From contig NIVC01001515.1 of NCBI GenBank assembly GCA_002269645.1, positions 62,001 to 126,000 of the forward strand: a DNA stretch of 64,000 bases, written 5' to 3'. Source of the stretch: Macrostomum lignano. Its lineage: Eukaryota. The position numbers and the translations under genes are program-made. Shown here piece after piece: positions 1-64,000 of the stretch. The notes under the pieces are model-generated. The model was given only the letters and a program-made list of their open reading frames with translations, searched no databases and was not told the DNA's origin. Positions within the stretch are counted from its first letter, which is position 1, and the number at the start of each line of letters is the position of its first letter.

Positions 1-680
1 TGGTGCAACCCTTTAGTATTTGCGTTTGTGATAGGTTCTGGTGCGCCTCAGCGATGTTGATAGCTGTCTCAAACGTGAGAGTGCTGAAGTCCTGTTCCAA
101 TAACTTGCTGATGGCCACCTTGTCATTCAAACCGAATACGAGCCGATCTCTCAGTCTCTCATCTCTGGATAGGCCAAACTGACACTTGTCTGCTTGCATG
201 CAGAGTTGCTGTGCATACTCACGAATGCTCATTGATGCCGTGCCAGTGATATGCTGGAAATTGAATCTCTCAGCCATGACGAACGTCTTTGGTTCCAGGA
301 TGCTGGCCAGTAGTTTGGTCAGTTCATCGAAGCTCTTTTCTCCCGGCTTCTTGGGAGCGGCTCGATCTGCCAATGCGTCGTATACAGCTTGGTGCTGAGC
401 TTCATCAGCAGCAGCTTGTTTTTCGTGTCGTCCTGCCAGCCGTTGAGTTCGCTGCACAGTGTGAATCGGTCCAACCACCTCTGGAAGTTCGAACTTTCAT
501 CGAGTTTTTCGATGTCAACTTGCTGTCCTCTCGATACTTGTGCGCTTGGATTCTGCGCTGTCGCTGTTGCAACTTTGTCGCTTGGACTGATTTCGACGAG
601 ATCGCAAGCGGTGGTGCTTTGTCGCTCGAAACCGTTTTACCAATTCCTTTAGTTGGCGATGCTGGCGTACTTCCAGGCAT
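1..680 (-). mobile_element. Ty3/Gypsy (Mag/K02A2.6-like) retrotransposon gag region, two frameshifts, runs off the window's left edge
   Basis: Minus-strand translation from ATG at 680, with frameshifts near ~540 and ~390, gives FQRWLDRFTLCSELNGW...YDALADRAAPKKPGEKSFDELTKLLASILEPK...ERFNF...LRDRLVFGLND...KLLEQDFSTLTFETAINIA, the typical Gypsy gag pattern. Confidence 0.85.
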
Positions 681-708
681 TTTCGTAGCCTATGCTTGCC
701 GACGCCAC

Positions 709-866
709 TGTTGTGCTTTTGGCTTTAGCCTTTGGCAATTGTCAGTCTAGCGGTCTGTTGACCTCTGACGCGTCTATCATTTATTTCATAACTCAATAGC
801 ATGGTTCAATTCATCAACGCAGTCGCGTAACAAAAATGTCTATGGCAAAGCCATCAACCCACAACA
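709..866 (-). mobile_element. 5' LTR of the Gypsy element, with adjacent primer-binding site at 695-707
   Basis: Termini are TGTTGT...ACAACA with extended imperfect inverted ends (ggcttt/aaagcc). On the minus strand the LTR end is followed by G then TGGCGTCGGCAAG, a tRNA-Ser-like PBS, about 25 bp before the gag ATG. Confidence 0.7.
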
Positions 867-1323
867 ACTACCGTCGAAATGGTCTGCGCTCTTGTGTCAC
901 TACCGTCAAAATTGTCTGCGCACTTGTGTCACTGCCGCGTTTGCGCGCTTCTGCCTGTGCGCGCTATCTATGTCAAATCGTAAAGAATACACATGCGCGC
1001 TTATCTCAGGCGCGCTTATTCAGCCCTCCCAGCACCGAAACTAGACAACTCGAACAAAATCTACTTCTCACTTTTCTATACGAGCTAATTATTTAAAAGG
1101 GCCAAATTTCTGTTGTACCATATATGAAGCCTCTTTTTACTGATGCTGCAGGTCTGTCTATTTAATTAGAAATACTGATTTTGTTAGATTTTCCCTCCAA
1201 ATATGGCTCCCTAAACGTTCGCCTCTTTGTTCTCCAAATTTCCCATTTCTGTCTGCAAGCCTCATTAAAGAGGCGGAAAGGATTTCATGGCTTGGACTTT
1301 TCTGCACCATTGTTTCACCATTG

Positions 1324-2110
<787 letters not shown>

Positions 2111-2755
2111 GACAACACAACCCACTTGAACTGTAATGCGGGCAATAGACGGTCGGACGAACTTCAAGCTGGAGAAACTTCCGAACAGGTTGAGTCTGCA
2201 AAGGTTGAGTCTAGGACGCTTAAATTGTGTCCTAGGCAGGCACAACTCTGGAACTACAGGAGACAGACGAGGTTGAGCTCCCTTTGCCGTAATCTCGCAG
2301 CAATTATTCCTCCTCGTAAAGCTGCGGTGTAGCGACCAGCAGGTGGAAATATAATAATGCCAGATTTCACAGGCGCTGCTACTCGTAATGCTGCGTCACT
2401 GCATGCTGCAGTGAAATCGCTTTGTCCTCCGCGCATCACCTGTTCTCTCCGAAGACCCTGGATGGCAACCTAAGAAACGGTCGGTCGGGCGTGCCTTTGC
2501 ATGTCTGGCGCAATCGTAATAAAATAGTGGCTTCTAATTGACAACTATTATTATGCCCACAGTCAGACATATTGGCTTTCTAACGGTAATGAGATTATTT
2601 AGATGCTAGCACCCGCTGACGTAAGCTTCGAGTAGTTGGAAAATTTATTTAATGACTTGCTGGCAGACTGAAACATTTGTTGGCTTCAATTAGCTGGCTG
2701 AAGACAATGCAATGATGAAGTCCTTGGCTGGAGATCTACTAACGATCTACTTATT

Positions 2756-3670
2756 ATCTATAACAATCTGCCAAATATCTATAACAATCTATAAACAGTC
2801 TATAACAATCTGCCAAATATCTATAACAATCTATAAACAATCTATAACAATCTGCCAAATATCTATAACAATCTATAAACAATCTATAACAATCTGCCAA
2901 ATATCTATAACAATCTATAAACAATCTATAACAATCTGCCAAATATCTATAACAATCTATAAACAATCTATAACAATCTGCCAAATATATATAACAATCT
3001 ATAAACTATCTATAACAATCTGCCAAATATCTATAACAATCTATAAACAGTCTATAACAATCTGCCAAATATCTATAACAATCTTTAAACAATCTATAAC
3101 AATCTGCCAAATATATATACCAATCTATAAACTATCTATAACAATCTGCCAAATATCTATAACAATCTATAAACTATCTATAACAGTCTGCCAAATATCT
3201 ATAACAATCTATAAACAATCTATAACAATCTGCCAAATATATATAACAATCTATAAACTATCTATAACAATCTGCCAAATATCTATAACAATCTATAAAC
3301 AGTCTATAACAATCTGCCAAATATCTATAACAATCTTTAAACAATCTATAACAATCTGCCAAATATATATACCAATCTATAAACTATCTATAACAATCTG
3401 CCAAATATCTATAACAATCTATAAACTATCTATAACAGTCTGCCAAATATCTATAACAATCTGCCAAATATCTATAACAATCTATAAACTATCTATAACA
3501 ATCTGCCAAATATCTATAACAATCTATAAACTATCTATAACAATCTGCCAAATATCTATAACAATCTGCCAAATATCTATAACAATCTATAAACAATCTA
3601 TAACAATCTGCCAAATATCTATAACAATCTATAAACAATCTATAACAATCTATAAACTAGCTAACAATCT
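2756..3670. repeat. 42-bp higher-order minisatellite built from 10/11-bp subunits
   Basis: Unit is tataacaatc-tgccaaatatc-tataacaatc-tataaacaatc. Confidence 0.95.
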
Positions 3671-4554
3671 TGCATCTGCCGGCTAACAATGCACTGCTAT
3701 GTAATGAGGGGACGATTAGACAAGCTTTTCTTTATAAAGCTTTATCAAACCATGAATAATTCAATCTATCTTTCGTCTGGCTCATATAAACCTAAAAGCA
3801 AGAAGGCTTAAATTCGCGATTTAGTTTTTGCAGACAGTCAGTACGCCTTGAGCACTATTTGAAAAGTGATCTGAATATTGCGAATATTGCAACCTAAAAG
3901 TTCGGATTAATGTCCTCGCGTATTAGGAAACATGACGGCGGCTGTGGAGCATTAGCCATCACTTTCTCACTAATTCGCGAAAATTCGCGACCTACTCGCT
4001 ATGGTGGCAGAGTCACTTGTGAAGCTGGCTCTCTCTGACTGAACTGAGCGCCCGTCTCCGTGCGGGATTAAGAGCTGAGACTATTTTTAAGCAATCTGAA
4101 CGGCGGGATAAGCTGATGGGGGATTTATACTGTCTCGCGATAGACTCCAGCCTGCTCAACCTGATCGAAGGGCGGGCAGTGCGAGCAGCCTGTCAATTTG
4201 ATAATCTCTAATTAGACAAACCAAGGAGATTAAAGCAAGGTTAATATTAGCGACATTAGTCAATCCATCTGTTCAACAGGGCACGCGAATGACTGGATTT
4301 CTTGACAGATTTTTAAAAATGATTGCACGATGGTGCGGGTAACAACAGCGAGTGACAATGCCACGTGAGCTGCCGTAGTGCCCGGGATCTTTTAATGTCG
4401 ACTGTAATTTGAAACCAAGGAAGCGGCAGAGATTAGCTAAGAATTTCACGGGGGATTTTGTGAACTGCATCGTGCGACTGACAGAAATGGAGGCTTTTAA
4501 CAGGGGAGGCTCAGGTAGCTTAAAATGGGCTTAAAACGGTAGGATTTATGCAGG

Positions 4555-5388
4555 TAGCTGAAAACCAACCAAGCTAGCTGACAGCCAACCGGGTTAGCTG
4601 ACAACCAACCGGGCTAGCTGACAACCTCTGAGCTAGCTGGCAACCTAACCGAGCTAGCTGAAAACCTACCGGGAGAGCTGAAAACCTACCGGGAGAGCTG
4701 ACAACCTACTGGGAGAGCTGAAAACCTACCGGGCTAGTTGACAACCTACCGAGCTAGCTGACAATCTACCAGGCTAGCTGACAACCAACCGGGTTAGCTG
4801 ACAACCAACCGGGCTAGCTGACAACCTCTGAGCTAGCTGGCAACCTTACCGAGCTAGGTGGCAACCTTACCGAGCTAGCTGACAACCTACCGGGAGAGCT
4901 GACAACCTACCGGGAGAGCTGACAACCTACCGGGAGAACTTACAACCTACCGGGAGAGCTGGCAACCTACTGGGCTAGCTGACAAACTACCGAGCTAGCT
5001 GACAATCTACCAGGCTAGCTGACAACCTACCGGGAGAACTGACAACCTATTGGGGTAGCTGGCAATCTACTGGGCTAGCTGACAACCTACCGGGAGAACT
5101 GACAACCTATTGGGGTAGCTGGCAACCTACTGGGCTAGCTGACAACCTACCGGGAGAACTGACAACCTATTGGGGTAGCTGGCAACCTACTGGGCTAGCT
5201 GACAACCTACCGGGAGAACTGACAATTCCTATTGGGGTAGCTGGCAACCTACTGGGCTAGCTGACAACCTACCGGGAGAACTGACAATTCCTATTGGGGT
5301 AGCTGGCAACCTACTGGGCTAGCTGACAACCTACCGGGAGAACTGACAATTCCTATTGGGGTAGCTGGCAACCTACTGGGCTAGCTGA
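4555..5388. repeat. 20-bp minisatellite (gctgacaacctaccgggcta-like)
   Basis: About 40 diverged tandem copies, with higher-order 60/62-bp blocks in the distal half. Confidence 0.95.
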
Positions 5389-6110
5389 AGACGCTGCAGG
5401 TCAGGCTGCCAGCGAGTCACTGTTATTTCTGCCTCTCCAGCTGATTTGAATTTCTGTTTTGACTATGGAACAGATTTTTCAGCAGGTTGTGTTTTAGAGA
5501 TTTTAGCAATCCTTGGAAAACCAAAGGTTCCGCACTTAATTCCTTAATTGTGCACTTAATTCCTTAATAATAAACAAATCTGGTCACCTTTTCGTGACTC
5601 TTGAATCTTCAATTCACTTGTCTACCTCCTGACACCGGCATTGCGTGCCTGCCTTAGACTTTCTCCCGCCCAATTAATTTGCTCCCAGGTAAGTCTGTGC
5701 GGGCCACCTGTGGGAGTTGCCAAGCGCAAGCCAACTGGATCACCTGGCTGTCCCCTCGTGATGTTTAAACATTCGCCGGCTAATGAAGTCTTAATAAGAG
5801 TTTCGAGAGAATCTGGAGCCGACACGCCAGTGAGTCGGGGAGCGTGTTAAAAATTCCAAAGTGGAAAACAGCCGAGCGACCGCTTTTCAGCTCCGGTCAC
5901 GTTAGCGATAGGACCTGCTGGAAGCCTAGCCAGAGAAACCTCTTCTAAAAGAAAATTTTGCTACAAATTAGGCACAGTCGTCTTTGACTGATTTTGTTGC
6001 TGCGTCACCGCGCTTCCGTCTTTTCTTCTGTTCGAGCTGGGCATGCAAAACTTGAGCATCAGGACTGCACGCTCACATCGCTAGACTTTATTTGGTCTAA
6101 ACTAGATCCG

Positions 6111-6730
6111 GGATCTAGGATCTGGGATCTAGGATCTGGGATCTAGGATCTGGGATCTAGGATCTGGGATCTAGGATCTGGGATCTAGGATCTGGGATCT
6201 AGGATCTGGGATCTAGGATCTGGGATCTAGGATCTGGGATCTAGGATCTGGGATCTAGGATCTGGGATCTAGGATCTGGGATCTAGGATCTGGGATCTAG
6301 GATCTGGGATCTAGGATCTGGGATCTAGGATCTGGGATCTAGGATCTGGGATCTAGGATCTGGGATCTAGGATCTGGGATCTAGGATCTGGGATCTAGGA
6401 TCTGGGATCTAGGATCTGGGATCTAGGATCTGGGATCTAGGATCTGGGATCTAGGATCTGGGATCTAGGATCTGGGATCTAGGATCTGGGATCTAGGATC
6501 TGGGATCTAGGATCTGGGATCTAGGATCTGGGATCTAGGATCTGGGATCTAGGATCTGGGATCTAGGATCTGGGATCTAGGATCTGGGATCTAGGATCTG
6601 GGATCTAGGATCTGGGATCTAGGATCTGGGATCTAGGATCTGGGATCTAGGATCTGGGATCTAGGATCTGGGATCTAGGATCTGGGATCTAGGATCTGGG
6701 ATCTAGGATCTGGGATCTAGGATCTGGGAT
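6111..6730. repeat. Perfect 14-bp satellite (GGATCTAGGATCTG)n, ~44 copies
   Basis: No mismatches seen across the array. The unit is two 7-mers differing at one base. Confidence 0.99.
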
Positions 6731-6980
6731 CCAGCCTTATACACACTCATACACAGGCTCACAAAGGGTGTACGAGCTACAGCGGCCCTGACTTTCTAAC
6801 CATCAGCCTTCCATACACCTGATGGAAGCATGGGAGACCCTGTGTCTTGGGCGTTGACATCACGGGTGTAAATCTCTCGGCACACCATTTTTGTGTACAA
6901 TTTTCGAGCAAATGAATGTGGCGGCATTCGAACCAGAGCCTGAGTCAGACGCGTTTGCGATTGGGCTGCTGCCCCCCCCC
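6731..6980 (-). mobile_element. Diverged tRNA-derived SINE related to the 12702 family, 3'-truncated
   Basis: Minus-strand head GGGGCAGCAGCCCAATCGC...GGTTCGAATGCC has A- and B-box-like motifs. It shares the acacagg...gtgtac...agcggccct(g/a)acttt block with 12702-13074. Confidence 0.55.
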
Positions 6981-8012
6981 CATTCCTCTGTCTGTCTGCG
7001 GGCTCGCGTTTGCAGTTAGACTGAACTTAGTGAAATTCGATCAAGATGAAGGATGCTGAGCAAGATGCGGAGCAGCATTTCCGATCGCTATTGATAAGCT
7101 CTAAGACTTGTTTTTTAAGGTCAAGAAACGTGAGTGCGTGAGCAGGAACCAGATGCTGTGTATATATTTATTTGAAGAAGAACATGCATTATAACATAGG
7201 AACTGCAAATTAGGAATGCTGCGCCAAGGTTCACGCGGAGGCAGGGATAAACACTTGTGCCTCATCTGGCTTATATTTCCAAGCACCTTGTCCAGCAAAT
7301 TCGCACAAGGGTTATCAAGAAGCTTCCCAGCTGCAGCAGGCCATCCCCATCAGAAAGCAAGTCACCATATGGTCGAGTTGTTTTTCTCGAGTTCGCCTGA
7401 GCACACCTGAGAGCCTCCTCCTCGGTCGGGTCCAGAAACAAGGCGGTCAAGCTGGTTTCATTTGGCAAATTGTCACGTGTTGATTGTCTCCAGTGAGACA
7501 CTGGCTGGTTTATTAGTCAGTGCAGGTGCGATGTACGCGTGATGTTTTTACTAACTTGCACAATGGGCCGCTTTTTGGGATGGCTTTGCCGCAGACCGAA
7601 GACGGATCGGGAACCAATGTGAAATCCCAGCCTGCTAGCTCTGTGTTTTTCTCATTTCCTTAATCGAAATTTCCAATGCTTTTTACTGCAGTGGTTTACT
7701 GCGGGCTGTATGCAGAATTGAACACTTTGTTGCATGTTTTATAGGGCTATTGTATTTCATGACAGGGTGCAGAACAGTCAAGTCGGAGGTGGGCACACTT
7801 AGGGAGAGGGGGCGCGAGTTTAAACAAACTGGAAACAGTTTATAGAGACAGAAAATTCACTTATACATTCACAAGACAAAATTCTGTGAGATGGAATTCA
7901 CCATACAGAGCTGCACTCGTGGGCAAACATAAAAAATAGACTCTTGACTTTCTGTTCATCGAATTTGACTTTCTTCACTGTTACAATCAACGTCTTTCGC
8001 GGGCATCAAAGT

Positions 8013-9982
8013 TCAACTGAGATCGTTCAGCTCGAACTGCCGGTCCCCGGCTCGCTTCCGGAACGGGCACAGCCAGCACGTGTTGCAGCCGTCTCTGCCG
8101 TCGCGACCGCCACAGCAGCAACAGTCGCAACAGGAGCCGAAGATGTTGCACAAGCAGAGCAGGCAACAGACGCAGCAGCCGTGCCGGCGTCGGCGCCTGT
8201 AGAAGTTGCGAACCAGACGGCGAAGCCGGCGCCTGTATGGCGAATGCGTGGCCACCAGGAAGCAGGGGTTCACGAGGCAGTTCGACAGCGCCAGCAGGTG
8301 GAATACGAAGGCCAACTTGTGCGACAGTTCAGCGTTCCACACCCTGGAGTCCGGGCGGGCCCGGATGAGCTGAAAGCACTGGATTGGCAGCCAGGTGACG
8401 GCGAAAATCACCACTAGGGCTACGGCTAGGAGGAACATTCGGCGAGAGGTTGCCAGCCGGCGACGCTGGCTGATGGCATTGCAGGTGGATGGCGGCAGCG
8501 GCGGAGTGGCCTGGTGCCGCCGCTGCTGCTGGCGCTGCTGCTGCTTCTGTTGTTGTTGCTGCTGTTGCTGCTGCTGGCGCTGCTGCAGGCTGCTGAGCCG
8601 TACGAGGGTCGTGTCCGCAGCACCGCGGTAGCCAGCGCTGACCATCTCCTGCCAGCGACGATGCGCGTTCAGAATGCGGTTGGACAGGTAGATGACGCGG
8701 CAGATGCGGCAATAGGCGGCAGCCAGGCTGAGCAGCGGCAGGAGGAAGGCCAAGCATAGGATGGCCAGGCCGTACCTGCAGGCCGTGGGTTAATGGGTAT
8801 GCTCAGCGTCTGCCTTTGTGCTCTGTCCCTACCTCTGTCCCTACCCTCTGTCCCACCCTCTGTCCCTACCCTCTGTCCCTACTCTCTGTCCCACCCTCTG
8901 TCTCTAACCCTCTGTTCCGACCCTCTGTCCCACCCTCTGTCCCTACCCTCTGTCCCTACCCTCTGTCCCTACTCTCTGTCCCACCCTCTGTCTCTAACCC
9001 TCTGTCCCTACCCTCTGTCCCTACCCTCTGTCCCTACCCTCTATCCCTAACCCTCTGTCGCTACCCTCTGTCCCTACCCTCTGTCCCTACCCTCTGTCGC
9101 TACCCTCTGCCCCTACCCTCTGTACTACCCTCTGTCCCTACCCTCTTAGTGCTCTGCCGCAGCCCGCCTACAGTTTTGCTACTTCAGCACTCTGATGTCC
9201 CCAGTTCTCTGCAGCGGGCAAAAGTTCGAACTCAATCTGAATTTGAGCTTAAGTTGCGCAACAGCCTGAGCTCACCAGAAGCTGGCGTTGAACTGCCGCT
9301 GCCCCTCCGCGTCGGCCTCTGTCGCCGACTGGTTGCCCCAGTTTTCTCGGCACACCGGCCAGCTGATTGGCCGGTCCAGTTTGTCCGCGAGGTGGCCGGA
9401 GATGCCGTCGTACTGCTCCTGCAGCTCGGACACCGCGCCAGCGGGCAAGGCGGCCAGGCCGGCCAGCAGCCAGATGGCACCGATGGCGGCCAGCTCGCGG
9501 CCGAGGCTGCGCCGCCTGTCAATCCAGTTGAAGGTCAGCCGGCCGGCGCCGAGGCAGCGCAGCCAGCTGACGCCGGTGAGGGTCAGCACGCTGCTGCACA
9601 TGAGGCAGACGCTGAGCGCGTGCACCGCCTTGCAGCCGGCCTCGCCCAACAGCCAGCGGTCGTCGATCTGGTCGCGGCCGCTAGCCGGCAGGATCAGCAG
9701 CGCCGACAGCAGGTCGCAGACGATCAAATTCAAATAGAAGCAGCGATAATTCGATGCCCGGCTCTCGCGCCAGGTTGACAGGATGGCGTACAGCATGAGG
9801 CTGTTGGCCAGCACCGCGCACAGCAGAACCGCGATGTAGCCGGCTGCGGCAGCCTGGTAGAAGCTCTCGGACAGCTTGGTCTCGACCGTGACGCTGTAGA
9901 TTGCCTCCTCGATGCAGGCGGCCATCGCCTCGGTGCCGTTGCAGATCGCGGCCAGCGATTCGGCAGCCTGGGCGGAGTTCAT
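8013..9982 (-). CDS. Class A (rhodopsin-like) neuropeptide receptor, NPY/NPF/PrRP-like; 2 exons (9982-9276, 8775-8013), ~489 aa
   Basis: Seven hydrophobic helices: TM1 AVLANSLM, TM2 NLIVCD..P, ECL1 WLLGEAGC, TM4 W..P, ECL2 CRENW, TM5 FLLP...Y, TM6 FAVTWLP, TM7 SNCLVNP. The GT-AG intron 9275-8776 is phase 2 and rebuilds F-W-Y. N-terminal NGT sequon present. Confidence 0.9.
8822..9145. repeat. 13-bp minisatellite (ccctctgtcccta) inside the GPCR intron
   Basis: Direct tandem array. Confidence 0.95.
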
Positions 9983-10537
9983 CGCTGTTGCCTCTTGTTG
10001 TCCGGTGGCCAGTCGAGTCGGGAAGGGAAGTGGCTGAAGGAGTTCGCCAGCTGCCGGTTCATATATAGAGATGGACGAGGCGCGGAGAGGGTCGGGCGGA
10101 GCTTCGAGTCCTGCCGGTGATTTTGCAGCCCTCGACCAATCGCAGGCGCAGGGGACGGAATGTCCACTAGCCGTTCTGTGCATCGCAGCCTGTCCATGGG
10201 TTGGGAGGTGCATTGGAATTGTGAGCAGATTTGTCACTCTTGACGTCAAAGCTAATCAATTTATTCCATTTAACGGTGCTACTGATTGAAGGTGGCATTT
10301 TAGTTTTAAGGTAAGCCATATTAGCTCATTAATGAATAATTTGATGAATCAATAAAGTCAAATTATGATGATGAAGTTACTACTTTAACCTCTTTGAGTA
10401 ACTGAGAAAGTACACCCTGTGTGAGCGTGTGCCTGCGTATCTATCCGTGCTGGGGGGGGGGGTTCAGGGGAACTGGCGTTATTAAGTACGCTCGTATTAT
10501 TATTAAAGGTATTAATAAATTTGGGAGCACGAGAATC

Positions 10538-10755
10538 TCCCGCAGGGTTTTTACAGTCGGAATTTCAAGTCAAATCCTGTCTATAGACAGTGCTGGACTA
10601 AATTTGAACTAACCAACTAATCTAGACTAGACTAGACTAGACTAGACTAGACTAGACTAGACTAGACTAGACTAGACTAGACTAGACTAGACTAGACTAG
10701 ATTTAAAATCCAATTGGATTTGACTTGAAATTCCGACTGTAAAAACCCTGCGGGA
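10538..10755. mobile_element. MITE/foldback-like element: perfect 40-bp inverted repeats enclosing a (CTAGA)n array
   Basis: 10538-10577 is the exact reverse complement of 10716-10755. About 16 CTAGA units lie at 10622-10701. Confidence 0.75.
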
Positions 10756-12701
10756 AAACCTCGGTGGGAAATTCTCATAGACTCATAAGTTTTGCTATTT
10801 CGTACAAATAAAACTGAGTACTGTGTAAATACGACTAGGCAACTTTGGCTTATTTTATTTAATACTTTTCTGTGTGCCTTCTCTGACCTAGCATGGACCA
10901 GCGCGGAGTCAACCATCTCGCAAGCATCTTGAGACAACCGCCTTCAGTGATAAGGTTGAATTGAATCGATATTTTATATTTCAATGCCGGAAGTCAGTCG
11001 CTCCGACATTGGGAGAATTGAACTGGCAGTTCAGCTAGTAAATCTTTGCCACCTGAATCGGGATTGAATTAATCGAATTGCCGCCCAGTTAATCCCAGCC
11101 AGCTGAGATCCCCTATCTTTTATCGCTGTCCCCTGCCTCAAACTCTGCATCCCAGCCCTGTAAAAGCCTTTCTCTGTCCTGAAAACTGCTAGATTAAACT
11201 TTTTCTCGTAGATCAAAGTCTGAAGTTACTTCTGGAATTCATTTTTGCATATATAGCTTCATCATGCCTATAGTTCCTAACGGCCAAGGGTCTGAAGCCA
11301 AGCGTATTAAAAATACTCACCATTTCTAATATCGTGCAAACAGGAAATACTTAAAACTTACTGTAGGTTTCAATATAAAATTTGAACTTAAAATTCTATA
11401 AAATCTTAGTGTTTTGACGGCTATCCGAAAAGTTTTGGTTGCCTTAATAAGAACAAATTTGTGAATAAAAAATCACAAAAGCTTTTTGTAATGGCAAAGA
11501 AGGTCATAAAATAGTTTACAGATTTGCCGTCAAGGCCTCACGCGAGCTCAACGAAAGTGAGCCCTGCTGTACTTTGTCACGGCATCGAGTGTGGTCTGTT
11601 GCTGTTCTCTCTCAGACCTCCCGAACACCCTCACACGCACTGCCTATATTGATGGGGCTTCTAATTTGTTTAGAACGTACCAGGTATCTCAGATTTTCAT
11701 AAGTAGCTGACTGTTGATTTACCAGTCAGAACTCCGAACTCAATGACTGTCCGAGCGTTAAAACGAGTGAACAGTCAGTTGACGCAGACATTAGAATCCT
11801 AATTTTCTAAACGAAAAGCTTTATAAATATCAATAAAGCTATAAGAATGGCACAACATATTAAAAGATGAACAACATTGGGTCTGCCTCCAAACATTGGA
11901 AAGCAATAACAATTTTTGTGTTGAAAAAAAATGAAATCTTCCTAAATGTACTCGTATCTCCGTAGTGTATTTTTTGGAAAAACCTGCCTAATAAAATTTC
12001 CGAGAAACGAGCTTTCGCGTCCTACTTGAGTTGTCCTTCTGCCCACTGTTTCAGCCCACTGCGGCAAGCGTAAGTCAGTGGACCAAAAAACTCTAAAAAC
12101 AATTTATGCTTTTACATATATGCCTCCAGCTTATTCATTAGTCATTTGCCAATAGACCAAAAAAACAGATAACAGAAATGAAATTTAAGCGGTAGACACA
12201 CTGGTTCAGCGCAGCAACACAGTACAGCTGCACAACGAGCTGATGAATTTACCTACATGTATGTCTAGACTAGATTCTCTTGATGGGCCTGAAGTCTCTT
12301 GAACAAGTTCTCATTTCCCTCCGTTTAGCTTTGTATCTCTGTAAAACTAGTCTGCTAATCAATAGTTGTGTTAGACAGGAAATCACTAGTCAAGAGACGC
12401 TCAGCCAGAACAGCTCACTAACTTTGATTGCTACTCTTCAAGACTGCGTCTGAAATTAAATCAACTTGCATGATCATTTCCTATTCAGGACACAGCAGCC
12501 ACTTTTGATGTCGCCAAATCTATGATTACATGCGATTGTCCATGCATCGGGGCAGGCGTGCAGGGGCTGGTGTTCCGCAGGGGCGATACGCTGGCACAGT
12601 TCCACTTTGTCCTGCTGTTGGACTGGGTGCACCGGAAAGCTTGGCACTGCTCGATTGACATGTGGAGTTGGATAAAGTAAAAAAAATCAGCCATCTATCA
12701 T

Positions 12702-13074
12702 TTTTTTAATAGAGGCAGGGGGGTTGTGTGCACCCTGGCGCACTTTAAGCGACATAGGCACACAACCGGCGAGAGGCATTACTGCCCATTCCGCCGACTC
12801 CCCTGAGCAGGCACACAAGCGCGCGGATACGTACGCAGTCACACGCACAGGCACACACTCACACAGGAGTGTACAGCGGCCCTAACTTTATTTGATCGTT
12901 AGGCATGTACACTTCACTGTGCCTTGGGGGGTTGGCTCTCAAGGCCGTTAATTGCACGAGCAGAGCCAAGCCGAGATTCCAATTCAGCCCCAAATTAATG
13001 TGACTGCACTTGGAATCGAGCCTGGGCCGCTGGCACACCAGAGCAGCTGCGCTACCGCTGGGCTACGGCCCCCC
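12702..13074 (-). mobile_element. tRNA-derived SINE (family 1), full length, 15-bp target-site duplication
   Basis: Head GGGGCCGTAGCCCAGCGG (A-box) ... GGCTCGATTCC (B-box), A-rich tail. TSD tcagccatctatcat at 12687-12701 and 13075-13089. A second copy lies at 58520-58886. Confidence 0.9.
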
Positions 13075-13114
13075 TCAGCCATCTATCATATTTAAATGAT
13101 CAAATCTAGAGACA

Positions 13115-13290
13115 GCTGCACCCTGGCGCAATGCCTTCGGCGACATCGTTCCACAACCTGGGGTGAGGCAATTCGGCCTATTTCAATGACTCCTGAGCAC
13201 ATGCAAGAGTGCCAATACTGTGTACACAGGCACGCGCTCAGGGTGTACACAGCGGCCCTGGCTTTCTAATCGTCAGGCACGTACACTTTC
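13115..13290 (-). mobile_element. Older diverged fragment of a family-1-related SINE
   Basis: Shares tgcaccctggcgca and gtgtacacagcggccctggcttt...tcaggcacgtacactt with the adjacent copy. Confidence 0.5.
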
Positions 13291-14084
13291 TGCAATTTAG
13301 TAAATTTCCGCCTGTAAAAGCATTTTGAGTGCGCCATATTTTAAAGTCCAATTTGCTAGAACTCCTATTTATAGAGCTGGGCCATGTGAGTGACAAAAAG
13401 CTGCTTCAACTTACCCAGTAGCTAGTATAGGAACGAATTTGAATTCTCTCAGCGACTCTCAGCGACTAAAACGCACGCACCGCCAGGTGCAAAAATACGA
13501 CGCGTACGCGGCGTAAAGCTCGGAGTTCTCTAAAATCGGTGGGAAATTATATTTTTTATTCGCTCCCTACTATAGGGACGCCCTCGTCAATTTGAAGCTT
13601 GAGAAAGCGGATTTTCTGCGTCAGCAAGCGATTATTTCCAAAGACGCTCAAAGACGCTTCGCATTATACGAGTATATTGATAATTGCTTCAATTTATGGC
13701 GAGACTTGGCGTTCTTTGATCCTATAGAAGATGGGAATAAGCCTTCTTTATTTGGGCGGTCAACGTCGATTCGCTAAATTGGATCAATTTTGAAGGCGGA
13801 AGGATCAGCACCCGATGTCCAGTGCAGTAATTGCGATGACTGGGAAATTTCGCAGATGGAGGAAGGAACCTCTATAATAAGAAAGTGATTGCAGACGGCA
13901 AGAAAACAAGCAAACGAGGTATAAATTTGCATTACATAATTATTGTCTTTGCTGGACAAATTTAATTGCGGGAAAAACAAAAGACGGCAAATAGTGAGTC
14001 TGTTAGGCTCAAAACATGGCACACTGTCAAAAAAATCTTAACGAAACGCAGAGTGCGCGGTTGTCCTCGCTGCAGCATCTGATC

Positions 14085-14430
14085 TGCACCCATCGCCAAC
14101 CCCAGCCATACATGCACCCACCCCATTGCCATCCCCAGCCATGCAAGCACCCACCCCATCGCCAATCCTAGCCATGCACCCACCACATCGTCAACCCCAG
14201 CCATGCATGCACCCACCCCGCCGCGAACCCCAGCCATGCACCCACCCCATCGCCAACCCAAAACATGCGCCCACCCATCGTCAACCTCAGCCATGCACCC
14301 ACCTACCATGGTATCGCCAACCTCGGCCATGCGCCCACCCCATCGCCAACCCCAGCCATGCACCCACCCATCGCCAACCTCAGCCATGCACCCACCCATC
14401 GCCAACCCCAGCCATGCACGCCCACCATCA
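14085..14430. repeat. ~30-bp minisatellite (cccagccatgcacccaccccatcgccaa-like)
   Basis: About 11 diverged tandem copies. Confidence 0.9.
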
Positions 14431-15671
14431 CCTGCTCTTTATAAAAAGCCAAAAGGATATCATAGAAGGCCCATCATATATGTAGCTATATCACAGCCTT
14501 TAACGTCTAGTGCAATCGCAGGATTCGCACGTCGTGCAGACCGGTCAATTAAAATTTTAAGGTGAGACTGTCTGGGATAGGTACATGTAGGATTCAGCGG
14601 GGGTGATTTATAGGGAGAAGCTCAAAGGAACATTTCTCCGATCTATCATTTTCTAATCAGAGGCGACAGGCGGCTCCCGCAGTGTTACTTCCGTTCCCTT
14701 GTGCTGCACTGCACGCCACTGAGCCCTCAGTTCCGGTGCTCATACACAGGACACGGTTGGGCAATTTGCAGAGGCGGGCTCTGCAGGTATACGAGAGTCT
14801 GGGACTTCTAGACTATAGAAGGACGCTGTACTCGAATCCGGTGAGAAGTTTGTTGAAGGTTAGTGAATTTTGACCTGTTGCGTGTGTTGAATCGTTTCCT
14901 TGAACATCTGCTACGAGCTATAATTATACGAGTATATTGTGCTTGTGATTTCCATCTTCATCAGATAATCATCATCTGCACGCGGAGCGCACCCGATTCG
15001 ACTGTACTCTCCCTTCAATAGCCTCCATCCTGCATCAGGCAGCTAGAAAGTTGGATTTCTGGGACAGCTGAGATTTCCCAATGGAATTATCGTATGAAAT
15101 AGCACAGCTGAATTCATACAGGCAGTTCTGCCCACCGCATCTTAGCGCAGCTTTGTGCCACACCCGGCCGGATCAAGAAGTCACAGAGCTGCGGCGAGTA
15201 AACGCAAAACTCGATGTACTTTTATTTGGACTAGACAACATGTACCTCTGTGAAGCAAATTCGTTTTCTAGACGAAGCTCGTTGACATTTTTATTGCAAG
15301 TGACAGGCAGAGAAGGCCGGGAGGGGGCATTTATCTACAGCATCAGGTGAGTCCGGAGATTCCACAGGCACGAGTGCGAGAGCTGCTTGTAAACAAGACC
15401 AGTGCCGGATTATACAGATGGAAAGTCAGTTAATGCTGCATGTTTAGCAACTAAGACTTCTAAAGGCCTGCATTTTTTCCTCTCTTCCTGGTCAGCAATA
15501 TTAGCTGCGTAATTTGGATAAATTCTGAGGGAGAACTTTAAAGTCTTCGGTGCAGTGTGAGGTTGAGAAATTTACAAAAATCAAATATTACTTATAGTAT
15601 ATTATAAACATTAGGTGCAGGTACTTTCAAAGTTGAAACGTTGAAGTTGAGACGCAAAATCGCATCTAAGG

Positions 15672-16358
15672 GAGGGGTTGAGCCACAAACTCTCATCATA
15701 GGGTTGAGCCACAAACTCTCATCATAGGGTTGAGCCACAAACTCTCATCATAGGGTTGAGCCACAAACTCTCATCATAGGGTTGAGCCACAAACTCTCAT
15801 CATAGGGTTGAGCCACAAACTCTCATCATAGGGTTGAGCCACAAACTCTCATCATGGGGTTGAGCCACAAAATCTCATCATAGGGTGGAGCTGAGACACA
15901 AAATCTCATCATAGGCTGGGGCTGAGACACAAAATCTCATCATACACATGTAGGGCTGAGACACAAAATCTCATCATAGGGTGGGGCTGAGACACAAACT
16001 CTCATCATAGGGTGGGGCTGAGACACAAAATCTCATCATAGGGTGGGGCTGAGACACAAACTCTCATCATAGGGTGAGCTGAGACACAAAATCTCATCAT
16101 AGGGTGGGGCTGAGACAAAATCTCATCATAGGGTGGGGCTGAGACAAAATCTCATCATAGGGTAAGCTGAGACACAAAATCTCATCATAGGGTGGGGCTG
16201 AGACACAAAATCTCATCATAGGGTGGGGCTGAGACACAAAATCTCATCATAGGGTGGGGCTGAGACACAAAATCTCATCATAGGGTGAGCTGAGACACAA
16301 AATCTCATCATAGGGTGGGGCTGAGACACAAAATCTCATCATAGGGTGAGGACAAAAT
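15672..16358. repeat. 26- to 31-bp minisatellite with a unit switch (…aaa(c/a)tctcatcataggg…)
   Basis: About 7 copies of a 26-bp unit, then about 16 copies of a 29-31-bp derivative. Confidence 0.95.
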
Positions 16359-17039
16359 CTCAGAAGTGCAGGGAGTTCGATCAGAGATATTACCAGCATA
16401 AAGAAAGTAACACCAAAGACGCCGACAAACAAGACGGTTTACAGGCAAAGAAATTGCATGCCCAACGCAGAACTGACATAAGCTAATATATATGATTACA
16501 GGAGCGACACTGAATGGACAGGCGAAATTATATTTCTATTCCTGAACGCAGAGGGGCAGAGAGCTCAGGCTAAAACTCTGAAGAGTAAACTTTCTTTTTG
16601 TTAAAATCACTGACGCTTGAATAGCAGCAGGCTAAAAATATTAATACACGTATAGTAAAAGTACACAGCAACTATGGGATAAACACGGCGATTTTTTAAA
16701 TCACATTAGCTGAAATGTCTAAAGAGTGATCAGTTGTCAAGTGAAAAGCCAGCGAACATATACAATCTGGCAGGGCGCGTGGACAGCACATCCGAGACTG
16801 AGAACAGCATATCTTAATGTAGGAGGCGCCGATTATATCTAATATTTATTGCAATTGTACTATTGGACAGAAACAATAACCGACAGGGCACAGTTATTAA
16901 TTACACATGCTATATTGAAAATCTATACTGAAAAGCGCCGCTACGACTCTTAATTAAAAAACTGCTCTTGCACAAGAGTTGTTTCATGAGTATACTTTAT
17001 TATGAAAATGCTTATGAACGGGAATAAAGGCGATGTAGA

Positions 17040-18140
<1,101 letters not shown>

Positions 18141-19071
18141 CAAGAGGATCGCCGCTAGCAAGTGCTGAACACGTCAAAATAAAAAGACGGAGACAGAGAG
18201 CCAAAAAGAAGCAGACAATGAAGCACAGAGCTTGGGAAAGCAACAACAGCAGCAGCGAAAGAAACAGAACTCCACTGATGCAATTTGCTTTGATTCATAC
18301 GAAAGCAGCGTTGTCACGCAAAACGAAAACAGAAGATAAAAAGCAAAATCGCAGCCCTCTCAAGCAATAGATAGAAGGCATTATTCTCTACTTCCTTCTG
18401 TCGGGGGAGGTCCGGTACGCAGGTAAAACAGCCTAACAGTAGAACTACCCATGGTGAGGAAAGGAGACAGATCCAACAGACCATAGATATCAACAAGATT
18501 TGCCCCGCTTGATCAGTGCACAGGCAATACGCTTGTAAACTACTTTTCATTCAGTAGCTTATGCGCATATTGCAGGAGGTAAATATTCAGAGCATGCCTA
18601 CCCGTACAGAAACACTGCAATGCAGACACTCACAATCTTGTAGAAATCTATAAACTTTGAATACATTTGAAAAAGAAACATTTTCTTTACACGTTGATAT
18701 ATGTAAATCACCACAAGTTGAACAGTGAAACGTAGTTGTGAAATGTGTGGAGAGCTGCTCCAGCACAGGCGCAACAAGATTATACAACAAAAAAATGAAT
18801 GAGATGATAGAGTCTGATGCAATTCAAAGTGATAGACAGACACTTTAAACACTGAATGTTGTCAGCATAGCCAGTATGGTATGTGCATTTGCTACTGAGA
18901 AGATTTATTGCGAAGACAAACGATTTTAAATTATTGATAATTATTATATATAGAGAACTACAGCACAATGCCAGACACCGCCAGTCAGGAGAGATAGCAG
19001 CTTATAAAATGACATATTAATTCATACTACTAAGGCAAGTGCCCAGCACTATAATGCATGCATTCTGCAGC

Positions 19072-22000
19072 TTAGCCGCCTGGCCTGAAGCCCTGCTTGC
19101 TGCCGCCGCCCAGCGTATCGGGGGCCGCCGGGTGCAGGCTGCCGGATGAAGCCGAACTGCTGCCGACTAGGGGGGGGGGGAGGGCAACGGATTCGGCTGC
19201 AGGAATTTTTTACATCTAACACTTATAAATCAATGTTAGGTTGTCATTAGAGTCTCATTAGGAATCGCATTAGAATTCGATCTTAAGAACTCTGCATTAG
19301 ACTATTTGAATCTGGATTTTATACTACTGAAACCCGGTTAGAATGCGAATTAGATAATTAAAATCCCAATATCTTAGGCCATTAAAAACTCAGTTAGATT
19401 CCGGATTAGACCATTACAATATCTTAGTCAGAACCTGGATTAAACCATCAGAATCCCAGCTAAAATCTGAATAAAATTAGAAACTCAGTTATTAGAGTTT
19501 GGACTAGAATATTATTGAATAGAACCTCAATTAGATTCTTGATTAGACTATTAGGATCTAGACTAGACCATCAGAATTTGATTAGACCATTGAAATTCCA
19601 GTTAGAATCTGTATTAGACCATTAGAATCCCAGTTTGAATCTGGATTGGATCATTAGAACGCCAGTTAGAACTGGATTAGACCAATAGTATCCCAGTTAA
19701 AATCTGGGTTAGACCATTAGAATCCCAGTTAAAAATGAATTAGACCATTAGAATCCCAGATAGAATATAAAGTAGACCATTAGAATCCCAGTTAGAACTG
19801 GATTAGACCATTAGTATCCCAGTTAAAATCTGGGTTAGACCATTAGAATCCCAGTTAAAAATGAATTAGACCATTAGAATCCCAGATAGAATATAAAGTA
19901 GACCATTAGAATCCCAGTTAGAAATAGATTAGACCATTACAATCCCAGTTAGAATCTGGATTAGACCATTAGAATTCCAGTTAGAATCTGGATTAGACCA
20001 TTAGAATCCCAGTTAGAATCTGGATTAGACCATTAGAATTCCAGTTAGAATCTGGATTAGACCATTAGAATTCCAGTTAGAATCTGGATTAGACCATTAG
20101 AATCCCAGTTAGAATCTGGATTAGACCATTAGAATTCCAGTTAGAATCTGGATTAGACCATTAGAATCCCAGTTAGAATCTGGATTAGACCATTAGAATC
20201 CCAGTTAGAATCTGGATTAGCTACAGAGCCGCACTCACTGGAGTTGTCGCTGCCAACAGCGGCAGAATTAACCGGCGGCATGGCGCCCAGCGGTGTAGGA
20301 GTTTTCGCCTGCAAGCTGCTGTACTGGCTGACGCTATCTGCTCGGTCTAAGGAGTAGGGCAGCGGCATCGCACCTGTGTAGCTAGGCGGCGGCCCTGGAG
20401 GCGCCCAGTTTATCGGCGGCATCTGCGGCTGCGGCAGCTGTTGGCGACCAGAGCCACCGGAGTCGAAGCCGCCGCCGACGTTAAGCTTCGACATGTCTAC
20501 CGGTAGGGCAGGCGGCGGCGGTGGATGGACGTCAGCTGCTGCTGAGACTCCGCCAACAGCACAGTCGCCAAACACATAGTAACACTGCTCGGAGAATCCC
20601 ACCTTGTTAACCTTGTGCCGGATGCAGCCTTGGCGAAGCATCTCGGCTGCCCATTTGCGCGCCTCTTTGCGCTCAGTGAAGCCTTCGACTCGAGTGTAGA
20701 GCCAATCGACTAGATCGGAGCCTGCCGGTATGTGCGCGTGATTTTAAATCGTTGAATGCCTCCTTAGACACCTCAAGGCCCATTGTTAAAACGCCCTTTT
20801 GATTGATATGCTTTGGCACTTAATTTGATTCGCATGATTTGACACAAGCGCGCACTTTAAGTGACCTACTTTGACACAAGCGTGCACTTTGAGTGACTGA
20901 ACTTCTTTGACACAAGGGCACTTTAAGTGACCTACGTTGACACAAGCGCGCACTTTGAGTGACCTTTGACACAAGCGCACTCTAAGTGACCTACGTTGAC
21001 ACAAGCGCACTTTGAGTGACCTATGTTGACACAAGCGCGCACTTTAAGTGACTTGCCAGTGCTGTGGAACACTCTTAGGAGACCGAAATCAGGAGAGTGC
21101 TGTTTGAGCTCGGCCAATTTATAAAATTAAAAGTGCTTGTTTAAGTAAAACTTTTGTGGAGATAAACACTATAATATACTCGTATTTGAAAATCAGAGAT
21201 AAATAAACTACTAAAAGTAGGAAAAGTAGAGTTTTAGCATACTTTCTATTCATTATGATTAATTGAACGCCAGCTTACCAATGAAAGCCTTCGGGATAGG
21301 TATTTTAAGCCAGGTGCGATCCCGCACCTCCAAGCCGGAGTCCGGCATAGCCATGGCGCTGGCAATGGTGTGCAGATCAGTCTGAGTAGTGAGGGGCGGC
21401 ATCAGCTCCTCGGCTGTGTAGCGCTCCGACTCGGGCAAGGAACAGGAAGACGTGCTGACGCTTGCGGCTGCACAGGGTGAGCGGAATTGCTAAGGTTTAT
21501 AATTTGATTCATGGTGGGGTATCCGAGCGATTCATGGTGGGGTATCCGAGCGATTCTTGGTGGGGTATCCGAGCGATTCTTGGTGGGGTATCGGAGCGAT
21601 TCTTGGTGGGGTATCGGAGCGATTCTTGGTGGGGTATCTGAGCGATTCTTGGTGGGGTATCCGAGCGATTCTCGGTGGGGTATCCGAGCGATTCTTGGTG
21701 GGGTATCCGAGCGATTCTCGGTGGGGTATCCGAGCGATTCTCGGTGGGGTATCCGAGCGATTCTCGGTGGGGTATCCGACGCGATTCTTGGTGGGGTATC
21801 CGAGCGATTCTCGGTGGGGTATCCGACGCGATTCTTGGTGGGGTATCCGAGCGATTCTTGGTGGGGTATCTGGGCGATTTTTGGTAAGGTATCGGGGCGA
21901 TTCTCGGTGGGGTATAGGGGCGATTCTCGGTGGGGTATAGGGGCGATTCTTGGTAAGGTATCGGGGCGATTCTTGGTAAGGTATCGGGGCAATTCTCGGT

Positions 22001-25000
22001 GGGGTATCCGAGCGATTCTTGGTGGGGTATCCGAGTGATTCTTGGCGGCGCATCGGAGCGATTCATAGTGGGCCATCGGGGCGATTTTTGGTAAGGTATC
22101 GGGGCGATTCTCGGTGGGGTATAGGGGCGATTCTTGGTAAGGTATCGGGGCAATTCTCGGTGGGGTATCCGAGCGATTCTTGGTGGGGTATCCGAGTGAT
22201 TCTTGGCGGCGCATCGGAGCGATTCATAGTGGGCCATCGGGGCGATTTTTGGTAAGGTATCGGGGCGATTCTCGGTGGGGTATAGGGGCGATTCTCGGTG
22301 GGGTATAGGGGCGATTCTTGGTAAGGTATCGGGGCAATTCTCGGTGGGGTATCCGAGCGATTCTTGGTGGGGTATCCGAGTGATTCTTGGCGGCGCATCG
22401 GAGCGATTCATAGTGGGCCATCGGGGCGATTTTTGGTAAGGTATTGGGGCGATTCTCGGTGGGGTATAGGGGCGATTCTTGGTAAGGTATCGGGGCGATT
22501 CTTCGTGGGGTATAGGGGCGATTCTAGGTGAGGTATCGGGGTGATTTTTGGTAAAGTATCGGAGCGATTCTTGGTGGGGTATAGGGGCGATTCTTGGTGA
22601 GGTATCGGGGTGATTTTTGGTAAAGTATCGGAGCGATTCTTGGTGGGGTATAGGGGCGATTCTAGGTGAGGTATCGGGGTGATTTTTGGTAAAGTATCGG
22701 AGCGATTCTTGGTGGGGTATCCGAGTGATTCTTGGCGGCGCATCGGAGCGATTCTTGGCGGCGCATCGGAGCGATTCATAGTGAGCCATCGGGGTGATTT
22801 TTGGTAAAGTATCGGGGCGATTCTCGGTGGGGTATAGGGGCGATTTTTAGTGAGGTATCTGGGCGATTTTTGGTAAGGTATCGGGGCGATTCTCGGAAGG
22901 GTATAGGGGTGATTCTTGGTAAGGTATCGGGGCGATTCTTCGTGAGGTATAGGGGCGATTCTCGGTGGGGTATAGGGGCGATTCTCGGTGGGGTATAGGG
23001 GCGATTCTCGGTGGGGTATCGGGGCGATTCTTGGCGAGGAGAGTCTGTATTGGTGCAATATTTAGGCAGGACGACCGAGTTGCCGAGGGCAATTAAAGGC
23101 CAGCCAGAAGATAATTAGGATGGATAAACGTATTTTTCTCAAACAGCAGGGCTAGGACAACAATTAAAGGCAATTAAAGACGCAGACGCACCTGTGACAG
23201 TGAGCCGGCTATCAACAACATTATCAGGCAGGCCGCCAACCAGACAGGAAGCGGCCGGTGCGATCTGCTGAGAGCCGCCAAGCGTGCCAGTGCCGCCGCT
23301 GCCGCTGTCCGGGTCCTGTCGCATAGCGTTGGTGTGCAGCACCCAGGCGCGCGGGTCGATAGGCCTGACCGGCTCCTCGCGCGGCATTGTGCGCAACTGA
23401 TAATCGCGCGAGTCCCAGCACTTGGCCACTACTAGACGAATTTTGCCCGGCTTCTGCACCTGATCGCGTAATATTCGAACGGCTTCGTCGTTTTCAAGAT
23501 TTTCAAAAGCGATATTGTTAACCTCGAGCAGCATGTCGCCCGGCTGGATGCTGCCTTCGCGTTCCACGGCGCCGCCGCGCATGATTGAACCGACGTAGAT
23601 GCCGCCGGAGCCGCCGTTGGCTGCCGGATGGCCTACTATGCTGATGCCGAGGAACTGCACCGCGTCCATGTCCAGCTCCACGGTGCGCACGTCCAGGGAC
23701 ACCGCCGACTCAGTCACGCTGCTGAACGAGGACGTCTGGGGATGTTGGGTTTGAGGGTGCCGGTTCTGAGGTATGTTTGGGGGTGTTGGGTTTGAGGGTG
23801 CCGGTTCTGAGGTATGTTTGGGGGTGTTGGGTTTGAGGGTGCCGGTTCTGAGGTATGTTTGGGGGTGTTGGGTTTGAGGGTGCCGGTTCTGAGGTATGTT
23901 TGGGGTGTTGGGTTTGAGGGTGCCGGTTCTGAGGTATGTTTGGGGGTCTCGGTTTGAGATGTCGGTTTGGGGTGTCGGTTTAGGGGTGTCAGTTTGAGAT
24001 GTCGGTTTGGCGATGTTGTTTTAGGACAGCGGCCGCTGATTTTACCGTGAAGAGTTAAGAGATGTCTGACGGATGACATGCGAAGTACATGTATTAATGG
24101 ATTATGAATATCGATGAGCGCGTACGGTAGCAGGGACGTCGACAGACAGACAGAAAGACAGACACTGAGACAGACAGACAGACAGAGACGGACAAGAAAA
24201 CACTACAATATGGATGCTTTGGATGGATGGATAGTACTAATAAGCTAACTAATAGTAGTATAAATGCAGATTGTCACCAGCCAATAAACATAAGACAAGG
24301 TCAGCCCTCGTTATCTAGCTACTCACTCTGCTAATATGCGGTGCCCGTTTTTTGTGCCGATGATGCCGTTTCTGCAGATTTTTCCTGGCAGCGGCGGCGG
24401 AGTAGGTAGTGTTGGTGGCGCTGCTGAACCGGCTGCTCTCGATGTCATCTTCGCTGTCAAGAAATGAGGTCGAGTCCAGATCGCTTGACATCATGCTGCC
24501 AGCCGACTCGTAAGTTGGCTGCTGCTGCTTGCTGTGGTGATGCGGGCGACCCGGCCCACCAAGGCGGAGGCCTGCAGTGCGGATGGCGCATACAGATGGT
24601 GCAGGTCCCACAGTACACTCTGTACTAGCTAATAGGCACAGCTCATACAGATGGTGCAGGTCCCACAGTACACTCTGTACTAGCTTACGAGGCACATCAT
24701 CGTATAGGCACAGCTTATACAATTAAGGTGACAATCTTAGAAATCATACATCATGGCTAGACATAGTGTAACTTCACTGGCTTTTAACTGCCTGTCTGAT
24801 CGAAAAGTGCATATTATTATTTACGGTTTGTCATGACTTGAAGATGGAAACAGTCATAGTTGAACTTGTAAACACCCATTCCAACTAAGTTTAATATGAC
24901 AGGAAACGATTATCCAAACGTGCAAATTAAGCTATTCTACATAAAAGCAATAAGTAATTGATAATCTAAAACTGAAATGACGTACCGCGATGCCGATTGT

Positions 25001-28000
25001 TGAAACTGGGTAGCGGGGCCACTCGATCTGCAAAAATTTCACGAGACACATTAGTAAGACAGACAGAAGTTGCAGAAGTCTGCACACTCCATGTTTACTG
25101 ACTACTTAAATTTATCAATAAATAGAATTCCTGTATTCTAGAATTCCAATAATGAATTGAAATATGAAACAAGGTGGCCAATTTAGCATCCGGGGTCCAA
25201 ATTAAGGACACACGCAACGAAAAGCCTGCGCTGGTGCCTTTTCTGCAACGTGAAATTTCTAGCTAGAGACCATAGGCCAGCCAACTTACCAGCCTGTTGC
25301 TGGGCACTGTACTCGCTCTCAGAGCCGGTGCCGGATGCTCCGCTGCCGCCAGCTGGCAGAGCGGCTGCCCCGCCGCTGCCAAGCTTGCTGCCGGAATTGA
25401 CGCTGCCCTCCGCGTCCGCTGTGACCAGCTGGGTGGTGTGCGGCCATGCAGTGGCAATTACTTCAAATAGTGTACTTTTAACTATTAACTGCTCCAAAAG
25501 AGACTAGTCTGTCCAGAGTTCGCCTGGGAACTATTGAACTGGCCTGTAGAATACTGTGAACTGCTGTACATACTGAACAAAAAGGAGCTGTTTCTGCTTT
25601 TAACTCGAAGGGATTGCTGAGATGCCAAGGCTCAGAGGGGGGAGTTGCTGAGATGCCAGGGCTCAGAGGGGGGAGTTGCTGAGATGCCAAGGCTCACAGG
25701 GGGGAGTTTCTGAGATGCCAAGGCTCAGAGGGGAGTTTCTGAAATGCCAGGGCTCAGAGGGGGGAGTTGCTGAGATGCCAGGGCTCAGAGGGGGAGTTGC
25801 TGAGAAGCCATGGCTCAGAGGGGGAGTTGCTGAGATGCCAGGGCTCAGAGGGGGAGTTGCTGAGATGCCATGGCTCAGAGGGGGGAGTTGCTGAGATGCC
25901 AGGGCTCAGAGGGGGAGTTGCTGAGAAGCCATGGCTCAGAGGGGGAGTTGCTGAGAAGCCATGGCTCAGAGGGGGGGTTGCTGAGATGCCAAGGCTCAAA
26001 GGGGGAGTTACTGAGATGCCATGGCTCAATGGGGAGTTACTGAGATGCCAGGGCTCAGAGGGGGAGTTGCTGAGATGCCATGGCTCAAGGGGGGGGTTAC
26101 TGAGATGCCAAGGCTCAGAGGGGGAGTTGCTGAGATGCCATGGCTCAATGGGGAGTTGCAGAGATGCCATGGCTCAATGGGGAGTTGCTGAGATGCAAGG
26201 CTCAGGGGGGAATTCTGAACAACCATGGCTCAAATGGAGATGCTAGCTTAATACAAGTGCTAATGCTTTTCTGCTGCAAACATGTTAATTTCTAAGAAAC
26301 TAAGAATTGGGCTTTTGTAGTTTTTTTTGAAAAAAATTATTTCTATGTTGCCTCCTTACTGAGGGACTCGGCTTTCTAGCCAGTTTAGACTAGTTTTTTA
26401 AGAAAGTTTATCTAAATGACAGTTTAGGAACTTAAAAACGATTTATTAAGAATGATAAACAACAATAACACGCATCATGCAAAAACATACCCATGATTCG
26501 ACTTTGCCTTTTGAGAATGGTAGGTGGGCATTGTCATCTGCAATCTCTTCTTTAACAACTCTAAAATAAAATAAAATTACAAATTTAAAACAGCTTTCTG
26601 TTTAAAAATCTAGGCTAAAACTAAAAGTATATTAACATATAAAAACCTTTAACACATTGGTTTATGACTACTTTATTAATTAATAATCTGACTATTTAAT
26701 TCATTAAAACATTTTTAAATAAAGATAAACTAATAATGTTTTAGTACATACATGCCCAACCTCAAAATTTCACCTGTCCAGTGCAACTTAGTTTTGTCCA
26801 GATTTGCTACTTAGTTCCTGCTGATTATGATTTAGTTCCCCTGGTTGTAACCTAATTTTCACTTTGTATATGACTTTTCTTGCCTTTTCTCTTATCTTCT
26901 CTCTCTCTCTCTCTCTCTCTCCTCATTCCTCTTTCTCTCTCTCTTCTCCCTCCTTTCTTTTCCTTTTCTCTTCCTCTCTTTCTTCCCCCAAATTTTCATT
27001 TTTTGCATTTTTGATTTTGCAACTTACCTTGGCTGGTGGCCATTTCACCTATCTGGTTCAGATGGGTATGACAGGTGTTGGGCATGTATGTTTTTTAATA
27101 ACTTTTCTAAAATAAATATTTAATTCAAAATTGTGCCAAATGGACTTAAATAAAAAATTAGTAAGCATTTATTGTCCCTATTATATATTATTTTAAGGCA
27201 TCATTAAATATCTTAAATATAATATAAAAGAGCAATTTAATATTTTTCAGCTCTAAAACTAATATTCAATATTATTTACTATTTTAAATTATAAGTCTAT
27301 AGTTGGTAAAAAATATTGTAGATTATACATGTAAATAAGACAATGGCAATTAATCTTATTATATAATATATCTTTAAATTGAATTGCTTTTCTTTTTGTA
27401 ATTAAAAAAAGTTATTATGAGTGAAATATAAAGAATTTGAAACATACAAAATACTTTGAGACAAATAACATATTAACATATTCAAACAATATGATATTTA
27501 TGAACAGCCTATCCTTATATTAGCCATGTAAGTTACCAAAAAACAACATTAATTTTTTAAATTTTTTACTTTTATATTTATTACAACAGAAAATAATTGT
27601 AAATAAAGAAAGCATCTAGGCTAGCTTATATTTCAACAAATCAATGATAATATAATTGTTATAAATATAAAAAGACCAATATTATTCATTCAAAAAAGAC
27701 AATGCCATCAATTTAGACATTGGGAATTTATTTATTATATAATTATATTTATCAAAAATATATAGGCTATGACTCATATGGAAAAAGATAATTATTTATG
27801 ATTTATATAAAATAAAATTTCTTAGTTAACTAGCCTATCAATGTTGCTAACAAGGTTGCCATAATGACTTGATACTAAAATGGCTATCAATATTAATAAG
27901 ATTTTTAGTTGCCAAAATAGATTAGGGCCTAGGCTGATAGGCCCTTATTATAATTGTAGAATAAGCCTATACAATATCAATGCTATTAATCATAAGCTAG

Positions 28001-28254
28001 ACATGAGCCCCTAGTCACATTAAAAGGATGGCATAATAGAATTACCAATTAATTTATATATATTTTAAAATTATATTTGTCTTAACTTACCCAAAGTCAT
28101 CATCAACTGACTTGAAAAAGAATTTAAAGTTTGCTTTATAGTTTAATGCATTCTTAAAATCAGCTAATGTTGCTTGACCTGGTGGTATAGAAAGTCGAAT
28201 TAGATATGGTGTATCCTCCTCATCCACATGAAATATTATTTTGGTAGTTTCCAT
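19072..28254 (-). CDS. dvl: Dishevelled (DIX-PDZ-DEP); 8 exons: 28254-28091, 26560-26491, 25428-25290, 24571-24327, 23735-23192, 21467-21279, 20721-20239, 19196-19072
   Basis: DIX: [19 protein letters not shown]...[25 protein letters not shown]...SWLV. Basic region: [32 protein letters not shown]: [54 protein letters not shown]: [40 protein letters not shown]. All seven introns are GT-AG with matching phases. The last exon is the least certain. Confidence 0.95.
19470..20222. repeat. 32-bp minisatellite (ttagaatctggattagaccattagaatcccag) in dvl intron 7
   Basis: Tandem array, degenerate on the left and near-perfect on the right. Confidence 0.9.
20815..21055. repeat. ~32-bp minisatellite (ttgacacaagcgcgcactttaagtgacc) in dvl intron 6
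   Basis: About 7 copies. Confidence 0.9.
21512..23035. repeat. 20/21-bp minisatellite (ggtggggtatccgagcgattct) in dvl intron 5
   Basis: About 70 diverged copies. It is the source of many spurious repetitive ORFs. Confidence 0.97.
23738..23950. repeat. ~41-bp minisatellite in dvl intron 4, abutting the splice acceptor
   Basis: About 5 copies of gggtttgagggtgccggttctgaggtatgtttgggggtgtt. Confidence 0.9.
25605..26230. repeat. 31/32-bp minisatellite (ggggagttgctgagatgccagggctcagag) in dvl intron 2
   Basis: About 20 copies. Confidence 0.95.
26886..26990. repeat. CT-rich low-complexity tract in dvl intron 1
   Basis: (CT)n followed by a pyrimidine run. Confidence 0.8.
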
Positions 28255-29484
28255 AATTAGATAATTATTCTTTTATGAAACTATTTGAATATAGTTAAAA
28301 ATAATGTCTGAAAAACTATAAAATTCAATCGCTAATTTAAGCTTTAGGCTTGGCTCAGCTCAAAATTTCTTTTAGTAAAAAGGACATTTACATTTACAGA
28401 AATTGGACATGGAGCCTTGCCTTTTTAAAAGACTAAGTCTAAGGCATTAACATTTTGCAATCTTGCAACTCAGCAACTGCTAGACAAAGCAATCACAAGA
28501 ATCAATAAAAAGCAATACAGTAGCTTCTTGTGCAGTCAAAAAAGCAAAAAAGCAATTTTTGATTGGCCTGGAAAAAAGGCAATTTTTTTATTCTTCGCAA
28601 AACTGATCAAATTTCATAATTACAAAATGCAAAAGTCCAGTTAAATAATTTTTTTAGACAAAGTTGAAAAATAATAAACCATGTAACAACATTGAAACAT
28701 TATCAAATCTGATCAGTAATTATACTCAGAACTTTTAAATTTTTTAGAAAATCTGCACATTTAGTTTAGAAGAAACAAAACATAAGTTAAAATTAGTTAT
28801 AGGAATAAGAAGTTTTAACCGGAACAAAAACGATCAATCGACAAATAATTTAGTCTGCTACTGATTGATTGCTGATAAGCTGTCGCCTGTCTGCTGTAAA
28901 ATTGAACACTTTGAACAAAATTTTGAACAGTTTTTGTGAAATTGAACGCAAAATTGACTTTTTATTCCCTCATACGGGTCGGGAACGTATTGAAAAGTAC
29001 CGCGGGGTATAGCTTGGCAGTCCCCCTAATATTGATACTATACGTCAGTGGCGCTATTTCTATTGATAAATCGCCTTCATAAAATGCAAAAAATTCCTGC
29101 AAAGTTTAAAAAATATGGGGGGAAACACGCCTCCAGGTCCATCTGTTTTGACGCCTAACATATGCATGTACATATAATTAATATCCTCTTTACTTGAACA
29201 TGCTAGAAAAATTTAGGGAGCAAGCCGAGCTTCTTCATTTTCGAATAGGGGCAAATGTATATGTAAATTGCTAGAATTCCTTCTAGCTTGTCAAGACACT
29301 TTGCTTTGATAGAAAATCGAAATTTTGAAATTTCCTCAATGTTTTTATAAGTTAAAAACTATATAATCTCTCCACGAAAGCACATTTGTGGTCATACATT
29401 ACTCATGCTTATATTTGACCGACAACGATCATTTATCCAGCAGTCATAAAGTCTAATCACTTTATCAGCAATTATCTGTGTTAA

Positions 29485-30310
29485 GGAGTACCGCGGACAT
29501 TTCTTCGGTGCCAGAGACTGCGGTGGTCCAGTCACTTCCGGTGCCTTGATGAACTACTTGTAGATGTTGGAGTGTATATAGTGACTGCGGTTAATTTACT
29601 TTACTTTGATGCTATAATTGTTTTATGGCTGTGAGAACACCAGCGATGGAAATAGTCGAGGAGAAGCTGCTCGCAGCTCAAGCTGATTTCAATCACAAAC
29701 CAAATCTGCCTGGGCTTGAGAATTTTGCCCGAATGGCAAACAGGCAACGTAAGCAGCAGCGGCCGAATGAGCCGAGGATCTTCTGTTCGAGGTGAACACT
29801 AACGCTCAGCTCCCGGCCACTTTCCTACGGTGCGGTCTGCAGCTGAGTTCAACAAGAAGTTCAACAAGCTGCACTGGAGTTCGACGTCTTCGAATGTACG
29901 TGTTCAGGTCCGCGGCTGCAACTTACCTAGCTGTCGCAGGCGATCTTCTCACAGTTCACTTAGAGGGGCCTGCGAACTGCGTACCGGACGAACCAGCACT
30001 CAGCTTCCTGCCAGCTAAGAAAATGCTGCCGTGCCTTGAGCAGCTCCTGCAGGCAACCATCACAAAGCGTAACAGCTTTGCTTACGTAACAGACTTGACA
30101 CCACTTGCTCTGGCACCCAACTGTCTTGCACCGAAGTGACTAATTGACACCGCTTGCTCTGGCACCCAACTGTCTTGCACCGAAATGACTAATTGACACC
30201 ACTTGCTCTGGCACCCAACTGTCTTGCACCGAAATGACTAATTGACACCACTTGCTCTGGCACAAAGTGTCTGGCATAAAAATATCCGGCACCGAAGTGT
30301 CTGGCAATTC
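29485..30310 (+). mobile_element. Degenerate MULE/MuDR-like DNA transposon remnant
   Basis: Frameshifted translation from 29647 gives KPNLPGLENFARMANRQRKQQRPNEP/DLLFEVNT...FLR...RRLRMYVF, resembling the LPxLENLARxANRxR..RPxEPxDLxF region upstream of the MULE catalytic domain. cggtgcc motifs on the left face ggcaccg repeats on the right, including about three ~51-bp tandem units at 30100-30260. Confidence 0.6.
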
Positions 30311-30384
30311 AAAAATGGCAAATAGACTTGGCTTAATTGCGGCAGTCACTTGTCGTAGACCCTCCTATATGCATTGTACAAGAG

Positions 30385-30465
30385 TATATTACATGTAATG
30401 TATTATTGATATATTGATATTGATATTAATATTGATTAATATTGATTGATATTGATATTGATATT
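30385..30465. repeat. (ATTGAT)n simple repeat
   Basis: Direct tandem array. Confidence 0.85.
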
Positions 30466-31123
30466 CAATTAAAAGTCCGTAGATTTATTGCTGTTGATAT
30501 ACATGTAGACCAGTCTGTAGAGGTGGGTAAGTAATAATAAATATTCACACAGAAAGCTGCAAGGCTTGTACTCGTTGGCCAAACAGAGAGGGTGTTTAAT
30601 AAGTAACTGAACAGAAACTTCAAAACGGCCGTTGCATCTTTTATGAAGAATGGGGCACAATACTAAATAAAAGAATAGCTTTCAGCTAGCTGCAGGCTGG
30701 CAGTAAAGAATCGAGCCATTTCTTTTCGGTACAGTCTGCATTGGATCTACTCAGTTTTTCTCGCTGCTCGAGAGGGAATTGCGCATGGATATGTTAAAAA
30801 TATACATGCTAAATGCTGAGAGAATAGTACCGAATCCATAGTTTTTGAAAGCGCAAAGAAGCCGTAATAGTCATCTATTCGAACCATACTTACTACTCTG
30901 ACATGATTATTTAGTGAGAAATGTTTCAGTGTGGTAGAAATATAGGTTAGGGCTACATGCAGTTGATAAAATTATACGAGCTACAACGCGAGAAGCTGCA
31001 TACACGACAATTCACATGGCATGCAAGGCAAGTTAGTTGCTTGTACATGCAATACCGACTAGACAATGGCGGTATAACAAAACAGAGGTTCCAGTAATAA
31101 AAACGCGCCGTTCTATTAATGAG

Positions 31124-32095
31124 TCAACTATTTGGCACCAGCGGCGGCAGGGACAAGCACTGTTCTTGGCTCCACAGTCGCATGGGCGGCTGTTCACCCG
31201 AGCCTCGCAGACTAACTGGCGTAGGCCTTGGAAACCGGCGCTTAGGTAGCAACCCGCCGCCGCTGCTACTGGTGCTGACGGCCCCGCTGTCAATGGCACC
31301 ACCGCCCCCGCCGCCAGCGCCGTCGACAACGGACGGAGCGTCCACCGCGACAGGCTCGGGTCGGCTTCGATGCAGCAGAGACGATTTCAGAAGACGCCGA
31401 GTAGCCAGGTCCGAGTGGGTATAGCTCAGACGGACCAGTCTGAGAAGCTGCTCAGTTGGACCAGTTGAGACCGGGCGAGTCAGTGGACGCGACTGCTGAC
31501 GGCTCGGTGCTGGCGGTGCCGGCGATGGAGCTGGCGCAGCTCGCCAGGGTGATGAAGAAAGCGAAGCTTGCTGCTGCTGATTTTGCGGAGTCGATGGCTC
31601 AGAATCTTCCTGTAGCTGCACTTGAGTAGCTTCGAACTCTTCTACATCCGCAGCGTCAGTTGAATTACCTTGAAGCGAGGATGGAGACGGCGATGACTGG
31701 TCCGGCGGAGTCAGTGGAGCGGCGGCCAGCTCAGAGGCGTCGATGTCACTGCTGCATGAACAGGCGAAACCAGTAACTGGCAGGAGAACGAGAGCCAGAG
31801 CTGCTTCTGTCGGGCTGGCGGGCCGGCTGACTTTCGTCAGGCGACGTCGTGAAGAGGGCGAGCACCAGAACTCGAAGGTGACCTCCGGCTGGGTGCGGCG
31901 CTGCCACTGCAGCCGGGACTCCGCCGACCAGCCAGACAGTCGGGAGCCGCCAGCAACTGCGCGAAAGTCTTGAGTAGAAACCGGTTGTTTTTGCTGATGC
32001 GGCCAGGGCCGAGTGGATGTACTGCGTTGGCTTGCGCGCTGGGTGGAGGCGGATTGCTGACTGGCCGCGCTGAAGGGTTTCGCAGCGAAACTCAT
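31124..32095 (-). CDS. Single-exon orphan ORF, Ser/Pro/Gln/Ala-rich, probably largely disordered (~323 aa from ATG 32095; frame open to 32185)
   Basis: More than 1 kb of uninterrupted, GC-rich, non-repetitive reading frame between two noncoding tracts. No family recognised. Confidence 0.55.
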   Translation of the reverse strand: MSFAAKPFSAASQQSASTQRASQRSTSTRPWPHQQKQPVSTQDFRAVAGGSRLSGWSAESRLQWQRRTQPEVTFEFWCSPSSRRRLTKVSRPASPTEAALALVLLPVTGFACSCSSDIDASELAAAPLTPPDQSSPSPSSLQGNSTDAADVEEFEATQVQLQEDSEPSTPQNQQQQASLSSSPWRAAPAPSPAPPAPSRQQSRPLTRPVSTGPTEQLLRLVRLSYTHSDLATRRLLKSSLLHRSRPEPVAVDAPSVVDGAGGGGGGAIDSGAVSTSSSGGGLLPKRRFPRPTPVSLRGSGEQPPMRLWSQEQCLSLPPLVPNS

Positions 32096-32804
32096 CTCTG
32101 CCCGCAACGGTAGTCGAGCTAGCGTACAGTATAGTAAAGAGCGACCGTAGAAGGACAAAACGGCAGACAAAACAGCAAGGTGCAAGGTGCTGCTCAGTTA
32201 ATGGACGGCTCGCTTTAGATCGCTGGGTCTTTTAAACGACTGCTCGCCTCTTCTCTCGGTACCATTATGCGCCAACGGCTAAACTATTTGTATGCGAGCG
32301 TAGCTACAAGCTGTGGCAAACAAAACGCCGCGTAGGCAGTTAAGAGTAAGGGAGCAATATGGCCAGGCTGGTAGCAGGAGTTTGAGTGGCGCATTAGGAG
32401 GGCCAGTATAGAGAAAAAATCGCCTCGGTATCTGCGCAGCCAGACGCTGCTGCAGTTGAAAGAAAACACCTCCAGACGTAGTGCTACAATGCGGTGCATA
32501 GGTGTGTTGAGCCCTATAAAGCAGTGCGCCATTTTATAATTATAATAAGCTCTAAGCCATTAAAGCGACAGATGTCGTCACTCCGTGTCCAGGCAACTGA
32601 AAGATGAAACGTTAGTAGCTGCAGCTCGAGTGGAGTGTCTCGCATGCAGAACAGTTTGGACTCAAGTCTCAAACTAAACAGCTATTGGGGCATGCGTCGT
32701 CTGCTATGGATAAAACCTTAGGAGAGCGTATACGGAATACGCAACAGCCCCGAATAGTTTCAGCAGTGTTTCAGAGCAATTTCAGCAGCATTCAACATCT
32801 TTGA

Positions 32805-33180
32805 AACATCACATGACTCCGTCGAAACATTCCAGATTCGATCAAGACATTTTACTGTTGAGACATCCCACGACTCCATCGAGACATTCCCGATTCCCGG
32901 CTCCGTCGAGACATTCCTGACTCCTTTGAGCCATTCCCGACTCCGGCGAGACATCCTACGACTCCGTCGAGACATTCCCAATACCCGGACTCTGTCAAGA
33001 CATTCCCCGACTCCTTCGAGACATTCCCAACTCAATCGAGACACTCCAGACTCCGTCGAGACATTCCTGACTCCGGCGAGACATACCTGACTCCGTCGAG
33101 ACATTCCCGCAACTCCGTCGAGACATCCCACAACCCGTCGAGATGTTTCACGACTTTCGGTCTCCCCATGACTGTCGAGA
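32805..33180. repeat. ~21-bp minisatellite (gactccgtcgagacattcc)
   Basis: About 17 diverged copies. Confidence 0.9.
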
Positions 33181-33807
33181 AAGCAGATAGTATCACATAT
33201 TAGAAAGAAACACAAATTTTATCACATTTCTATCCACGGCAGTAGCGCTTGGTCGCAGACCTTCGTGACGACTTCCTTCTAATAAAAATAGAATTGATAA
33301 ACTATTAGCGAATTAAAAAGAAAAAAAATCACACAGCAGCAGCATTTAAATCTCAATTTTGGCTTGAGAGTCATGTGATCAGCAGTTTAATAAAATCGGT
33401 ACAAAATTGATGTATTTTTGACACGAAAATTTGAGCTAAAATCGTGCAAACTTTTTACTACGACCGAAATTGTGATCTTGAATCTGTAAAGATCCAATGG
33501 AAGCAGATTTTGCTGGTGGGGAGGATCAAGGAGTGGCAAGAGTCCTAGCAGTCTATTGACTAATTAATACAAATCAATTCAAGCATGCAACCTTCGATAG
33601 AAAAAAAAGAGATTCATGTTTTTAAAATCGAGACTAAAGGCAAGACTTAGAAGATTAAAGAAGACAATGACTAAAAATGTGAACACTACTAATTATTCAA
33701 TCTAGTAGTATATGTTGAAAAACTATCGTCTTAAACAGTTTCTTTCTAACCAATAAGCAGAGGAAAGTGTAGCTTGGCAGCGTTGATCCAGCAGTTCCCA
33801 CAGAGCT

Positions 33808-36800
33808 TTAAAGTTCGTCGCGAACTCCCGGGCCGGTCCAATCGCAGCGGCAGTCGCTGTCACTGGGCTGTTTAATATGCTCGTAGCTCTGCGACACGGC
33901 AACCGGACTGCGCAACAATTGGCCGTAACGTTCCAGCACCTGGCCCAGGTAGCACAGCACCTGTTCGGGCATCAGCCGGTTGAGCACGAATTGGCGGCCA
34001 GACTCGCCGATTTTCTCCGCCTGCGAGTCGTGCGCCCGCAGCCAGGCCAGCCGCTCTTCCAAGTCGCCGAGGTCCTCGCGAAGGGGCACGTAGTGCTTCA
34101 TGGGCTCCAGGTCCCGGTAAAAGTGCTCATAATAGTCTGAGTCCTGCTTCAGCACCGGACTGCCGCCGGCTAACAGGAAGGGCAAACGGTAGGCGGCCAC
34201 CGTGCCGTCTATGCTCACCTATGAAGATGAATTGAGTAATGTAGAGAGAAATATTACTTAATAGAAAATGCTAATACTGGGTAGCAGCTTTTTCAACACT
34301 ATATACACATTTTTTGTTGCAGACTCTGCTGCAGAATGAGTCATTGCCGCGATAGAGGGAATGGGTCATTGATTATAGGGAATGGGTCACTGATTATAGG
34401 GAATGGGTCATTGATTTTAGGGAATGGGTCACTGATTATAGGGAATGGGTCATTGATTATAGGGAATGGGTCACTGATTATAGGGAATGGGTCACTGATT
34501 ATAGGGAATGGGTCATTGATTATAGGGAATGGGTCACTGATTATAGGGAATGGGTCATTGATTATAGGGAATGGGTCATTGATTCTAGGGAATGGGTCAT
34601 TGATTCGATGAAATGGGTCATTGATTCTATGAAATGGGTCATTGATTCTATGAAATGGGTCATTGATTCTATGAAATGGGTCATTGATTCTAGGAAACGG
34701 GTCATCATTGATAGAAAATCGGTCACTGATTCTATGGAAAGGGTCATTGCTTAGATGTATAGGGAATGGGTCGTAATTGGGTCGTTACTGTTGCTACGTA
34801 ATGGGTCAATGTTGCTACGTAATGGGTCAATGTTGCTAGATAATGGGACATTGGATTCTAGATAATGAGTCACATTGTTGCTAGAAAATTGGTCATTGAA
34901 TTTAAGAAACGGGTCATTAGGTTTGAGAGAATGGGCCATTGATCCTATGGAATAGGTCATTGATTTTAGGGAATGAGTCACTGTTAAAGATAATGGGTCA
35001 TTTTCTCTAGAGAATGAGTCATCGCATGGTTGTACCTGATACTTGTACTTGAAGAAATCGCCGAGCGGCACGTGTTTCACAATATCGCCCAAAGATTTCT
35101 CGTGCTGAAAGAAGAACATATTAGTCAGTCGAGCGTCCACCAGGTCAGGCTTGGCCATAGACAGTTGGACCAGCTCCAGCCGGCGTTTATTAGAATCCCT
35201 GCCTCTAAAGAACGCCCTGGACAGGCGGTTGGGCCACCTGTAGCGCATGGAATCGTGGGCTGTTCGCATCAAATCATTATAGATTCGATCCATCATGCTC
35301 ACTGTGGCTTCGGTCAGCTCGTAGGTTGGCAGCACAATGTCCGAGGTGTGACGTGAGCCGCACCAGCTTAGAATAGGCAGGTGTGGCAGCCGGTCCAGTC
35401 GGCTGAGCGGCCAGTCGCCCAAGTTCAAAATGAAGTCCAGATCAGGGGCGCGGAATTTCCGCAGCAGGCTCAAAAGCAGAGGGTCGCTCATGAATGTGAA
35501 ACCTGGTGAATTTAATGGGGGTCGACTCTTGATCAAGTTAACGCTTCGGTTTTATTGAAGCTCAGGTCAGACAGGGGCATAACTTTTAGCCAGGAATTCT
35601 GGGGGCGGGGGGCGCTTCTATGGGGCGCCATTTCATTTCAGTGAAGGACACAGTAGTATAGCCCAAAGCTGCTGTCAAGGGGGCGCCCAAGCTGCTGTCA
35701 AGGGGCGTCAAAGCTTCTGTCAAGGGGCGCTAAAGCTGCTGTCAAGGGGCGCTAAAGCTGCTGTCAAGGGGCGCTAAAGCTGCTGTCAAGGGGCGCCAAA
35801 GCTGCTGTCAAGGGGCGCCAAAGCTTCTGTCAAGGGGCGCTAAAGCTGCTGTCAAGGGGCGCCAAAGCTGCTGTCAAGGGGCGCTAAAGCTGCTGTCAAG
35901 GGGGCGCCAAAGCTGCTGTCAAGGGGGCGCCAAAGCTGCTGTCAAGGGGGCGCCAAAGCTGCTGTCAAGGGGCGCCAAAGCTGCTGTCAAGGGGCGCCAA
36001 AGCTGCTGTCAAGGGGCGCTAAAGCTGCTGTCAAGGGGGCACCAAAGCTGCTGTCAAGGGGCGCTAAAGCTGCTGTCAAGGGGGCTCCCAAGCTGCTGTC
36101 AAGGGGCGCCAAAGCTGCTGTCAAGGGGCGCCAAAGCTGCTGTCAAGGGGCGCTAAAGCTGCTGTCAAGGGGGCGCCAAAGCTGCTGTCAAGGGGCGCTA
36201 AAGCTGCTGTCAAAGGGCGCTAAAGCTGCTGTCAAGGGGCGCCAAAGCTGCTGTCAAGGGGCGCCAAAGCTTCTGTCAAGGGGCGCTAAAGCTGCTGTCA
36301 AGGGGGCACCAAAGCTGCTGTCAAGGGGCGCCAAAGCTGCTGTCAAGGGGCGCTAAAGCTGCTGTCAAGGGGCACCAAAGCTGCTGTCAAGGGGGCGCCA
36401 AAGCTGCTGTCAAGGGGCGCTAAAGCTGCTGTCAAGGGGCGCCAAAGCTGCTGTCAAGGGGCGCCAAAGCTTCTGTCAAGGGGCGCTAAAGCTGCTGTCA
36501 AGGGGGCACCAAAGCTGATGTCAAGGGGCGCCAAAGCTGCGGTCAAGGGGCGCTAAAGCTGCTGTCAAGGGGCGCCAAAGCTGCTGTCAAGGGGCGCCAA
36601 AGCTGCTGTCAAGGGGGCGCCAAAGCTGCTGTCAAGGGGGCGCCAAAGCTGCTGTCAAGGGGCGCGAAAGCAGCTGTCAAGGGGGCGCCCAAGCTGCTGT
36701 CAAGGGGCGCTAAAGCTGCTGTCAAGGGGGCACCAAAGCTGCTGTCAAAGGGCGCCAAAGCTGCTGTCAAGGGGCGCAAAAGCAGCTGTCAAGGGGGCGC

Positions 36801-37908
36801 CCAAGCTGCTGTCAAGGGGCGCTAAAGCTGTCAAGGGGCGCCAAAGCTGCTGTCAAGGGGCGCTAAAGCTGCTGTCAAGGGAGCGCCAAAGCTGCTGTCA
36901 AGGGGCGCAAAAGCAGCTGTCAAGGGGGCGCCCAAGCTGCTGTCAAGGGGGTGCCAAAGCTGCTGTCAAGGGAGCGCTAAAGTCAATTTTTTATCAGGGG
37001 CGCCATATCCTTTTATTTGTCAATAAGAGTGAAAAACACGGCCCCTTGCCCTTTTGAGGTCAAATAAGATAGTTGAAATGGTCAAAAAGACCTCATGAAT
37101 TATGTGTTTTCTCTAAGCGAAAACAATATTAAGGTATATTCTGCAGCATAGAGTCTTCCACTCTAGTAGCAATTGACCGCAAAAAGTGTAGCACAGCTGA
37201 CTGGGGGTTATCTACATTAACTGCTATTCTTAGCCAACAGTACTAACCAGTATGCTTGCCAAAGCAGCTTCTGTACAACTCGTTGTCCTTAATAACGTAT
37301 CGACAATAGGCGTAAGCCCCGTCATTATCAAACCGCTTGGCAGCCTCGGCGGCCACTATAGGCATCTGGATGCCGGCTGGGCCGGAGAATCGGGCAAAGT
37401 CGGCCTCCAATTGGCTGTAATTGAACGACCTGCAGCCGTGATAATCTAGCCAGCCGGACAAGTCCATCTGCGGACAATTGCACTGCTCATCCCTGAGCGG
37501 GCCAGACAGGCGGTAAGGCGACTGGGCTACCGGCATGCCAAAGTAGAACACAGACAAGCTGGCATCGCTGTGCACCGTCTCATGCAGGCGGTAGCGCAGG
37601 ACGTACAGGCCGCCGCCAAGTCGGAGCGCCTCGCTGGTGTAGCGAAGTCGGCGATCTTCCGAGCCTGCGGCGCTCAGCTCCAGCCGGAGGGCGTCGCTGT
37701 CCACCTCAGGCAGGCTGGCATCGTCCAGCTGACGGCCGGCAGTGTCGCGCATCTGCACGAACAGGTAGCGAACTGGCAGAGTCCGGCGGCCGTCGAGGCC
37801 GGGCCCGAACACCAGAAAGTTGGCCGGGTCGGGCAGCGGCCCGGAGGCGGCAACTGCAAAACTGAGCAGGCAAAATGCCGGCAGCAACAGCAAGGCTGAC
37901 AGTCCCAT
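33808..37908 (-). CDS. KDELC1: KDELC/POGLUT2-3-like protein O-glucosyltransferase (filamin-like Ig domain + GT90/CAP10); 3 exons 37908-37248, 35502-35036, 34218-33808; ~512 aa
   Basis: Signal peptide; VFGPGL..LPVRYLFVQ filamin-type repeat; CNCP; [68 protein letters not shown]; C-terminal ER-retention signal RDEL. Intron phases match. Confidence 0.93.
34355..34990. repeat. 21-bp minisatellite (gggaatgggtcattgattata) filling KDELC intron 2
   Basis: Perfect copies grade into degenerate copies. Confidence 0.93.
35665..36980. repeat. 21/22-bp minisatellite (ggggcgccaaagctgctgtcaa) in KDELC intron 1
   Basis: About 60 copies. Confidence 0.98.
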
Positions 37909-38661
37909 TGCAATAGGAAAACGACAGGGAGATCGCAAAGCCAGGGCAGCAAGTGGATCGGATAGATTTAAGCCTTAAGAATGGCTGCAACACGCTATAG
38001 AGCACCGCCAGCTGTCGCTTCCAAGCCAGCCCCAAAAATTTCCTTCTCTGCCGCCTTCGGTACTCAGTGGATTAATTTAATCACCGCACAGAGTAGTGAA
38101 TGAAGGAAGAGATTTAGGGGCAGCCGGCGCCCTCGCAGCTCCCGTTGCTGCTGGCTGTGCGAAGCAGAATGTCTGTAATTAATTCAGAATTTGCATCGAA
38201 GTCAATTAGTTTCTTTCTGCTATTATTTCTGAGAGCAGGATTTGTCGCACATGTGGCCTAGGTCATGCGTAGAATGGCTTGGAACTAAGGATGGCCTTGT
38301 CACTAGCTACTTATTAAAGTAGAAATCTTGCCCCCACACATTGAATGCAAATAGGTACGACAACATACGTTATTCAAAGGAAATAGTTGCAAATTAAGGT
38401 ACTCGTCGTGTTATACAGTGTAATCTTTTAAGATAGATTAAGATTCTACTTAAAAAAGTCATAGAGGTATGTGTAAGAGTAAAAATTCTGGTTCGTAAGT
38501 AGTTTCTGTTGGATAGCGATCGCAAACTTTTCCTGTATTAATCAATAGACTAATTTTCAAACCACTGATACATTGGTGATAGTTTGATAAACTGAACGAA
38601 GTCTGACAGTAATCAAAGGGTAAAACTGAATTGATAAAATTTCTCTATAAATTATGATTAA

Positions 38662-39265
38662 TCCAGCTACAGAAGGGGTGCCAGCTACAGGAAGGGTGCC
38701 AGTTAAAGAGGAGGCGCCAGCTACAGAGGGGGCACCAGCTACAGAGGGGGCACCAGCTACAGAGGGGGCACCAGCTACAGAGGGGGCACCAGCTACAGGA
38801 AGGGTGCCAGTTAAAGAGGAGGCGCCAGCTACAGAGGGGGGGGCAAAAGCTACAGAAGGGGGCATCTGCTACAGGAAGGGTGCCAGTTAAAGAGGAGGCG
38901 CCAGCTACAGAGGAGGGGCAAAAGCTACAGAAGAGGGGCATCTGCTACAGAAGGGGGGCACCAGCTACAGAGGGGGCACCAGCTACAGAGGGGGCACCAG
39001 CTACAGAGGGGGCACCAGCTACAGAGGGGGCACCAGCTACAGGAAAGGTGCCAGTTAAAGAGGAGGCGCCAGCTACAGAGGAGGGGCAAAAGCTACAGAA
39101 GAGGGGCAACTGCTATAGAAAGGGGGGGCACCAGCTACAGAGGGGGCGCCAGCTACAGAGGAGGTGCCAGCTACAGAGGGGGCACCAGCTACAGAAAGGG
39201 TGCCAGCTACAGAGAGGGCACCAGTTACAGAGGGGGCACTAGCTACAGAGGGGTGCTAGCTGTAG
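38662..39265. repeat. 18-bp minisatellite (ccagctacagagggggca) with higher-order blocks
   Basis: Direct tandem array. Confidence 0.93.
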
Positions 39266-42200
39266 AGGCAATTCTTAGTATACAACAATTGTATAATTAT
39301 GTAGCACAGTGAAAGTGAAAACAAAAACTATAATAACTTTTATTTAAGAATCTGTTGAAATAGAATATAAATTTGTTTCTTTTGAATTTCCAATCTGCTC
39401 ATGAATGTTACTTAAAAACAATTTTTGCCATGGACAATCTAAATTGAACTTTATTTGTTTTAATAGAAATGGACTTTGTTTGAATTGAATTTCCACAAGA
39501 GCTGAGATTTCTTAAAGTGTTTAAATTGAAGTTTTGCTTGTTTCTTTTGAAAAAGACTTTTATACATATTATGTAATCCCAATATACTAAATCACTAAGA
39601 TCTTAATAGACTAAATATATTATATAAATGAAGATATATTAATATATGAGATTATTTATATAAGCCAATGTAATATGAAATATATAATACATCATGATAT
39701 CATATATAGATAATAATAGATAATTTCTAAAATAAAAATTTTTGATAAGTATTTAAAAAATATTTTTAAGAATGGTTTTTGCTAAAAACTAGAATAATAT
39801 AGAGTCTAGACTATGTGATATATTAACTATGCTAATGCTATGATATATGTCTCTATACAAAATGTTAAATTTCTATTATATAGACTTGAGTTTCAATGCC
39901 ATTTCATACATACATTGTCAATTTGTCATCATGCAATACACTAAATGTGCCAAATCAAAGACCAACAAATCGAATCCCTTAATTAAATTTAGGCCAATTA
40001 AGCCATGTATACAGTATGCTTTATGTATGATCTGTATCTGTAGTGTATGGGCCCTGGTCATTCATATTTTGGTTTTTACATAGTGATCATAGTAATCATA
40101 GGAGCAGGCATAATGAAAATATTCATGTTTAGAAAGTTTCATGTCAATAGCTAAAAAATGTGCATGCAGTAAATTTAACGAACGATTCTGCAGGATACCT
40201 TTATATCATATTATTTTGTATTATTGCTTAAACAACTAAAAATTCGAAAATGCTGAAGTAGCGAAACTAAATTAGATAATGTTATATAGCGTAGGAATAG
40301 GCTTTGTTCTGGAGGTTCATTTTTTGTCATATTTTTGGGGTTTTACTTATTTAATTGTACATGTATTTTCTCTTTATTTAATGTACATGAGCCAACCCCC
40401 CTCGATTTGCTAACCCCACCCCACGTTAAATAATAATTAAAAAGGGCGTGATTTTTGGTCAGCGTGTTTTTTGCTAACTTGGTTGTTTTGTTTTGCCTGC
40501 GCGAGAACGCAGAGGTATTGAAGCCTACAAGCATTCGATTTTTGCCTACTTAGTTATTTTTCGGTTTCGAAGAGTTAGTCGATTTAACAGGCTTCGCATT
40601 TTCTATGCGGGTCCACCCGGCATGATCGATCTGGATAAGGCATGAAACTATCGGGGCAAAGTCAAAACGAGGGCATCGCGAGTTTACACCATTCAAACTT
40701 TGTAATACCAAATTGTATCTGTTTTCTAATGAGTATGGCCGGTTAAATCTTGCATTAAACTGTGAATTATAAATAATTTTACTATAATCTAAGTAAAATT
40801 AGTCTTTTTCGCTCCTCTAAAAGACAAAATATGTCCTTTTCAGCGATAATTTTTTTGGCGGAAATTCAACCACGTTGAACACGTGTGAAAAAAATTCTAT
40901 ATAATTTACAAATAAGGGCTAAAAATGTATGAATTAATGTAGTTGGTGAAAGTTTTAAGTTAATTTGCATTAAATGCATGCATGAGTAATGCTTTATTTG
41001 TATAAACCTTACTGTAGTTCGAATATTCTTCGTTTTGGTAGTAAACATTGATTATGACATCCCACCTATATGCTCATATGAGAATATGTTAAAAACTAAT
41101 CTAAATTGATGTATCCAATTGGATTATTCACTTTTACATTTTAGAAAATAATTTAGCATAAAATCGATGCTTTTTATTGAAAAAGCCTAATATATTACTT
41201 ATTGTATAACCATTCTATAACAATATAAAAATACTTTTTAATAGTTAGAGAGCACAAAGTGATTTTCTCCAGTAGTCTGTTGCATCAAAATGAATAATTG
41301 CCAGCTTTTAGAATTGAAATATGTTATTACACACCTATCAAGCTTGAAGCATTTTTTTTCTTTACTAAATGGTACTCTTTGTTGGCTCTTAAATGCCATA
41401 AATGTTAGTTTTTGTCATGATTTTTTTCTCCGGAAGCCCACTGTGTGGAGCATGTACAATGAAAAGCTTAGATATTTCCTCAAGGCACTGCAAAGAACCC
41501 TATAAAGAAGCATTTTTTTGGCTTTGCAGCAGGGACAACCTAATATAATTTTATTGCCATTTAATGTATATTTTGTAATGAATTAGGCTTTATTTATTTT
41601 TAATGATAGTTATTCTGCTTATTTCATACTGAATAATTTGAGGTAAATTTTGTAAAAATTACTTTAAACATCTTTTTATTGACCATCACTTAAAATTTTT
41701 TATGACTAGCAATTCTAGTCTAAGATCACCAGATTAATCAGATTTCACTTACTAACACCAAATAATCAGGTCTGATTGACTTTAAATTTACTTTAAATTC
41801 ATTGGTCTGCTTAACTGACATCAGATTTACCTAGGATCAATAATTTTGGGGCATCATGAAGGTTATAGCATTGTAACAGACTATGTAATCATGCTTAAAT
41901 AACTTGGAACTCATAATTTAATATCTTGAAATCTGCATGGTGCTAGAATCCTATTGGAATAGAAAGAAGACAGCAAAAAATACAGACAAAGTGTTCACTC
42001 ATTATCTCTCTAATAATAAAATGTTCATCTCCACAGATGTACCTTTCAGCTGTTTGGAAACGGAATGAAAATAAAAATCGCTACAAATCGCTACACGCAG
42101 CAACAACTTGTGTCAACATAATTGACAACCATTGTAGAGAACCCCACCTCTTATGTTCGGCGGGTAGTCGATCAGAATCCAGTCTGGCGCATCGCTGCAA

Positions 42201-45200
42201 GTTGGACTCTGTCACTCAGCTTTGTTCGACACAAGCAGATTTTGAGCACAGTCTGGCAGTATGCTGCACTTCAGTTTCAGCAGGGCCAATCTGAGCTGCT
42301 CGAGCAGAGTTTGAGAACACGCGCAGTATGTGCTTCCTTATTTTCACTTTTACGTTGCAATTTGGCCTCTTTTGTATCGACTTTTCTGCGTTCGCTCTGG
42401 CATGAGAGTACGAGCCCTCTTCAGCGTGGTAGCGTTGTAATGTTCTAGCTTTGAAAGCTAGGATGCTTTTATTTTTACTATAGCATACTCCTTATATAAC
42501 TAATAAGTGCTTTTTAAGCTCAACCAGCTATGTACCTGTGATGTGTGGCTGCCAGCAGCCACGTATTAGTTTATGGGTATATGCTTGGCTTACAGACCCA
42601 CAATTGATAGACTGCAGGAACAAGCGCGAAACGATTGACGAGCTCTTGCTTAATTTCAACAAATATACGAGTAAACGAGCCTACGATTTAAAACACGACT
42701 TCCCAAACACATTGATCGGATAATAAAAAGTTTTATTAATAAAGCAGCATCAGCTCAAATATTTTAATCTATGGCCATGGACGTATAGAGCAGTCTGCAC
42801 AGACCAGAACAGAAAATCAATATGGCTACCTCAAGAAGGGTAAAAAAGATATCTGGGTGGGGGGCATGGTTATGATCCTATCCAAACAGTTTCAATACAA
42901 ATGTGAATCTCACAGAGCTCTAAATGAAGCTCTTAATGCCTCTTGATTTAGTGAAAAAGATGAACAGGCAACAGAAATAGGTTTTAGAATTTTTAGGCAC
43001 AAGTAATAAATTCCTGAAGCAGAAGTTTTATTAACTTAAATGCAAAACAAGATTTTTGGTATAGCCACTAGGCCCATACAATAAAACACACTATAAAACA
43101 TAAGGTTCTAAAAAGGTGTGTCTTGTGGTCTGAGAGAAAATGTAGGCCACATAGCCACCAGAATCTTGGGTGCCAGAATCCAAAAGTAGCAGCGCAGCAC
43201 CTGAACCAGTTGTGGGCAGAAGTGGCCTGCTAGGTGCAGGAGTCGCCAACATTGCAACAGGTTGCTCAGACAGATCAGGTTGGTTCATGGAGAAAGCACT
43301 AGACTCACTCAACCAAATGTAAAGGTAACATATAGCAAGTCCACCAGTTTCATTGTTTAAGTAAGGCCTCAGGTTTAGAGCTCAGAATGAAAGGCATATC
43401 ATAAAATGCAGCTGAGAAGATCTCCCAAAGAAGTCCTGGCATGGCATGAATTAAAGTGAAAAACATTTAACATATTTTACTTACATTTAAGTCTAAAAAA
43501 CTTCTACTAAAGCAAGTTAAGAATTTATTGGTATATTAAATATACAATAGTATAAAAGGAAACACTCCTGCTAGGCATTTAAAGCCAGTTTGTAAACAAT
43601 AAAATATATAATAAAATATTGCTATTTTCTAATTTTTTAAAAAGCAAATATATCAGGTTTTGCATTTTTAACTTTTAACATGTTCTAAGTTCTTAAAGCT
43701 CATAATGTGAGTTTTAAATGAAATAAATGTAACAAATAATGCAAATGAAAACATATTGCAATTATACATTTTAAAGAATAGTGCAAGTCACATTTTATAT
43801 AGCTTTTTACATTGCAAATTATATGAAACTATAAAGTTTAAGTTTAAAAAAAGTTATTACCTGTTTTACTTGCTACTTGTTAATTATTTAGCAATTTAAA
43901 TTATATATATACTTAAAAGTGCATAGTGATGGCTATAATAAACAGTATCATTATCAGTAATCATAAGGTAGATTATCACTTAGCTAAGGCCTAATGGCTT
44001 TTGTAAAAAAGCATATATCAGTTTCGAAGTAATTCTAAGCTGTAAAGCTGTACAAAAATTTATATTTACATTATATTTTTTATTACTACGTCATTAGCAA
44101 AAAATAAAATAGGCCTAAGACACGGACAGTTAAATATAAATAGCAATCTGAACTAGACTACAAATTATGCCTCAGAACAAAAATATAGTTAAACAAGAGC
44201 GTGGGTGGATAAAGCTATTTTATAAAAAAACTTGATAGACACCTTTATTTGTCATTCTATTCAGTAAAATTATTTAAACCTCAGTCTCATGAGTCATTTG
44301 CCTATTCATAAGCCGTGGCTTATAAAATAAAGCATATATCTAGAATCCTCGATCGATTATTGTTCATGAATTAGATAGATAAGCAGAAAATTGATGCTAG
44401 ACGTTTGCAATGCTTGAAATACAGAAGTCAGTAATCAATATCTAAATCTCATATTTAATTCAATCCAAAAAAGTTTGCTGATATTTCACATCCGTAAAAA
44501 GAACCAGGCCAAACATCAATAATAAATAAAGTACTTATTAACATGAAACTGATAACTAAATTAACGAGCACCCTATAGTCAACCGTCTAGACGGTAGTAG
44601 AGCGTGATACAACTGGCGCCTGGGCGGCACTACAGCGCGCTTTATGCTCCGCTTTATACCCGTCTAGTAATAAGTTACTGCGCTCCGCTTTATTAGAAAA
44701 AAAAATTGCGCATGTTTAATTTAAAAAGTATTTTTTCAATATAAAGTAAATCCAGACAAATTATACAAAGCAATAGTAGCATTAATATTAACAAGCTTAT
44801 TTAATTGATTATTTTGAATATATCACATATACATTTCGTGACTTTAAGGCTATGAAGTATGAGAGCTTTTGTCAGCATTCGTTACTTAGGGCCTATTCTT
44901 TCTGCACGAGGCTATTATACTCTATATATTTTCCGCCTGCTTCGTATTGCTTAGGGGCATAAAAATGTTTTAACAGACAGATTAGCTTTGTTAGTTATGC
45001 ATATTGATAATTTGCTACTACAGAACTATTCTGGGTTTAAAGCAAAGCTGGATAGCCTAGTTTTTAATTAGGGTAACTCGTTAAATTATATGAACTTTAT
45101 CACTAACAGAAACAGGCTGTGAAAATAGTATTAATTAAGGCCTAACTCAGCTACTGAGAGTCTAATTGCATGCACAGATATGATGTAGATTTGCTTCCAG

Positions 45201-45639
45201 GTATTTTTTCCTAACAGTAGAAATTAATAATGCTATAAACTGTATTTCTTAACTATATTGATAGACAAATATTTCATCTAGTATATTAGTTATTAGAATA
45301 CTTTTTTTATTTTTTAAAACAAATTGTCTAGATAATAGATTAATTATTAGTTTATAATTAACTAATATATATAAATAAAACTGAATTAGCACAATAACAC
45401 TACAATAGCTCATCTGTGACTATAAGACCTAGGACAAATATTTGATTCTAAAGCAAAAGCTTAGACCACTACCCCAACCAAAGAAAAATCTTGTCCATGC
45501 CACTGGCTACTAGCAACAAACCTAATCATTCAACTATCTTTCCCTTGTTAGTTGCATTCCCTAGCTACTTCTCTACTTTCCCTACCTAACCTACCCTAGC
45601 TTGCCCTTCTTATTCCCTTGCTGTCTATCTAATCCACTG

Positions 45640-47820
45640 CTCCCTCTAGCTAATCCCAGCTCTACCTAGCTATACAATGCTCGCCCTAGCTACCCCTTGC
45701 TCTCCCTAGCTATACCCTGCTCTCCCTAGCAACCCCTGCTCTCCTTAGCTACACCCTGCTCTCCCTAGCAACCCCCTGCTCTCCTTAGCTACACCCTGCT
45801 CTCCCTAGCAACCCCCTGCTCTCCTTAGCTACACCTAGCTCTCCTTAGCTACACCCTGCTCTCCCTAGCAACCCCCTGCTCTCCTTAGCTACACCCTGCT
45901 CTCCTTAGCTACACCCTGCTCTCCTTAGCAACCCCCTGCTCTCCTTAGCTACACCTTACTCTCCTTAGCTACACCCTGCTCTCCTTAGCAACCCCCTGCT
46001 CTCCTTAGCTACACCCTGCTCTCCCTAGCTACACCCTGCTCTCCTAGCAACCCCTGCTCTCCTTAGCTACACCCTGCTCTCCTTAGCTACACCCTGCTCT
46101 CCTTAGCTACACCCTGCTCTCCTTAGCTACACCCTGCTCTCCCTAGCAAACCCCTGCTCTCCTTAGCTACACCCTGCTCTCCCTAGCAACCCCCTGCTCT
46201 CCTTAGCTACACCTAGCTCTCCTTAGCTACACCCTGCTCTCCCTAGCAACCCCCTGCTCTCCTTAGCTACACCTAGCTCTCCTTAGCTACACCCTGCTCT
46301 CCCTAGCAACCCCCTGCTCTCCTTAGCTACACCTTGCTCTCCTTAGCTACACCCTGCTCTCCCTAGCAACCCCCTGCTCTCCTTAGCTACACCCTGCTCT
46401 CCTTAGCTACACCTGCTCTCCCTAGCAACCCCCTGCTCTCCTTAGCTACACCCTGCTCTCCCTAGCAACCCCCTGCTCTCCTTAGCTACACCTAGCTCTC
46501 CTTAGCTACACCCTGCTCTCCCTAGCAACCCCCTGCTCTCCTTAGCTACACCCTGCTCTCCCTAGCAACCCCCTGCTCTCCTTAGCTACACCTTACTCTC
46601 CTTAGCTACACCCTGCTCTCCTTAGCAACCCCCTGCTCTCCTTAGCTACACCCTGCTCTCCTTAGCAACCCCCTGCTCTCCTTAGCTACACCCTGCTCTC
46701 CTTAGCTACACCCTGCTCTCCTTAGCAACCCCCTGCTCTCCTTAGCTACACCTTACTCTCCTTAGCTACACCCTGCTCTCCTTAGCAACCCCCTGCTCTC
46801 CTTAGCTACACCCTGCTCTCCCTAGCTACACCCTGCTCTCCCTAGCAACCCCCTGCTCTCCTTAGCTACACCCTGCTCTCCTTAGCTACACCCTGCTCTC
46901 CTTAGCTACACCCTGCTCTCCTTAGCTACACCCTGCTCTCCCTAGCAAACCCCTGCTCTCCTTAGCTACACCCTGCTCTCCCTAGCAACCCCCTGCTCTC
47001 CTTAGCTACACCTTACTCTCCTTAGCTACACCCTGCTCTCCTTAGCAACCCCCTGCTCTCCTTAGCTACACCCTGCTCTCCTTAGCAACCCCCTGCTCTC
47101 CTTAGCTACACCCTGCTCTCCTTAGCTACACCCTGCTCTCCTTAGCAACCCCCTGCTCTCCTTAGCTACACCTTACTCTCCTTAGCTACACCCTGCTCTC
47201 CTTAGCAACCCCTGCTCTCCTTAGCTACACCCTGCTCTCCCTAGCTACACCCTGCTCTCCCTAGCAACCCCCTGCTCTCCTTAGCTACACCCTGCTCTCC
47301 TTAGCTACACCCTGCTCTCCTTAGCTACACCCTGCTCTCCCTAGCAAACCCCTGCTCTCCTTAGCTACACCCTGCTCTCCCTAGCAACCCCCTGCTCTCC
47401 TTAGCTACACCTAGCTCTCCTTAGCTACACCCTGCTCTCCCTAGCAACCCCCTGCTCTCCTTAGCTACACCTTGCTCTCCTTAGCTACACCCTGCTCTCC
47501 CTAGCAACCCCCTGCTCTCCTTAGCTACACCCTGCTCTCCTTAGCTACACCTGCTCTCCCTAGCAACCCCCTGCTCTCCTTAGCTACACCCTGCTCTCCC
47601 TAGCAACCCCCTGCTCTCCTTAGCTACACCTAGCTCTCCTTAGCTACACCCTGCTCTCCCTAGCAACCCCCTGCTCTCCTTAGCTACACCCTGCTCTCCC
47701 TAGCAACCCCCTGCTCTCCTTAGCTACACCTTACTCTCCTTAGCTACACCCTGCTCTCCCTAGCAACCCCCTGCTTTCTCTAGCTATACCCTGCTCTTCC
47801 TAGCAACCCCCTGCTCTCCC
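45640..47820. repeat. 20/21-bp dimeric minisatellite (ctctccttagctacaccctg / ctctccctagcaaccccctg), ~2.2 kb
   Basis: About 105 copies of two alternating unit types. Confidence 0.98.
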
Positions 47821-47967
47821 TATCTACGCCGTGCTGACCCTAGAAAGTAGGTACTCCCTAGCTGTTTTATGATTTTGTTACTGAATTGGTTTTGATTTTA
47901 GTAGAGTTGACAGTTTTTAATTCTAGATTCGCATATTTACGTAACTATTATTTTTTCAGTGTTCCAA

Positions 47968-50387
47968 ATGGGCCGCAACAGCTACAGTGAGTTCCAAAAG
48001 AAGGCAAAGAAGTTTAGTAAGTTTGTTTACTTTATTTTTTTCTGTACGAGTTATACAGTTTATTGTTTTCGTTGAGTTTCTGACACATTTGCCAAATTAG
48101 GGTAGTCATTCAAGATGTTAGGACTTTTACTTTACGTCTTTAAGTTGTATACTGACCCCTTGTACTGTAGATTAGGACTATGTGTAGCCGCGGGGTCCTT
48201 TTTACCTGGCCATCTTTCGCACTTCTTTAGCATGTTTAAATTAATGAAATATTTTTTGACATACTGGATGAGACCCTATGATAAGCATGTTCATCTTGCC
48301 AAATGCAGATCACCAGTCATCAGTGGCTGCCGCCTACAAAGCCCTTTCAAAACAGGAGAAACAAGCTCTTAAGGAGGATGCGTCAAGGCAGCCAATGCCG
48401 CTAAAAACGATAACAAATGAGGTATTGCTTATTATGATTTGGACAGTTTCTTCTTTACTGTAAGTCCATTTGTTTCGAATATCCCCATTCCTGATTATAC
48501 ATTTTTATTGGTACTTTTAGCTTCGAAAGTTCGGAAAACGTTTTCTGCTGGTTATGGTCGATGAGACGAGTGACTACAGTTTTGTGTGTACTCAAAAGCA
48601 AGACGCAAAGATTTTGCAGCCAATCGGAGACGACGTTATTAAGGTAAATGGTCTTTATAATTTAACATAACTTCCGCTTAATAGAAACTCCCATCTTTGA
48701 CACACAGTACCCAACTTTTTATACGCAATTCTGATTTCTTACTTTTGTTGTGAGTACCGCATACTGAAACCCGATACATTTTTATCTGTCTTTCAAGAGC
48801 GTTACATTAAATACATACCAGTTATTCTTCCTCTTTGTCCCAGCGTTTGTTTCAGATAGGAGATGTCTCGAGTGGCTGCCAGCTGAAGGATTTAGAATCC
48901 CTGAGGCGTGCCGTGCGCGAAAGAGCCACGAATTTATATCGTGAGTGGATTATGCTTGCATAACGCTCAGCATTCACTGTTGTGTTCTTGGAGCCTGCTC
49001 TTGTTTCAGTGGAGGATCAGATCACTTTGCTTACTATAATCATAACTGCGTGTATTTCTAAGTAATACACATCTCTATCAAAATCGACTGGTACTATTTG
49101 ACTTTTGTCAATTTGACTGTGGACAATTTGACTGCCATCAAAATGACTGCTGAAAAATGAATGTGGACAAAAATACTTAAATTGACAAAAAACTTTTGAC
49201 TTATCACCGTAAGTGGGGTGAAAACGACTTAAACTGATTAATTGGAGCGTCATTTTGTCAGCAGTCACATTGCTCGACAGTTAAATTGTCCCCTGTCAAA
49301 TAGACTGGAGACAAAGGTCAAATTGTGCCAGTCAATTGTCGTGCACCCATTCGATAAGATTGTATAAAAGAAGTGGCAAGGAAGCGGTCAAAATATACTT
49401 GCATCTCTTCATTTTTAGTGAAGCTACTAATTACTATGGGTTCTCGTATATTTTTTCCTCAGATTCGGCTGGACTCACTGGAGACGTTAAATGGACGGCA
49501 CTGGAGCGCGACACTTTGCGGAAAGCCAAATTCGAAGTAGAGGGTTTCTTTGTACCTCCGTTAAAAAACCCGTCCGTCATGAAAGTCACCGAGTGCAAAG
49601 AAGCTCTGTCGGCGGATTTGCAATTTGTAAGAAGATCACGTGGAATAAATCTAGATGATACTGCAGCTACTCTAGTAAGAACCTATATTCTCTCATTTAA
49701 TGTTTTCTTATTTCTGTTGACCACAGTTGGTTTTCGTTGTTTTCATTGTTTACCAACTGTGACAATCGAGTTATTTATTAACTGTCAAAAGAAGTATTGA
49801 TTTAACGTCAAATCTCAATCAAAATAAAAGTCCAATCTTTCACTTACGGTAAGAAAGTAGTGTCCCTGTAGCATTCAAAAAAGTTTCACGTCATACTTTT
49901 AAGTGATTGCTAATTGTGAATTTCGTCTTTCATAACTTCAAAACGACTCATGAAATATCTTCCTTAGATGGCCACAGAGTCTGATTCCAACGTTGAAAAT
50001 GCCGCTGCAATGGAAGTGCCGGAACAGACCGCGGCGAGCCATGCTTCGGTGGCTTCGATTTGCAGCATTGTGTCTGCGGGCGCTTCTCTGACGAGTGATG
50101 GTTTGCTGTTCGTTTGGGATATTGATCAGCACACAACAGCTAAGGAGTATGCTGTATGTCTCGCTTTGCGTGACTCTGTTGGCCCTCGGCAGCATATGTT
50201 TAGTCTTGTGTACCGTGGCTCCGAGAAAAGCTGCCTAATAAAACAAGAAACGCTTTCGACTGCCTTTATAGTGGCAGAAAACAACGAGTCACTATTGTGG
50301 CTTCGTATTGCGATTCAGGACGATTGTGGCTGGTCTCCGGTAACGAATTTTCACGTGAAAGTTGACGGACTAATTAATCCGAACTAA
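47968..50387 (+). CDS. 6-exon gene: HMG-like helices + TFII-I/GTF2I-like N-terminal domain and I-repeat + FN3-like domain; exons 47968-48016, 48309-48421, 48521-48643, 48844-48940, 49463-49674, 49968-50387; 337 aa
   Basis: Five GT-AG introns with phases 1,0,0,1,0 give one stop-free 1014-nt ORF. The domain calls come from remembered consensus motifs; see findings. Confidence 0.7.
49078..49340. mobile_element. MITE with imperfect ~85-bp TIRs rich in atttgac motifs, in intron 4 of the above gene
   Basis: gactggtactatttgacttttgtc..gactgctgaaaaatga on the left pairs with tcattttgtcagcagtc..gacaaaggtcaaattgtgccagtc on the right. Confidence 0.6.
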
Positions 50388-50427
50388 TAGCAGCAACGGA
50401 CTGAATGTTCGCCGATGATATTGCTAG

Positions 50428-50752
50428 TAATAATTGATAATAATTAATACTTCATTACACCCGTCCTAATTTGGCCAGATGTGCAGCCGACAGCACAGCC
50501 GCAGCTATTGCGCGGTGCATCTCAAGATTGCATACAGCTGTTCAGTCCATGGCCCTAGCTAACTGGCCCTCGCCAGACCCACCCTCAATTACCCCAGCTA
50601 ATGCTGGCACCCATTTTAACAGCTGCGTGAACTGAAGCAATGCAGAGTTTAGTGTCTTGCTGAAGGACACAAATTGTACCAGAGTGGAGTCGGGAATCGA
50701 ACCCCCGACTTTCAAGTCTTGAGTCCGACTCTAACCACTGGGCTGCAACCCC
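50428..50752 (-). mobile_element. tRNA-derived SINE (family 2) with a CORE/MIR-like central domain
   Basis: A-box GCAGCCCAGTGG, B-box GGTTCGATTCC, then GTGTCCTTCAGCAAGACACTAAACTC..GCTTCAGTTCACGCAGCTGTTAAAATGGG. A second copy lies at 59601-59910. Confidence 0.8.
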
Positions 50753-53129
50753 TGTTATTACTACATGCTTCATAATGCAGAATTGGTCCAAGTTTTATTA
50801 AACAACATTTGTTGAAACAAACATTGGTTAAGTGCACTCTTTTATTCGCCGAAACCAATGTACGAGTGGGCACTAGTATGCCGCAAGACACGCTCGTACA
50901 GCAGAAGGCCACTGCGTCTTTTGCCCAGCATTAATTTGTCAGCATCTCATGAAGATAATCAAGTAAAACGAAAATGGAAATCATAAAAATTCTGGGTTAA
51001 GCTTCACCATGTTCAATTAATTTTGTTTTATTATCTGGTAAACTAATGAAGATGTGCACATGGTTTGTTCCAGCTGACCTTCCGCTCCTGCTTTTTATGT
51101 ATTTATTCTCCTTACGTCGAATGGGTACACTTACATGATTTAAATGCGTAACGAATAGTGGCAACTTTACGAGTACAGCATAGCGCCACACATAGTGGGC
51201 TTCATTTGTAATGCCTATTAGTATTTTATAATGTCTTGTTTCATAATTATCCTCTCTGATCTTTCTCACGGAAGTAAGTAATATTATATATGCTACTAAT
51301 ATTTGCAGTATTTTACGAACGTATATTTCGTTGTTAATACAGTTGGCGTTGATTTGGCGTTACCTTTTTAATTTTGTTAGTTTCCGGCTGCTTACCTAGC
51401 ATTTACGCTTTACTATTACATTTACTTTACAATTGCATTCTTGCTCCTGGCCATATTTTGGTTCAGAAATGAAGTGACTTTCTTAAATTCATGAAAAATT
51501 TTGTTTTTTTATGTTCTTATTATGTCTGCCTTTTGCCGTAAGATTAGCTGCGGCCGCGATAGTCTCGCAGTCTACAATAAACAGGTCTTGCAATTATAAA
51601 AGTTTGAGAAAAACCTGGATACTTTCCTTTTCTATCCAGGTTTGGTTATCCATTCAGTCTCATGGATAACTTCTGGATAATTTCATGGAGCATCGCTCTC
51701 GCATTATTTTTCTCTTGTCAACCCCTGGGGCCATGTGCCAACTGATGGAAATACGAGTAGTTTGTAAGTTGCTGGGGATTCATAAGCTGAAAGGGAAACT
51801 ACCCAACTGAAGTAGACAATTTGTCATATTCTGATAGACATAAGTAATCACCGGTATTTACATATTTGGATGGTTAACTTACCAGCTAAATGGGAAAACT
51901 TGCTGATAAAGAATTACTGAAAATTTATCATGCCATGTCATTAAGGTTTATTCGCGTGGAAAATAAGCTCGATTCACAGAGAGAAGCGGAATAGGTCCAG
52001 TAGGAATTGGGCAATAACAATTTTACTTAAACTAGCCTTAACCATGCAGGCCCTACTCTTCCCGAAAGGCTCCTGCTGTCTCTGCTTTCAGCGCTGCCCC
52101 GACAGATTCGCCTCTTCTGCCTGCATGACGGCGGAGTCTCCGAAGAGAGCCCGTAATGACTTTTGACAGCAGGCGCCTATCTAGACCACCCTTTTCCAGC
52201 GGCGCACCATCAAGACGCGTAGCGCCAAGAGCTACCTAACTCAATAAGTGGAGTGTGGTCGGGGCGGGGTGGGTCAAATCAATTTGGACCTTAGCATTCT
52301 TACTGCGTGAGGCAAACGGAGAAATAACGAAGGAACGATAAGTCACGGCGAAAGGGTGCTTCATTATAAAAAGTAAATCTACCTCGAATTAGGTCGATTG
52401 GCGAGGTGAATGCCTGACTGTATCTTGAGCCTAAAATGCGCATAAACAAAGCAAGCGACTAATTATAGCAGCTAACATAAGAAAACCAACATCTGAAAAT
52501 CCGCTTTGCACCCTAAGCAACGCACATTTGTTTGAGCACTTCTAGCCAATTATAAATACATAGTTAATATATGATTATAGTGATGAGGACGCGCTTTTTC
52601 CAAATCTCGCGCTAGCACATGGGCTCTAAACTTGCTTCCTTACTATCCGTAGGCTAAGGGCATTTTTTATCCGTTTTCTGCGAAGTAACAAATTCATACT
52701 AGATATATAGTTTGGTCATACTAGTAGTCATAATAACATAGGGATAGCTTTTTGGGTCATAAATCATCTCTTTCGAAGCTGGTCTGACAGCCGCCTGCGC
52801 CTCACTCAGTGTTGAGGCTGGCGCCAGATGGTCTGAGGGGATGCGAATGATGGCTTTTTTCTCATATTTTTTGACAGGCCATCAGATTTATGATTATGAG
52901 GTCAGAGCCTATTGTTCCGATTCACTCATGCGTGTGACGGCTTTGACAGCTATGCGTTTTACCCCTAAAAGTACTTTGTGATTAGCGATTAGCGATTTCT
53001 CTTCACTATCTTCACTTTCTATTTAATAAGAGCTTTCTAATGAATATTTTCTCATTAATTTCTGTCAATCCTGCGCGAAAAGTCATAAATCATTTTGTTG
53101 CGATTTTGATTGATTTAAGGCCGCACCTG

Positions 53130-53807
53130 TCATCTTTTTATGACCCTGTGGGAACTGATAGGATCTCCCGGTCACGTGATCTGGGTGGCAACTAGCTCAG
53201 CCAATCAGAAAATTCGGCGCTCGTTTTAACAAAACGGCTCAGCCAATCAGAATCGACGTGTTCCATTACAACAAATTGCGGTCCAGTTGGCGGCTATTTA
53301 AACCGGTGTTTTTGGCCCGCTCGGAGCTCAACTTGCTCGGGCCCAGCACGCAACTTCTGGTTCCCGGGGACCGTCGTTTCTTGATCCCCGCGGATTGCGA
53401 CTTCCCCCCATCATCATCAAGGACGAGTCCCCCGGTCGTCAGCAGCGAACATTAAAGTGAAGAGCATCACCTGCTACATGTAGCCATCAGCAAAGATTGT
53501 GACATCAGCATCATCCCGAGTCTACAGCTGCGAAGCATCGAGCCGATTCGGTCACTGTGGATTACCTGGTCTCTGGCTGTTGAGTTTCTGATTGGTTGGG
53601 TGAGAGGCTACCTAGACTTGCTTGATTGGGTGATCCCCTATCTGTCCTCTGTTTCAGTAGCTGAATTAAGCGCACATTTTTGCTCATTTTGTTTAGTAGT
53701 GCTGTTGCTGAGGCAGAAATCATTCAATAATACTGCTAGTAGTCCAAACTCCAATTCAATCTGAAGTGTGAAATGATCTGAAGGAGAAGGTTAATTAAAT
53801 CTAACAG
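53130..53807 (+). promoter_or_regulatory. Solo-LTR-like segment with duplicated CCAAT boxes and a TATA-like box
   Basis: ctcagccaatcagaa occurs twice (~53197, ~53238), followed by ctatttaaac at ~53294. The segment ends in ...tctaaca. No TSD found. Confidence 0.35.
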
Positions 53808-53926
53808 TTATTTTTATCGGTTTTGTTTCTTTGTTCGCCGATGGCTCAGATGAGTAGCTAAGATAGTAGGCGCCGGTCACAGTGGACCAATGGCAAGGCG
53901 GTTCTCAGTCGATCAATCTATCAAAT

Positions 53927-54818
53927 CAGTGAGCAAAACTGCCAGGAGTGCAGAATCGGCGCCAGAGATGTACTTTGTGCATTCTAGGTTCGCCAAGCGG
54001 CTCGGGTGATGAATCATGCGGTCTCGATCTGATGTTCGAGTTAGCCTATCAGCGCTATAGGAGAGGCTAGTTGGCGCGTTGAAGGCCAAAAGTGCATATC
54101 TTCGTATTTAGCAATGTACACGTACTACACGTAGCTACCCCGTAGACTCGCCACAACAAGAATCCCCTGCTGAAGTCCCCTACTGTACCTGCATGGCCAA
54201 TGCGATCAAGTCCCAGCAGTGTCCCTTATCATCGGCTATGACTTCGAGATTGACAGCAACTCACTGCACGTTGCTTAAGCAGCGAACATTAGAACCCCAG
54301 AAGGTGCAGGCCGTCACATGTCTGGTACATGTAATACTCTAGCCGATGCTAATGCAATGCGGATCTAATCCGCAGACTAAGCTAACCCGCTGCCACCAGC
54401 CCGTGCGTCCTGGCTCAACAAACCGGGACTTTCGAAATCGGGCTTCCGACTAGAGGGGGCTTTGCACGTACCTGCCAACTAGTGTCTTTTTGCTGTCAAT
54501 CTCGAAGTCATAGCCGATGATAAGGGACACTGCTGGGACTTGATCGCATTGGCCATGCAGGTACAGAGGGGACTTGTGAAGGGGATTCTTGCAGTGGCGA
54601 GACTATGGGGTAGCTACATGTACTGTTACATTGCTAAATACGAAGATATGTACTTTTGGCCTTCAAGGCGCCAACTAGCATCTCATAGCGCTGATAGGCT
54701 AACTCGAACATCAGATCGAGACCGCATGATTCATCACCCGAGCCGCTTGGCGAATCTAAGAGTGCACAGAGTACATCTCTGGCGCCGACTCTGCACTACT
54801 GGCAATTCAGTCTGACTG
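53927..54818. mobile_element. Foldback element: ~330-bp inverted arms (53927-54259 / 54490-54818) around a ~230-bp spacer
   Basis: The arms are reverse complements, with long perfect stretches such as gcatggccaatgcgatcaagtcccagcagtgtcccttatcatcggctatgacttcgagattgacagcaa. Confidence 0.9.
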
Positions 54819-55144
54819 CTGTTGTCTGTTGATGTTGTCGGCATGATTTAATTGGTTTGATTCAGATTTCATGTGATAATTGAATGAATTTGCAACACGT
54901 AATGATGAATAGTCTAATTTTTTAATACGATCAACCATATACATGTAGGCATGATAGAGACCCCAAGATACTTTAATTTCCAGTCATAGGATTTCAGAAG
55001 TCATAGGATTTCAGAGCCACAAAATTAAACGAAAAGTGTCGCAATATGTCGGACTAGGTACCCTTAAAATTTGTCTACTTGGCTTTAAAAAATCTCGAGT
55101 CAATGCGTGCAAGATCCAACGGCACTGACTAGCCTATTTCAGTA

Positions 55145-57073
55145 AGGGGATGTCAACTTAAGCACCAGAATGGAGCCCGAAGTTTAGCTCCAGACCAAAC
55201 CGACTGGAATCGATAACTTGTCGACCCAGACGACTAGAATCGCCGAGACGTCCCATCCGGGTCCCTTCCTTGGGATACCAGGGGATAAAGGGGATAAAAT
55301 GGGGATCTCATGTCAACTTAAGGCTCTAGAATGGAGCCCAAAACAAGGCTCTCGACCAAACCGACTGGAATCAGCAGATTAGACATTGTTATCGAGAACT
55401 CAATGGCAAAGTACAACCGGGCACATCCAGGTTTTGAATCATTGAAACAGCTGCCACCGTCATGGACAGGGCTATCGTTGTTCGAATTCGGTTAGAATTT
55501 CATGCGCCGAGTGTTCTTGTCCAACGAACTGGACGAAATTGAGCAGCTGCAATTCAACTGTGATCTGACGCGTGCTAACTCCTCTGCTAACACAAGGGCA
55601 TTGATTTCCGTCAATCCGCTGGTCCAAGGGCATGGAGATCCAAAAAGCTGGGGGTTCCCCCGAATTCACACAGAGAATTTGACAGAGGTTTCGGTGGGTT
55701 CGTATCAACTAAATCAAGCCGATGATTACATTCAAAACATTCGTGTCAAAAAGGTTCTCGGTAGCTATACGAAGGTGACTCCTGAAGAGACTTTCAGTCG
55801 CTCACATCCGAACATCTGAGCCACCTGAAGTGTTGGAAGTTTCGGCAAGAGTCGTCCTAGTCAGAAAACTGGAGCAACCTATTCGGTCGGTGGCATCCGT
55901 CTTGGATTTTTCTAGCTGTCGTTTTCTCGCGCCATGATTCGAAATCCTACCGCGTGATTCTTAGAGTGTGTGACAGCAGCGGACAATCGCTTTGGTTTTA
56001 GAGATCCAGGATTGCAACTTCTTCATGGCTACTATTCGTCTGCAAAAGCTGGAAATACGACTGCAGGCTGCGATTGTCATGTAATGGCAGTGCTCAAACT
56101 CCTGGGCTGCAACGCTTACCACCAAGATAGCTATCGAAGGTCTGGTGCTAGCCTTTGCTTTGTTGATTCCGCTCTTCCACGCAGGCTTGTTGGCAGACTT
56201 TATACCAGAGAAAATGCTTTACCACAGCAGCGAAGGCCTACTGAGCAACAGTCTAGCAGACAGCATAAGGAGTTACAGTCAGCCAGCAGCAGCTCACGAT
56301 CCAAGCCTCAGCCTTCAAGACTCTTTGGTCTTCAAAACCATGGTCAGCAGTGCTATACGCAATTGTTGTTGCACAACTGTTTCACTGCATCAGCAGCGAA
56401 GTCCAACTCCTTCAGCCGGTCAGAGGTAGAGCAGTGAACACCGCAATGACCAACCTGATGACATCTATGGCGACTGGACCAGCAAGCGTAGATCAACTTG
56501 TCAAAGCTATCCGAAGCCGATATCCGCAGCAGTTGTCGCCAAGACAGCAACACTGCATGAACGAGGTGCTACAGTGCATTCTGTCAGAGTTGCAGCTGCA
56601 GCGTCATTGCCTAAGCGAATTTATACTAACCGTACGTGCGGTAGTTGCCTGATTAGCACGGAGGAGCTGCTCATAGGAGTTCTGGATAATTGTATCCTCA
56701 GAATCTCCTTGCAGGAGTTTTCAACCGCACTGTTAACTCTAGACTGTCTCTACGCTGCTTTTACGTCACCAAAGCACGTCCCATGCACCAACACCAACTA
56801 TGCAGCTGATAGTGCGCTGGAAGCTCAAGTCTCTAACGGCAGAGTGACTCTGATGCAGAGTGTCCGGAGCTGAACTTCGGGCTCCATTCTAGAGCCTTAA
56901 GTTGACATGAGATCCCCATTTTATCCCCTTTATCCCCTGGGACCCCAAGGAAGAGACCCGGATGGGACGTCTCGGCGATTCTAGTCGTCTGGGCCGACAA
57001 GTTATCGATTGCAGTCGGTTTGGTCGGGAGCTGAACTTCGGGCTCCATTCTGGTGCTTAAGTTGACATCCCCT
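55145..57073 (+). mobile_element. 1.93-kb TIR DNA transposon (195-bp TIRs, TA duplication) carrying decayed PIF/Harbinger-ISL2EU-like transposase C-terminal sequence and a USP peptidase fragment
   Basis: 55145-55339 is the near-exact reverse complement of 56879-57073, and TA flanks both ends. Internal motifs: FPRIHTENLTEVSVGSYQLNQADDYI, FSRHDSKSYRV, GYYSSAKAGNTTAGCDCHVMAVL (SWIM-like), GLQNHGQQCY, QQHCMNEVLQCIL, TCGSC..EE, DCLYAAFTSP. Confidence 0.85.
56320..56870 (+). pseudogene. Frameshifted, C-terminally truncated ubiquitin-specific protease (peptidase C19) domain inside the TIR element
   Basis: Cys box GLxNxGxxCY, a QQD-box-like motif, fingers CxxC (TCGSC) and an L.DCL..FT.PE-like motif occur in the correct order over three frames. 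The His box is absent. Confidence 0.65.
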
Positions 57074-57076
57074 TAG

Positions 57077-57511
57077 GACATGAGCAATAAAAGTTGGCTC
57101 CATCTCGGGGCAAACATTTCTGACAATGGCAAATCGATGGAGCATCTCTTGAGCATTCCAACGACAACGAATAACGTCGAAGAAGACCAACCAGAAGGCT
57201 ATAAAAGTTCATCTAAATGTCTTGACCCCTGTATAGGCAAGGCAGATCCATGTAAGGAGATTCGGACGCAGTACTCTAACGGCTGCCAGCTGGCCTCAGA
57301 TGGACTAACATCTACGGGACATATGGCATATGACACGAAATTGTATCTGCTTTCTAGGTGGCGTATGATCGATTTTGGGACCCCCCTTTGTTCCGATAGA
57401 TCTGACGAAATTCAAGACCCTGTACTTTATTATAACGGTAGAAGCCATCGCCTTCGAAATCTGGGCTCTACTAGCCAGTCTAAGAAAGTGCAACAACACT
57501 TTGAATATTGA
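57077..57511 (+). CDS. Probable terminal exon of an unidentified gene, interrupted at its splice acceptor by the TIR element
   Basis: Stop-free 144-codon frame of non-repetitive sequence (KCLDPCIG..CKEIR..CQLASDGL..YLLSRWRMIDFGTPLC). The empty site rebuilds tttCAG-TAG|GAC ATG in frame. Confidence 0.4.
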   Translation, partial: DMSNKSWLHLGANISDNGKSMEHLLSIPTTTNNVEEDQPEGYKSSSKCLDPCIGKADPCKEIRTQYSNGCQLASDGLTSTGHMAYDTKLYLLSRWRMIDFGTPLCSDRSDEIQDPVLYYNGRSHRLRNLGSTSQSKKVQQHFEY

Positions 57512-58019
57512 TGAATATAGACAGATGTATAGATAGATATAGGTACTTCCAAAAAGGCTTCTGTGTAAACCAACTCCCCAAGACTTACATAAAGAAATTC
57601 CACTTTTCAGTTTCTTGACAAAACTAATAATTCTTACATGTAGATTAACATAGACGTTTTTGAGCCCTGAAATCTGGTGGAACAGAAAATAAAACTAACG
57701 CGGTCATGCAATATTTGAACCTGAATTCTGTAGTTGAATAAAGTTACAAGGAAAATCTTAAAAATCCCATTTTTTCCCTTCGTATAATGAGTTCAACTGC
57801 GGGACTTTGAACACTGCTTATTCACTTTATTTCCAGTCGTTTAGACCGGTTTTGCGGCAAAAGTACAATTTTTCATTTCTCTCGTCTTGCCAAAATCTCA
57901 GTTTTAGATTTACTTGAACTTACCTCAGCTAATTATAGAGTTCGTCGTATATGCCGGGTCAATCAACATGTACGTGCAATATTGCTACATACTATACATG
58001 CAGATTCGTTTCTGGAACC

Positions 58020-58450
58020 TTATGACAAGCTGTACTGTAAACACGAAGAAGACCGTCATGCTCTGCTTGCCGGGCGCCATTTTCTGCAGAGGTTCTGCTG
58101 ATGGGCCAGCAACGAAGCTTCCGTGTTGTCAGCAGTTCGTCTGCCTCGGCGATCAGAACTGACGTTCGTGAAGGTCTGAGCTGCCTTTCAATCTGTGAGG
58201 GCGGTCCTGCAGTTCAAGGCCCTATCTAACCACCAGAGGGTGGTCTAGGTATGGCCTACTACACTGTAGACTGAGTAGAGCTGTTTCAGGCAATGGTCGA
58301 GATCGTACTGCTGTACAGCGCCAAGATCTGGAGTTAGCTTCCAAGTCGCTTCCAGGCCCGAACTCGGCATTTTATCGACTACCTGCTCCCCCCAAGTCTG
58401 TGGGCGATGCGACCTTTCCTAGCGCCCAGGCTCTAAAGCGTGCCCTGTGG
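58020..58450 (+). mobile_element. Degenerate RTE-like non-LTR retrotransposon reverse-transcriptase C-terminal fragment
   Basis: VNTKKTVML...ADGPATKLPCCQQFVCLG and LFQAMVEIVLLYSAKIWS resemble the NxxKT..F.YLG and LF...V...LLYG.E.W thumb motifs. Stops and frameshifts are present. Confidence 0.55.
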
Positions 58451-58519
58451 CACAGGATTTTTTATCTGATACATTATTGTTGCGGTTATATCAGCTCTTA
58501 CATTCGGCTATCGTATGTT

Positions 58520-58886
58520 TTTTTTTTATTAGAGGCAGGGGGGTTGTGTGCACCCTGGCGCAATTTAAGCGTCATTGGCACACAACCGGCGAGAGGCATT
58601 ACTGCCCATTCCGCCGACTCCCCTGAGCAGGCATACAAGCGCGCGGATACGTTACGCAAGCACACACTCACACAGGAGTGTACAGCGGCCCTAACTTTAT
58701 CAATTGTTAGGCACGTACACTTCACTGCGCCTTGGGGGGGGGGGTTGGCTCTCAAGGCCGTTAATTGCACAAGCGAGCCAAGCCAAGATTCCAATCCAGC
58801 CCCAAATTAATGTGGCTGCACTTGGAATCGAGCCTGGGTCGCGGCACACCAGAGCAGCTGCGCTACCGCTGGGCTACGGCCCCCCC
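58520..58886 (-). mobile_element. tRNA-derived SINE (family 1), second full-length copy, 13-bp TSD
   Basis: Highly similar to 12702-13074. TSD gctatcgtatgtt at 58507-58519 and 58887-58899. Confidence 0.9.
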
Positions 58887-59600
58887 GCTATCGTATGTTA
58901 ATTGCAATCCTTTTGGACACCTCGACAGTGTAAATTTCAGCTCAATTTATACAGCCAAAAGAACAGACCAAATAATTACCGTCATTTTAAAGAAGCTAAG
59001 AAGGGTTGAGAAACAAACAAAAAAATTCCAATAGACAAATTTGGCGTATACTACATGCATTTTGCAAACTATACTCGTATTCTCGTTCATAATCAGAATG
59101 AACCAGAAAAGTCGCTCGGATTATTGCTTAGTTTGTGGCAAAAAAGAGAGCTAATAGTTTTTATTTATTGACGCTTATATTTCCATCGCAACCAGAAAGG
59201 TTATAGTGCTTCTAGCGGCAGCCTGTAAAACTTGTGGTACAAGATAACGGTTATATGACGTTGCCCGAGAATTATACATTTGCATTGTTTTTTACTTCAC
59301 CTACTTCAAGCATCGAGCTTCAAGTTTAAAACAGTTTTAAGTAAGGTAGAGAGTCGCGCTGATTTCAGAGAATGAAAATTGCATTTTTTAACAGTTAAAT
59401 GCGAGCTACGAGCGTATACGAGCATCAACGAGCGTATTAGCTTTGAATTGTTTACATAAATTCAATAGATTTGGCACACTTATTGTACTTTTTACAATTA
59501 AACTCAGTTCAACTATCCATAATTATGAAGCAGGAATTTTCAATATAGAAAGCAAATATAGCTAACCCACTTAACCAGCTTTCAAAAGTTGTTACGCTGA

Positions 59601-59910
59601 GGGGTTGTAGCCTAGTGCTTAGAGCATCGAACTCACGACTTAAGGTCGGGGGTTCGATTCCCGACTACACTGGTAGAATTTGTGTCCTCAAGCAAGATAA
59701 TAAACTCTGCGTTGCTTCAGTTCACCCAGCTGTCAAAATGGGAACCAGCAGCTGGGGTAATTGAGGGTGTGTGTGGCGTCCCCCCAGTCAATGGACTGAA
59801 CAGCTGTACGCAGCCTTCAGATGCGCTGCGCAATAGCTGCGGCTGTGCTGTCGGTTGCACATCTGGCCCAATCCGGCCAGGTGTAATCAATTACTAAATT
59901 ATTAATTATA
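59601..59910 (+). mobile_element. tRNA-derived CORE-like SINE (family 2), second copy
   Basis: GGGGTTGTAGCCTAGTGC A-box, GGTTCGATTCC B-box, CORE-like block and AT-rich tail. Collinear with 50428-50752. Confidence 0.8.
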
Positions 59911-59989
59911 AAGCCTCTGGAGACAAAAAATGTTGTGCACTAGAGATAAAAACGAGCTTTGCTTAACGAGTAATCTTTTGCACCCACAG

Positions 59990-60272
59990 AAACTTTCCCA
60001 AGTATACGTCTACTTGTCTAAATACATGAAAACTCGGGGCAGGCAGTGAAGGAAAAGCTGAATAATTCGTATCTTATGTGAAAAGCACTAAAAACAATCC
60101 AGCTATGTTCCAGCGAGCTCGGAAAGCGCAAAATACTATACTGCTTCCAACGATTGAACGTATCAGGGCTGTTACCGGAAAAGGGAAAGTAAAAAGAATC
60201 TGGTCCTTCAAACCCTCTTATACACGTAGATACAAGCCTCATTGGGCTGCAGAATATGAGTTAAATGATTGA
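59990..60272 (+). pseudogene. Decayed terminal exon of an unknown gene converging on the KDZ transposase
   Basis: Acceptor at 59989. KLSQVYVYLSKYMKTRG, then a frameshift and a stop, then FVSYVKSTKNNPAMFQRARK...KPHWAAEYELND*, which ends 35 bp from the transposase stop. Confidence 0.3.
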
Positions 60273-60307
60273 ATCAGGTCATTGCTGCTGCATGCGACAT
60301 TCACTCT

Positions 60308-63300
60308 TCAATCACTTTCTGAGCCTTCTTCGTCTTCTAGGTCTCCTAGGCTCGACGACGTTGAAGACTGATCTTCCCTTGCCAGGTCGATATATTCATC
60401 AAACGTATTGGGAGCGTGAAGGGTGCGCTGTACAGTCTCCACCTTGCGAAGAAGCTCTATGAACATCATTCTGAACTGAGCATCGAGGCCTTGAGCATCA
60501 CGAAACTGTGACTCCGCTTGAATCAGGCGGTGTTGCAAATCGTGTACCTCTTGGCGTAGCATGACGCCTTCCTCCTTGAGGCGGTCAGAACGACTGCTGG
60601 CATCGATGATGCGTTTGCGCAACAAGCAATCTAGTCCGCTCTGGCTCTGACCACAAGAAATGAAGACTTCGCCTTCAGGATCTAAGAAGTCTTTCATCGG
60701 TGCCCGCTGTGTAGGTGGAAGACTGCCAATAGATCTTCGAATCTTAATTCTCAGCTTCTCTAGGCGACGAACTATCAGCTGGCAGTCTCGTTGGCCATAG
60801 GCAGTACGCATTTTGCGAAGTAAAAACTGAGATTCGGTCGCGTAGGATCGCAGGCGCTCTAGAGCAGAAGCAGGCCTATTAGAAGCCAGGCGATCTTCCG
60901 ATAAAAATTGCTTGCCCAGTTCAATCAGAACGGCAACGTCGGATGCTGCAATGAAAATATAAGAAATAAAATAATGGGCTCTGCATATTTCTCTAGCAGC
61001 GTGAGCAGCACACGACAATGAAATGAGAATTTTGTATTAGCAGCAGACGAATAGACAAGAAAATTACACATGTTCGAATCTGCAAAAACTAAAAAACAGA
61101 GCGAGGTACCAAAGAAAAAACTTTACAGTCTCACCTTGTGGCACGGAAACTAACAGCTCCTTTAATTCTGTGCTTAGTGCGTCGGAATGCTTCTTGTGCA
61201 GGCGGAGCCGACAATTTAGCCAGTCTGCTACAGGAAGAAATAAAAAAGTATGACCGCTGTAACTACGTGAAACAAAATGCTACTACTTGAAACTTGAATG
61301 CTTTGTTTTAGTTGCATTGTTGATTTCTGGCTAATATTTAAACTTTGAAGCTCTAGTCCCAATCGACACTAGAAAATTTTTTATCCCCAAAATTGGACTT
61401 TGGTTCTTAGTCACTGAAGTACTGCGACTTTATATATTGATGAGAAAAGGTGTTTAACAATACCTGTATTTAGAAGCTGTGTCGCATTTAGATGCCTGAT
61501 AACATAGGCCAAAAAGAAAGTACGCCGGTCCAAGCGCATCTCTTTCAATTGTGGGCCATATGGTCGAAGCAAGGCGTTAATGCGCTCGCAGTGTTCGCCG
61601 TCGGTCAGACCGCAGCCTTCGACAACTCGAACAGAGTGACGCAGCTGGAAAGGTTCAGGAACAAAGATAACTTGGTTCAGACAATACTTTTGCTCGTGCG
61701 AGAGCCCACTGAATTCTCTGCAAACAACTGCTCGAGATAGTGCATGTATATACAGGAATCTGAAATACTTAAGAAAAGAGCATTCATTTTATACATGAGG
61801 TCACAGAAAGCACTGTCGATTGGAAGTTTTTTTATGAATGATCACAAAAACAAACGGGCTAAAATTCTAGCTTACGTAGCATATAATGAATAAATAGGCC
61901 TAATTAAAATTCTAACCTGACACTTTGTCTGATGACCGTAAGCGTGAAAGGCGTTCACTGCAGGCGTAATTCTTTCCGTCGATGTTGAGTCTTCCGCGAT
62001 GGCCTGCAATCGGCTCCCGATTTTGCAAGCAACATCATATATAAAAATAAGATTCCGTGCTGCTGGCTGGTTGCGTAGATAATACTTTAGGCAATATTCA
62101 GCATAGGCGAGACGCTCGCCATTTGACCGAATATCAGCACAAGCACCAATAAAATTGTGACGGCAGCTGATAGCGAAGAAACCGTGGATATCGAGTCCAG
62201 CTCTGCCGCCACGTACCAAGTCACCAGCATGAAAATTAGAACAAGCATCGTTTGTCTGGTTACTGGAAGCATCTGTTGATCTATTTTCCGGTACATGGAC
62301 AAACGGAGCTGGCAAAACTCCGTTAGATGGTAGAACGTCCTGTTTATTGCCGGCAGAGCTCTTGCGCCGAAGACCAAAAATGCCGTCAGCTGCTAGAATA
62401 GTAGGACGCTCGGTGCACTCCTAAACAATTAGAACCGTGGCGATTTTTACGACTAATGCAGATACGTTGCATAATAACATTTTTGCTAATTCAACAAACA
62501 AATGCGGTCGCTTTTTAGGACATTTAAAAAATAAAGTGCCCCGAACTTTTCTCAATTCTGCCTGTACAACTATAAAAAACAAGAAAGTGTAAAATAATTA
62601 TTATACTTACACTGTTTGGACACAGCATGCAATTCGTCGGCCAAAAAGTGACATCCAGAATTAACTGACGGTAGCGCTGCATAGTGCCATGACGATAAAA
62701 GGATTGATAGAGGTTGTTAAAATTCTGAAAATAGCAACATGTGAGTCATTAAACAAGTATTTAACCTTTGTTGTGACAATTTTTTTATTCATTCTAAGCC
62801 TAACAAGGCTTCATTCGAAAGTTTCCTCTATTTACGTATTAAGGAAAAAGGAAAGTCATGGACAGTATGCTCAGCTTACGTACCGTTAGCTGGGCCCTTG
62901 AAAATGTCCCAGAGAGCAGAATCGTCCGGAGAGCTTTCCATAACGACAATGTCCCTTCGCACATTAGACTGTCGATAAGTTCAAGCAATCTAATGTCCAC
63001 GAAAGAGACAGGATCCTGTTTGCTGATTGGGAAGTAGCCCTGCTTCAGGAGACTATCCGTCGAGCAGTTCGCACAGAGGGCAAAGTCAGCAGAGATTTCT
63101 GCAAAAGTCGAAAAAGTGTAAAAACACATCTCATGCAGAAAGAATGCATATTAAAGTACACTATAGGTTGAGAAGAGTTATATTCTTTTATTTCACGTGT
63201 AATATTACGTAAAGAATCTGATTCTGAACATCACCGAAAAATTATAGCAACTCTTACCCCCATGCTCGTCAATAAGCGAAATGGCGAAAGTGTGCCCAGC

Positions 63301-63981
63301 TACAGTCGACTCTGAGCAACAAGTCATCTTGGGCCTCGTTGGAGCTGCTTCGGTTGAAAACAAATTGCCCTAAGAGTTGAAAGGTAAAGAATTTACATTA
63401 CTTTGTGAGGGCACCAAATTTTCATTAATTTGATGAGCTGGCCTTAATATTCAATTATGGGAATGTAAGATATAAAATTAGAGTACTTAAAAATTGTGAT
63501 ACAAAATATAAAAGGAGTAAATTACATTCCACTCCAGGAATCGATGCGGAAGGAATTGACCATGTGACAACTCTTTGCAATCCGAGCAAAATTGGACTCT
63601 GCAGTTGCAGCAAAAAAATGTGGCGAAGTTGCATCGGCATCTAATACACATGGACTGCAGAAAGAAATACTTGAAGTTCAACGAATATGTCACAGGATTC
63701 TCCGAGATGTCCCAGGGGATGGTCGACGCCACTGTTGACTCTAGATCTTCTGACGAGTGTACTTCTGACGATGATGATGGAAATATATAATCAGCACCTT
63801 CGCCACGAACACCACTACCACGATCGCCTCCTCCTCTGCCACGAGCACCTCTACAAGGAGCGCCACCGCCATGAGCACCTCCGCGAGAAGCGCCACCGCC
63901 ACGAGCACTGTAGCAAATATAATGGTGAGTGCCTTCACCTCGGACCCCTCTGACATAAAGTTTCACGGCGTGCCTCCTCAT
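60308..63981 (-). CDS. KDZ (Kyakuja-Dileera-Zisupton) transposase with CxC-type zinc domains; at least 8 exons: 63981(or further upstream)-63526, 63369-63258, 63098-62884, 62724-62611, 62420-61917, 61644-61464, 61227-61135, 60945-60308; ~770 aa
   Basis: CxxC..A.F.C.NC...FCSDC...H...PHR..EWNG; C.NC....LLKQGYFP; C.LCP; ADGIFGL (D); CSNFHA; D..G....CRH; GE...Y; YDVAC (D); FHAYGH..CQ; EGCGLTDGEHCER (E); R...EE...L..E. All seven introns are GT-AG and in phase, with no internal stop. Confidence 0.9.
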
Positions 63982-64000
63982 TTGAGACGATGCGCTCTGA

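Follow-up and report, generated by a model that had tools for sequence, protein, structure and literature searches.

The window analysed here is a stretch of 64,000 nucleotides from contig NIVC01001515.1 of the Macrostomum lignano assembly GCA_002269645.1. It contains the gene Mlig013527.g1 at positions 47968-50387 (+), which reads from an ATG at 47968 to a TAA stop ending at 50387 and is surrounded by satellites and transposon debris, a repeat-rich setting of the kind that had been predicted. Amino acid positions below refer to the spliced product.

47950..47959 (+): pyrimidine tract and AG (attttttcag), read from the sequence, ending 8 nt upstream of the ATG
47968..48016 (+): exon 1, opening with the start codon and encoding aa 1-16 plus 1 nt; donor GTAAGT
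48309..48421 (+): exon 2, aa 17-54, a helical, Lys-rich stretch that includes the motif 'YKALSKQEKQALKE', called HMG-like in the original prediction
48521..48643 (+): exon 3, aa 55-95, the segment likened there to the TFII-I N-terminus
48844..48940 (+): exon 4, aa 96-127 plus 1 nt
49463..49674 (+): exon 5, aa 128-198, which bears, with the end of exon 4, the supposed I-repeat
48901-48940 and 49463-49635 (+): supposed I-repeat, aa 115-185
49968..50387 (+): exon 6, aa 199-337 and the TAA, holding an acidic linker and then an Fn3 domain
49968-50078 (+): acidic, Ala/Ser-rich linker, aa 199-235
50079..50363 (+): HCF-type Fn3 domain, aa ~236-330, from sequence and model comparison with HCF
60308-63981 (-): KDZ (Kyakuja-Dileera-Zisupton) transposase gene with a CxC2 cluster, annotated separately

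The six exons and five introns yield a spliced CDS of 1014 nt and a product of 337 aa, all introns being GT..AG with pyrimidine-rich acceptors and following one another in phases 1, 0, 0, 1 and 0. The translation is identical to the GenBank entry 'hypothetical protein BOX15_Mlig013527g1 [Macrostomum lignano]' (P0001). The annotation of GCA_002269645.1 derives from a genome-guided RNA-seq transcriptome from which repeat-overlapping transcripts were removed (PMC5730564), and because it is RNA-seq-derived, the junctions of Mlig013527.g1 have independent transcript support by construction. The coding frame stays open for 337 codons, against a longest open stretch of 162 codons in 1000 shuffles of the CDS, while each of the other five frames contains 11-20 stops; the GC content is 47.5% in the exons and 34.9% in the introns. 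The predicted six-exon invertebrate gene, with its five phase-matched introns and 337-aa ORF, is thus confirmed with exact coordinates and by an identical RNA-seq-derived protein, and every peptide string quoted for it was found in the product. We conclude that Mlig013527.g1 is a true gene of M. lignano, transcribed, coding for protein and restricted to its lineage.

The AG at 47958-47959, with which the pyrimidine tract ends, could be, judging from the letters around it, the acceptor either of an intron in the 5'UTR or of spliced-leader trans-splicing, a process that affects ~39% of M. lignano genes (PMC5730564). Exon 4 has an alternative in-frame acceptor at 48856, 12 nt downstream, the use of which would give a 333-aa isoform without RLFQ. 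Paralogues of the gene were not found in the 64-kb window by tblastn, and the name 'Mlig013527' is not mentioned in the text or supplements of the M. lignano papers searched.

The product consists of a basic, predicted mostly helical N-terminal region (~190 aa), an acidic Ala/Ser-rich linker (~45 aa) with low predicted structural confidence, and the C-terminal Fn3 domain; residues 191-240 have a pI of 4.1 and contain no Lys or Arg. Is the region in front of the linker related to TFII-I? The original prediction described a single-repeat invertebrate TFII-I relative, in which an HMG-like part, a TFII-I N-terminal domain, an I-repeat and an Fn3 domain would follow one another, possibly as an ancestral mobile GTF2I module; were this true, a transcription-factor family of vertebrates would date back to invertebrates and be linked to transposons. 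By eye, residues 115-185 do match the TFII-I repeat R1 without gaps at L1, R2, V5, E7, Y13, A16 and V39-E40-G41, and a helix is predicted at 112-129, where helix 1 of an I-repeat is expected. Against these likenesses stand the tests by profile, by alignment and by a search of PDB sequences, all of which were negative. The Pfam GTF2I model (PF02946) gave nothing at E<=10 with the whole protein or its three pieces, and an HMM made from five I-repeat chains of solved structure scored the product at -0.6 bits, a value equalled or beaten by 406 of 2000 shuffles (20%). The comparison of the product with the I-repeat alignment by hhalign returned a probability of 0.05%. BLASTP against a TFII-I sequence, the R1 repeat of which was verified as identical to 2DN4, reached a best E of 3.8; the two alignments originally proposed had E values of 29-38, that of the exon 3 segment with the TFII-I N-terminal domain being 38. 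With residues 1-198 as query, no TFII-I chain was found in the PDB at E<=10, ten I-repeat chains being present in the library.

Most of the residues that define the repeat are likewise absent. The five solved repeats share 16 invariant columns (L1, V5, L8, F9, A16, P26, G41, L42, P43, R49, P51, G55, L59, I62, I69 and F71), of which the product retains only L1, V5, A16 and G41 without a shift of register; the 12 lost ones include the hydrophobic core and the GLP motif, with L8, F9, P26, P43, G55 and L59 among them, and P51 and F71 can be recovered only with two gaps. AlphaFold2 (AF2) confidence across residues 106-230 was low in both models (pLDDT 28-69), and Foldseek matches came from the Fn3 part only. 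At the profile level the TFII-I reading is refuted: the absence of an I-repeat profile match, one half of the outcome that the original prediction had named as refuting it, is what we found, while the structural half concerns a part modelled with low confidence; we regard a TFII-I relative as extremely improbable.

The HMG-like part fared no better, as a profile match is absent, the score lies within the range of shuffled sequences and the segment is too short. Neither the whole protein nor any of the three pieces matched Pfam HMG_box at E<=10, and a purpose-built HMM of 8 HMG boxes, of which HMGB1 box A was checked, gave 4.4 bits, a score that 80 of 2000 shuffles (4%) attained or exceeded. 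The resemblance is confined to a 21-residue stretch of the type 'WKxLSxxEK'. Between Met1 and Pro45 there are ~40 residues, compared with ~70 in an HMG box, which is too few for the domain; the predicted N-terminal helices (AF2; residues 5-14, 20-27 and 31-41) are all short, and a three-helix, L-shaped domain of ~70 residues was not found.

No other relative of the N-terminal region emerged. An exhaustive phmmer search of 1.84e9 representative proteins returned the protein itself and one spurious repeat protein only, residues 1-198, searched by word index against 5.8e9 proteins, matched only the protein itself at E<=10, and the same residues found nothing in Pfam or the PDB. The spurious match was to a repetitive 1929-aa protein (P0002; E 9e-6), in which the low-complexity linker was matched five times. 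Pfam matches to AAA_13 (17 bits, cut-off 36), WD40_WDHD1_1st and a uL24m-like family lay far under their cut-offs and fell in the Lys/Glu-rich helix. A single-sequence AF2 model of the whole protein had a mean pLDDT of 37 and gave nothing in Foldseek at E<=0.001, and its matches above this value were disregarded as meaningless. A degenerate second Fn3 domain in residues 130-190 was considered and rejected (hhalign 0.7%; no match when the middle region was compared with the C-terminus by BLASTP); the hint of it consists of 'LQFVRR' beside HCF 'LAFVRV' and of a W..F..F spacing. The N-terminal ~200 residues are, within the proteins searched, an orphan region with no detectable relative in sequence.

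The C-terminal part gave a different result: the predicted FN3-like domain is real, and its kind can be stated more sharply, as HCF-type, corresponding to the second Fn3 repeat of Fn3c. A phmmer search of the PDB found 2m26 (E 2.4e-4), 4go6_B (E 1.1e-3) and 1wft (E 0.023). An HMM made from HCF sequences only scored the domain at 30-33 bits, a score reached by none of 5000 shuffles (maximum 8.4), and hhalign of the domain against HCF gave a probability of 96% (E 2e-9), while BLASTP against single HCF fragments returned E values from 2e-11 to 6e-7. Fourteen columns are invariant in the M. lignano protein and in all 37 of 37 HCF rows (E258, Y259, L263, A264, Q273, F276, G282, C287, A297, R311, I312, G319, P322 and T324). 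The domain was modelled by AF2 with a pLDDT of 85-95 as a predicted seven-strand beta-sandwich; its best four Foldseek matches were all HCF-1 or HCF-2 structures (4go6_B/D, 2m26 and 1wft; E 1e-7 to 3e-5), with generic Fn3 domains ranking next, and its superposition on 4GO6_B covers 101 columns at 1.9 A. This structural match to HCF is partly circular, as the alignment supplied to the model consisted of HCF fragments; the sequence statistics are independent of that alignment. The generic Pfam fn3 model did not match the domain, in the whole protein or in the pieces. Among the HCF fragments listed, Pfam fn3 is recorded only on longer ones, and those checked also carry the half of the first repeat.

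Identity to the HCFs sampled is 23-34%, the domain being equally distant from each of them, and 20 additional columns are shared, at >=90%, among the HCF rows. A protein search with the Fn3 profile found HCF exon fragments, the named ones being vertebrate, and the 120 listed matches include no identified flatworm HCF. By its sequence, the C-terminal Fn3 domain is a divergent copy of the second HCF Fn3 repeat. Is the protein then an HCF? This family is defined by an N-terminal Kelch domain and an interdigitated module of Fn3n and a one-and-a-half-repeat Fn3c (PMC6582346). Pfam found no Kelch domain, and the part before the Fn3 domain is just 235 residues long; no Fn3c half-repeat was detected upstream, as HCF fragments that include the half-repeat align solely at residues 238-325. 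Because it lacks both the Kelch domain and the half-Fn3 repeat, the M. lignano protein is not an HCF orthologue.

We therefore favour, with a probability of about 0.75, the view that Mlig013527.g1 is a lineage-restricted M. lignano gene that combines an orphan N-terminus, an acidic linker and a divergent HCF-type Fn3 domain, and that it belongs neither with TFII-I nor with the HMG-box proteins, and is not an HCF orthologue. What it might do is suggested by this last domain only. By analogy with HCF proteins, the Fn3 domain may serve as a protein-protein interaction module, possibly in the nucleus; the Fn3c element alone directs the subnuclear localisation of HCF-2 (PMC6582346). The basic N-terminal region may have a lineage-specific function in binding a partner or nucleic acid.

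One might take Mlig013527.g1 for a passenger gene, or a part, of the neighbouring KDZ transposon, whose transposase gene with its CxC2 cluster is close by, the more so as a ~300-nt repeat stands in two copies of opposite orientation (50444-50685 and 59667-59897) at either end of the interval that separates the two genes. The two genes are, however, convergent, 9.9 kb apart and annotated separately, and the repeat copies, which contain a tRNA-like stretch and resemble two SINE-type insertions, lie between the genes and not around them; no repeat pair that encloses both was found in the window. ARAGORN found no tRNA near the gene, and Rfam gave only a sub-threshold match to the tRNA clan. BOX15_Mlig013527g1 is the sole member of its 90% protein cluster and was found on a single contig, which is not how a multicopy element would look, and transcripts overlapping annotated repeats were excluded from the gene set (PMC5730564). 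The 'mobile ancestral module' that had been tied to a KDZ transposase thus finds no support here, and membership of the transposon seems to us very improbable.

The gene might also be a transcribed ORF whose protein has no maintained function, for example a decaying frame or a spurious coding call on a spliced transcript. This proposal would fit with the lack of orthologues in which purifying selection could be seen, and with the literature searched, where reports of expression or phenotype were not found; it fits badly with a frame that runs across five introns at twice the length reached by shuffling, with the unlike GC of exons and introns and with an Fn3 core that is intact and recognisable, and we judge it improbable. 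We give more room, tentatively, to a young Macrostomum chimera, in which a diverged copy of an HCF Fn3 repeat exon was joined to N-terminal exons of de novo or unrecognisable origin. The Fn3 domain and the linker lie entirely within one exon, the 198 residues before them are without any relative, the gene sits amid satellites and transposon debris, and the equal distance of the domain from all sampled HCFs, which share those further columns among themselves, would agree with such an origin. Yet a paralogue or intermediate was not found, the exon boundaries are unlike those of the vertebrate single-exon Fn3 repeat, and an identity of 25-34% points to an old origin or very fast divergence rather than a recent capture. 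We consider a young chimera possible, but not probable. If it were correct, a new gene would have been born through exon capture in a flatworm genome that is rich in repeats and was recently duplicated; the N-terminus could then have a fold not seen before, and the Fn3 repeat would be one that is otherwise exclusive to HCF.

Under the lineage-restricted reading that we prefer, the gain is modest. The 'hypothetical protein' of Mlig013527.g1 can now be described as a non-HCF protein that bears an HCF-type Fn3 domain, which adds a little to the annotation of flatworm genomes and may offer an example to those who study orphan or chimeric genes.

With the HMG box the N-terminal region shares the 'YKALSKQEKQALKE' stretch, which resembles the helix 2-3 junction motif 'WKxLSxxEKxxY', although the distance between 'SYSEF' and this motif falls 13 residues short of that in HMGB1 box A. 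With the I-repeats of TFII-I, GTF2IRD1 and GTF2IRD2 (PDB 2DN4, 1Q60, 2ED2, 2DZQ and 2DZR) it shares, by eye, the pattern LR..V.E.....Y..A ... VEG ... PS ... FV, and the segment in question opens with a helix, whereas that family has arrays of repeats and the M. lignano protein one candidate segment. The likeness to HCF-1 and HCF-2 (HCFC1 and HCFC2; PDB 4GO6 chain B, 2M26 and 1WFT) extends over the entire second Fn3c repeat, with which aa ~236-330 align. Outside this repeat the architectures differ: the Fn3n, basic, acidic and HCF-PRO regions of HCF proteins are absent, their NLS is not recognised, and the product has 337 aa, compared with the 2035 aa that PMC2814863 gives for human HCF-1. Within the repeat, the conserved positions belong chiefly to the structural core (EY, LA, Q..F, VY.G, SC, L..A.I, RIA and G.P.T), while the HCF surface residues EPP, C281, H298, D300, N316, K318 and Y320 are replaced; since the core is kept and the surface positions differ, an HCF binding partner is not transferable to this protein. 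Animal HCFs are much more alike in their second Fn3c repeat than the M. lignano copy is, which keeps the core of the HCF fold in a protein of otherwise different build.

The six exons at window positions 47968-50387, which the original prediction had joined by hand into a 337-aa ORF, coincide with the transcript-based GenBank model. The gene is real and was previously annotated as hypothetical: its spliced CDS translates exactly into P0001 ('hypothetical protein BOX15_Mlig013527g1 [Macrostomum lignano]'), whose locus is in assembly GCA_002269645.1, contig NIVC01001515.1 (record base 62001 = window base 1). The GenBank annotation of GCA_002269645.1 was built from a genome-guided RNA-seq transcriptome, with ORFs called by TransDecoder and repeat-overlapping transcripts discarded (PMC5730564). 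The hand-built model thus agrees with an independent, transcript-based one.

Exons of the gene
47968-48016, + strand, exon 1 with the start codon
48309-48421, + strand, exon 2
48521-48643, + strand, exon 3
48844-48940, + strand, exon 4
49463-49674, + strand, exon 5
49968-50387, + strand, exon 6 with the stop codon

All five introns are of the GT..AG type with a pyrimidine-rich tract ahead of the AG (phases 1, 0, 0, 1, 0), and GC content is 47.5% in exons versus 34.9% in introns. The 1014-nt CDS is open over 337 codons in the coding frame, with 11-20 stops in each of the remaining five frames; the longest open stretch in 1000 nucleotide shuffles was 162 codons. Intron 3 ends at two AG acceptors 12 nt apart, the annotated 48844 (337 aa) and 48856 (333 aa, without RLFQ). 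Since both are in frame, their alternative use is possible.

What does the protein contain? The Fn3-like C-terminus that had been read from the sequence was borne out, and could be refined to the fibronectin-III type of host cell factor (HCF). The top three matches in a phmmer search of the PDB were all HCF entries, aligned to residues 234-322.

Top phmmer matches in the PDB
2M26, mouse HCF-1 C-terminal domain, E 2.4e-4
4GO6 chain B, HCF-1 SAS1, E 1.1e-3
1WFT, C-terminal Fn3 domain of the mouse 1700129L13Rik protein, which we take to be HCF-2, E 0.023

The C-terminal 112 residues scored 25.1 (HCF-1), 19.0 (HCF-2) and 27.5 bits (two-sequence profile), against maxima of 8.6, 12.8 and 8.1 bits in 5000 shuffles. 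Among 510 proteins found with an Fn3 profile, the 120 listed ones are short fragments of HCF exons, and the small number with a named source come from vertebrates. Thirty-seven of these fragments, with the query left out, were made into an HMM on which the protein scored 30-33 bits (8.4 at most in 5000 shuffles); 14 columns are invariant in P0001 and all 37 rows. Comparison with the HCF fragments by hhalign reached 96% (E 2e-9), and in BLASTP the individual fragments matched at E 2e-11 to 6e-7, every time at residues 230-325. With the HCF-fragment alignment, AlphaFold2 predicted a beta-sandwich at residues 232-331 (pLDDT 85-95), for which the best four Foldseek matches in the PDB were 4go6_B, 4go6_D, 2m26 and 1wft (E 1e-7 to 3e-5), followed by generic Fn3 domains; it superposes on 4go6_B at 1.9 A over 101 columns. 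This model is in part circular because its alignment is made of HCF fragments; the sequence statistics are independent of it. What emerges is an intact, transcribed gene whose modular product has a single HCF-type Fn3 domain, located outside an HCF protein; to this structural description we assign a probability of about 85%.

The same region had been proposed to follow a TFII-I N-terminal domain and a single I-repeat, a reading that found no support in any of the searches. Neither the whole protein nor any of three separate pieces had a GTF2I match in Pfam-A at E<=10. All PDB sequences, which include ten I-repeat chains, were searched by phmmer with the whole protein and with residues 1-198, and no TFII-I chain came up at E<=10. 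On residues 110-191, which span the candidate I-repeat, an HMM built from five solved I-repeat sequences scored -0.6 bits, a value equalled or bettered by 406 of 2000 composition-matched shuffles, and hhalign gave the candidate a probability of 0.05%. In BLASTP with residues 1-650 of human TFII-I, in a sequence whose R1 repeat is identical to PDB 2DN4, the lowest E value was 3.8, and the alignments originally proposed had E 38 (N-terminal region) and 29-33 (I-repeat). The candidate retains in register 4 of the 16 columns invariant in the five solved repeats (L1, V5, A16, G41); missing are L8, F9, P26, L42, P43, R49, G55, L59, I62 and I69. Such a likeness is what aligning two 70-residue segments by eye easily yields. 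AlphaFold2 was of low confidence at residues 106-230 (pLDDT 28-69, with or without an alignment), because this region is without homologue coverage. For the HMG-like N-terminus, Pfam gave no HMG_box match. Residues 1-70 scored 4.4 bits on an HMM of eight HMG boxes (HMGB1 box A verified), a value attained by 80 of 2000 shuffles, and the alignment, to the box part 'WKaLSeeEK', covers just 21 residues ('AAAYKALSKQEKQALKEDASR'). A three-helix HMG box takes roughly 70 residues and would not fit into the stretch preceding Pro45, which has ~40.

Residues 1-198 are without detectable relative: a word-indexed search of 5.8 billion proteins returned only the query at E<=10. Exhaustive phmmer of 1.84 billion cluster representatives found P0001 and one other protein, a spurious match of a repetitive sequence to the low-complexity linker. 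A decayed second Fn3 at residues 130-190 was tested and rejected. Helices are predicted at 5-14, 20-27, 31-41, 48-56, 92-99, 112-129 and 140-151, besides two short strands (63-65, 75-77); in this region pLDDT reaches ~80 only at residues 21-40.

Charge along P0001
residues 1-45, pI 10.0, 10 K+R
residues 106-190, pI 9.6, 16 K+R
residues 191-240, pI 4.1, no K or R
residues 241-337, spanning the Fn3 domain, pI 5.1, 8 K+R and 12 D+E

The neighbourhood is repeat-rich, as originally described.

Repeats and genes in the window
45637-47835, 20-bp satellite, ~110 copies, 86% match, consensus CTGCTCTCCTTAGCTACACC
49094-49315, palindromic MITE-like insert in intron 4
50444-50752 and 59667-59897, inverted copies of a ~300-nt repeat, 86-87% identity
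50682-50752, minus strand, tRNA-like stretch within the copy 3' of the gene
53937-54807, nested near-perfect palindrome, arms up to 82 nt, 90-99% complementary
55143-57075, 1.9-kb element, 200-nt terminal inverted repeats, 96% complementary
60308-63981, minus strand, multi-exon KDZ transposase gene, 777-aa annotated product, running past the window end
8013-10249, minus strand, rhodopsin-family GPCR (7tm_1)
23139-23717, minus strand, PDZ-domain exon (Pfam PDZ, E 2.8e-16)
34751-37938, minus strand, glycosyltransferase family 90 (GT90) gene

The satellite has a strong C-over-G skew and ends ~130 bp upstream of the ATG; the MITE-like insert has inverted arms of 24-38 nt (77-83% complementary) with 'TTTGAC/GTCAAA' units. 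The nearer ~300-nt copy begins 60 nt past the stop codon and may overlap the 3'UTR; its tRNA-like stretch has a sub-threshold Rfam tRNA-clan match (16.8 bits) and was not called by ARAGORN, and the repeat is probably a tRNA-derived SINE. The palindrome and the 1.9-kb element look like non-autonomous DNA-transposon structures. Further long tandem arrays lie at 1158-3686, 17581-18246, 21402-23058 and 38602-39315 and create artefactual long ORFs ('SIYL', 'ISITICQ', 'SVCL', a proline-rich repeat; also an 18-bp array). The KDZ gene (KDZ domain E 1e-21, CxC2 cysteine cluster, weak B-box-like zinc finger near the N-terminus) is separated from the stop codon by 9.9 kb; it is convergent and separately annotated, and nothing in the window ties it to the gene studied here; in the protein collection, P0001 is the sole member of its 90% cluster, from one contig. 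The other three are ordinary host genes: the PDZ exon reads as Dishevelled-like by sequence, and the GT90 gene, with a weak Filamin-repeat match (E 1.3e-4, under the Pfam cut-off), is taken to be POGLUT/KDELC-like.

In HCF, Fn3 repeats keep the two subunits together. The Fn3c element of HCF-2 by itself directs subnuclear localisation (PMC6582346). By analogy, the Fn3 domain of P0001 would act as a protein-interaction module, and the basic N-terminal region would confer a lineage-specific partner- or nucleic-acid-binding activity, a tentative functional picture that we consider somewhat improbable. An HCF partner is not transferable to P0001, because the conserved residues are chiefly core positions. 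The defining features of HCF proteins are a Kelch domain, an Fn3n half-repeat and an Fn3c of one and a half repeats (PMC6582346). Pfam gave no Kelch match in P0001, and in BLASTP the HCF fragments carrying the half-repeat match nothing upstream of residue 230. P0001 is not an HCF orthologue; it comes from an ordinary lineage-restricted gene, for which a chimeric origin through capture of an HCF Fn3 exon is a possibility and the one mildly novel reading remaining. Its domain is 23-34% identical to the HCF repeats, whereas the 37 HCF rows have 20 further columns in common at a level of at least 90%.

Follow-up and report, generated by a model that had tools for sequence, protein, structure and literature searches.

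Introduction

Can a cut-and-paste transposon encode a transposase joined to its own deubiquitinase, or has one decayed copy simply picked up a piece of a protease gene? This question is raised by an element at positions 55145-57073 (the window copy) of the 64,000-nt stretch of DNA that we analysed (the window). The coding remnants of the window copy all lie on the + strand, are broken by about four frameshifts and three stops, and follow a simple order: the C-terminal region of a transposase, a Cys/His motif, a linker rich in Gln and Ser, and a ubiquitin-specific protease (USP; peptidase C19) domain of which the first two thirds are present.

Some cut-and-paste elements of the MULE and CACTA types carry Ulp1 (C48), a protease of the ubiquitin-like modifier system. 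Ulp1 belongs to another protease clan, has a SUMO-type substrate, is usually encoded by a separate gene and accompanies another transposase superfamily, whereas in the family described here a USP would lie at the C-terminus of the transposase itself. A preliminary description of this DNA knew of no transposase-USP fusion; the wider claim that transposons lack a USP is too broad, given that UCH (PF00443) is among the domains stably included in the Helitron-like HLE2 elements (PMC11417382). Helitron-like HLE2/Helentron elements have been described with OTU, VTD or UCH domains, and the role proposed for these deubiquitinase domains is to guard the transposition proteins from ubiquitin-dependent control (PMC9741609, PMC11417382). 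For the kind of transposon studied here, we found no description of a Harbinger-like transposase joined to a complete USP.

We consider it likely that the window copy is a dead, non-autonomous cut-and-paste element of PIF/Harbinger-ISL2EU (PHIS) type, inserted at TA, whose autonomous form encodes a transposase-USP protein.

Results

Long inverted repeats and a flanking TA bound the element

The left terminal inverted repeat (55145-55342, + strand), which begins AGGGGATGTCAACTTAAG, aligns as an inverted repeat with the right one (56876-57073, - strand). Each arm is 198 nt long and is flanked by the dinucleotide TA, at 55143-55144 on the left and 57074-57075 on the right. Counted with the TA, the arms run from 55143 to 55342 and from 56876 to 57075 (200 nt) and are 96% complementary, with eight mismatches in the alignment and a perfect match over the first 42 nt. 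The inverted repeats and TA duplication of the preliminary description are thus upheld, but its repeat length of 195 nt is not. The 40-nt terminus occurs in the window at these two ends only (expected by chance: 0), and no further copy of the element was found within the 64 kb. Because two dinucleotides agree by accident in 1/16 of cases, the TA match is weak evidence by itself. A different boundary is possible, with GGGG...CCCC termini and a 3-bp TAA/TTA duplication that contains one mismatch in this single copy; the TAA on the left and the TTA on the right of the window copy do not form a direct repeat.

The ends have an internal structure. A terminal unit of ~63 nt (ATGTCAACTTAAG..AGAATGGAGCCC..GACCAAACCGACTGGAATC; repeat families D1 and D2) is present as an inner direct copy at 55310-55372 (+ strand) and as an outer copy 161 nt upstream, at 55149-55211. 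The right end mirrors this arrangement: its outer copy spans 57007-57069, and from 56862 there is an incomplete inner one. These paired units are putative transposase-binding sites.

Two related sequences bear on the termini. The core of the terminal repeat, GGATGTCAACTTA, also lies in the related contig L001, close to its 5' end and ~800 bp before the transposase ATG; the 5' flank there reads TTAA followed by AGAGG, so that the boundary is ambiguous, and in L001 the terminal unit is not repeated as an inner copy. In P0014, a translated repeat is 95% identical to that of the window copy but is joined at a different deletion breakpoint, which indicates that the family has further deletion derivatives.

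A transposase C-terminus leads into a USP domain

The first coding segment, transposase remnant A (SRLDIVIENSMAKYNRAHPGF ... FPRIHTENLTEVSVGSYQLNQADDYIQNIRVKKVLGSY), occupies 55373-55783 on the + strand in the frame of 55145, with an in-frame stop at 55493-55495, and includes the motif FPRIHTENLTEVSVGSYQLNQADDYI at 55655-55732. By blastx, 55373-55768 aligns with residues 403-528 of P0013, the protein encoded by L001, at 51% identity (E=4e-38). Because the coding homology begins directly after the inner repeat, we conclude that the first ~400 codons, encoding the C2H2 finger, the HTH and the DDE core, have been deleted from the window copy. Remnant B (EGDS(stop)RDFQ..CWKFRQE..WSNLFGRWHPSWIFLAVVFSRHDSKSYRVILRV) follows at 55768-55977 on the + strand, in the frame of 55144, with stops at 55783-55785 and 55858-55860, and matches residues 48-116 of P0012 at 63% identity (blastx, E=6e-28). 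The motif SRHDSKSYRV, at 55927-55956, is in a different reading frame from FPRIHTENLTEVSVGSYQLNQADDYI. For both remnants, pN/pS is 0.26 (remnant A, window copy against the related contig L002: p=4e-13).

Next comes a conserved C-terminal Cys/His motif, DNRFGFRDPGLQLLHGYYSSAKAGNTTAGCDCHVMAVLKLLG, at 55979-56134 (+ strand, frame of 55145), which aligns by blastx with residues 195-247 of P0015 and contains GYYSSAKAG..AGCDCHV at 56027-56083. Across four family members the invariant positions are N.FGF, K.G, AGCD.HV and LG, and between the window copy and L002 pN/pS is 0.31 (p=6e-8). The motif had been labelled SWIM (PF04434, CxCx(n)CxH), a name we drop: neither the window ORF nor P0015 has a Pfam SWIM match up to E=10, and the window copy, L001 and L002 all read YSS[AS]KAG where the CxC pair would lie, while P0015 has Cx4C..Cx2H. 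Since all three copies of the USP-bearing clade lack the CxC, its absence is not a matter of decay in the window copy.

A Gln/Ser/Pro-rich low-complexity linker (56200-56317, + strand) connects the Cys/His motif to the USP Cys box, GLQNHGQQCY at 56327-56356, whose Cys codon is 56351-56353. All three lie in a single uninterrupted ORF of 155 codons, 55970-56437, and the motifs named in the preliminary description are all where it had placed them. Linkers of similar composition are found at the same position in L001, L002 and a third contig, L004.

The USP remnant as a whole spans 56318-56870 on the + strand in three frames. Beyond the Cys box, homology continues in two further frames to 56870, with QQHCMNEVLQCILSEL at 56545-56592 and the zinc-ribbon motif CGSC at 56637-56648. 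As had been proposed, the segment does score against a C19 profile: the stitched translation matches positions 1-105 of the 254 in Pfam UCH with E=5e-5 and 23.4 bits, just under the cut-off of 23.9, and reaches 24.4 bits when the Cys box of L002 is spliced in. It also aligns by blastx with residues 104-193 and 197-276 of P0016, a protein with a UCH domain (E=2e-11). Matches to the window USP segment in the PDB are all USPs; identity to these solved structures is low (best E=5e-7). The homology ends before the His box, at 56870, corresponding to residue 276 of P0016, so that ~86 C-terminal USP residues, with the His and Asp boxes, are gone. An Rfam search of the window gave no match.

Related sequences carry the parts that the window copy has lost

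An exhaustive HMMER search found four matches among 1.84 billion representatives, and our sample of the family comprises five sequences in total. The most informative for the transposase is L001, whose ORF (P0013, 560 residues) encodes a C2H2 finger and HTH_Tnp_4-like and DDE_Tnp_4-like regions; ..NYSSSKAGSRTAGCDCHVMAALLILG and the linker come after it, at which point the contig ends. Both Pfam matches fall below their cut-offs: HTH_Tnp_4 at residues 104-141 with E=2e-4 and 21.3 bits (cut-off 27), and DDE_Tnp_4 with E=0.011 and 15.8 bits (cut-off 24.8). P0013 has the motifs GDHTY, FDRGY and VECTF, the last within the glutamate motif VECTFAAIK. Together with the blastx match to remnant A, these features bear out the earlier suggestion that the first motifs of the window copy are the C-terminal part of a Harbinger/ISL2EU-like transposase. 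L001 contains one stop and one frameshift.

The complete protease domain is found in L004, from the same sample as L001. Apart from a 137-bp deletion, it matches the 3' end of L001 at 89-95% identity, and it holds a single open frame that runs from ILGHYSYEP via the linker through the complete USP domain to a stop. The encoded P0016 matches Pfam UCH with 55.2 bits (E=1.1e-14), its Cys and His boxes align to USP2 and USP15, and it keeps the catalytic Cys, His and Asp, the His/Asp region being GGHYTASVWHNGAWWLMDDSRV. A single-sequence structure model of P0016 had a mean pLDDT of 38.6 and was unusable.

L002 comes from another data set and shares 68% DNA identity with the window copy. It has the same order, from the DDE C-terminus to the USP Cys box (RYLVECSFAAIKQ.., FGFRDPGLQLL, SSAKAGSRTAGCDCHV, linker, VFGLRNRGLQCYANVVVQLF), and carries two stops and one frameshift. 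The domain order is therefore shared by three diverged lineages: the window copy, L002 and L001/L004. The distant relative L003 (P0015) ends 35 residues past the Cys/His motif with no USP downstream; its stitched transposase matches DDE_Tnp_4 with E=0.0098, over the same region of the profile as P0013.

The preliminary description had proposed a transposase-USP fusion as the autonomous parent. The domain order in the related contigs agrees with this proposal, but an uninterrupted ORF spanning DDE, Cys/His motif and USP was found in no copy. No related contig yielded the 3' end of a full-length element together with the repeat there. The 425-residue stitched translation gave no match in a word-indexed protein search, in which candidates were probably swamped by the low-complexity linker, and exact look-ups of three window ORFs returned no encoding contig. 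In a metagenome collection, a scan with family peptides gave 157 pattern sites with none confirmed, and L001 is evidently not in that collection; a scan with the shared terminal core gave eight loci, all chance matches without family coding sequence. There was no match in a scan of viral contigs, nor in an NCBIfam search with P0013 and P0016.

The USP is a property of the clade

The concern that other family members might lack the USP, so that the window copy would be a one-off capture, is not borne out: in L002 and in L001/L004 the USP has this position too, which makes it a property of the clade. What the protease does there is a separate matter. In the comparison of the window copy with L002, the N-terminal part of the USP has a pN/pS of 0.48 (p=0.002). 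Constraint is weaker than in the transposase (0.48 to 0.76 versus 0.26 to 0.38, with synonymous sites saturated), and a codon-position test of the USP shows no significant third-position excess (p=0.46). This weaker constraint would fit an old passenger, captured once at the base of the clade and carried along in the transposase frame with no contribution to transposition. That L003 manages without a USP points the same way, as does the fact that the extra domains of Helitron-like elements are regarded by their authors as captured and of unknown use (PMC11417382). Even so, we think this doubtful: the Cys box, QQ box and zinc-ribbon CxxC are kept across lineages at 25-49% protein identity, P0016 retains its catalytic triad, and pN/pS in the USP is significantly below 1.

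The frameshifts in the relatives raise another alternative, in which the element makes two products. The sole shift in L001 (GCA TAA C) and in L002 (TAC TGA C) falls just ahead of YSS.KAG..AGCDCHV in both, 3 nt apart; both are +1 and each puts a stop in the transposase frame, a coincidence with a chance of ~0.6%. Because these single frameshifts lie no more than 3 nt apart, the active element might not be a simple one-frame fusion. The transposase frame could stop just before YSS.KAG..AGCDCHV, with the Cys/His-USP part read in the +1 frame by programmed ribosomal frameshifting, at a sense codon next to a stop, or other recoding; in the window copy, too, the two parts stand in a net +1 relation. 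We judge this improbable. Such a shift would cut through a conserved domain, which the window copy and P0015 have in one piece, the insertions in L001 and L002 differ in base and exact position, and the shift in the window copy is 60 nt upstream. The pattern is also confined to two copies, and the contigs L001 and L004 differ by many small gaps (11 in 389 nt) that may stem from assembly error.

It is very unlikely that the relatives are domesticated host genes, in which a transposase-derived gene was fused to a USP, and that the window element is an unrelated repeat holding a pseudogene fragment. None of the relatives was complete with repeats at both ends; even so, the coding fragment of the window copy sits precisely between 198-nt inverted repeats with TA/TA, a shared terminal core precedes the ORF of L001, one sample yielded two distinct decayed copies in L001 and L004, and P0014 holds a second repeat-bounded deletion derivative. 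Finally, that the window copy took up a host USP gene fragment in the manner of Pack-type elements, in a family otherwise without a USP, is barely credible: a single copy in the window and a truncated USP with a borderline Pfam score could be read this way, but L002 and L001/L004, which share no more than 68% DNA identity with the window copy, have the USP in its place behind the shared Cys/His motif and linker, they cannot descend from this deletion derivative because they hold the DDE and His-box parts that it lost, and the USP segment is intronless, whereas host genes in the window are split, and shows less non-synonymous than synonymous change.

A model for the autonomous element

Under the favoured reading, a transposase-USP fusion family, the autonomous form would encode ~976 residues, comprising a C2H2 finger, HTH_Tnp_4-like and DDE_Tnp_4-like regions, the C-terminal Cys/His domain, the low-complexity linker and a complete USP (C19). 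The window copy, rightly described at the outset as an internally deleted and frameshifted derivative, would retain roughly residues 403 to 890 of these, both the 5' portion, with the DNA-binding domains and the DDE core, and the 3' portion, with the His box, being gone. Neither enzyme could be made from it, and it could have moved only with transposase supplied by another copy; it is a relic, dead and probably without function.

In an active member, the N-terminal zinc finger and HTH would bind the paired terminal units and the DDE core would cut and paste the element. The attached USP may deubiquitinate the transposase itself, or chromatin or repair factors at the site of transposition, and so shield the reaction from host control. 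It is conceivable, but in our estimate falls short of probable, that active members make a transposase with its own working USP, possibly via +1 recoding at a conserved sense-plus-stop site, and need this activity for efficient transposition. If so, they would provide the first example of a deubiquitinase built into a DDE transposase of the cut-and-paste type. A deubiquitinase in covalent linkage with a classical DDE transposase would make a simple two-domain protein for testing.

Discussion

The PHIS superfamily includes PIF/Harbinger, ISL2EU, Spy, Pangu and Nuwa; repeats starting with AG or GG have been reported in its groups, and those of the new groups are 11-61 bp long (PMC4122938, PMC4482050). 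ISL2EU elements have a 2-bp target-site duplication, typically AT, an N-terminal THAP domain and, in a second ORF, a YqaJ exonuclease (PMC4122938). Like PHIS transposases, the relatives have an HTH_Tnp_4-like followed by a DDE_Tnp_4-like region with the glutamate motif ..VE..FAAIK.., at Pfam scores below threshold, and the TA/TA of the window copy, read as a 2-bp duplication at a short AT-rich target, would match ISL2EU. Unlike ISL2EU, P0013 has a C2H2 finger at its start and gave no THAP match, and the available 3 kb of L001, a contig incomplete at its 3' end, show neither a Myb-like nor a YqaJ second ORF. Unlike PIF/Harbinger, there is no exact 3-bp TWA direct duplication, and neither L001 nor the window element has a Myb/SANT ORF. 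The 198-nt repeats with duplicated terminal units also set the family apart from the new PHIS groups, as does the long C-terminal extension ending in a USP from PHIS elements in general; with four relatives among 1.84 billion proteins, this C-terminal region is not a general PHIS feature. With this family, the superfamily gains a deep lineage that has been sampled very sparsely.

Other superfamilies fit less well. Tc1/mariner elements share the TA and the long repeats with duplicated terminal units, but the cognate transposase matches HTH_Tnp_4 and DDE_Tnp_4 and not the Tc1 profiles. A SWIM domain and long repeats are typical of MULEs, but the required 9-bp duplication is absent. Zisupton/KDZ elements are present nearby and are unrelated to the window copy.

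The likeness to Helitron-like elements is that the coding region includes, at a conserved place, a cysteine protease of deubiquitinase type. Those elements are rolling-circle transposons with a RepHel protein and neither inverted repeats nor a DDE transposase, whereas the family described here is cut-and-paste, with terminal inverted repeats and a DDE-type enzyme; a Pfam search of the relatives' proteins found no Rep or helicase match. The protease itself resembles the cellular USP2, USP15, USP12 and USP1 in its Cys box (GL.N.G..CY.N), QQ..E.L box and zinc-ribbon CxxC, and P0016 also has the His box GGHYTA and W.MDDS.V of cellular USPs. In contrast to these, it is a minimal catalytic domain of ~270 residues that is joined to a transposase and occurs in decayed elements present in multiple copies.

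Anatomy of the element

The element (55145-57073) is enclosed by two 200-nt arms (within 55143-57075) that are 96% complementary, with eight mismatches and perfect identity over the first 42 nt. The arms include the flanking TA dinucleotides (55143-55144 and 57074-57075); the repeats proper, which start with AGGGGATGTCAACTTAAG, lie at 55145-55342 and 56876-57073. This agrees with the terminal repeats and TA duplication reported in the preliminary description; one TA/TA pair says little about how long the duplication is. At each end, a terminal unit of ~63 nt is present twice in direct orientation, at a spacing of 161 nt. The 40-nt terminus occurs at these two sites only within the window, where none would be expected by chance, and neither blastn, tblastx nor a terminal-core search found a second copy of the element in the window. 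The 4% divergence between the arms suggests that this copy is not very recent.

All of the peptide motifs described previously were found on the + strand, and the conserved Cys/His motif and the Cys box of the USP (peptidase C19; Pfam UCH, PF00443) do share one ORF, 55970-56437. As a reference for the anatomy, we used a composite of about 976 residues built from P0013 (an ORF on the related contig L001), the L001 tail and the USP-bearing relative P0016. The window copy retains composite residues ~403 to 890: coding homology starts at 55373, immediately after the inner terminal unit, and stops at 56870, six bases short of the right repeat. It lacks the 5' part (zinc finger, HTH and DDE core) and about 86 residues of the 3' part, including the His box. 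The frame changes near 55768-55783, 55960-55985, 56356-56371 and 56622-56640, and there are in-frame stops at 55493, 55783 and 55858. The window copy is a dead, non-autonomous derivative, internally deleted and frameshifted as first proposed.

In the stitched translation, Pfam recognises the USP part alone (UCH, E=5e-5; 23.4 bits, cut-off 23.9), spanning profile positions 1-105 of 254. PDB matches are to USPs only, with non-significant E-values, and a word-indexed protein search yielded no match; the USP remnant aligns with P0016 residues 104-276 at E=2e-11. Directly to the right of the element lies a 143-residue ORF (57080-57511, + strand) with no Pfam match, in which a Cys-rich stretch (..CSDRSDE..) resembles an LDL-receptor class A repeat.

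Identity of the transposase

Searched exhaustively with HMMER against 1.84 billion representatives, the upstream 207 residues matched four proteins in all. Two of them, P0012 and P0013, belong to the close family, and P0015 is more distantly related; the fourth, P0014, is a junk gene model that includes translated repeat 95% identical to that of the window, with the repeat-to-coding junction at a different breakpoint than in the window copy. The 560 residues of P0013 include a C2H2 finger and a VECTFAAIK motif, and they match HTH_Tnp_4 (E=2e-4) and DDE_Tnp_4 (E=0.011). An independent match to the same part of DDE_Tnp_4 (E=0.0098) comes from the stitched transposase of the distant relative. These profile matches, though scoring below Pfam thresholds, therefore support the assignment to Harbinger/ISL2EU-like transposases made from the window alone.

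The C-terminal motif had been labelled SWIM-like, a name that does not hold: Pfam SWIM does not match it, and YSS[AS]KAG occupies the site of the CxC pair. Given that the window, L001 and L002 all share YSS[AS]KAG, loss of CxC is a feature of the clade and not decay of the window copy. 'Conserved C-terminal Cys/His motif' is a more fitting name for the sequence, which reads N.FGF...K.G..AGCD.HV...LG.

The USP in related copies

The joined motifs could have been a one-off capture, and the presence of the USP in other family members favours a fusion instead. L002, a 1344-bp contig assembled from a sequencing run and only 68% identical to the window in DNA, has the order RYLVECSFAAIKQ..., FGFRDPGLQLLQGY, SSAKAGSRTAGCDCHVMAVLKLLG, Gln-rich linker and VFGLRNRGLQCYANVVVQLFRC... 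up to the contig end. L001, a 3023-bp metagenomic contig, has GGATGTCAACTTA, the terminal core, close to its 5' end; the ATG of the P0013 ORF follows ~800 bp downstream, and beyond that ORF come the same Cys/His motif and linker, at which point the contig stops. P0016 was then retrieved with a profile built from the Cys/His and USP blocks. It is encoded on L004, a contig of the same metagenome that is 89-95% identical to the L001 3' end, with a 137-bp deletion. From ILGHYSYEP, just past the Cys/His motif, the L004 ORF stays open through the linker and a complete USP domain to a stop. P0016 matches Pfam UCH at E=1.1e-14, and both its Cys box and its His box, GGHYTA...WWLMDDSRV, align with USP2 and USP15. 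The USP is common to at least three diverged lineages. P0015, on L003, stops 35 residues past its own Cys/His motif, and the downstream DNA is AT-rich and non-coding; the USP was therefore added within the family.

L001 and L002 each have a single frameshift, which lies between ..LLQGY and YSS.KAG (about 2735-2745 and 760-770, respectively; equivalent to about 56030-56040 in the window). Both are +1, lie 3 nt apart and interrupt the transposase frame with a stop just ahead of the Cys/His motif (GCA TAA C in L001, TAC TGA C in L002). The window copy is continuous at this site and has a 2-nt gap ~60 nt upstream, so that the net frame relation is equal. The probability of such a pattern by chance is about 0.6%; with two copies, it may stem from recoding at this site, from faulty assembly or from coincidence.

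Selection on the transposase and USP parts

Between the window and L002, non-synonymous divergence is far below synonymous divergence, with synonymous sites saturated (pS 0.67 to 0.91). The pN/pS ratio is 0.26 for the transposase part (p=4e-13), 0.31 for the Cys/His motif (p=6e-8) and 0.48 for the USP N-terminus (p=0.002). In a simpler codon-position test, the transposase and Cys/His motif reach high significance and the USP does not reach significance (p=0.46); the USP has therefore been constrained, though more weakly than they have. Neutral decay in both dead copies dilutes part of the selection signal.

Relation to known elements

The best-supported reading is a PIF/Harbinger-ISL2EU-like (PHIS-like) cut-and-paste transposon whose transposase has a C-terminal USP. 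The window copy is a relic of it, and the relatives found are few, none of them intact and full-length. The USP might remove ubiquitin from the transposase, or from chromatin or repair factors where transposition takes place. USP-type domains are already known in transposons: UCH is listed as one that Helitron-like HLE2 elements stably include (PMC11417382), and OTU and VTD deubiquitinases have also been described in Helitron-like elements (PMC9741609). Our literature search found no paper on a USP joined to a DDE transposase, and the PHIS surveys mention no protease. Mobile elements with ubiquitin-system proteases are already known; what is new is the DDE transposase context and the very sparsely sampled lineage.

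Surroundings of the element

The window is animal DNA and holds split host genes, all on the - strand: a rhodopsin-family receptor (8013-10249; 7tm_1, E=3e-15), a Dishevelled-like PDZ-domain exon (23139-23717; E=3e-16) and a GT90/CAP10 glycosyltransferase (33808-37938; E=8e-31). For the GT90 exon, the best relatives reach only 44-66% identity and belong to distant animal phyla, which marks the source organism as poorly sampled.

A nearly perfect foldback hairpin of ~870 bp (53937-54807), with nested inverted repeats of 86-99% complementarity, stops 335 bp short of the left repeat, on the upstream side. Flanking the element, 9 kb apart, are two ~270-nt copies in opposite orientation (50444-50712 and 59642-59897; 86-93% complementary) that contain a tRNA T-arm-like GGGTTCGATTCCCGAC and are probably tRNA-derived SINEs. 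A second, unrelated DNA transposon lies 3 kb downstream (60308-64000, - strand), with an ORF for a Kyakuja-Dileera-Zisupton transposase fragment (61872-62315; Pfam KDZ, E=1.2e-21). Two more ORFs lie close by: one encodes a zinc finger of B-box-like type (63487-63981; E=7e-4), the other 236 residues without a match (60308-61018). A satellite at 45600-47700 has a 20-bp period and more than 100 copies, and its strand is markedly rich in C (GC skew -0.6). Long micro- and minisatellite arrays at 1158-3686, 17581-18246, 21402-23058 and 25754-26246 yield spurious repetitive ORFs (SIYL.., ITICQ.. and two other repeats).
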